The translations under genes were made by a program, and so were the position numbers. This document shows, piece after piece, positions 1-64,000 of a stretch of DNA of 64,000 bases. Position 1 is the first letter of the stretch. Each line of letters begins with the position of its first letter. A model generated the notes under the pieces. That model searched no databases and was not told the origin of the DNA. It saw only the letters and a list, made by a program, of their open reading frames with translations. The stretch lies in NCBI GenBank assembly GCA_965112155.1, contig OZ218098.1. One strand, given 5' to 3'. The DNA comes from Podarcis liolepis. Lineage: Eukaryota.

Positions 1-568
1 CCTCACAACCCTTCATTCCCTCCCTTCATGGAACGCTCTCCCCAAACAGACTTGGCCACATGAATGCCTTTTCATTGCCTGGCAAAACTTTTATCTTTCC
101 CCAGACATTTCATTCTGCTATTTTTGTGGACTTTTCCTGGCTAGTTAATTTTAATAGTGATCATGTTTAGACATTTTGTGCTGTAACTTGTCTCGAGACT
201 ATTTTGTATGAAGCAGAGTCACCAACAGAATTAAGGCAATGGTGGGGAATGTTTTCCAGACCGAGGGCCACTTTCCCTTCTGGGCAACCTTCTAAGGGCC
301 ACATCTCGGTGGTGGGTGGTGCCAGGGGCAAAAGTGGGTGGAGCAGTGCAGATCGTACCTTTGTACAATAGTCTAGCTTCTACAAACACCCCCCCCCCCT
401 TTCTGTCCTCCATCTGGGCAGCCAAAGCATTATCAGAGCTTAAGGGCACATTCCAGCCAGGCAAAAACATCCAAGGAGGGTGCAAAGCGGATCCAGTATG
501 TGTGTGATACCGAGAGTGCCTGAGAGCCACGTAGAGAGGCTTGTGGGACTTCATTTGGGCTCTGCGCT

Positions 569-737
569 CAGTGGCGTAGCGTGGGTTGTCAGCACCCGGG
601 GCATGGCAAGTAATTTGTGCCCCCTAACCCGTGGATTTGCGCCCCCTAACCCGTGGATTTGCGTCCCCTAACCCTAACCCCCAGATGTTGCGCCCGGTGC
701 GGGCGGCCCCCCCTGCACCCCCCACGCTACGCCACTG
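569..737. mobile_element. Non-autonomous hAT-like MITE with internal 22-nt tandem repeat
   Basis: TIRs CAGTGGCGTAGCGTGGG / CCCACGCTACGCCACTG; 8-bp TSD tctgcgct / tctgtgct. Confidence 0.8.
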
Positions 738-794
738 TCTGTGCTACCCCTTTGGTTATGGCCTTCAAAGTGACTATTGTTTCCTGTCCTCCAG

Positions 795-15785
<14,991 letters not shown>

Positions 15786-17157
15786 CCAAGCAACGAGAAC
15801 TACTGAGCAGCTGACAGTGACAACAGCAAATCCTGCAAGGATGTGGCTTCGAAGCCAAAAAGGCAGCAGCTGCCACCTCTGCTGTTAGATTTCTGAACCT
15901 CCTCTGTATGGCATAAAGGGGGAAATGCTCAGGCACCCAAAGCACACAGATGATCCACCAAGTTAGCAGTGAAGCCATGGAGACCAAACTAGAGGAAGAC
16001 TTCAGGCTGCGTACGGTTCCCAGCATGCAGTTCTTCATGAGCAGGACCTGCACGTAGTGCTAGAGCAACTTCAGAGTATATTCTCCAAGCTACTGCCAGC
16101 ATTCCTGGGAAAGCTGTTGCTTGGTGATCCAGGTGTATTATCAGGGAATTGTGAAAGGGGTGGGGGGTGGGGGGAGGCAGGGACCAGGGCTGCCTTGCCT
16201 CACTGTTCTCCCCAGCAAAATGCCTTCCCTTGCAAAGATGAATGGAGTGTGGAGGTGGGGGGCATGCGTGAACATTTGCCAGCACTTTGTATACAACCAC
16301 AGAGGGAGAAGCCTGCAGAATGGCTGTGTGTGTGTTTTTGTAAGTTCTGATTTTGAGGTGTCCCGTTTTAATTTTCATAAACTCGAAAAAGTGTTTTCAG
16401 ATCCCTGGATCCCGTTTCTAGTTTTGCCTGCGGGGGAGAAGGATTCGAAAAGGATTAGGGTAACCCCATGACCCCCCTCCAGATGTTGGCAGACTACAAC
16501 TCCCATCATCCTTATTGGGCCAAGCTGGGAGCTTGGAGTCATGCTGACAACAACAGGTTCCCTATCTCAAAGGAGTTTTGGCTGGCAGGCAAATGGGATG
16601 GAGACCCTTCTCACTTCTGCACAACGGAGAGCACAGAGAGAAAGTGCTTCTCAAATGGGTCTGGTTTACTTGGATCCCTTGACTACAAGGACATGGAAAA
16701 ACAAGAGGGGACCTGGAGTCACGGAGACAGGGTAGAAAGGAAGAGCAGGGCACAGAAAAATAATAAGAAACGCCTCTCTATCGCCTACCCAGGCCAGGTA
16801 GCTGCTTTTCTGTTTGGTGGCTCTATGGAGGCTGCTTTCAGAAGGACCTAAATGGTTCCTACTGTAAAGCTATTCAGCTCCAGGCAGTCTTGGGTTGTGT
16901 GGGCAAGTGATGGTGGCCCTGGCCAAGACTCTGGAAATTCTGCCCCTAGATCTTTAGACAGAACTATCCATGGGCCTAGCGCTGGAGAGAGTAACAGACA
17001 CAGAGGGGAAAAGGAGCCAATCCCTAGTTCTGATCAGTTTCAGCTTTATCTTTGCAGCGTCAGACATGAGTTTGTTGCCTTACTGCTTCTAACTCCAAGA
17101 AGGCACCACAACAAGTTAAAACAGCAACTGAAGGAGGAAGCCAAGAACAGTGGCCCT

Positions 17158-17163
17158 TTTATT
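17158..17163 (-). promoter_or_regulatory. Probable polyadenylation signal (AATAAA) of the novel gene
   Basis: TTTATT on + strand about 540 nt downstream of the TGA, followed by U/GU-rich sequence on the - strand. Confidence 0.55.
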
Positions 17164-17702
17164 GAAGGGGCTGGTTGTTTTACAGCACATTCCCCATTCC
17201 CACAATCTCTCTCAGCAGAGGGTGCTTTAGGGTTTACATGCAAGAGTTCTTCAACTTTAGCTCCCAAGTGAAAGAGGGGGGGGGAGGAAACTGCCATATT
17301 TCGGGGGGGGGGGTTGTACAGCACAGTGTCTGCATTAGGGGAGCTGCTGTTCCCCACTTGCTCTTCCCATATTTCTGTGGTGCTCTGACTTACTAGTCTA
17401 GCAATGATTGTCACCCTACTGCTTCCGTCCGCATGCTTGGCCATATCTGAAGATGCCAGAATAGGCTTGGCTATATATATATTTATATATGTGTGTGTGT
17501 ACCTGGCTTCTTTTAGCTCTGGCTGCCGGAAGCGGCTTTTGAGGGTCCTGTGCGGCAGTTTGCACAGCAACAATCCTGTCTGTTAGCTGTCGCTAACGCC
17601 ACCCATGTCCTCCGAAGCCAAGAAGAACCTCATGGGGGGTGGGGGAAGGGTCAGTGGGGCTCCAGTCTTGAGGAAAGTCCCAAGGCAGCACCCCGCTGAG
17701 GC

Positions 17703-17900
17703 TCAGTCGTCGTCCTGTTGCAGCTGCTGGTGCCTACTCTGGTACCACAACATGGTAGGAAGGTTCTGGCAGCCTTGGTAGCGGCGCTGGCGCTCCTCTT
17801 CCCCCAGGGGTGGCACAGAGTGGCAGGGCGCCCCTGCCAATGAGACGTTGAGCAGCTGGGCTGGGGTGCCCGAGCCAAAGACTGCAGACCATGGACCCAC
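17703..17900 (-). CDS. Novel gene exon 7, terminal (VGPWSAVF...LAGAPC...YQGCQNLPTMLWY...DDD*)
   Basis: gcag acceptor; TGA at 17705-17703. Confidence 0.83.
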   Translation of the reverse strand: MGPWSAVFGSGTPAQLLNVSLAGAPCHSVPPLGEEERQRRYQGCQNLPTMLWYQSRHQQLQQDDD

Positions 17901-20900
17901 CTGCAAGGAACGAGAGAGATTGCTTCACTTAAGGTTGCCCTGGGCCACAACTCAATCCGTCGTCAGCATTAATGCTGATATAGCACTTCCAAAGCATCAG
18001 TGTTTCAGGTACATTATCTCAGTATCTTATACAATCGGCCTGTAAGGATGGCCAGGAAAGCAAACTGAATTAAGCCTGCCTGGCTGGCTTCCACATGCTC
18101 TAAAAATGGTAAGTTTCAGTGACTTCCTTTATTTGTTGCATCCAACCCTGTGCCATCACTTGGAATTAACCAATTTAGCCTGGATCCATTGCACTTGATT
18201 AAAAAAAATCAGTTCAAACTACCTTGAATGTACACACCTTTTTTCCTTTTAATGGCAATGGTCTGTTTTTGAGCAGTAAAACTAATTGGGATGTAACAAA
18301 ACACACATTTTTCTTTCCAAAGGTGCCATATTGCACATCAAAAGACTCCTTTAGTCCAAGCTACCTTCCACAAACTTCAGATGTCATTCTCTAATTGTCA
18401 TCCCAGATGGCCTGTGTGTCAGTTACATGAGCAAAGGTTGGCTCTGGCCATTTGCCAAGTTCTAGTTTTCAGCATTGCTGCCTCTACACCTAAGCATTTA
18501 TTTCTCAGTCTGCCGTGCTGCCCAATTGATTCCCAACTCTTTCCCTACACACAGAGGAGAAACCAAACTGGTTGCAAGATGGTGCATAAGATGACTTGGC
18601 CTTACCAGGAGCCTTGATCTGCCCTGAACTTGCTGGACAGCTCAGGCCAGTTTTCATCTATGTTAATTGGCCAAGCACCAATGTCCCTACTCCCCTCTCC
18701 CCTCCCCTGGAACTGGGAGTAGAGCCCAGGGAGTGCTGCCACCCAGTTAGTGATGCTGCCACTAGAAGCGGCCACTTTGAACTGGAGAGACACCTGTTGC
18801 TAATGCCACCTGCCAAAAACCAATTTGAGGACGGGCTTTCTAGTCACTATTTTGAGCCTCCTGGTATTATGTCCAGAACTAACATCTCTTGAGGGACCAT
18901 AAATTGATGGCAGAGCATATGCATGCAGAAGGTACCAGGTTCGAAACCCAGTGTCCCCAGTTAAAAGGACCTGACAGCAGGCAACATGAAACCTGAGAGC
19001 CACTGCCAGAGTAGACAACATTGGACAATTAGCCTGACTCCATATGTTCCTATGCTCTGCAAACACCAAGCCTTGGACTCCGAACAATCACAGCCCACCT
19101 TCCTTCCATGGCACTTACCGGCAACAAATGCTGGAGGAGGCACTGGTCGGGCTGCAGTCCGGCCCAGAACTCGGCAAAAGCCGACCCACCGCTGGCGGTA
19201 GTGGTGGCAGTGGCAGTGGTGGTGCTACGTATGAGCACCACATTGGGATGGCGCCGTGATGCCCGTAGCTTCTTCGTCAGTGGCCCCGGATAGCTCTGGT
19301 CAAGGAAGAGGAGAACCCGGCGAGCATTGCAGCTCTCCAAGTCTGCTAGCAGCTCCGAGATGGGGTACCGCTCCTTAGGATCTGCCTGTTGCAGGGAAGG
19401 GACAGCTCATCAGCACCTGCCCCTTGGTCACTGACACACATGCACACCCCTCCCCGCTCCACAGTTGGGAGATCAAGGGGATTCCACTGCCTGGGAGTTA
19501 AAAGGAGCGGATTAAATGGGGAAGAGCAAGACAGGGCGAGCACCCACTGCAAAGGCCGGTGTTGTTTTCTCCCTGCAGGCACACATGAAAGAGCTGGACG
19601 GCCCTTTGAAGGGAACAGAGGAGAGGAGAGGGCTGCAGCCTCCACCTGCAGTTCTGTCAACATCTCTCCTTCCTCCAGTCGGGCTTCCCAGGACATGCTG
19701 GGACAGGTGGGATGACCTCCTCCTCCTCCACCACCCAACTGCCAAAAGTGGCTCACTTCACTTTCCATTTCCAGCCTAGGAAACCCCAAAGGAAACTTGG
19801 CAAATGGCCAAATGCAGGCCTTTGAGAAGGGATGGTGCCGCTTTGTATGTGTGCACAAGCATCTTAGGCAGCCGCCCCACATTTCCCTGCCCCAGTTGGG
19901 TTCACTTGGCACCCCGACTTCACTGCTCCCTGCCAGCAATTGATCATGGCTTACCCCCATGTGATAAATGCATGAGTGAAAGTCTCCTTTATATCGTTAG
20001 CATTCCCATTCCCTGCTCGGCTAAGCAGGTTACATTAGCATCAATAGCCAAGATCCTTTTCGGGATGTAGCATGATGAAGTAGGATTCATTCATTTAACG
20101 AGGTGCATATACCGCTTGACTGCTGTAAAACCTCCAAGCGGTTTTACTTGTAAGTTAACCTGCTGCTGCTGCTGCTTGCTTCATTCTGCACCAACCTGTA
20201 GCTTTTCCCAACAAGCAACATTCATCAGTGCTTGGCTGACCACTGGGTAGGTGGCCTGTGGCTGTGGCTATTGTCACGGATTCAAAATTCTAACTTTTTA
20301 AAAGTGAGGAGCAATGAAGAACACCATGACGGGTTTCCTATTGGATTTCTATGGGTCAGCGTATGGCTGTCTCAATCCACCTGGAGACAATTCCTGGGCA
20401 GAGCCACAGACTCCTTGACAAAATAATATATTGAATAGCATTGCTCATGGGGACTAATTTAGACCATTTCCTCGATGTATTTCTCCCTCTGATCTCTCTC
20501 TGCCTCTGCCTAACTTACCTGGTGGGTTACTCCCCCCAATAAATTGGCAAGAGATGTGCCCCAAGAGATGATATCCCGGCTGTGAAATAAGCAGCACCAC
20601 TTTGTAACTTGTGCGGTTCTGTATTTCTTGTGCCCCCACACATTAATTCACATGTAGAGGTTGTGCACCAGAGGGGGTGGGGGTGGGAGGGAGAGAGGGA
20701 AGAGGCACATACCCTTCTCTCCTCCTACAGTGATGTCATACCTGGATCCATCATGCCACCCCACCATCCTCTGATAATACACACCCCATCCATCCTTAAG
20801 CTCTGGAGGGTTTTGGCTACACATGCAAAATTCCAGTAGGAGAGGGTTGATATCAATAGTGGAGACAGAGGATGGGATAGAACCTTCCTCCTATCATAGC

Positions 20901-22470
20901 TAAGGCCAAAGGGCTAAAAAAACTGGACCATTCCCATCATACCTCAACAATGATGATAGATCAGCTTGGCTTGGCAATTTAAAAAAAAATCCTCAAAGAA
21001 AGAAAACAGCAGCAGGTTCATTTTGTCTCCTACACCCTTTTGAAATGTGGCTCTTTTGGGGGAGGTGTTATTAGGTTATTGTACTTATTTTGATTTTATA
21101 TACTGTGATCTTTTCTGTGAACCACCCTGAGACCTCCGGGTATAGGGTGGTATATAAATTCAATCAATCAATCATTCAATCAAAAAATGGCTTGTGATGT
21201 TTCGTAAAGAGAGTACAGACACTAGGACAACCAATGTTGGCAGCTCCATGGGCAAGTGCTGCCCTGCTCCTCCTAGACAGCCTCTCCCTGGCTTCCAGCC
21301 CTGACCCCCCACTTACAATGCCATTACGGTTGGCATCCCACAGCAGCATGGTGCCATCGCTGGCTGCTGGGCTGTTGAGGTAGAGCACCAGCGAGTCGGC
21401 GCAGTGGAGGCTCCTGCAGACCAGAGCCAGGTGGGAGCGAATGGCCAGCTTCTCAGTGGCTGGGTGCACGTCGCCCATCTCCACAGTCACTGTCCGGAAA
21501 AGAAGAGGGAGAGAGGGATCTGCTAATCCCGTGCCCCAAAGGCCTGTCTCCTCCCTCCAACCCACTCTAGTCTTGTACACCAAAGCAGCAGTCCCCCCCC
21601 CCCAGACCACCCAAAAACCATTGGTCTTGACACACCACTTAATGTTTTTTTCTGCCTGTTGTACCAATTGGAATACACCATGCTAGATGCTGCCTGATTT
21701 TTCAAGCTGTATTCCGAGTCCTTCTTATATGTTGCATTTTATTGTGTTCTGTCAATTCAAACTGTAATGTAATAAAATGCAAGGAAAGAAAAACGAAGAA
21801 GCATTAAAATACAATTGAGTATTTAATGCGAACCACCTGAAAGAAGCTTGACCACAGTTTGGGAACACCTTCCCTGTGGCATCCTCATTCCTCCAACCAC
21901 CACTTGCTCCCTGCCACCACATCCTGCTCATCTGGGAAGGGGCCAGAGTTGGGAGCAGCATGGGAATATTTACTAGGCTCTCTCATTAGCCCACTCTGCA
22001 AAATGCCCCACAGGTGGTTTGGTCCATGCCGTGCAGGCCTGTAATTTTTGCAGGGACATGTAACGCAAAGGCGAGATTTCGCCAGGGCTAGATGCATTCA
22101 CACCCAGCATTTTCTCAAGTGGGATGGACAAGTAGGGGGACACTCTGAAATGCAATACACCCCCCCCCCATGCAGAACCTTGGTGGCAGGGAGAAGGAAG
22201 TGCCAGGAACAGAGTCTTGCCTCTGAAGAGCAGCTCATGGCGTCCCGACACCCCTGAGTAGGGCTGGGGGGATATACTGATACATCAACCAAAACCAGTT
22301 TCTAGGCCACATTGTGCTAAATGTTTCAAAATCAATGACCCGGCAATATATCGTGAATCACGTGTGTGTGCGCGCGCGCGCATTATGCAAAAATCACAAT
22401 TTTGGGGAAAACAGGAAACTACCCAGTGCTTCTGTGTCTCCCTGAGTTGAATGAGCAGATGCTCTTCCCT

Positions 22471-22544
<74 letters not shown>

Positions 22545-25500
22545 TGTGTGCGCACCTGCGCCTGGAAGCAGCCAGCAGAAAGCACGGTTTTGTGAAGCTA
22601 GCTGATGCTGAAATTTAAGGAAGTCCCTCCAGCTCACGTGAGCAGGAGTGGCATGGGGACTTGCTCAGCTGTAGGGCCGGGCAAAGTATATCAACTGCTT
22701 CTTTCTCCCCTCCTTATCTCCTCCTCCCTTCTTATTTTAGACATCATGATATATCAGTCTATCACAATATTTAGCTGGCGCTTTATCACAATGTTGAAAA
22801 CCAGATTATTGCCCAGCCCTACCTATGGGCACTGAAAAGTCACCCACCCCCCTAAGGAAACCAAGAGCCCCGTCCCACCCTTGCAGCCGACAGCTAGCTC
22901 TCTTTTGTACTGGTACCTGAGGCCTGCCCCTCGCTCGCGAAGAAGGCCTTGATGTGCTCTTGGCGGAAGCCGTTCCGTCGAAGCATCTGGTAGAAGAGCA
23001 GCAGGTTCTGCGCATGGTGGGGGTAGGTGACCTGCTCCTGCCAGCCACCTGGGAGAGAAGCACGGTAAGCAATCCAGGGGGGAAAACATGGTGGAAGAGA
23101 GGCTGAAGCTGGTTGCAAGGGGCATAGGAGCACTAACACTGCCCCTCAAGGAGACAAGGGGCTCATGCCCAGTAGAACAAAGCTGTAGCTCAGTAGCAGA
23201 GCATATACTTGCACACAGAAAGAGCCGGGTTCAATCCCCGGCATCTCCAGATAAGGTTGGGCATGTCCACTGTCTGAAGCCTTGGAGAGCCACTGCCAAT
23301 CAGAGTGGCCAATACTCAGCTAGGTGGACCAATGAGCTGACGCACCACAAGGCTGAGCCTTCACTCAGATTCACCCTCATCCATCCGCTGGCCAAATGCA
23401 GTGCAAGCACTGCAAGCCAAATTCACTGGCTTGCAGTGGTGTGTGGTCAGTGGACTGGGGCACTAGGCTAGTCCCCTAAATGTCCCCGCTAAATTAGAAT
23501 ATTGAAGTATTAAAGCCTGGTGCCTCCTTCCCAAAGCCCAGGAAGCTTCTGCCAGCTTAGGGATGGAGGCGCGATGCTCCGACCAGGCCCAAGAGTCCTT
23601 CCACCACCTTCCCAAAGCCCACCTGGCCTGGGAAGCTTCAGCCCAGCTTAGGGAGGGACCAGTGAAAAAAAAGACAGTCATGGAACCAAGAAATTACCGT
23701 GAAAATCCCTCAATTAAACAAGAACTCGAGTTTTGTAGCCGGCATCTCGTTAAGTTCTTGTTCAATTCCAGTTTATTTTTTGATTTTTGTTATTCTATAG
23801 TCGATTACTTCTCGTTTCAAGGATTTTCATGGTAAATTCTTTTGTTCTGTGTAACAGCTTAGGGAGGGAGGCTCGATGCTCTCTCACACACAATGTCGCC
23901 CCCTCCCTCAATCGCCCTCACAAGCTTGTGCCTCTGGCCCTAACTGTTACCCTAAGAAAAAAATCACCTCACACCACTGATGGCTTCTGATTCCCAGAAC
24001 CAGCAGCTCCCTGCAGCCCCCAGGCACCACTTCTCACCTGCAATCAGCACTGCGTGGTCACACGTCTGGTACATGCGGCAAGACTTGTACAACGGAAGCT
24101 GCTGCCGGTGGCATCGCCGCGTGTTCTTGTTGAGTTCGCAGTAAGCGGCCGTGGAGCTGGAGCTCGCAAGGGGCAGGGGCTCCGGGCAGGGGCTGTATCC
24201 ACGGAGATCTGGGAAAGAAAAGGAAGTGTAGTAGGACGGCAGGAGGGGAAAGAATCTCAGGTCCAACAGACCCAGACAGACACCTGAACTCTCATGGGGG
24301 CCCCTTCGCAACGAGGTCTGGATAACCACTGTTATCATCTTCAAAGGGGTTGTTCCACAACAGATCACCACACCTTTACAACATCTGAGCTACGGACTCT
24401 CAGACCTTGGGATTATTGAAATATAGACAACAAAAAATGAATCCACTCATATGGGGTCTAAGAGACCCATTATTTTTTTAAGCGATGGGGACGGAAGTTA
24501 CTTCTGGGGCGCTGCCAGGATTCGGGGCCCTGAAGCTCAAACTTCATTTGTTTCAAAGTAGATCCACCTCTGGACACAGGAAATAAGAAAATGATTGGTG
24601 AGTCGAGGTGCCCTAGGCCAAGGGCAAACTTGGGACAATGAAGTTCCAGTTCTATGGTGCTCCCTTCCAGCTGAGATTCCAACACCTATTGAAGACCTTT
24701 TCTGTTTCAGCAGGCACTTTAAGAAAGTTTTCTGCTTTTTTACAGTTTTAACTGATTAGTGTATCTTTTTAACCTTACTGTACACTGCTTATGGACTAAG
24801 GTGTTAAGCGGTATATAAACTGTTGAAATAAATAAATAAATAAAAAGGTGGTCACATTGTTCTCCCCCTTCCCATTTTGTCTTCACAACCAGGTAGGTTA
24901 GGCTGAGAGACAGTGACTGGCCCAAGGTCACCCTATGAGCTTCAAGGCTGAGTGGGGATTTGAACCTCAGTCTCCCAGGTCCTAACCACGCAATCTAACC
25001 ACTGCACAAGACTGTCATCTACCTGCTGCATCCCCTCTTCCTCCACTGCCCACTTACCAAGCTTTGGACTTCCTAAATCCTGAAAGTGGGGGAGTCTCCT
25101 TTGTGGTTTACAATCCTGATCCTGTAACCCCGCCCCCCTCCACCCCACTGCCCATCCAATCCAGGGACTTACCCACGCAGTTCAGCCTTTGCAGGTGCTT
25201 GGGGTCCTGTGCCACCACTACCATGGGCAAGAAATGGATCTCACAGAGACCGACGGGGGGCTCCTCGCGGCGGATACGTCCCACAGACCGCTGGCTCCTT
25301 CCCTTGCCACGGCCCGGTCGGCGCTTCAGCTGGTTCTCACAGCGGCTCCTCTGGGCTGGAATCAAGCATTCGTAGCCGCCTGCAGGCAAAGAACAAACAT
25401 GTCCAGAATAAAACCTACTGAGAAAGTTCCCTATACAGGGCTGCCTTCAGGTGTCTTCTAAAAGTCAGATTGTTGTTTATTTCCTTGACATCGTTCCACA

Positions 25501-28500
25501 GGGCAGGTGCAACTACCGAGAAGGCCCTCTGCATGGTTCCCTGTAGCTTCACTTCTTGCAATGAGGGAACCGCCAGAAGGCCCTCGGAGCCGGACCTCAG
25601 TGTCTGGGTTGAATGATGGGGGCGGAGACGCTCCTTCAGGTATACTGGACCAAGGGTGTTTAGGGCTTTAAAGGTCAGCATCAAGACTTCGAATTGTGCT
25701 CAGAAATGTACCAGGAGCCAATGGAGGTCTTTCAGAACCAGTGTTAAATGGCCTGGTGGCCACTCCCAGTCACTAATCTGACAGCCGCATTCTGGATTAG
25801 TTGTAGTTTCCCAGTCACCTTCAAAGGTAGCCCTGCGCAGAGTGCATTGCCGTAGTCCAAGTGGGAGATAACCAGAGCATGTACCACTCTGGCGAGACAG
25901 TGCACAGGCAGGCAGGGTCTCAGCTGGCATACCAGATGGAGCTGGTAGAAAGCTACCCTGGACACAGAATAATATATTGTTATATATACATTAATATTAT
26001 TTTATTTTAGTGCATGGTTTAATTTTCTTAATTTCTCCATGGGACAAGCAGAGTTTAGAAAGGTTCCAACAAATTAGTAGATTCTGTGGAACAGGTGATG
26101 GGAATGAATCTTTGCTTCAGTTGTGATTGATGAGCAGTTTATAGAGCATTCATGTGCAACACCCTCAACCCTGTGGAAAGACCAGAGAAAATATACATCT
26201 TGTTTTTCTTTATTTTGTCTCATTATATACTGTTTATGACCACTTGCCTCCTGTTTTGCTGGGGGTTCACAATATTTTTTGCATTCTTGTTTGTATATAT
26301 TATCTAAAACTTCAATAAAAATATTAAAACAACAAGCCATAATCACCTGTGCATACTACATCTCTACTGAAAACTCTGCAGAACCAAGTCAGAATCTTGT
26401 CTCCCCAAGCAGAATAAAAGAGGATTTCCTCCTAGAGGTGTAAAGTATGGGGTATAAAACTCCCTCCAAAAATGGAGAGGATAAGAAAGGAGTCGGTTGC
26501 CAGTTAGGCTGCAGTGCTTGGCCAATTAATTCACAAGGCTGATGGATTAAAACACATTTCTGATAGGCTAAAAAAAGGACTCCATGATTAATCACACTAA
26601 AAAAAAGTTAATCATTTTAAAATAATGAAGGTTAATTATTTTTAAAAGAAAGAAGATGCATTTCTCCTCTGTTGTCTCAGCCACATGAGTGAAAATATCT
26701 TCTAATATGGGACTTGCAATATACAATAATGCACATAAATATATTTCTTTTTAAGGATGCTTTCCCTGCTTTCAGAATTTTTTTATTTCCTCATTTACAT
26801 AGAACAAATCAATTAATTAACTAAGCATGTCTAACTAAACTACTATGTCTACTCGGAAGCAAATCATATGGAATTCAATGGAGTTTACTCCCAGGTGAGA
26901 CGGTTTTGGATTAGAACAACAATCCTACTTTTCAACGTCGGCAAGAAAGACTGATGTGAAGGAAACGCTCCCTGGGCTCAGATAAACTGTGGTTTTCAGC
27001 GCCAAAGAGCAAGGAATTCTTGCACAATGTAATGCTTTCTCCCTCTCCTCCCCTTTGCACACCCCCTAAATCTGTTCTGGGTGTTCCCCTCAACCCTCTG
27101 GATCAGATTTGGGGATGGCACAGCGGGGCGGGAATCCTATTGCACTAGCACAAGTATTTGGCTGATTTCTGCCTGTCACATATCTTATATCACAGATTCG
27201 GGGATTCCTGTGTTCAAAGGGCTAAACCCTGATTCATACTAAGCCCTGAAAGACACCCTGAGTATTAGCCCATCAATGACAGTCATGCCGAGAGAGATTC
27301 CACCCAACTGAGCCTCCCACCTGTCACCCTTTGCACTGCAGCACCTTCTAACTTTCCTGTACCAAACTCTTCCTCTGATGTAGGGGTGTAAGGCTGTAGG
27401 GATGGAGTTTTCCCCAGCGCGTCCCAGGATCAGGAGGGAACTGGAGATGCCCCTCCAGCAGTAGATCCTCTCTCTTGGCTATCCCAAATTCTCCAAGTAA
27501 CCCCTGCCGGCTGGTCTCAGGATGCCACTGCATACAGGACTGACACAAACACTGAGCTAGGGACAGCGTCACATACAACTCATTGATGGAAAGCAGACAC
27601 TGTTGGGGCCCCGACAGTCCCAACTGCACTTGCCAATTGCAGTTATAAAAGCATGTGTGTGGAAGGCAGAGGAGATGAGAACAGGAGCATATGTGAAAGG
27701 AGGACGCTGGAGAAGCCAGGCAGCCTTCCTTCCAGATTTCACTGGCTCATAGGATCAGAGGGAACCCAAAGACCAGTCCATAGTAAGCAGGTGCTACTCA
27801 CATCTCACACCAAACCCTCTACCCTGCTTTTAGCTCCTACCATGGAAATCAGTGTCTGGCAAAGAGGAAGAGCCAGGATTACTGCAGAGCAGGCAACTAG
27901 ATCCCTCGAGCAACCGAGACAAGTCACAAGGTGGAGACCCCAAATCACTCCTCAGTCTTATCTGGGAGGACATCATCTTGCAACCCCAAACATTGCGTAA
28001 CGTCTCTCCCTCTGCCATACCTGAAGTATCATCCATCAGCTGATTTTCTTGAAAAGACATATCTATTGGCTCAAGCTTTTCCTGAATCCCTGATTCTATA
28101 ATAACTGTTTTCCTGGGTTGCTGTTTTTTTAATGTTCTATCTGTTTTTAGGACACTGTCTAATTTTCTATTTTGTGGATTTCTGTACACTGTTTAGAGGT
28201 TTTTAAATATTAAGCAGCCTAGAAATGCTTTTAATCAATCAATCAATCAATCAATCAAATATAAAAACTGCTTTTAATTAATTCCAGATTAGCCCATCCT
28301 CAGTGGAAAATTTATTGGACAGTTTATCTCCAGCCCCAACATTCTCTTCCCTGTCTTTTAAGATACTGGGGCAAAGGGCACTCTGCCCCAAGCGATGCTG
28401 AAAAAGAAGCTACAAAATATCTGAAGAGGTGATCCAGTGCGTGAGGAAGAACACCAGGAGGAGGATTAAGGTGCATAAACACAGTCAGTAATTTTCGTGA

Positions 28501-29452
28501 GAAAAGCATGTCCCGAGGATAAGGCGGGTCACAGGGTGCAGCAGTTGGGATACTGAATCTTGGGGAAGGGTAGGTGCAAGTGCCTGTTTTGTAAACCAGA
28601 GCGGCACTGGGCCTCAGATATGACTAGATATCTAACCGCTGTACAACGTTTATTTAAACCACCTTATTTTATGCCGGATCATCTGATGTGGACGCCTTTA
28701 CAGCGCAGATCAGATGCTGGGGGCGGTTCTGCATATGCGTTCTGCATATGCTTAGGATCAGGCTCCTCTGTAGATTGCTCCTTGTAGTTTAGGGTTGAAA
28801 TGCGGGCAGATTTGAGCACAAATGCCAGATCTGATCTGGGTCCTGGCACCATGGAACAGGAGGAAATAGGAAGCCTGGGGTGGGATGGGCGCAAGCCAAT
28901 ATGTTCTCTGCTGGGAGTGGTCGCCCACGGGGCGCGCGTGGCCTGAGGATGCGGCATTCACTCACCCACGTAGAGGCTGTCGCGACTCCGGCACCGGCGC
29001 GGGCTGACGTTGAAGTCGACATAGAAGAGCAGGAGCGGGTGGCCGAAGTTGGCGCCCGGGGTGGGGTCCAGCACGAGGATGGCGTCTTGCGCGGAGGGCG
29101 CGCCGGTGGGGCGCAGCGGGCTGCCGCTCTGGTTGCGGCCGGCCACGAAGGGCGGAGCGCCGGGCCTGTCTCCCCAGCCGTCGGGCAGCAGCGCCCGCAC
29201 CTTGTGGCCCGGGCGGGCGGGCTCGGAGACATAGACGGCGGGCCCGGGCCCCTGGGAAAGGCGCGCCAGGCGCTGGCACTGCGGCCGCGGCAAGAGCCCG
29301 CCGCGCTCGGGACACTGCGCCGCCGCCACGTGCCGAAGCGCCGCCGCCGCCCAGCGCGCCACCCGCGCCTCGGAGAAGCGGTTCCCCGACGGGGCGGCCG
29401 CGCACGGCCAAGCGAGGGAGGCAGCGGCCAGCGCCAACAGCAGCGGGGCCAT
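17703..29452 (-). CDS. Uncharacterised secreted 544-aa protein with Cys-rich N-terminal region and degenerate C13/legumain-like (clan CD) peptidase domain; 7 exons
   Basis: Exons (- strand) 29452-28966, 25379-25173, 24208-24038, 23048-22917, 21489-21317, 19385-19119, 17900-17703. All introns GT-AG, phases 1,1,1,1,0,0; total 1635 nt = 544 aa + TGA, with no internal stop. Strong Kozak gccgccccATGG in a CpG island; signal peptide MAPLLLALAAASLAWPCAAA; AATAAA about 540 nt after the stop. Confidence 0.88.
19119..19385 (-). CDS. Novel gene exon 6 (ADPKERYPISELLADLESCNARRVLLFLDQSYPG...QCLLQHLLP)
   Basis: acag/gtaagt; 267 nt, phase 0-0. Confidence 0.85.
21317..21489 (-). CDS. Novel gene exon 5 (VTVEMGDVHPATEK...DSLVLYLNSPAASDGTMLLWDANRNGI)
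   Basis: acag/gtaagt; 173 nt, phase 1-0. Confidence 0.86.
22476..22550. repeat. (CT)n(GT)n compound microsatellite
   Basis: direct reading. Confidence 0.9.
22917..23048 (-). CDS. Novel gene exon 4 (GGWQEQVTYPHHAQNLLLFYQMLRRNGFRQEHIKAFFASEGQAS)
   Basis: ccag/gtacca; 132 nt; C13-like first helix. Confidence 0.86.
23180..23350 (+). mobile_element. tRNA-derived SINE (Squam3-like); related copies at ~12755-12880, ~18900-19040, ~40400-40570 (-), ~43560-43700 (-)
   Basis: A-box TAGCTCAGTAG, B-box GGTTCAATCCC, followed by a non-tRNA body. Confidence 0.65.
24038..24208 (-). CDS. Novel gene exon 3 (DLRGYSPCP...CELNKNTRRC...CRMYQTCDHAVLIA)
   Basis: ccag/gtgaga; 171 nt, phase 1-1. Confidence 0.86.
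24860..25010 (-). mobile_element. MIR-like / L2-tailed SINE fragment
   Basis: GTGACTGGCCCAAGGTCAC..GGATTTGAACC core. Confidence 0.55.
25173..25379 (-). CDS. Novel gene exon 2 (GYECLIPAQRSRCENQLKRR...RIRREE...LQRLNCV)
   Basis: gcag/gtaagt; 207 nt, phase 1-1. Confidence 0.83.
25424..25966 (-). mobile_element. L2/CR1-group LINE 3' fragment (degenerate RT C-terminus)
   Basis: Frameshifted peptides ARVVHALVISHLDYGNAL, LQLIQNAAVRLVTG, LKDLHWL, RAFSVVAPALWN. Confidence 0.8.
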
Positions 29453-29820
29453 GGGGCGGCTGGAGCCCTCGCCGTGCGCCCCGCAGCAGCTCCGCGCGCT
29501 CTGCCCGGCCAGCGGGGCTCCGAGTCCCCGCCCTGCCCCGACAGGAGGAGGAGGAGAGACGGAGGTGGCTGCGGGTGGGGGGGAGCCAAGGACTGCGTCC
29601 CTCCCAGCCCCGCGTCCCCTTTTGCTGCTTCCTGGGCAGCTCCTATTGCCCCACCCTGCTGCCCCTGCTGCTTCTCTCCGACGGGGCGGCTCGTTCCTCT
29701 CCCGGCGCCCTCGTCTGCTGTCCACACGGAGAACGACAAGAATCCACCAGGACAGATTTAGACCCCCCCCCCCAGTTGGGCGCCTGCGGGTCAAGAGGAA
29801 GGAGGCAACGCGAGGAAAGG
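28900..29820. promoter_or_regulatory. CpG island over the promoter and first exon of the novel gene
   Basis: Very high GC and CpG density; GC-box-like element near 29527. Confidence 0.8.
28966..29452 (-). CDS. Novel gene exon 1 (signal peptide ... DPTPGANFGHPLLLFYVDFNV...DSLYV)
   Basis: ATG at 29452; donor gtgagt; GC-rich open frame. Confidence 0.85.
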
Positions 29821-30899
29821 CATAGTTATTTTTCAGATTTCTAAACTGCCCAGCCCTGAAAAATGTACAGCAACAATGAAGAAAAGGACCTCCAAACATG
29901 TGGAGAGTGTGTTTGTCATCATTAACCATCGGTAGGACATGGATGGACACCCAGGAGAGTTATCCAGGTCGACCTCTCCCCACACAAAAAGGAGAGTCGA
30001 TGTCTTACGCAACAATTCGCACCTGGCCCGTTGAATTTTCGAGGGTTTATATCTGAGTAGAAGTGGTAAGGCTTGGGCTGTTAGTGTGGCTTTCCTGTTT
30101 CCCGTTCCAATTAATGGAAACATCGTTCCAAGGGGCACAGAACTCTTGAGCATAAGCTCAGTGCGAAGACTGTCTCCAGCTCACACCCGGAGGGGCGAGA
30201 CCCGTGTTACTAACTTCCCTCATATTAAACCTGAATTGAAATAATCCACGTTCACAGCCGGTATATATTGAACACTGCGCTTCTGAAGGCAACAACGGCC
30301 TCTTTCATGAATGAATGAAGGTGAGCATGACTTGGACGGAGGCGCGCCCTGTGCTGGGGAAAACCGAATTATTTGGGTTGCCGAAAGAGCTCTCCCGACT
30401 TCATCCCCCGACGCTGAACTGTTCCGTACATTGCCCGGTCCCTCTCTCGCTGTTATTGCAGCCCGTGGCCCGACGGGGCGGGAAGAAGGCGGCTGCCCCA
30501 GAGTGCGCGTGCGCACTCGTGTTTTTGTTATCTGCAGGCTTAATTGGGAGCTGCTGCTGCGGCTGCCTAAGAGCGTCATGCGCCGACCTGGACTCCCTAC
30601 GATGGCAGCAATAGAGCCCTCCCCTCGGTTGCAGGCCCCACGTTGGACGCCTTCTGACCCGAGTGCAAACCCACGCGTGTTTACTCGGAAGTAAGTCCCA
30701 CTGTGTCCCAAAGAACATCAGTGTGGCAGATAGGGCCGGCCGTGGGGCCAGAGTCCAATGCTCTGAAGCTTGAGGGGAGGGAGGACAAATGACCATCCCA
30801 AGAGTGGCAGATGGGGGAGCGTCAAATAGGCCTGGCATCAGCATCTTGGACGGAAAGGAGCACGATGGAGCCCAACAGGACTCATGCTGGTTATACTCT

Positions 30900-31097
30900 C
30901 GAACTCAGAACGCAAGGGAGAAACGTGCTAAGAAGCTTGGCAAATCCACACCTGATCAACTCCCGCCGGGAAACCAATGTCCCCACTGTGGAAGGACGTG
31001 TGGATCCAGAATTGGCCTCCACAGTCACGGACTCATTGGTAAAACCATGTTTATGGAAGACAATCTTACTCAGCTATGAGTGATCGCCAAAGAAAGA
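30900..31097 (+). mobile_element. RTE-clade LINE 3' end
   Basis: C-terminal zinc-knuckle CPHCGRTCGSRIGLHSH followed by a short 3' UTR. Confidence 0.7.
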
Positions 31098-34000
31098 CAG
31101 GATCCTTTTGTTCTTCATACAGAAAGATAAGGGACTGCAGGCTGGGCGTGCACATGGTTACAGATGCTTGGCTCATTATTATTATTATTCTTTAAAAACA
31201 CATTATCCCTTTCTTCAACAAAATGCTACTTATTCATGCAGGAATGTGCTTACCACCTGAGAAACAGAAGCGACACCTATTTTATACTTGTAGTCATGAT
31301 AGTGCTATGATTTGAGTTTAAAATGTGAATTTTTTAATAAAAAAATTGGAGTTATCAAACTCTCTCGCGTAGGGCATCCAGGAATGTAGCCATTGTAAAG
31401 CATGGAATTAAGAGCAGTGTGCAAGAGAGGGGGAGAAATGTTTATTTCTGTTGTGAGGAGTACATTAACACTTTGTTGCAGCACTGCTGGCTGCTGGGGG
31501 GGGGGCATTACCAAAAGTAGAACCTCGCTTTCAGAAATTGAAGGTCACCTCCAGAAATCAATAGACCAAGAGCATTTCAGCTTGACAGAACATCACAGCA
31601 CAAAGGGCAATTAGGATGCAACAGGGCTGGATTTTTTTAAAGTATCAAACTCTGGTTTTTTGTTGTTTAGAAAATAACAAGTGCAGCAATGCCTCTGAAG
31701 TTAATTGGTCTATTGCAAAGTGCAATGAACTTTCCTACCACAAATGCAATAAACCACTTAGCCTCTAAAGTGAGTTGAAGTGTGTGTGCCCCCCCCCCAT
31801 TTCTTTCTTTTCACAGCAAGAGATTACCACTGATAACTGATTTCTCAGTATTTAAAATAAAGATTAGCGGCCGTTGTTTCTGGTACAACAGAAATCAAAT
31901 TATTGCTCATTAACTTAAGCATTGGATTTGAAATGTCCAGTGTTACAGTAATCAGAGTTGACCCTGTCTTCCCTTGATCTTTAATTCTCACCTTGTGATG
32001 TTGAGAAACCCGTGTGTGTTTATAAGCTTATCACCTTCTGCCTCTATTTAAGTAATCTGGGACAGTTGTTGGCCTAGGAAATTAGAACAATTCTGCAACC
32101 AACTTGAAAGTCCCTATAATTGAGACGATCTCTGTCCTTCCTGTTGGTTCAAGTAGCAATTTTTCACAATGGTTGCTGCTGCTGTTGCCACCAACATCCT
32201 ATGACTCGGTCCAGTAAGTCCAGGAGAGGCCCTGCATTCAGTCACAGAATTCCTGCATGTTCCATTCACAAGTACTGAAGTAATGTGCTGAGAGCTGGAT
32301 GTCCCAGCAAGCAGAGCCAGGGTGGACAATTGTCAGGGATGGTGGGAACTGTAGTCAATAACATAGGGAGGGCTAAATATTATTATAGGATGAACACGCA
32401 AGCAGGATTTGAACCACGGGCAACAGAAGGGATTAAAGATTATAGTAGTTTTGTTAAGGTTCAAGAGACAGAAGACAGTGCAGCAGAGGGAGAGAAACAG
32501 AAACACCGTGGAAAAGTGGGTAGGAAGTTGGGAAAAATGGTTTTATTATGTGTTGAAATGCATGTGTGAAATTTTGGAAAACTTCAGAAAAAAAGAACAC
32601 ATGGAGGGCTACAGGTTATCTACCTATGACGTAAAGCTATAAGGGAAGTCAGATAGGCTTTTGGGTGCATAGGAGTCACCCCCCACTTCCTACAGTGAGG
32701 GGGCTTTGTAGATAATGCGATGTATGAATAGTGGTGCAAGTGAATCTGGCAGCATTAGGAAGTGCTGCATCAAGTGCCCAAATTCACCCCACTGCAAATA
32801 TGCACTTCCTTTATATACAGCACTGATGATGCACCTGACGTTAGTGTATGAATCGGACACCTCTCAACGCTTTAGGCGAATCATGCACCATTTATGATGC
32901 AGCCAGCCAAACACAGCCCATCAACTGCTTACGGCTGCCTCCCAAGCGTTCTGCAGCCTTCCATTTCTCCCATCTCAGGAAGGCAGGAAATATTCAGTCC
33001 TGTGAAGGTTTGCCTTGGATGGCAGGTGGGCTGGATTCAGCTTGGTGCCTGCCACGTCCTGAAGGCTTGTTTTAGCTCAAGGTCATTTTCTGTTCTCTAG
33101 GCAGATGCCCTAACTATGCTGCAAATGACAGCTGCTGGGACCATATCCCTGCATCCACCTGCTCCATCCTCAGATAACATTGCTACGCTGTTATAGTTGC
33201 TGTAAAATGTTCAAAGCTTACAACTAAGTTGCACCAAACACAATGGGCCAAATCCAACATTGCACTATTAAGAATGTTGTCAGATGGAGCAACCCCCCCC
33301 CCACTGTTATGGGGGTTCTCCTGACCACCTCCAGTGCTGATTTTTGGAGGCACAGGAAGGGAGTCCCATTGAGGAGAACTTCTCTTGAAGCGTTTCACTA
33401 GGTAAATCACACCCCCAGAGCTATGTAAGAAAGAAAACCAAACACAGCTGCCACCTGATATTTCAGGTGCACATCTATGTAGAAAACAAATATAAAAACA
33501 AAATATTGCATTGATGATTGTGGGCTTCCTACTGGATCCAGGGTTATCTAAGGCATGAGGAGCCAAGAGGTGCCATCCTAATCATCCATTTTCCAATTGC
33601 ATGCTATCCAACTATCTGAGCTATGCAATGTGTTCAGTTTCAAGTTATGAACATATACAACTCTACCACTGAAAGAGTATTGTGAGCTATTGCCCAAGTC
33701 CTGAATGAACCTCATTTTGCCCACTATGAGCCCTTGCTTATTAAATTTTAGAAGCCCCTAGCAGCCCGATCCTTCCCATGCCCTTTTGCTCAATTCTAAA
33801 ATTTTACTTTCAGATCAGCGTGCATCAGCCTTTAAGCAAAACATCTTCCTTAGTATCCATGCATGCATATAGAGAGAAGAAAAAGAGAGCAAGTCTGGTC
33901 TTTCAGCATATAATATTGGCTTGCATGACCAAAGGATTTGAACTAGGCTTTTAGGTTGCATAAAGGCTCTCTTTCACTGCAAATCAATTTATTTTATTTC

Positions 34001-35459
34001 TTTTGGCAACTGGATAATGTGCATGCTTGTTCTGGAAGTGTATGCACTTCAAAATGGAAACTTGATTAAAAAACAAACAACTAGAAAATGTTGTTACCAT
34101 AAATCATGACTTAAAAATTGCCTGGCGTGAAGTTAATCCCCCTGGACTAGTCTACATGCTTTGTCATGCTACTCCTGAGCAGCACAGGGAGACAGTATAC
34201 TAGAATTGCTATTCCCACTCCCAAATGCTGAGCTTTTTCTTAGAGAAAGCCAAACTCCTTCCCACCTACCCACCCACCCACAACCATCTGGAAAGGATGA
34301 ACGTATTGTGTGCTCTCCAGAAAAACAAAGAACATGAAAGCAAAGGACAAACTGGTTCTATCTGTGAGTTTATTGGCTCCCACCAGCTTTCCCACAATGC
34401 CTTGCCTTCACATCTTTCCTCCCACAACACTGGAGGTGATAATAGCAAAGGCACAGACTGCTGGATGATGCAGTGGCCCCTGCAGAGGGAGGGACTTTAA
34501 TAATTGCTGCACAGCATACAGCTGAAGCCCAAGGCTGTAAAAAACAAACATTTTCTTTTATACATCTGGTAGAAGACAGTGCCTGATCAAAGCATGCATC
34601 AGACAGAAGAAAGACATCCATGTGGTCACTGAGGTATGGGTGCAGCTTGGGGCCAGCCAGCTTTGCCAACATGCAGTCTAAGAGAAGCTGGCCGTCTACT
34701 GGAAGCGGAGATCTCCCTTCCCTAGCATTACAGGGCAGCCGGTGGACGATCGGTCGGTCAAGGCTGATCTTTGGCAGACGTTCGGAGAAGGGTGCTGGCA
34801 AAAACAGCCTTAGTCAGGAAACACAGAGAAGGGGAGAATCCTGACATGCCTTCTCAGCAGGGAAAGGGATTACATGGAACAGGCCCCAGAGACCTCGTCC
34901 TTTGCTCGCTGTGACTATCACGAATCCCGCCTCTTCCTGGAGGACTTGGGCATTGCATTGTGCTTCCCATGATTTGAATGTCCCTGCTGTTGCTTCTGAC
35001 GCAGCAGCAGTATTTGACAGAGAAACTGTGCAAGAGCAGCTTTAGAAAGACATCTCCTCACCCACAGCTTCCCCTAAACAGATAGGTAGCAAGAGGAAGC
35101 CCAGCAGCACCAAGAATAAGGTGGGGAGAAAGCTCTTTACAAAGCGTTTAGCACCACCTACTGTCCAGCTTTGGGACTGCCACAGGCTAAGAGAGTGGGG
35201 GCCTCTCTTTCAAACTCCCCACAGCTGTAAGACCTTCCCCTACACAGCTGGCAGTTTGAGGTTTAACCCGACTGATGCCAGTGCTGCCGGCCACTCCACT
35301 CCCCCTTTCCACTGCTGTGACCTATGCCAGCCACGGCTCCGGTGGAAAGACTGGGAACCCTACCCCAGGGCTACCACTTGCTCCATCCAGGCGGAGAAAT
35401 ACTGCCAGCTACCCCAGAAGGTGTCTGATGGTCACAGTGCAAGGTGACAGCTGTGTATC

Positions 35460-35462
<3 letters not shown>

Positions 35463-35501
<39 letters not shown>
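35463..35501. repeat. (GA)n microsatellite, probably in the ZFAND2B 3' UTR
   Basis: direct reading. Confidence 0.9.
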
Positions 35502-35504
<3 letters not shown>

Positions 35505-35646
35505 ACTATGAGGACCAGGCAGGGAGTTCAGCCTTTGGTTCATTGTTAGTAGTCCTGAGGGAGCGGCAGAAGGAGGTAACCCAGGTGGGGACAGAAGAAC
35601 CATGGTGACCAGGCACGATCCACGTGCTGATAGCATCTCATTGTGC

Positions 35647-35685
35647 TCAGGACAGACAGCAGTTGGAGGGCTTTGTGCTTCGAGC
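35647..35685 (-). CDS. ZFAND2B: ZFAND2B terminal exon (ARSTKPSNCCLS*, CAAX)
   Basis: ctag acceptor; matches the KPSNC..* end of AIRAPL. Confidence 0.88.
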   Translation of the reverse strand, partial: ARSTKPSNCCLS

Positions 35686-38600
35686 CTAGGAGGACACAAA
35701 TATGCTGAGGGTAAGAACAGCCAGAGAGGGCAGCACATCCTTCCCTCCCTGCCCAACGAGACCGGACTGGCCATTTTCTACCAGAAGAACCTTACACCAC
35801 CCCACCTGCACAAAGCACACTGCTTTACATTCTATGATTATATATAAAATGATGGTGGAGGGCATTATTCTCACTCCTGTTTTGTTTTAAGCTGTGAAAT
35901 CACATTGTCTAAAACAATACAAATAAACCAAACTTGTATGGCTATACTTATTGATGATATTATTTCTAATATAGATATTAAATGGTTATACTTAATTGTT
36001 CACTTGATATTTTGTGAACTGCTTTGGGCACCGTTTTGAGGGCAAGTGGCATAAAAGCAAGTGGATGACGACAATATATTGCAAGGAGAGAGGGAAAGGG
36101 CCTTTGTTCTGTAATCCCAACCTGCAAACAGGACTGGTGGCCAAGGGTTAGATTTAAATCTATGTGAAAAAATCTGCAGTGCACAAGTCTGCCTGACCTT
36201 TTGGGATACCTGCTTCTCCCCAAGCTGGGCAGGAAGATTCAGTGTAGATAGTTAACCTACTCCTCCCTGCAACTAAAAGCATTTACCAAACCTAGGAGCA
36301 TCCAGCCTCCAGAGTTCCATATACAATAAAAGCTGATAGGAAAAGACCCTAAAGGCAGCTGATCTGATTTGGGCTCTAGTTGGCTGGTTTGGCTTTGGAC
36401 TTCCTTGATGAGATTGTCCTCTTTTACTCACAAGGAAGCCTTGGTAGACTGGCAGAGTCTATGTGCAGGAGGAGGATCAGAAGCGACTTTGTGGGAATCG
36501 CCTCATCTTGCTCACCTGTTGTTGTTGCTGCTGCTGCCGCCGGTATTCCTCCTCGCTGGCCGACAGGGCCCGAGCCAGTGCAAGGTCTTCCTCTTCCTGG
36601 GCGCTGTTTGAGACACAGGACTGGATGAGTCAGGCATGCTGCACAATTAAGAATCTGTACCCCCAGCAACTTCCTGGCACATTCCTCCCGAGATAGGGGA
36701 GCGATTTATTTTAACAAAAACTTGCATTCCATTTAAATCATAAAAACCTCCAAGCAGAGGTCAGTATGTTGGTGTGCACATAGTGATCTCACCACATTTA
36801 GATCTGTATTTAATGCTTTGAGGGCCTAAGCAGCACAGACGTCTATGCTCTGCCTCCACAGCTGCAGGCAGTAATGCTACTCAATACCACTTACTGGAAA
36901 CCACAGGAGGAGAGTGGGGTCAAGCTCGGGTCCTGCCTGCCAGTTTCCCACAGACATCTGCTGGACTAGATGGGCCAGTGGCCTGATCCAGCAGGCTCTC
37001 CTTATACTCGGAGGACTGGAACTGATGTGAACAGTCCTCTGGTTACATGAATGTTAACACAGCCTTTTCCGCCCCCCACTCCGTTCTCTGCCAGAGCGTC
37101 TCCCATATATGCAGACTCCAAGCAGGCAGCCTGGCACAGTGGCGCCAGTGAGATCTTGAAGCCAGCTGATCTCTGCAGGGCTGGCGCAACCGTGCTGTAC
37201 CTGCGGGGTTGTGGTTGGGTGGGCACTGCCTCTGCTAGGGACATCTCCAAGGCTCGCTGCAGCGCTTCCTCCTCACTCTGAAACACAAAAGCAGATTCAG
37301 CCTGCCGTGGAGGAGGCTAACAGCCCCAGCAACTTGTAGCTTATTGGTACAGGGCAAAGCATATGCCAAGACCAAACTAAGCCTCCTGATGTACCGTATT
37401 TTTTGCTCTATAAGACTCACTTTTTCCCTCCTAAAAAGTAAGGGGAAATGTGTGTGCGTCTTATGGAGCGAATGCAGGCTGCACAGCTATCCCAGAAGCC
37501 AGAACAGCAAGAGGGATTGCTGCTTTCCCTGCGCAGCGATCCCTCTTGCTGTTCTGGCTTCTGAGATTCAGAATATTTTTTTTCTTGTTTTCCTCCTCCA
37601 AAAACTAGGTGCGTCTTGTGGTCTGGTGCATCTTATAGGGCGAAAAATACGGTATATTGTACCCACGAGGCATAGTTTGGTCAGAATTCAGTATACACTT
37701 CCAGAGTTAACACTAAAAACATTACTTCTGGTGAATGAGCCAACACAGCCCCTAGGGGGCCATGAACATTTGTGCCCCAGACTTTTTAGACTCATCTACC
37801 CATATACTACCAAACCAAAGGGACACATTGGTTGCAAGGTGTGAATTTTCTTTCAGCTCTTCTACCCCACTGTGGAGGTTTTCACTAGAGGGAGTTTGGG
37901 TGGGGGGACAGGAATTTTTACCAGCTTTCCCCTTTCCCTTGCAGTCACCAATACTGTCTTTCCAACCCTCTGGAGCAGACTTTCTCGAGGCCTAGGGGAA
38001 AGGAAGAACTGCAGAAAATCACCTCCCCCACTTCTGCCCTTGGGTGCATCCAGTTAGCAGAGTGCCACAGTGGACAAATCTGGACCCAGCCCACCCTGTC
38101 CCACCACAGCGACCACTCACAGATGCATATTAAACAAAGGACATGAAGCGATATGTCCACTTGTAAGCTGAGACGAGGCTTACAAGTGAAGGCACCCACA
38201 AGATAATACATTATTTCTCTCTCTGTTTCCTGGCTTCTTGGTTTCATTTGTAATTCAGCTTAAGATTTTTGTTCTCACTTTTGAAGCTCTTACTTATTTG
38301 CCTCTCCTCCTGATCTGTCCTTGGTTCCCCACTGGATTCCATTCTGAACACTTATACACGACTCTTCTCCTTGTTACACCCAGGATTTCTTGTCCCAACT
38401 ACCACCACCCTTTCTCTCTGGCTTCTTTTTAACACTAGAACATTTCCCCCCTGCAAATATTCACAGTTTGTTGTTTCTTTACAAACAGTAACTTCTTAAA
38501 ATGCATTTCCCCTGTTTCTGCCTGTCAGCTCCACCCCACCCTGCATTTGGGTCCTTTTAAACCTATTTGATTTCTAATATTTCTAGGTTTATATTCAGAA

Positions 38601-41214
38601 AAAAACAACCCATTTGTGTAACTGACAATGCTGTATATATATCAGAAGTAAGCACCATCAATTTCAATGAGGATTATTCTCAGTGGGTCTAGGATTGCAG
38701 TCTTTAAACTGTTTTCAGATTACTGTCTTAAACCAGGAAACACACAACTTTGTATTTCTGTCTTATTCCCATTTTTTCCTGCTTAAGACTGCAAGCAGTT
38801 TTGCAAGCCATTTGTTTTCTCTCATGTAAATAACCCAGTATATTCTGGAATGAGATCCTAACAACATATATCCGCTTTGCAGCCATTTACCTGGAGTGTG
38901 GCATATGTGCAATGGAAAAGGCAACAGCCTGTGTTTAATGGTGTAAATGCCCAGTTTGTTGGCCAGGACTTACCAATCCATTCTGCAGGGCAACCACCGG
39001 AGGAGATATGCTTTGTGGCGGAGGAGGTGCTCTTGCCATCTCACTGGCTCTGTGTGCAAAAAAAGATGTCAACTGTCACTACTTGTGAGGCATGTAAGAT
39101 GGAGAGGGAAAATCCCCAGGGATAATCCACCAGGGTGCCTTGGAACGTAACCCCTGCGTCCATTGGGAGTTGCCTGTGCAATGCTTCCTGAAGCTGTACG
39201 GTAGGCTTAGAAGAAAGGGTAGGGGACAACGCAGACTCGGGCAGTTATTGTACCTGCTGGAGGTTGGCAGAGCTGCAGCAGCTCTCGTGGCTCCGTTGCT
39301 GGGTGTAGTGCTTGTAGGTGCTTTGGCAGGTTTTTGAGCTCTGGCGATCGCAGCACTCCTGAAACGGGAAACGCAACTCTTGGTAAAAGGAGCACCTCTC
39401 TCGGCATTGCAGCAAGCCCTTCCCCCTTCCCTTGAGACTAGCAAGAATCCACTCCAGCACTATCCTTTCAGGGACAATGTGAACTGTTGACCATCAACAT
39501 CTGGAGGGCCACAGGCCCCCAACTCGTGTGCTGGAACAACCAAGGATGGGGAGGAAACCACTGTCTCCTGAAGAATGCACACCAGCATTACTGCATGGCT
39601 GCAGGCGTGTGTCTGGCACATGCCAACCGTTTTGCCCAGGCCAGCCCTCTGTCCCGCCTTTACCCTGCCTTGGAGAGGGAATGCCCAGGGCCAGCGCAGT
39701 CATGATCCAGTGGGTGTCGGTGCTTGAGGCAGAAGTTGCCGTGGCACTGGTCACACAGAACCTTCATCATCTCCCGTTGCTTGCAGCCAGACCTCTGACA
39801 CTTGTTGGTAAAGATCTAGGCAGATGGACACAGTTGTGATTCAAGACAGTTGGGGGGGGGGAAGGAAGGCACCCAGGACACAGCTGCTTTCTAAATGCAT
39901 GCAAGAGACCTTTGCTCGTTGCAAAGTGACCTCTCTGGGGCACAAGCCTGGGCAGTGTGCATGGAGGTCCTGGACTGCCCAAATGACAAGGAAATGCCGA
40001 ACTGCAAGCCTCTAACCAATGAGAAGTTACATCCGAATTACGGTAATCCCCAAGAATTGGCCTCCAGATGCTGCTGGACTACAACTCCCATCATTCCTGA
40101 CCATGGCCATGTTGGCTGGGGTTGATGGGAGTTGCAGTCCAACAATATTTAGAGGACCACACATTTCCTCCACCCCTGTTTTGAAGCTTGCTCTTCTAAC
40201 TTGTCTGGCCCCAATTTGGCTTGTAGCTAGTCTGAACTCTGCAGCCAGACTAAACTCACTAGTGCTACTCAATTTGGATGTACAGCTCGTCCGTTATCCC
40301 AGCCCTTCAGATACCCTCCAGAGAAAGACCCACAGAAACCCCAAGCTGTGGGTTGCTCACAGTTCTGCCATTGAAAGGACCCCTAACCATCTGGACCACA
40401 CTGCATAGGAACATAGCAAGCTGTGTTATATCAAGATGATTGGTCCATCTAGCTGATTGACTGGCAAAGACTCTGCAGGGTTTGGGACAGGGGTCTCTCC
40501 CAGCCTGACCTGGAAATTACAGGTACTTTTTTGTAAGAAAACACACTCTATCACTGAATAATGGCCCCAAACCTGCTTGTGGAACCCAGAGTCTGCTGAG
40601 ACACACAATCCAGAGCACAGGGCATATCAGATTTTGTGTGTGTATATGTTTAAATATTAATTTATAAGGAAATTATATTTCTATATGCATAGAAAAACAC
40701 AAAATTAGGGTTGCATCCAACTGTTGTATGTCTACCTATCTGATTCTGATGGACTTAAAGCAACGTGTCCCACAAGAGGCAGCAGAGAGGACGGGTGCAG
40801 CCTCTTACCTTGCGCTTGCGCTGAGCTGGGTCCGATTTGCAGTCCTGGTCAATGTGTGCTCCCACCACAATGTCAGGCATCTCTCCCCGCTTGACAGGGA
40901 TCGGGATGCTGCAGAGTGGGCACACGGGGACCTGCACATCCTGGGGACAGAACAGACAGAAAGCAGGTTACACAATGGCCCCTGGCCCACTCAGTATGAG
41001 AGCATACTAGATGCTGCAGGGTCTCCTCATCTCCTAAGGTGTGCTCCTGTTCGTGGTTCCAGAGGGCCATGACTTCCAAGAAGAGTATTCTGTTCTCCAT
41101 CCGCCCCACTCCCCAATCTCCATGTTTATTTTCTAACTGACATTCAAAATTCTGTATCTACTGAGCAGGTGCAGTTTTCACTGGCTGTTTGGGGAGATTC
41201 TTTAGCCCATTGGG

Positions 41215-41257
<43 letters not shown>

Positions 41258-44200
41258 GCTGAGGTAAAAGTAAAGGATCCACTGACGGTTAAGTTCAATC
41301 AAAGGTGACTATGGGGTGCAGCACCCATCTCACTTCAGGCTGAAGGAGCCTGTGTTTGTCCACAGACAGCTTTCCAGATCATGGGGCCAGCATGACTAAA
41401 CTGCTTCTTGTGCAACGGGGCACCGTGACAGAAGCCAGAGCACATGGAAATGCTGTTTACCTTTCTGCTGCAGCAGTACCTATTTATCTACTTGCATCAG
41501 CATGCTTTTGAACTGCTAGGTTGGGAGAGCCTGGGACAGAGCAATGGGAGCTCACCCCATCGTGGGGATTTGAACCGCCAACCTTCTGATCGGCAAGCCC
41601 AAGAGGCTCAGTGGTTTAGACCACAGCGCCACCCGCATCACACACACACAAATCTTCAGAGTTCCCCAAATAATCTATTTTGTCCATCAATGGCCCTGTT
41701 TTGGCTCAATTTCTGTTGGCACTCACCACCTAAGTTCACTATTAAAGAGAGTGAACACCGTCCCATTAAAATGTAACATCCCATTACAGCCACTAGTTGG
41801 CATTGACCCATGACAGGGCCTGCTCAGTGGTGGGTCTCCACTTGTGGAATGCCCTCCCTGGTGAGGTGTATTTGTTTCTATCATTACTAACCTTCAGAAG
41901 GAATTTTTAAATTGTCCTGTTTACTCAGCTATCTGATCCTGAAAGCTACTATTCCTGGCAACCCTGAAATCATTGGCTGGGAGAATGTTGATTTTTTCTA
42001 AACAGCTTTCATAATGTTTCTAATTATAATCGTTTAATGATGTGTTTGCTGCACAGGGAGCCTTTGAACAAATAACTGAAGAAACAGCAAACTAACAGTC
42101 AGTCCCAATAAGAAGCACTTCCAGAAAATGCTCAGATTTTGAAAAGAAACAGCTTCCTCCACAGCAGGACAAATTTCACCCTTTGGCATAAACAAGGTCA
42201 GTGTGTTTCATGAACGTGGAGAGGGCATCTACACCTGATGTGTCAGAGTGCCGCGAGCGACCACACTGTCCCCTCCAAGTTTCACTTACCTTCTTGTAAG
42301 CCGAAGTGCAGTTGTGATGGGCGTAGGCAACGTGGTCAGTGCAAAACAGCTGTTCACAAGCATCACATTTCAGGGGGAGGAAATCTGAGGGGCAGGAAAG
42401 GACAATACAATGAAGAGTTGCAGCTGTCTTCTCTGCAGCCCTACACGGGACTTGCTAGGTATCCTTTATTTTAAGCCAAGAACATGCTGGATATGCAATC
42501 TCCCAAGAGCATATGGGAAAGGTAAGAAAAGATCTGAGCACAATGACGATGCCATAGTAACTGATGACTAACACAGACTCAAATAGGTATGCAACTAGGA
42601 AAATAAGATCCAAGCTACCCCCTTCAGCAGCCCCTGACTGATGGGCTCAAGTAACAAGCTAATATCCAATTCTCCCCAGGACTCTTCAAATAAAGAGAAC
42701 TAGGAAAAAGCTTCTACGAATAGGACAGGAAGAAAGTGCATTTATTTTTGTCTTATCGAGAAACTGAGCCAGAGCCAGATTGCATGGCAGGTGGCTGAGT
42801 TGGTAGAGAAAAACCTGGCGTGCAATAAAAGATTGTGGACAACTAAGCAAAATGTTCCCAAACATTCACACACACACACACCAAGTTCTACACAGTAGGA
42901 GGGCTTCTACTTCAACAAACACTGGGGTGTGTGAACCCCATGTCTAATCTTAATTGGCACAAACAGTGGGACCTGTTTCAAAGCCCATCTGCATAAGAGG
43001 GCAGTTTACATTTCATCCTAGGTAGCACCCCCAGAAGGATCCCAATCCCTGACCATAGCAGTTTTCTTGCATCAGCATGATGGGCTACAATCCTTTCTGT
43101 CTGAAGCATGCAAACACAACTAGTATTTTCTAGCTAAAAAGCACCAGTGTTAATGTTGTTACAGTGGGACCTCGGGTTAAGAACTTAATTCGTTCTGGAG
43201 GTCTGTTCTTAACCTGAAACTGTTCTTAATCTGAAGCACCACTTTAGCTAATGGGGCCTCCTGCTGCTGCTACGCCGCCGCTGCACAATTTCTGTTCTCA
43301 TCCTGAAGCAAAGTTCTTAACCCGAGGTACCACTGTATCTGGGATTCCCCGAAGCTAGATAGATTGTTCTTCTTGTATGAGAGAGCGTGGCTGGGTAAGG
43401 TAGAAGTGAGGAAACCTGCAACTCTCCAGATGTTCTTTGTCTCCAACTACCATCCCATCCCCAATCAGTGTAGCCAATGGTTAGCGGTGGTGTAAATAGC
43501 GACATATGAAGGACCATAGATTTTCCATTCTTGGCATAAGGGATGTGTTCATATGAGACAGGTAGCAAAGGAAGCTGCCTTTATACTGAGTCAACCTAGC
43601 TCACTGAAGGGCAGCGACTCTCCCAAGAGTTCAGTTAGAAGTAATCTTTTGCAGCCATATCAGAAGATGCCAGGAATCAAACTTGGAACTTTCTGGATAT
43701 TTATTTAAATAATTTATATACCGCTTAATCATTAGCATTACTAATAAACCATACAAGAAACAAAACAATAAAAATGGATAATAAAACTTAACATAAACCC
43801 AAACACTACCTTAAAGTATCTGCTGGGATGAGAAAGTTGCAAACATATGTTTGTAACAGGAGCAGGAAACCAGGTTTTAAGAAATTGTATTAAAGTAATT
43901 TGGTTTGATTTGTAATAATTTGGAAACATAATAAAAAATAATTTTTTAAAAAGCAAGTTTGTCATATGCCTGAAGTTCAGCAAGAAGAGTGTCTATCAAA
44001 TCTCAGCTGGGAGGGAGTTCCATAAGCTAGGATTCACTATAAGGAATGCACAGCTTCTAGTAGTTACGAGACATGCATCTGAACCATGGAAGACAACCAA
44101 CAGAGACTCCCTGAAAGATTTCAGTGATCAGACAGGGATGTAGGGGACCACCTAATCCTTAAGATATCCTAGACCCAAGTAGCTAAGGGTCTTGCAAATT

Positions 44201-46265
44201 AATACAAGAACTATGCACCTGACCCAGTAACATGTAGCCAGCTACTACACATTTTTTAAGCACCAGGGTTATGTTCCTGCCTCCATCAACAGCCCACCCA
44301 TAGCAATTTGCAGCAGCTGGAGCTTCTGAACCAAGCACAAGGGTAGCCCCACAGGTAGTAATCAAGAACTGAGGTTACCAGTGCATGAATTACCACAGCC
44401 AGGCTATCCCTATCCAAGAATGGCTATTGTTGATGCACCTGCCATAGTTGGTACAATGTACTCCTAGCCACTGAGGCAATCTGAAACTCACGTGACAAAG
44501 ATGGATCCAGGAGCACTCACAAACCTGCTGTTTCAGAGGGAGAGTAACTGGCAAATGGCTTATCTCTCAGACACAGGAACCATCTATCCACAGTACCTCC
44601 AGCTTCCCAGGGTTTAAGCTCAGTTTATTTGCCTTCATCCATTCCACAACTAGACAATGTTCCAGACCAAACACAGCCTCTTGTGACTCAGATGTTACGG
44701 AAAAACAGAATTGCTCCAAACAGCTGCAGAATCATGCCCTGTGGCACAGCATAACAAAAGGACCATGGGACAAAGATGCAATCTCTCAGTGCTATCCACT
44801 GGACATAGCCCTGTACGCAGGAATGGGGCCAATGTAAAAAGTGCCCCCAACACTCATCCCACCATGCTGTTCCAGGAGGACACTGATCAATGGCTTCAAA
44901 AGCCACAGACTGGGAGGCAGAAGCACAGGCGCATTCCACTTGTCCTGCTCTCAATACGGATCATCTATCCAAGTAACCAAGGCTTATTCCAACCTGTGCC
45001 TGATTCCAAGCTGAGATGGATCCTGATCGTCTGCATCCTCTAGGAACTCCAGTTCTGCTCTGCCATCACTCTCTCTGCCACCTTGATCAATAATAAAGCA
45101 GTTGTTCTATCACTGAGCTATGGCCTTTCCCTTAAAGGTAGAGCTAATGAAAACAAAAACAAAGACTGTGCAGTGTGCTATGATCATTAGCACTTGCTCG
45201 ATTTCTTCTGGGAATGAAATTTATGCCATTACCTTAAGCACTGAAGCAACCTGGGACACCAAGATCATTTATAATTTGGAAAATACAAAGGGTGCGTCTC
45301 CATAGAGATGCACCTACTTACCTGTTAGCTTTTTACCAACACTAACACACCACCTAAATGGAGGCAAGCCCTTTTAACATGCTGTGCCCCACATGTAAAA
45401 GAATATGCTGGAGCCATCACGACATGCTATCCAAGCTGCAACAAACTACCAGCATAACTTGTGCATGATGACAGAAACAATTTCAGAAATTGTCTAGCTA
45501 GTTCCTAGAAGTCATCAGTACTTACCAAAACAAGATATGAGCTGTTGAGAAAACAGAAGCCCTTGAAAAAAATCAGCACAAATCTGCCTGCTAACACTTT
45601 CATGAACTACAGCTCCACAACATGCTCAAGGTTCATTTCAGTGGAAAATTTTTGCGTAGTGTGCTTAGCTTCAAAACACATCCCTTGGCTGAAGGGCAAA
45701 TCTGACTCAAAAACAAGAATTTTGATATTCAGTCCCAGAACACACACTCGTAAGCAGACGCAGAAAATCCAGGCTCCCACACTCAGTAGTACAACCTGTT
45801 ATGAAACACCACACTGCTCTTTGTATTGGGGGGGGGGGGGTAGAATGGAAGAATTCTGATGACTAGTCTGTATTTGTGTCACAGCTGCAAACAGAGTTTT
45901 GCTTCTCATCCTGTTTTAGTGGCTGTTGTTTACTGCCTACCTTGGCACAGTATTTCGTCCCTCCTCACCCCACCCCACCCGTTTTTACTTTTGTCCACTT
46001 AGCTCGGAACTGTTTGCACAAACTTGCAAAGACTCTCCACGATCTGACAGGAGCCTTTCCCAGCCCAGAGTCGAGGGACTGAACATGAGAACTTCTGCCA
46101 AACTATAATCCTTCCCATTCCCAGTCCCTTGACCTCAGTTTAGTTCCCCAAGGAGATAGAAACCAGGAAGGGAGTCCATGTGAGGCATGCAGCTAAAGAC
46201 AGATTCTCACCAAGGCGCTTGCAAGACGGTTCTGAGCAGTGGGCACCTAAATCTGGAAACTCCAT
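35647..46265 (-). CDS. ZFAND2B: ZFAND2B (AIRAPL): two AN1 zinc fingers, two UIMs, C-terminal CAAX; 9 exons, 272 aa
   Basis: Exons (- strand) 46265-46211 (MEFPDLGAHCSEPSCKRL), 42384-42290 (DFLPLKCDAC...), 40940-40809 (DVQVPVCPLC...), 39815-39664 (IFTNKC...FCLKHRHPLDHDC), 39358-39254, 39049-38974 (..VALQNGL), 37277-37201 (SEEEALQRALEMSL), 36603-36516 (QEEEDLALARALSASEEE), 35685-35647 (ARSTKPSNCCLS*). Total 819 nt with consistent phases. Confidence 0.95.
36516..36603 (-). CDS. ZFAND2B: ZFAND2B exon 8 (UIM2 + Q7)
   Basis: acag/gtgagc. Confidence 0.88.
37201..37277 (-). CDS. ZFAND2B: ZFAND2B exon 7 (UIM1)
   Basis: tcag/gtacag. Confidence 0.9.
37394..37652. mobile_element. Tc1/mariner-type MITE with internal long hairpin
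   Basis: TA TSDs; TIRs CCGTATTTTTTGCTCTATAAGA / TCTTATAGGGCGAAAAATACGG. Confidence 0.85.
38974..39049 (-). CDS. ZFAND2B: ZFAND2B exon 6 (...SPPVVALQNGL)
   Basis: acag/gtaagt. Confidence 0.87.
39254..39358 (-). CDS. ZFAND2B: ZFAND2B exon 5 (SAAIARAQ...)
   Basis: tcag/gtacaa. Confidence 0.85.
39664..39815 (-). CDS. ZFAND2B: ZFAND2B exon 4 (AN1 finger 2)
   Basis: ctag/gtaaag. Confidence 0.93.
40060..40160. repeat. Short palindromic interspersed repeat (CCTCCAGATGCTGCTGGACTACAACTCCCATCA..TGATGGGAGTTG..); copies at ~1055-1150, ~16474-16545, ~43420-43510, 56511-57285
   Basis: Internal inverted repeat CAACTCCCATCA / TGATGGGAGTTG; several diverged copies in the window. Confidence 0.7.
40809..40940 (-). 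CDS. ZFAND2B: ZFAND2B exon 3
   Basis: ccag/gtaaga. Confidence 0.93.
41215..41256. repeat. (GATA)n microsatellite next to the Sauria SINE tail
   Basis: direct reading. Confidence 0.9.
41262..41634 (-). mobile_element. Sauria SINE (full length)
   Basis: tRNA-like head on - strand (GGTGGCGCTGTGGTCTAAACCACTGAGCCTCTTGGGCTTGCCGATCAGAAGG..GGTTCAAATCC), conserved body, degenerate ACCTTT-type tail. Confidence 0.85.
42290..42384 (-). CDS. ZFAND2B: ZFAND2B exon 2 (AN1 finger 1)
   Basis: tcag/gtaagt. Confidence 0.93.
43162..43335. mobile_element. Tigger/mariner-like MITE
   Basis: TA TSDs; TIRs CAGTGGGACCTCGGGTTAAGAACTT / AAGTTCTTAACCCGAGGTACCACTG. Confidence 0.87.
43960..45070 (-). mobile_element. 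Old degenerate L2-like LINE fragment
   Basis: Interrupted RT-like peptides on - strand (AFEAIDQ, YAVPQGMILQL) and an L2-like 3' end. Confidence 0.5.
46211..46265 (-). CDS. ZFAND2B: ZFAND2B coding exon 1
   Basis: gcgccATGG Kozak; gtgaga donor. Confidence 0.93.
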
Positions 46266-47039
46266 GGCGCTGCAACGGGGCTGGAGTCAGCGAGGGATGA
46301 GGGGCAATAATCCTACCTGCTGGGGAAAAAACAGGGTTAGAAACTGCGGGATCAGAGCACAGGAGGGAGTTGTCACCAAAGGAGGGAGGAGATGCCGCAG
46401 CACCCACGGGGGCAGAGTGAGAAGAAAGAGGAGGAGGAGCTGCAGCACCCATGGGTGCTTCAGCAGCTAACGAAGGGGCGCGAGGCATAGCACCCAAACG
46501 GTGTGGAAAGAGAAGGGAGAGCAGCATTGTCGGCTAAAGATAAGCCACACAGCAGGAAGGAGGAAAAATAACCCATGAAGAAAACAGGAGAAAGCAGGGA
46601 GGGGGACAGATCAGTACCAAAAACAGCAGGTAGACTCCGCCTTCTCTGCTGCAAACAAGGAAACCTTGGCTCTTCCCACCCCACCCACTTCCGCTCCTAG
46701 GTTCGGTGACGTCATTTTGCAAGGCCCATATGGCCATGCTATGGACATTCGAGAAATTCAATCAGACATTCCTTGTCACTAGCCTCGCCCCGCCCCCCGC
46801 CCCCGGGAAGGAGCCCCGTTTGCCTTAGCACCGTGGAATGTTGGGAAATGTAGTAGAACGCTGGATGCGCTTCCAGGAGCCGGAGCCGCCTTCTACTCGC
46901 CTAGAAGTGGAATGGCGCGGTGTATGATGGTAGCTGAAGTCACGCGTTGCGTAGTTCCCGCTTTTTCCTTATGCCGGGCAGTTCCGTCAGCGTCCCTCAT
47001 ACGCTTGAGTGAGGGGAGTGGGGCGGGGTGCGCTTGAAG

Positions 47040-47149
47040 CCGCCGCACGCGGCATTCTGGTCCCGCCTTGGCCGGAAGTGTCTCTATGGTGACGGCGGGA
47101 GGTTCGGGTTGGGCTAGAGGGGGCCAAGCCACCGCCCGCCCCGGAGCCG
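47040..47149 (+). other. TTLL4: Probable non-coding first exon of TTLL4 (5' boundary uncertain)
   Basis: Consensus donor GTAAGT at 47150 in the CpG island; an acceptor at 54961 precedes the first coding exon. Confidence 0.55.
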
Positions 47150-48831
47150 GTAAGTGGGGAATGGGGCCCCGTGGCCACCAGCGCCGGGTTACCGCTCGCC
47201 TGTCCCTCCCCTTTTCCCTTCACGAGGGTGTTGGACTCCGCGCCCAGGCGTCCCCGGTCCTGCCCTAGAGCGAGAGTTACGTGCCGGGCTCTTGTTCTCA
47301 GGCGCTCACACGAGGCGCGAGACGACACGCGCTCCGGCGACTGAGCTCACTCGAAAGGCTCGCGCCCTCTAGCGCCTTTTCTTTTTGGCCCCAGGCAATG
47401 TCGACACGTGGGGACCGCCAGTCTTCCTCCCCACATCCCCGATGGCGGGTTGGGGAAAGTTATATTTCTTTCTTACTACTTTTAGGTTTACGGAATGGGG
47501 GGTTGAGAGAAATTCATGGGGGCAGATCTGGGCGCAGCCCTTCATCAGGCTCAAGACAGAAAAAACGTGGTCATGTGAACGCCTGGCCTGGGGGGGGGGG
47601 AGTTCGTGGTGAAGCGTTCAATGACTGGTCTTCCATTCTTGTGCAGGTTTTATCTCGAAACATCAGACCCGTGTTAGGCGTTCACAGCCCAATGGTAGAC
47701 TCGCTCTGCTGGTGAACTAGTTCTATTCGTGGGTGGGCCAGTTAACGTGTTACATGTTGGCAAGCATTTTACCAGTGTCTCCATCTTGTCAGTTTTTTGA
47801 CTGCTAGTTTGATATAATCAGTTGTTTATTTTTATGCTACCGCTTGTCTGTTAATAAAGCGGTATTCTCTCAAAGCACGACCGGTTTTGTCATAGTCATC
47901 CCTTGGTCTGTTAGGTCATTACATCACACACACACCCTTTAGATAATTGCTGATGGTGTGACCTTGATTCCATTTGCTTATGCTAGCTGCAACATTTAGG
48001 GTTTTGAAACAGATGTAGTTAAGTATATTAATGGCCCAATCTCAGAGTTTGAAAAGGAGGTGATTCCTGACATGTGCTGCACTCTCTTTCCTAAATTATG
48101 TCATCTGTGCAAAGCAGCTGAAATAATATGCACCTTTGCTTCCTAGTCAGGTAACTCTTAACAGTTGTGGGTAGTGCAACTTGAAGACATTCCATTTTAT
48201 TACATTGACTGACATATTGCTTTATTTTGTCATATATTCCTAGTGCGTCATTTAGTAAAATGTATTTCTAAAAACCAAGGTTCCCTTCCTCTGCATTTTC
48301 TGCTGTCTTGGACTGTCCCAGTCATTGTCTGTGATGTGTTCAGGATTCAGGTTCTTGCAAGTCAACAGTTACACAGCTTTGCTCTGTTTACTGTTTTTGT
48401 ACAAGGATTTTTCCAGGTGGGTTGTGTGAAAGTCATTTCCCAAAGCTATAACAATGCTTCTCCACCTCATCTAGCATGTTTGTTTCTTACACATTTTATT
48501 TCAGTTTTAAGTACTAAACCTATTTTTTTTCTGTACAGTAGTCAGTGCCGACTTCCAAAACCTATGGGGATATATCTAATGGTGCCCCTCTATGAACAGA
48601 AGTGAGTCTTTCCATTCTCAGAAGGATATGTGAGTCAGCAGAGGCCTCTGCTAATGGAAGATAGAGACTATTTTCATTGATTTCCCCTAGTAGCCCCCCG
48701 CATCACCTTCTGTGCTGTTCCACCTTTCCATTAGCAGAGGCTGGATCAAAAACTCTTTCACAAATGGAAAGGCACTACTGTTGAATACAAGCCATAGTAT
48801 TTTAATCACCTTTTCTTTTATCATGGATAAC

Positions 48832-49000
48832 AGAATCATAGAATTGTAGAGTTAGAAGGAACCGTGAGGGGTCATGCCTGCAATGCAGGAATCTCAGCTA
48901 AAGCATCCATGACAGGTAGCCACCCAACCTATGCTTAAAAACCTCCAAGGAAGGAAAGTCCACCACCTCCCAAGGGAAACCATTCCACTGTTAAACAGCT
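48832..49000 (-). mobile_element. CR1 LINE 3' end fragment
   Basis: AGAATCATAGAATTGTAGAGTTAGAAGG is the reverse of the CR1 (ATTCTATG) terminal repeat. Confidence 0.65.
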
Positions 49001-51278
49001 TGCTGGATCAAGCCAACATGGTCCATCTAGTTCAGCGTCCTCTTTCCCACAGAGTCTAACCATTTACCTCTGAGAAATCCGGCTGCATGACATGAAGGCA
49101 AAGGCCCTCTTTTATTGTTCCCAGCATTCGGTATTCAGTATTCCTGAGTTTAGCAATGCTTCTGGTTAAGAAAATATGTGTGCCTATTTCTGGTTCATTG
49201 ATCGGTGTGCCTGACTTGTCTGCTTTGGGATTTAGTTTGCATACTTCTCTTGTGCAATAAGTGTAGTGCTACCACTGTTACTATTTTTTAACATTTAGCA
49301 TTTACATTACACCAGCAGTGTACTTAGTGCTAAGCAGAATAGGCAAAGGATAGTCCCTGTTCAAGATTTTACAGTCTACATTCCATGAAGGACACTTGGG
49401 TAGGGACGTGTACAAATAGTAAAGATGACCAAGAGGGGACTAGGAGATACTTGATGAAATACTTTATTGCAGAGGTGGATCCTGAGGAAAGACTCAAAAA
49501 GGGGGAAGTGTCTTGACACACTGAAAGGTGGAAGTTGTGTTTGGGTGTTACGAATTTCATGGCTAGAAGAAAGAGCATGAGTTAGAGTACTCTAAGGTAA
49601 AGAGAGGGGCTAAGGCAACTTCTGTGATGAAATAACCAAGTGGCCTTAGGCAAGCTGTGATTTCTTGGTCTCCCCATATCTGCAATATCGGGAAAATAAT
49701 ACTGTCCTATTTTACAAGATGACTGTGAGACATTTCATTAAGATAAGGTATGCAAAGTGTTTCAAAGCAACATAAGAACTTAACTACAAGTGAATTCATG
49801 ATCTGCTTTAGAGACTTCAGTATCCTTCTCCCAGGGATTTGGGCAAGAAACCTTAATGGTGTTTTAAGTAGCATTTGACAGGGTAAATAGTTGGAAGTAT
49901 GCACTACTAGTGTGGGGCTGATGCTGGAAAAGACAAGCAACTCAGGAGAGAGTTACAGGAGTGATATGATCATAGGGAGATGAAATGGGAAAGGTGGCAA
50001 GGCAACTCAGGACCAGATAGCTACTTGTTCTTAATGACATACAGATATAGGTTTGTATTTGGTATAAAAATGCCCAGACAGGTGAGTGTTCTTTTACTAT
50101 CAACTGGGGTGATGGAAAATGCAATCCATCTTCAAAATTCATTTGTCTGTTACCCAGTACCCTGCCTTGTACAGTTACATTGTGCACTCTTATTAAATTA
50201 TAGATGACTAGGCAAGTTGGGACACGTTAATAATTTCAGATATATACTTTTCAATATTATTGTGAAGCAGCTTTCCATATATTTTATTAGCTTGTTGTTG
50301 GAAGCCATTGCAACAAATGGAAATCCCTGGTTTTCTTGCTATGTTTTAGGAAAACTCGCTCATATTCACTGCTTCTGCATCTAGCGTTTCCACCTTAACA
50401 GTTTCTCCCATCTTCCTATTAGTAGCATAACCCACTCATAAATGACATTCTCAAATATATTTCCTCCTTCTCTCCTCCATTTCATTGGTCAGGACTCAAA
50501 CAAGCAATTCTAAGCAAAATCCCATTACAGGCTTTTAATGTTCTGGTGGCCTGATGGTGAGCTTTTGCCATTGCTTTTAAACTAGAGTGAAAAGCACAAC
50601 ACTCCTACAAATCTTTAGTACAGTTATAACAGAAGAGGGAACCTTTGGAGTAGCATTTGTAGTGGTAGTTCATTGGATGGAGGCAATAGAAGGAATTAAT
50701 GCATCCTTATGCTGGTTTTGAACACCGGAGGCGGGGGGGGGGAATGCTGGTAGCGCTCTTACTAATCATATTTAGATTTTGAAGAGCCAGCAGCTGCTAA
50801 TTGTGCAACTCTTCTTAGAAGAGCTTTCGGACCAGTAGGCAGTTCTGAGAACTACTATGGTGAGAGTACTCCTTGGAGAGCTCTTTGCTGTGAATAATAA
50901 ATGGGAATTGAAGTTTTATTTCTCTCGTAAATCAAGCTGGACTTGATTCGCTTGATTCGAGTACCTCTATTATGATCAAGGGAGTGGTGTGCCACCCATG
51001 TGCGAGACTGAGGCAAGAACTGTGCTTTCAAGAAAAGAAGAAAGGTGGTTGTGTGCCAAATTCAGCAGCTGTTGTTCAAATCCTGTTTGTAAGTAACAAG
51101 TGAAACTTTCCGGGGTTGCCATGGTATGCATGGCATACTATTTCACATAATCGTTCTGCGGCATACTGTAGATGTTGTTTGGCAGTGGGTCATATTTGCA
51201 TCAGCACTATAGCTAATCTCTTTTAAAAGCCCAGTTAAGAGGTGTGTGGAAGAAAGTGCTGTTGAGAGCATCCTGGTA

Positions 51279-51559
51279 CAGTGGTACCTCGCAAGACGAA
51301 TGCCTCGCAAGACGAAAAACGCGCAAGATGAAAGAGTTTTCCGTTTTTTGAGTCGTTCCGCAAGACGAATTTCCCTATGGGCTTGCTTCGCAAGACGAAA
51401 CATCTTGCGAGTTCTTGCGAGTTTGTTTCCTTTTTCTTAAAGCCACTAAGCCCCGTTAATAGCTGCTAATCCGCTAATAACCGTGCTTCGCAAGACAAAA
51501 AAACCGCAAGACGAAGAGACTCGCGGAACGGATTAATTTTGTCTTGCGAGGCACCACTG
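51279..51559. mobile_element. Tigger/mariner-like MITE with reiterated CGCAAGACGAA motifs
   Basis: TA TSDs; TIRs CAGTGGTACCTCGCAAGAC / GTCTTGCGAGGCACCACTG. Confidence 0.87.
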
Positions 51560-51836
51560 TATATTGCTCCTGACCCATAATAATATTGAAGACAGGGAGA
51601 TGCTCAGATATCTTGATAGGATTCTATGCTTTTGATGTTCCAAAATTATTTATGCAGATTGCAAACTGATTAGGTGATGAGAGAGGAAGGAGGAGGTGGT
51701 ATGGCGTTTGATTCAAAGTTTGAAACAACACACTTACCTAGGAGCAAGCCCTGTATGTATAAAAGCTTGTTCTGTATATTTTTTTTAGGGTGCACTTTTT
51801 TGTCTTGATGCCCTTTTTCAAGGTGGTTTAAATTAA

Positions 51837-51867
<31 letters not shown>

Positions 51868-54800
51868 ATATTCCACACTTCTTCCCAAAGGAGCTTAGGA
51901 TGCCAAACAACAAGTGATAAAACAATAAAAATAATTCCAGTATGGATTCAGACAGCAAAATATCTCAATTCAAAAGGCTGGTTGAAAGAGGAAGGTCTTG
52001 AGTGGGCATCCAAAAGACAACAGAGACAGCTCCTGTCTGATATTCAAGGGGAGGGAATTCCTAAGGATAAGTGTCACTGCACTAAAGACCTCCTGATAAG
52101 ATGGTATTTGCAGGAGGCCCTCCCTTGCAGAGTACAGTGATCATTTGGGTACATAAGAGAGGTAAGATGATATTTCAGGTATCCTGCTCTTAAGACAGTT
52201 GCTTGCCTTTTAATGTCGCATCAAAAATTATCACTTGAAGTGGACCATTTCCCTTCACCATAGGGCGTGTCCTTCATGGATCTATTTTGATTGAATTTTT
52301 AACTAGGTTGGATGAGCCTCCTATGGAAGATCTATATAGGAATGGATCTGGAGAGGGGATAGATGGGCCCTGAATAATTTTATGTGTTTGAAATTGTATA
52401 ATCTCATTTCTCTGCTTTTTCTGTTTTTGGTCTCTCTACCTTGAGGATTAATCAGCCTTCAGAACTTGCCTGAGGAACAGTATCTGGTGGATATCAAGCA
52501 ACACGTTTACAAAATGAAATTCTATCTTGCCAAGTGCTAGTAACTCAGTGTAGTCTTTGTTTTTCCCCTAATCTGTGTGTAGGGCTTAGATGTCACTACA
52601 GATTGGAGATTGTTGTTGGGTGTCGACTTTGTAATCCAATACAGTACATGCAGTGTATCAAGTGCTGCCTTCTGAACTGGAACACACCATCAGAGCTGTA
52701 TCAGCAATTCATGGGAGGGAGGATGGATGTGCATTGGACATAAGGTCCTTTTGCAATGAGTAACAGTATCACTTCCCACCTCTTGGTTCTCAAGTACACT
52801 AACCTTTGATAAACTTTATGATTTTAGGAAAGGAAGGGGGGGGAGGTTCTAGGATGGCCCTGCAGGGTGGTGCTTTTGATGTGACAGCTCACCTGAAAGA
52901 GGGCAGGAGTTGTGCGTCACACTTCAGCATGTAGCCTGAATGGTAGACAAAGTCCTGTTCTAGAATGTTATGGATGTTGACAGTTCTTTTGGCAGAGAGG
53001 CAGTTTGCTTTGAGATAGCATAGAAGCTTGTTGTCAGAACAAAGGTCAGTGCTGTCCGTTGGCTCTGTACTGGTGTTAGGAGCAAAACATAATAACGGTG
53101 AAGTGAAACTTCAGGGACAACAATATTTTTGTGAGAGAAGTCAACTGCTAAGAGCCCAAAGTATGTCCAGCCAAAAGAATGTTTTTTAATCAAGTTAGAG
53201 ACCAGATGTCTGGTATAAATCCTTTTCAGGCTGTCTAGAGGACCATGCAACACCACGCCTGCATCCTAGTACACTGGAGTTCCACACTACTGCCAATTCT
53301 GTGAGCTGCTACTGGTTGTACAAGGTCAGCACTGTCCCCAAATAACCTAAAGGGCTTATCACATGAGCAGTCTACTCTAGGGTGGCATGTCTTTATAGCT
53401 GAGCAAGTTCCCTTCTGATTGAGGGTATATTAGATCCACTTATTTTGTCGTCTAATGCATTAAATACCAGCCATTTTACCAGGAAATGGGTGTGAATACA
53501 CCTAGGTGTTGTAGGCGTTTTAGTTTCTTTCATATGTATGCTGTGACATTTTTCTTCCTCTCCCTGCCTTCAAATCCACTAGCATCTGTTTAACAAGATT
53601 GCCTGATAAGCATCCTAGCACAAAAGGTGAAAGGGGCATATTCAGCATGTTGAGGGAAGCCTCATTGCTAATCCCCTGCTAGTCAGGTTGCTGGATAAAA
53701 TGGGTGAATGTTATTTTAGAGCCAGGATTGGACTGTGCTTTGCTTGTGCCCCTGCTGCCTCTCTTGGCTCTTTGTACAAGGGACTGTTTGATTGAAACCT
53801 AGACTGAATTCTTTCAGCACTGCCTTGATGAGTCAGCAGGCATGTGCTGTGAAGAAACAGCCAGCCTCCAGTAGGAACCTAGCAATTTAAATGTCAGATT
53901 TTCTTTGGGTAGGAAAGCTGATTCCCAATATATACCATGTAATGAAAAGGGCAAGGGCAAAGTAATCCATTTAACCTCAGAACATAGGTTAGCAAACACC
54001 CCTAACACTAGTTCTGAATATTTTCAGGAATGCTTTCTAGCATGAAGTTTATCACTGGTTCAATACCCCTTTGGCTATCAAAATGTCACCTTGCTGCTTA
54101 TCAGCACCCCATGTCATCCTCTGCAAAATGTAGCTTGATTTTGTAGACATGCCTGTTTTTCAAACTATGCATGTGCTCTTGTTCCAACTGCTTGCTCTGT
54201 ATTCTGGCAAGACGGGTGGAGGACAAAATTGCTTAGAAAAATGACTGAATTATCTGCTCATTATCCTTTTTGGGAACCAAACTCTGAACCTTGGGACTTC
54301 CATTCCCAAGCTCTTCCGCAACAGCTCCAGAAGGATTTGTTGCCTGGCTGGGTAACCAAGTGAAGAACCTATAGTGCTGGAGCTAGGTATAATAAACAAA
54401 GTTCTGCTGTTGTGTCTAGTTCTGTTCTTGGTTCTAGGCTTTCTGTGGTATAAGATGTAAAAGAACTGGTGGATGGAAGAATCCTGCATGAGAATAAGAA
54501 ACCCCAAGGTGCAAGCAGGAATACTGAGCAATTATTGCTAGCTTATTTGCATTATAAACAAGTGTTTATGTTGTTAACCTCATTCCCCTCCCATCCCCTT
54601 GCGCAGGAGAAAAAGCTCTTTTCTGGCTGTCCTTCCCTGTAGCACAAGCCTTCCTGGTGGTTTAACAACAACAATATAATATAATATGCCGTCCATCTGA
54701 CTGGGTTGCCCCAGCCACTCTGGGTGGCTTCCAGCAGCACACACATAAAGTAAAACATCAAACATTAAAAATTTCCCTATACAGGGCTGCCTTCAGATGT

Positions 54801-55035
54801 CTTCTGAAAAATAATAATACAGGTCCTTTGTATGCTGTAATCTGGTCTTTTTCTCAGCCTTGATGGCACTGTCTTTCATTAGTCATCTTACCAACGACAA
54901 CAGAGATTGACTGGAGTGCTTCCTTGGGGCCTCGTAAAGTTCACATGTGTGTTTCTTTCAGGCTGGTCATGGTGAAGATGCCGCTCTGACTCCGGTTCAC
55001 CAGCTGTACTCACTGAGAGTGTGGGATGGCTCTAC

Positions 55036-56429
55036 ATGGCCTCTGTAGGGCCAGAAGCCTATAGCCTTGGCCTCAAGAGGGGAAACCAGTTCCAGGTGGG
55101 CATTGCACCAGGGCTGACGGTGCCGCCACTCACAGCAAAGTTTCGCGAGAGTAAGGCCTGGTACCTTGCTAAGCAGCAGGTGAAGCCCATTTGGCAGCTG
55201 GAACAGAAACATGTGACCAATTTTCAGGACCTCCAATCGGTCCACTCAGGGATTTCTTCCCAGCGTCCCCGCCTCTTGTACCCAGAGTCATTATGTAGTG
55301 ATACAGCGTTCCTGACTTCACCTCCACCTTTGCCCCACGCTCTTCCAAACTTCCTTGGAAGCACCTTGCTCTACCGACGTTCTTACTTCAGACACAAGCC
55401 TTATCGGAGGCTTGAGTCCATCTGTTTGCAGCCAACTTCTTTGGAGAAGAAACCTCTTTGTGCTCCGCTCCCTGCCTATCGCTCTGTTCTCAACAATACC
55501 ATGACATCCTCCGCCATAGACCCATTCTTTATGCCGAATACTGCTGCTGACTGTTCCAATCCAGTGTCAAAGGGGTTCCCCCTAAGCTCAGGGAAGCAAA
55601 ACTCCAATTCATACAGGCCAGTGCTAAACAATAACTCTTTCCTTCGGCCAACTAGTGCAAAAGTGCCTTTGCAGCAGCAATACCACCAACCGCTGCCACC
55701 AGAAAATAAGAAGCTAAAAGGCTTGTCAAGACCTATTGGCTTCTCTTGGACCCACTCTGGTGGAAATGGAGATGGCGCTCCTGCGAACCTTGAAAGAAAG
55801 CTTGGGAAAAACAGTGGCATAACTCTTGAGCAACCCAGTGCCAAATCTCCTCGCTCGGCCATTCACAATGGCGTGGTTCTCAAAGTGGAACGGCCCTCCT
55901 GGCGACTTGAAGATGGTGAGAACAGGTCTCAGAACCTGAAAGAGCAAGATGTGCGGTTGACGGAAGCTATGCGGAAGCTGACTGCAAATGGGATCCGGAA
56001 GGTTAGCACCTACAACGAATTTGGTCACCGCATTGACAGCTCTTGCCTTATGAATGCAAACTTCCACTCCAGTCTTTTCAATCGATGGAAGCCACACATA
56101 GTAGCACAGATCACCCCAAAGGACGTACCAGCTGCCACCTCCCCAAATCTGGAGCCTGGTAGCCGCCACCAGAGCCTTATGGTCACAGAAGCTGCCGATG
56201 TCTGCACTAAACGCATCGATGTTCGTTTCTTAGCCTCAAATCCTGAACCTTCCAACCACTGCGCCTTGAGTCAGACTGTCAATCACACCTCTGTAAACGC
56301 TGGAGAACAAGTGGTAAAAACAGAGCTGTCCCCACGGACTACAGTCTCTGAGGTAGAAACCAAAATTTCCTCTCTTCAGTTAGGCACGGATACAAAATGG
56401 GGGAGCCCTGTTACTGTGAAAGAGACCGA
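55036..56429 (+). CDS. TTLL4: TTLL4 large first coding exon (N-terminal low-complexity region)
   Basis: Acceptor at 54961, ATG 55036, donor gtaagt at 56430. Confidence 0.9.
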
Positions 56430-59400
56430 GTAAGTACTCTGGCAAATATGTCTGTTGGGGTGGGTTAGTGTTTCCCTTTCAGTACTCTTTGTGGCAATAA
56501 TTGCCAACCTGTAGCCCTCCAAGTGTTGCTGGATTACACTTCCCATAATCCCTGAATCATTGGCCATGCTGTCTGTCGAGCTGGGCGATATCAGCTTTTC
56601 AACAGTGCAGTATATCATCAGCCAAACATCGCAATCTGGTGATATACCGCATTGTTGAAAAAACAAGCTTCATTGGCCTCAGCCAGTGAGGCACCAGGTG
56701 AAACTGCCACATCTCTCACTGTGGGAACTGAGGCGGTTTCACCCTAGTGCCTAGCGGGCTAGGACAACACAGCTTGTTTGCACGGCTCAGCTGGGGTGCG
56801 GGAAGGCTCCCAATCCCCAGCAGTGCCCCCCCCCCCGCTTGTGTGGGAGCCAGCAACGGGCTGGGGGATCCTTTAACTGCTCGGCTGAGCAGAGCGGCAA
56901 CCACACATGCCTCAGCTGAGCAGTTCAAAGATGCAGAGGGAGGAAAAAGTTGTATTGAAGCCTTGCCAATGAAGCTTGTTTCTCCCTTTGCACAATATGA
57001 GGGCAGAGTGGGTATATCACTGGTGAAACCGCTGCTGCTCCTGAGTCTCTCTGCTGGCAGTGCCTGCAGGAAGGAGTCAAGAATCTTGACTTCCTCCAGC
57101 GAGTGTTACTAGCAGAGGGACTCAGGAGCAATGGCAGTTTCACCAGCGATATACCGCTGAGTATATACCGCTGAGACTTTGCGGTCTGCTCCTCATACTG
57201 GCCCTGGGCGATATATTGATATGTCGCCCAGGCCTAGCTGACTGGGGCTGATGGGTGTTGGAGTCCAACAGCATCTGGAGGTTAATCACCCTTTTCTTAT
57301 GATAAGGACTGTGTTTGATATAGTAGAATACACTAAAGAACTTAGTAGCAAAGTGTTCCTATGATGTAAGCATATTTATGCTTGGTCATCAATCGGTGTT
57401 TGATATGCCTTGGATGGTTTTGCAGCCTTCACTTCCTCCAAAACGTCTCTCAGATCAGATGACAATTCTGCTTTACCACTGGTAGCCCATTGTTTTGACA
57501 AGTGTGCCACAAGTCAAGTCCAAAATTTGCCACTTGAACTATTCCTCCCTTTCTCTCCGCACCACTTCTATCACTAACATGGGTTAATGTTTATAATAGT
57601 TATTTGGGATATCTTGCCTTGTCTGTGATTTCTTGGTCTGTTGTTGGGTGTAGAGATCTTTTTGCTTTGCTAACTGAGAGGAGTTACAGAGCTTCACTTT
57701 AGGGCTGTAACCCTTTTTGTTGTAGAGCTGCAGTCAACCTCCCCCTGCTGGACCAAGCGGAGGTGGAAGATGTAGAGGAAGAGCTCCCGGATGGCTTGGA
57801 AGATGCCTGCAGTCAGGATGAGGAGGGAGAAGAGGAGGATGGGGAAGGTCAGCAGTCACATTTATTTCCTCTCTTCAAAGTACAAACAAGACTACTCACC
57901 ACACATAAAAAAGGGTTTTCATCCACTGATTATTCTGTTAATACAAATATACTAATTACTGTCATTTCAAAGCATAGCTTGAATCTAGTAAAAAGCTAAA
58001 ACAATTCCTACTATAGTTGTCCATGCTTACTATTAGGGCATGGATATATTGCAAACCACTCTATAATATCAAGAGAGAAAGAACTGTATTGCAACAAATA
58101 AAATTGCTAGCTTGAATACTATAATTTGCCTTGTGGGCACTTTCAGCCTATGCACTTTCTATACTTGTAAAACTTGTTTTGAGTGATATTTAGTTAACCG
58201 CTATTGTAGGCAGAGCAACAGTCTGATCTCCATTTACATTTTACTGGTGTATTCTATTAAGCATTCAGTTAATTATTTTCTGGTTACCCAGAGACAAACT
58301 TTTTAAATCTACTGTCTTGAAACAGTTCAGAGTAAGATAATTTTACCATTGAATGTACAAGGCCTGACAATATTTCTAGATCATAAACAGCAGTAATAGC
58401 ATTCAGTACTGAGGCAGAGCAACACTAATTCACTGCTGCTGGAAGGGCTTCTGTATCCTATGCAACCCAGCCAGAAAGGGGGGGGTATAAATAAAACAAT
58501 AAGTTGTTGTTGTTGTTACTACTACTACTACTACTACTACTCAGTCTGAGAAGGGAGAGCCCAACATACAGATATGTGTGATGCTTACAGCTGTGCCCCA
58601 GTTTAGCTGTTCCACCAACAAATCTGTCGTGGTGGTGGCATATCTTGAATTCTGCAGGCATGATATAGCTTTTGTCAAATCCCATTGCCCCTCAGCTAGC
58701 AGATCTTAACTACAGGACTTCATCTTCAATATTCCTGCTAGGAATGTTCTGATCAAACCCAGTAAATACTTGTGTGTGGATTTATTATAATTGTTGCTGT
58801 CTTGCTACGGTTTGGGACAATGCTACTCACCCTGAGTATTGACCCATTCTGTCCCCTACCCCTAATCTTCTTGCATGAGAGTTTGGAAGAAAGCTGCACT
58901 TAGGGTGATTACTGTGGTTCTTGCTAACATTGTGATGTAGCAGCCTGACATTTTCAGCTGCGTTTTAGTTCAGCCATTTTATTGCTTTAGTATATTGCAC
59001 TGTGGTTCAACACTCTTATGATATCCTTTTGTAAATAGAAGGCAAACTTTAACTTATGGGGAGTGACATAGGGAATGATATTCTATCCTCTTCTAACCTT
59101 ACCATGGGGTCCTTTATTACGGTGTACAAATAAGGAAATTGATGGCTGTGTGGAAGAGCAGGCAAATAATGGATATTCTCTCATTGTCAAGATCCGGGGT
59201 CTGATTTGAGGTCATTGTGCAGAAACTATGGTGCCCTTTAAATGTAGCTGCACGGGGGCACTTACCAGTAAGCGGCTCCTTTGCTGCTGGGAAAATTCTG
59301 AAATTACGTAAACAAGAGAGGTGGTTTGTTCTTCCAGTCGCGTAACAGTTGCTTGTGGATTAAGTTCAGCTATCTGAGAGAATGTCTAAAAGAGGTTGAA

Positions 59401-62088
59401 TTTCTTCAGGATGTTCATGGAGTGTAGCCAAGATTTTTCACTCATTAAACTATTTTTGCCTTTTTTCTTTAGGTGAATCAGATGGCTCCTCTTCATCCGG
59501 ATTATCCCCCAATGGTTCTGTAGCTATTATATCCAGGTTCGTTTTAGGAATGTTCTGTCTGTAATGCATTGGATCCTTTTGTTCTTGGATAATCCCATGG
59601 GATGGCCACCTGGAGACCCTGATCTGTTTGCCTTGGTGAAATCACTTGGCTTGCACTTGCTGGCTGTGCCCATCTGCAAAGAGAAACAGAGATGCTAAGC
59701 AGTTGGACTGAAAGGCAGCTTAGTTTTCATTCTGGGTTGGTGTTTCTCAGCCAAAGCAAACCTCACTTTCTCAGTCAATGTGTTGGTCAAGAGCCTCAGG
59801 AATTAAACTGAATGGCATATGATGGAAACGGATGTCCCAGAGAAAGTGTTGTGCTGCTCACTTCTCCAACTGTGCCTGGTATTCTTTTCCTAGGAATTGC
59901 GTTGAGGGATTGGTGCCTACACTAGAGGGCCAAGAACGAATTCTCAAGCCAGCTCTTACATGCAGCCTGTTCCCCAATGTGCCTCCCACAATATATTTTG
60001 GTACCCGGGATGAGAGAGGTAAGGTGGATCTGAATTCATTGCACGAAACAGGCAATGCCAGAAAACCCTAGTGTACTATAGTGGTGGAGTGGATTCTTGG
60101 GTGGGGAGGTGATGGTGGGGTGCATGTGGTCATGTCATTTAAGTGTGTGGTGTAATGATGCCTTTCCAATGGAGTTACTAAGGTCTCCAGGTGATGTGAA
60201 GAGAAAACCTTAAATCTAGATTTATATCTGTGGAGCTGTAGGATTTTGAGATCACCAGCAAAGAGGTTCAGCACTGAAATGGCTGAAATAGCAGTTGAGA
60301 TGCTGGAAGGTACAGTAATATTTGATGGGCATTCACTTTGACCCTCAATCTTAATCCCACCATAGGTGGAGTATGTATCTTTCCTGCCCTGGCCTATGAT
60401 GGGGTGAGTGGACATCCAGATTCACTTGCATCAGAGATGGTCCCATTTGTCGTATTTTGCTCTGGCCTGGGTGCTTTCATAGTGGAGAGCAGGCATTATC
60501 ACAGCATCACAACAATCTTTGGTCTTTGAAGAATTAAAGCTGGTCTTAACCTGTTTGGATGTGCACATAGACCGACTCAGCATACTTCTTGCTATAGATA
60601 GCATAATTTCTCAAACTTCTTGAGCTTAGTGTCGCTATCTGCCTTTTAAACTTCTGCCTTCCCCCTCCCCAATTCAGGACTAGCCACCTGTCTCATTGCA
60701 TAGCATGGAGATCGAGGCAGCAGCTCTTCCCAGATCAGACTGGCATGATTCGGCAAGTAGGGGAACAGCTGCACCCCTGTCCACAAAACAAATTAGGATC
60801 CTCTGTTAGAGGGCTTTCAACCTATCCATTTATTCACTGATGAGAGGAGGGAAGTCCCACCTGCCTCAAAATCCTGTTCCTCCCAGAAACTTTGCACATT
60901 CCTTCAGGTGTGTTGTGCTTCTCAGTTTGGGAACCACTGTTCTATGGACAAGTGACAGAGCTTTTGCCAAGGGTTTTCTTTCACTTGGTGATCTGATTCT
61001 GTTGAAATTCATTGAATAAAATTATTACCCTTCTAGCACTTCATGACAAATTGATGTCCTCAGCCAAAGGAGATGCTCCCGTGGTTGGGTTTCCCTTCTA
61101 ACCTTAGAATTTCTTTCTTTCCTAGTGGAGAAGCTCCCTTGGGAACAGAGGAAGATGCTACGATGGAAGATGAGCACGGTGACTCCCAACATTGTAAAGG
61201 CAACGATCTCCAGGTCCCACTTCAAAATCAGCAAGAGTGAGTTGTATTGTGGGAATGGTCTGTGGGTGCATGTTGCCTCCTGCCTTAAATACACCCAGAC
61301 TCACAGCTTTATCTTGGAATAGTGCTAATGTTTGGAAGTGAACTGTCCCACTTTCAGACGCAGATCTTCAGTAGCAGAGCAACAAAAGCTCCCATAGAAT
61401 TGATTACTCTAATGCACCTCCCTTGCATGGAGGACTCTGAAAGATGCTGCAAATCATGAAGCTGCAGATCTAATTGCGGCTCTTTCGCTGCTTCCCTCTT
61501 AAGTCTTGGGCAAGCTTCATGGCACTTCTGCCTATGTGTATGCCCTTGGGCAACTCTTGTCCAGATGGATACTGACCACAAAGTGCTAATGTTTACTGCA
61601 GAACAGCAAGAGCTGCAGCATGGTCTGTACTTACAAACTGGGAAAGAATGTTCAAGACATGGAATAAAACTCCATATCCTAGCAATTCTCGTAGAGTTTG
61701 CTTATACATCTGATGATCTGTGTCTGGTAATGCAGAGCTGTAGCTGCTCTTTCCAGTAGGTTGTTTGATAAATGCAGCAAGCCTTCACCCCCTACCCTTC
61801 CAATAAGAGGAGACTTAGATAGATAGGGATTGTGGGGGCTTTAATTTGACATCTCCTGCCTGCTCACCTGTAATTGAATAGGCTTTGATGTGGCAGTATA
61901 CCCTGTGATGCTGATGCTACAATCTTTTTAGAGTTGTGTACAGTTCTCAATAGGGTTTATTGTGGCTGCTCATATGAGGCCACTCTTGGTTCATGTGGAA
62001 GGGGAAACATGGATAAGGCAGGAAAATTATTTCCAATTCATATTTTCCAAACTGAAATTCTTATATGCCTGAGACTGTTGTATAAACA

Positions 62089-62153
<65 letters not shown>

Positions 62154-62940
62154 AATGTGACATTCAGAGAATAGTCTGTGAACTGCCCTATTGCCCACAG
62201 GAAACAATGACTGGCTGGGCTGCTGGGGCCATCACATGAAATCTCCGGGGTTCAGAGTTATCAGAGAACATCAGAAGGTATGAGATATGGTCATGACTAC
62301 AAAAGGACATATTAAAGAATATAATACAGTGTGGGGAAAGGGCATGAGATGCATTTCACTCTGGCCTTTTCTGCCATTTTCTCCATCTGAGTGCTGCATG
62401 TAGCTGATACTTTCCTGTTTTCTGCTGCAGTGTTCTCTTTCCTTTAGTCCCTTCATGTTCTCTTGGTGGCTGTGCCTCTGAAGGAGGCAGCCTAGGTTTG
62501 CAAGACACTATATGGTAGAAACTTCAGTGCTGGCATGCTTCCTTCATGGGAACTACCTGTTGGGAGTACCAGCCCAGGGGCTTTTGGGGTGGGGGGTTGT
62601 ATGGACAATCTAGGTTCTTGCAGCTATCCCTGAATTTGGAGGAGAAGGCACCCCCCTGTTGAACCTTTATCTTGCCTTTTTACCAGCTAGGATACAGCAG
62701 GAAACCTCATTACTCCTTTCTTGTCTCTTCCTTTCCTTCCTGCAGTTGAATCATTTTCCTGGCTCATTCCAAATTGGTCGGAAGGACCGTCTGTGGAGAA
62801 ATGTGTCCAAAATGCAGTTGCGCTTTGGGAAGAAGGAGTTCAACTTTCTGCCCCAGTCCTTCATCCTTCCTCAGGATATCAAGCTGCTCAGAAAGGCCTG
62901 GGAAGATTGTGGGAGCCGACAGAAATGGATTGTGAAGCCG
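55036..62940 (+). CDS. TTLL4: TTLL4 tubulin/protein monoglutamylase, 5' part (continues beyond the window)
   Basis: Exons 55036-56429, 57726-57847, 59473-59536, 59894-60018, 61126-61236, 62201-62277, 62746-62940, with consistent phases. Motifs: MAS.G...YS.GL, QQVKPIW.LE.K, YRPVLNNNSFL.P.S.KVP, SLFPNVPPTIYFGTRDERVEKLPWEQRK.LRWKMSTVTPNIVK, WLGCWGHHMKSP, LNHFPGSFQIGRKDRLWRN, WIVKP. Confidence 0.95.
56576..57236. mobile_element. hAT-like non-autonomous DNA transposon nested in a short palindromic repeat
   Basis: Ends ..CTGGGCGATATC / GATATGTCGCCCAG..; TSD gctgtctg / gctgactg; splits an older element spanning 56511-57285. Confidence 0.7.
57726..57847 (+). CDS. TTLL4: TTLL4 exon (acidic: EEELPDGLEDACSQDEE)
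   Basis: gtag/gtcagc. Confidence 0.87.
59473..59536 (+). CDS. TTLL4: TTLL4 exon (ESDGSSSSGLSPNGSVAIIS)
   Basis: ttag/gttcgt; phase fit. Confidence 0.85.
59894..60018 (+). CDS. TTLL4: TTLL4 exon (...SLFPNVPPTIYFGTRDER)
   Basis: ctag/gtaagg. Confidence 0.92.
61126..61236 (+). CDS. TTLL4: TTLL4 exon (EKLPWEQRKMLRWKMSTVTPNIVK...)
   Basis: ctag/gtgagt. Confidence 0.93.
62091..62150. repeat. (TA)n microsatellite
   Basis: direct reading. Confidence 0.92.
62201..62277 (+). CDS. TTLL4: TTLL4 exon (NNDWLGCWGHHMKSPGFRVIREHQK)
   Basis: acag/gtatga. Confidence 0.93.
62746..62940 (+). CDS. TTLL4: TTLL4 exon, TTL domain (LNHFPGSFQIGRKDRLWRN...WIVKP)
   Basis: gcag/gtgagg. Confidence 0.94.
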
Positions 62941-64000
62941 GTGAGGGAGGGCACAGATATGGTTCGAACTGTATAGAGATAGGGATGTGTCCTTTGTGTG
63001 CCTTCTGCCATGGCATAGCCATGCTTTCCCTTGCCTTGCCAGTTTCAGGTTTTCTTGGATGAATCTGATTTTTCTTGATGCATTTCATTAGGCTTTAGGA
63101 CTTGTGTTGGGACAGACTGCCTTTGGGATGAGCTCTGTTCTGTTTTTGTATTGTGTGGTTTTTATTCTGCTTCAGATTTTAGGTATTCTGTTTCATGATT
63201 TTAATCTCTGTAAACCACTCAGAGAACTTAAGTAATTAGATGGTACTGAAGTGCAGTTAACAATAATTAATGGTAATGTAAACTACACTCCCCCCCACAC
63301 ATCTTCCACTATAGCAACAATGCATATTCTCTTCTTATAGATGGACAGTTTCTACTTGTGTATTCTGGTTCCCTCTTGACTATATCCTAGCTTTAGCCCA
63401 ATAGTCCCTTTGGCTGTTGGTCTCCCTCTTGCTGCAAGTAGGACCTGCACCAGTCTGAAAACCCACCTGTCATCTTCTTCTTCATTCATTTCCTTGATAC
63501 TGGGAAGGACAGGTGTAATCTTCCCTGGTGCATTGTTTTAAAATATTCTGGGTTTTTATTCTTTGCAATCTTGTAAAGGTTGTGAATAAAAGTGCTTCAC
63601 ATTTGCATTTCCCCATGTCATTGAATCTGAGGTGTTTGTGCGTTGAATGTTGTAGGTGAAAAGAGGCACCCTTAAACATGTAAATGAGGAGAGAAGACTG
63701 GGAAACAGGCAGGGGGTGCTTCCTTCTGTTCATAGGAGCCTCAAACATTTCCTAAATAGAGAGAGAGGTGTGCCCCCCCCTTTCATGAGGACTAAAGTAT
63801 TTTCAAAACCCTAGATATTCTCTGACTCGACAGGTTCCACAGTCTGTACTGTACTGCATGACTACAGCCAGGCGCGTTTTTGAAACCTCTAGGGAATTAG
63901 CTTATCAGTCAGTGACAGCAAGGAACTCAAAGCTGCTATACACCAACTTGTGAATGTACAAAGCTTTTATTGACTTAAAAAGTCTTTGCTGACATGTTCA

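Follow-up and report, generated by a model that had tools for sequence, protein, structure and literature searches.

Podarcis liolepis carries a transcribed orthologue of fish si:ch211-67e16.11 encoding a probable C13-like domain without the catalytic dyad of legumain

Gene structure, expression and phyletic distribution

Seven minus-strand exons, extending from position 29452 to position 17703 of the window (a 64,000-nucleotide stretch of Podarcis liolepis DNA), form a gene with a coding total of 1632 nt (544 codons; seven exons including TGA) for which GT-AG sites and phases are all present in the sequence. The exon boundaries are those of a 544-aa "uncharacterized protein LOC114602775" from Podarcis muralis (P0063), in agreement with the seven-exon, 544-aa open reading frame of the initial annotation. 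The exon parts tile P0063 end to end (residues 1-162, 164-231, 233-288, 290-332, 334-390, 391-479, and 480-544), with 537 of 540 in-frame residues identical and the expected residues encoded by the four split codons. Whole-protein analyses were performed with P0063, which stood in for the joined product of the window. The gene is already annotated in related lizards, as an unnamed LOC gene.

All features described below lie on the minus strand. The coding part of exon 1 (28966..29452; ATG at 29452, donor GTGAGT at 28965) encodes residues 1-162 plus 1 nt and is identical to P0063 at 162 of 162 residues. Exon 2 (25173..25379; 207 nt, phase 1-1, residues 163-232) has an acceptor with a pyrimidine tract and AG and a GTAAGT donor; it encodes a loop that is basic and disordered and contains a furin-like R-I-R-R motif. 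An alternative placement of this exon at 27.3-27.7 kb was dropped after a phase 1-1 open-frame scan pointed to 25379..25173, where splice sites are strong and orthologues agree. The Cys-rich linker and the first strand of the C13-like domain (C-D-H-A-V-L-I-A) are encoded by exon 3 (24038..24208; 171 nt, phase 1-1, residues 232-289), and the G-G-W loop and first helix of that domain by exon 4 (22917..23048; 132 nt, phase 1-1, residues 289-333). Exon 5 (21317..21489; 173 nt, phase 1-0, residues 333-390) encodes the counterpart of the strand on which genuine C13 enzymes bear their catalytic His. It also encodes the first half of a calcium-loop motif; exon 6 (19119..19385; 267 nt, phase 0-0, residues 391-479) supplies the second half, together with the strand that bears the catalytic Cys in such enzymes. 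A Thr/Ala-rich stretch encoded by exon 6 is lizard-specific. For this exon, an acceptor at 19375/19374 (540 aa) was rejected in favour of 19387/19386, based on the pyrimidine tract, orthologues and an RNA joint. The coding part of exon 7 (17703..17900) consists of 195 nt, encoding residues 480-544, and TGA at 17705-17703.

The CpG island originally proposed was found at 28750..29750, a promoter region that includes exon 1 and the flank upstream of it; G+C was 0.67-0.78 and CpG observed/expected 0.88-1.01, versus 0.31 for the whole window. The start context, previously described as a strong Kozak sequence, reads ccccATGG (C at -3, G at +4) and is adequate rather than strong. The predicted downstream AATAAA was located at 17163-17158 on the minus strand, about 540 nt past the stop codon, in a probable 3' UTR (17140..17702) with transcript/contig coverage from 17100 to 17900.

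Introns 17901-19118, 19386-21316, and 21490-22916 were evident both in a 928-nt spliced contig from run X3 and in raw RNA reads from run X22. Joints were seen at 17900|19119 (exons 6-7) and 19385|21317 (exons 5-6, confirming acceptor 19387/19386), while loose ends at 23051 continued into exon 3 (exon 3-4 junction). Of the six junctions for which RNA confirmation had been sought, four were thus covered by spliced RNA; those between exons 1 and 2 and exons 2 and 3 were supported by orthologue colinearity. Relative to transcripts of related lacertids, 16 of 18 exonic differences were synonymous third-position changes (P about 2e-6). This bias shows that purifying selection acts on the reading frame, which is thus not a chance ORF. 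These results showed that the gene is real, expressed and selectively constrained in a lacertid lizard. The notion of a decaying pseudogene or annotation artefact without function, to which nothing but the low read depth at the gene in the sampled RNA runs could lend support, is extremely improbable in view of the 544-codon open frame, the spliced transcripts, the synonymous bias and the retention of the gene from sea stars to lizards.

Among sharks and teleosts, orthologues are labelled si:ch211-67e16.11, the fish family that the initial annotation had suggested, and every family member is unnamed. The lizard gene is the orthologue of fish si:ch211-67e16.11. Over most of its length, its product is 81-90% identical to proteins of other squamates, 69-70% to those of turtles, and about 27-37% to those of invertebrates. 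Identity to proteins of lungfish, sharks and ray-finned fishes is 45-53% (about 50% to shark and teleost over 95% of the length), and identity among bilaterian phyla is 35-46%. Family members are colinear over their full length and share an invariant Cys pattern and motifs; the family was found in echinoderms (sea stars), molluscs, arthropods, sharks, teleosts, turtles, and lizards. Among the matches listed, no member came from mammals, birds, amphibians, Drosophila, or C. elegans. Nor did these matches include a characterised gene, which agrees with the earlier remark that no named human gene corresponds to this locus. A literature search by gene symbols and LOC identifiers, supplemented with legumain-like and pseudoprotease topics, yielded no paper on the gene, probably because it is absent, as judged from the matches listed, from these usual model organisms.

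Domain architecture and fold of the encoded protein

The protein begins with an N-terminal domain (about 235 residues), which is followed by a Cys-rich linker and a C-terminal domain at about residues 279-524. Its sole strongly hydrophobic 19-mer lies within residues 1-20 (signal peptide, about 1-20), without a second segment of this kind, and it has no KDEL since the C-terminus reads ...QQDDD; both results bear out the proposed signal peptide and lack of a transmembrane helix or KDEL. The chain contains 19 Cys residues, 18 of which are in the mature chain, and three N-glycosylation sequons. The N-terminal signal peptide suggests that the product is secreted or resides in the secretory pathway.

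An AlphaFold2 model of the P. muralis orthologue had a pTM of 0.78, with most of the stretch 271-440 at pLDDT 82-95. In superpositions with VIA, residues 279-524 of the model matched human legumain (4n6o_A) with a Z of 16.4 and an rmsd of 3.0 Å over 197 aligned residues, thereby covering 197 of the 263 legumain residues, and PIGK (8imx_K) with a Z of 16.0. Foldseek ranked PIGK and legumain first, with PIGK 7wld_K as top match (E 1.3e-6). As judged from the model, the C-terminal domain was thus shown to have the caspase/hemoglobinase fold of clan CD, as had been predicted for a domain located behind a Cys-rich N-terminal region. Identity to legumain and PIGK in the superpositions was 12-15%, consistent with the earlier statement that the gene is neither LGMN nor PIGK.

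In Pfam scans, Peptidase_C13 (PF01650, gathering score 22.8 bits) was the sole recurrent family, matched by 15 of 31 and by 13 of 55 family members with a best E of 4e-5; all these matches were below the curated cut-off and the lizard protein itself did not match PF01650. The anticipated C13 match was consequently seen in relatives, at sub-threshold scores, but not in the lizard protein. No member matched Peptidase_C14 or another clan CD family at E<=1, Legum_prodom was not matched in the family scans, and a C-terminal membrane anchor was not detected by hydrophobicity. When the family profile was compared with the PDB, the top match was TNFRSF18 (E 0.0046), which covered 33 residues within the N-terminal domain and was taken as spurious; the only matches not regarded as spurious were to plant legumains and asparaginyl ligases, where their domain begins (E about 1.3). 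Single exons gave nothing significant against Pfam and PDB, the pieces being too short; exon 4 had a single PDB match, to the corresponding region of a plant legumain, with a non-significant E of 5.5. A Lymnaea homologue gave no legumain match by sequence in the PDB. The nearest named Atlas clusters were all Peptidase_C13, with scores of 0.85-0.87 that serve as a lead only.

C13 is the probable family of the domain within clan CD; the assignment falls short of proof because all C13 matches are sub-threshold and metacaspases lie within one Z unit of legumain. Metacaspases were structural neighbours at Z 14.4-16.1, Arabidopsis metacaspase 4 (Z 16.1) tying with legumain, and caspases reached Z 14. 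Together with the sub-threshold Pfam scores, these values fit a diverged metacaspase/paracaspase-like protein or other caspase fold outside C13, whose motif likeness to C13 would have arisen by chance. Such an origin is quite unlikely: the 13-15 Peptidase_C13 matches contrast with the lack of any for C14, the profile recovered legumains only, PIGK and legumain came first in Foldseek, and the order of the motifs, compared with the known motifs of legumain, follows that of legumain throughout the domain.

The N-terminal domain (~235 aa) gave no usable match in the Atlas and, against solved structures, a best Foldseek E of 0.25 and a best VIA wide Z of 4.3. A helix on an antiparallel sheet was a recurring weak theme among its matches, which included three cystatin-fold chains (Z 3.0-3.6). 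Matches to split-barrel (CREG, flavin reductase) and cystatin/NTF2-like folds were considered too weak to use. On the basis of the model, this domain is a candidate for a new fold.

The former catalytic site and the calcium-loop motif

Conservation was analysed in two sets, 121 mostly vertebrate sequences among the matches listed and 55 pan-bilaterian sequences. We take residues 373 and 421 to be the dyad positions, from strand ends in the model and colinearity with known legumain motifs. The catalytic-His position of legumain is occupied by Pro373 (codon 21368..21370), two residues past strand 363-371, and Pro was found there in 121/121 and 55/55 members. Ser421 (codon 19293..19295) occupies the catalytic-Cys position, in the motif D-Q-S-Y-x-G that follows strand 413-418. 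At this position, Ser occurred in 119 of the 121 sequences, whereas the pan-bilaterian set held 49 Ser, 4 Asn (all in chelicerates), 1 Cys, and 1 gap. The replacement of both dyad residues precludes peptide cutting or ligation by the legumain mechanism, so that activity of the domain as a legumain-type cysteine peptidase is excluded. With the fold present and His and Cys absent, it could be counted in clan CD only as a non-peptidase homologue.

Conservation of 90% or more is concentrated at C281-D282, G289-G290-W291, P373, D377-G378, the calcium loop, D419/G424, and N438, and Q420, S421, Y422, and H436 are conserved nearly as well. Within the family, conservation is highest in the calcium-loop motif and in the loops that make up the active-site cleft of genuine C13 enzymes, with the D-Q-S-Y-x-G and N-S-P loops among the best conserved. 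His300, a putative S1-pocket residue, is kept in 112 of 121 mostly vertebrate sequences and in 28 of 55 across bilaterians, and the preceding residue is Arg in most fishes, His in the window and Leu in P. muralis. By comparison with the legumain sequence, this Arg-His pair may correspond to the one that follows the first strand of legumain and that forms its Asn/Asp-specific S1 pocket together with acidic residues near the Cys strand.

The calcium-loop motif, D384-A-N-R-N-G-I-A-D-P-K-E395, sits between the two former catalytic positions and spans 19371..21337, where it is split by intron 5 into 21337..21317 and 19385..19371. It has the 12-residue pattern of an EF-hand loop (ligand positions 1, 3, 5, 7, 9, and 12; Gly at 6) in the form D-x-[DN]-x-[DN]-G-5x-E: D384 and G389 are invariant, only D or N occurs at positions 386 and 388, and E395 is found in 54 of 55 members. 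In the model, a strand (380-381) precedes this single, unpaired loop and short helices follow. Being entered from a strand instead of a helix, it is not a canonical EF-hand; EF-hand proteins have a helix-loop-helix, usually paired, and Pfam EF-hand models did not match the loop in the family scans. The pattern of ligand residues nevertheless suggests that the loop may bind calcium.

Conservation of Ser421 and the one Cys-bearing member could indicate a re-tooled catalytic site. In a working enzyme of this kind, Ser421 would be the nucleophile and, for example, His300, His436, or Asp282 the base, possibly with a calcium switch as in metacaspases. Pure scaffolds often drift at former catalytic sites, while here the Ser-bearing and N-S-P loops rank with the best-conserved parts of the family, the calcium-loop motif adjoins them, and calcium-dependent metacaspases are structural neighbours. 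Retained catalysis is nonetheless unlikely, as the His position is Pro in all members and the Asn of the four chelicerate sequences would kill a serine nucleophile; to our knowledge, a Ser-based re-tooling has no precedent in clan CD.

Candidate role and comparison with known systems

Since the dyad is lost and yet the cleft loops and calcium loop are the best-conserved parts, a secreted, calcium-binding pseudopeptidase whose conserved cleft binds a ligand instead of cutting it appears moderately probable. The protein would enter the secretory pathway by its signal peptide and reach an extracellular or lumenal location, the dead C13-like domain would bind calcium through the inserted loop, and the old substrate cleft would hold a peptide or protein ligand without cleaving it. 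We infer both ligand binding and the absence of any catalysis. In another proposal, the protein would regulate the legumain-cystatin system, either as a decoy for cystatins or legumain substrates or with its own dead cleft filled by a cystatin-like N-terminal domain. The retained legumain-like cleft and the three cystatin-fold matches would suit this proposal, which is very doubtful because Z values of 3.0-4.3 are far below the reach of chance arrangements, the best Foldseek E was 0.25, sequence similarity to cystatins is lacking, and the family was not seen among the matches listed in mammals, which keep legumain and cystatins.

With legumain (C13, PF01650), the protein shares about 200 residues of alpha/beta/alpha caspase-hemoglobinase fold, colinear motifs (first strand and G-W loop, first helix ending in R-N-G, two "catalytic" strands) and a signal peptide, and so probable secretory/endolysosomal routing. 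Pro-Ala/Thr stands in place of the His-Gly of legumain and Gln-Ser in place of its Ala-Cys; the C-terminal prodomain is absent, whereas the ~235-aa N-terminal domain, Cys-rich linker and calcium-loop motif are extra. PIGK (GPI8), the catalytic subunit of GPI transamidase, has the same fold but keeps the His, the Cys and a C-terminal membrane anchor; its lumenal C13 domain acts within a multi-protein complex, where it binds a C-terminal signal peptide. Metacaspases and caspases (C14, clan CD) also share the fold, differing by their dyad and by the C14 family, which no member matched. Metacaspases are calcium-dependent, and their calcium site consists of dispersed Asp residues instead of a contiguous 12-residue loop. 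In the pseudoproteases iRhoms, Derlins, C. difficile CspC, and cFLIP, the fold has been kept under selection after catalytic loss and the substrate site reused for binding. These belong to other folds or clans, except for cFLIP (caspase fold, intracellular), and none is a C13 relative or secreted with the present architecture.

Animals are generally regarded as having two C13 genes, legumain and PIGK. The si:ch211-67e16.11 family adds a third, far more divergent and probably C13-related lineage without an intact dyad in the sequences examined. A more far-reaching scenario, which we offer tentatively and regard as rather unlikely in its full form, is a third pan-bilaterian C13-like branch in which the dyad was lost before the bilaterian radiation and the cleft was kept for more than 550 million years, for calcium-gated Ser421 chemistry or as a secreted receptor or chaperone for peptide signals, joined to a novel N-terminal fold. 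If the cleft does bind a defined ligand, the protein would be the first secreted clan CD pseudopeptidase and a natural case of a legumain cleft that recognises a substrate without turnover. Zebrafish carries the gene, which makes functional study feasible.

Gene structure and transcription

The seven exons proposed in the initial annotation all showed canonical GT-AG borders and compatible phases on the minus strand, from 29452 to 17703: e1, 29452..28966 (487 nt, end phase 1); e2, 25379..25173 (207 nt); e3, 24208..24038 (171 nt); e4, 23048..22917 (132 nt); e5, 21489..21317 (173 nt); e6, 19385..19119 (267 nt); and e7, 17900..17703 (195 nt and a TGA stop codon). Their coding total of 1632 nt yielded the 544-codon open reading frame described earlier. 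A weaker acceptor site of e6, which would have given 540 codons, was disfavoured by the pyrimidine tract at 19387/19386, by the orthologues, and by RNA. The orthologous Podarcis muralis protein LOC114602775 (P0063, 544 aa) was covered end to end by the in-frame parts of the exons (residues 1-162, 164-231, 233-288, 290-332, 334-390, 391-479, and 480-544), with 537 of 540 residues identical, and the split codons 163, 232, 289, and 333 encoded the same residues as in this protein. The window is accordingly from a lacertid lizard that is near to P. muralis yet distinct from it.

Four of the six predicted splice junctions were seen in RNA, at the low RNA depth of the runs sampled; the e1-e2 and e2-e3 junctions followed from colinearity with orthologues only. 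Among reads and contigs aligned to 17100-23099, sequencing run X3 contained a spliced contig of 928 nt with the joints 22917|21489, 21317|19385, and 19119|17900, whose sequence upstream of 23051 matched the terminal part of e3. In run X22, raw reads from single-cell RNA crossed the e6-e7 joint (two reads) and the e4-e5 joint (one read), and four more reads crossed from e4 into e3. Comparison of the window with transcripts of related lacertids revealed 18 exonic differences, of which 16 were synonymous third-position changes (P about 2e-6), thus indicating purifying selection on the reading frame. The gene is constrained and expressed.

The annotated CpG island was located at 28750-29750 (CpG observed/expected about 0.9-1.0, vs 0.31 for the window) and the downstream AATAAA at 17163-17158. 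As annotated, the product had a single hydrophobic segment, at its N-terminus, consistent with a signal peptide and no membrane helix, and it lacked KDEL. The Kozak context, described as strong, has a C at -3 and was only adequate.

Contigs of runs X1 and X3 that extended from e7 into intron 6 (17901-18131) could represent unspliced transcripts or DNA; the type of these runs is presumed. In intron 5, contig depth in the same two runs reached 80-123 at 21100-21299, with many loose ends at 21106-21164; this stretch probably represents a dispersed repeat that has nothing to do with expression of the gene. Dinucleotide microsatellites were present in intron 4 (22462-22557, CA/GA runs) and in the 3' UTR (17468-17504, TA/CA run); both were skipped as repeats in the alignment of reads.

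Fold of the C-terminal domain and loss of the catalytic dyad

Whole-protein analyses were performed with P0063 as a natural orthologue, in place of the spliced product of the window itself. A Pfam scan of the lizard protein returned no family at threshold. In two sets of family members, sub-threshold matches to Peptidase_C13 (PF01650) were obtained for 15 of 31 and for 13 of 55 sequences (best E 4e-5), with no Pfam match to any other protease family in either set. A search of the PDB with a family profile retrieved plant legumains and asparaginyl ligases through a match to the very start of the catalytic domain, with an E value of only about 1.3. The nearest named Atlas clusters were all Peptidase_C13 (0.85-0.87), which was taken as a lead only.

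An AlphaFold2 model of P0063, built on a 121-sequence alignment, had a pTM of 0.78 and a mean pLDDT of 75.8, with values of 82-95 over most of residues 271-440. When this model was used as a Foldseek query, PIGK (7wld_K, E 1.3e-6) and human legumain ranked highest, followed by caspases and metacaspases. Superposition with VIA-align gave a Z score of 16.4 for legumain (4n6o_A; rmsd 3.0 Å over 197 aligned residues, chain 26-288 vs model 279-524); PIGK and Arabidopsis metacaspase 4 scored 16.0 and 16.1, respectively, and caspase-6 reached about 14. These structural superpositions make the predicted caspase-hemoglobinase fold of the C-terminal domain firm, in agreement with the caspase/legumain-like fold suggested by the initial annotation. 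Within clan CD, family C13 is the placement with the best support, though not a proven one; a non-C13 origin within the clan, compatible with the metacaspase superposition, is unlikely in view of the Pfam matches.

In clan CD enzymes, His-Gly and Ala-Cys directly follow two central strands. In the P0063 model the last residues of these strands are 371 and 418, and in the lizard protein N-S-P-A and D-Q-S-Y come next. All 121 sequences of a mostly vertebrate set retained Pro373, as did all 55 sequences sampled across bilaterian phyla; Ser421 was retained in 119 of the former, and in the latter position 421 was occupied by Ser in 49, Asn in 4 (spiders and a tick), and Cys in 1, with one gap. Based on strand position and on colinearity of motifs with the legumain sequence, these residues presumably occupy the sites of legumain His148 and Cys189. 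A C13-like clan CD fold has existed without its dyad since before the bilaterian radiation, and we hold the combination of fold and dead dyad with high confidence. The main alternative, a re-tooled enzyme in which the conserved Ser acts as the working residue, is rather improbable, as Asn replaces this Ser in the four chelicerate sequences and the His position is occupied by an invariant Pro. Cys at the former nucleophile position (D-Q-C-F-S-G) was seen in a single family member, P0203, a MetaClust sequence without taxon assignment in alignment A3; it still had Pro at the His position.

Conserved loops, N-terminal half, and proposed mode of action

Between the two central strands lies the motif D384-x-N-x-N-G-x-x-D-x-x-E395, whose ligand pattern is that of an EF-hand-type (DxDxDG) calcium loop. 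D384 and G389 were invariant, positions 386 and 388 were always D or N, and E395 occurred in 54 of 55 sequences. In the P0063 model the motif was preceded by a strand instead of a helix and was unpaired, so that it is not a canonical EF-hand. Invariant or near-invariant non-cysteine positions grouped at C281-D282, G289-G290-W291, P373, D377-G378, the calcium loop, D419/G424, and N438, with Q420, S421, Y422, and H436 just behind them in conservation. They belong to the loops along the C-terminal edge of the sheet, from which every clan CD enzyme forms its substrate cleft; the conservation pattern suggests that this cleft is the conserved part of the family. Residue 299 (window position 23018, in e4), presumably equivalent to Arg44 of the legumain S1 pocket, was His in the window, Arg in related lacertid transcripts, Leu in P. 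muralis, and Arg in most fishes; this change was one of only two non-synonymous differences observed relative to the lacertid transcripts.

The N-terminal half contained 11 of the 18 mature cysteines (residues 23-278), consistent with its annotation as Cys-rich, and a basic, disordered loop at 184-205 that includes a furin-like R-I-R-R. It was modelled on P0073, a naturally truncated Trichuris member equivalent to residues 5-321, with a 65-sequence alignment; the model had a pTM of 0.74 and several 10-residue blocks with a mean pLDDT of at least 90. Neither a Foldseek search with this model (best E 0.25) nor VIA, run independently against 48,161 chains (best Z 4.3), yielded a significant match, and an Atlas search with the domain gave no usable match. 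The N-terminal domain may be a new fold. Helix-on-sheet matches of cystatin or NTF2 type reached Z scores of 3.0-3.6, far below significance, and a role of the protein in the cystatin-legumain system, to which the cystatin-like matches would point, is very unlikely.

The signal peptide, many cysteines, glycosylation sequons, and absence of an anchor or retention signal suggest that the protein would enter the secretory pathway. Calcium would be bound at the invariant 384-395 loop, and the conserved former active-site cleft may bind a ligand that it does not cleave, as in other pseudoproteases. We moderately favour this combination of secretory entry, calcium binding, and a non-cleaving ligand cleft; for ligand binding as the mechanism, the chances seem about even. 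Overall, both the observation and the interpretation of the initial annotation were supported.

Phyletic distribution and neighbouring genes

A search of 1.8 billion representative proteins with e6 alone retrieved 55 relatives, the best of which was a 544-aa protein of the lizard Elgaria (P0001). Its cluster comprised "uncharacterized protein LOC..." entries of 543-575 aa, and one 328-aa partial, from Podarcis, Lacerta, Zootoca, Elgaria, and Rhineura. In lungfish, gar, bowfin, many teleosts, sharks, and rays, identity was 45-53% across most of the protein, and fish and shark orthologues indeed carried the name si:ch211-67e16.11 suggested in the initial annotation. With an amphioxus query, relatives of 33-46% identity were found in sea stars, urchins, sea cucumbers, crinoids, and hemichordates; in nemerteans, annelids, many molluscs, and a bryozoan; and in horseshoe crab, spiders, ticks, a millipede, decapods, and a mayfly. 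Members also occurred in trichinellid nematodes and a brachiopod. Identity to the lizard protein was 81-90% in other squamates and 69-70% in turtles. Mammal, bird, crocodilian, and amphibian members were absent from the matches listed, in which such orthologues should have ranked high in view of the 65-70% identity between lizard and turtle; this absence is not proof of loss. Cluster P0186, a tilapia protein cluster, included an entry from nr with the label Mustela putorius furo, most likely fish contamination of the ferret data set and not a mammalian orthologue.

All family entries were named "uncharacterized" or "hypothetical", and literature searches by gene identifiers returned no mention of the gene or of a legumain pseudoenzyme. 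The gene is not new, being already annotated as an unnamed locus; apparently new, and undescribed in the literature searched, is the combination seen here: a C13-like lineage, the third, that is ancient and catalytically dead, carries an inserted calcium loop, and has an N-terminal domain that could not be recognised.

At its 3' end the gene converges with an ABCB6-like ABC transporter gene on the plus strand that ends near 15.8 kb (exons 9786-15785). The Walker A exon (9786-10094) and signature-motif exon (13670-14032) of the transporter both matched Pfam ABC_tran, and its last exon closes with an acidic tail of Glu/Gly/Thr-rich repeats (about 15650-15785). The legumain-like gene is located downstream of ZFAND2B on the same, minus strand (exons 37179-40880; zf-AN1 at 39663-39815, E 6.7e-13). 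A Phrynosoma platyrhinos protein, KAH0621227 (P0006, 450 aa), joins ZFAND2B exons to exons 2, 6, and 7 of the legumain-like gene and also matches a short stretch within exon 4 on the wrong strand; the entry probably represents a read-through annotation chimera. Further away on the plus strand, an open exon of 470 codons without a Pfam match (55021-56433) is followed by a tubulin-tyrosine-ligase-like exon (62659-62976; Pfam TTL, E 7e-14). The latter gene is probably TTLL4 and, if so, would lie closer to ABCB6 and ZFAND2B here than in human. Two further CpG- or GC-rich stretches without an assigned gene occurred at 30000-30750 (CpG observed/expected 0.86-0.87) and 46000-47700 (G+C 0.55 at 46-48 kb).
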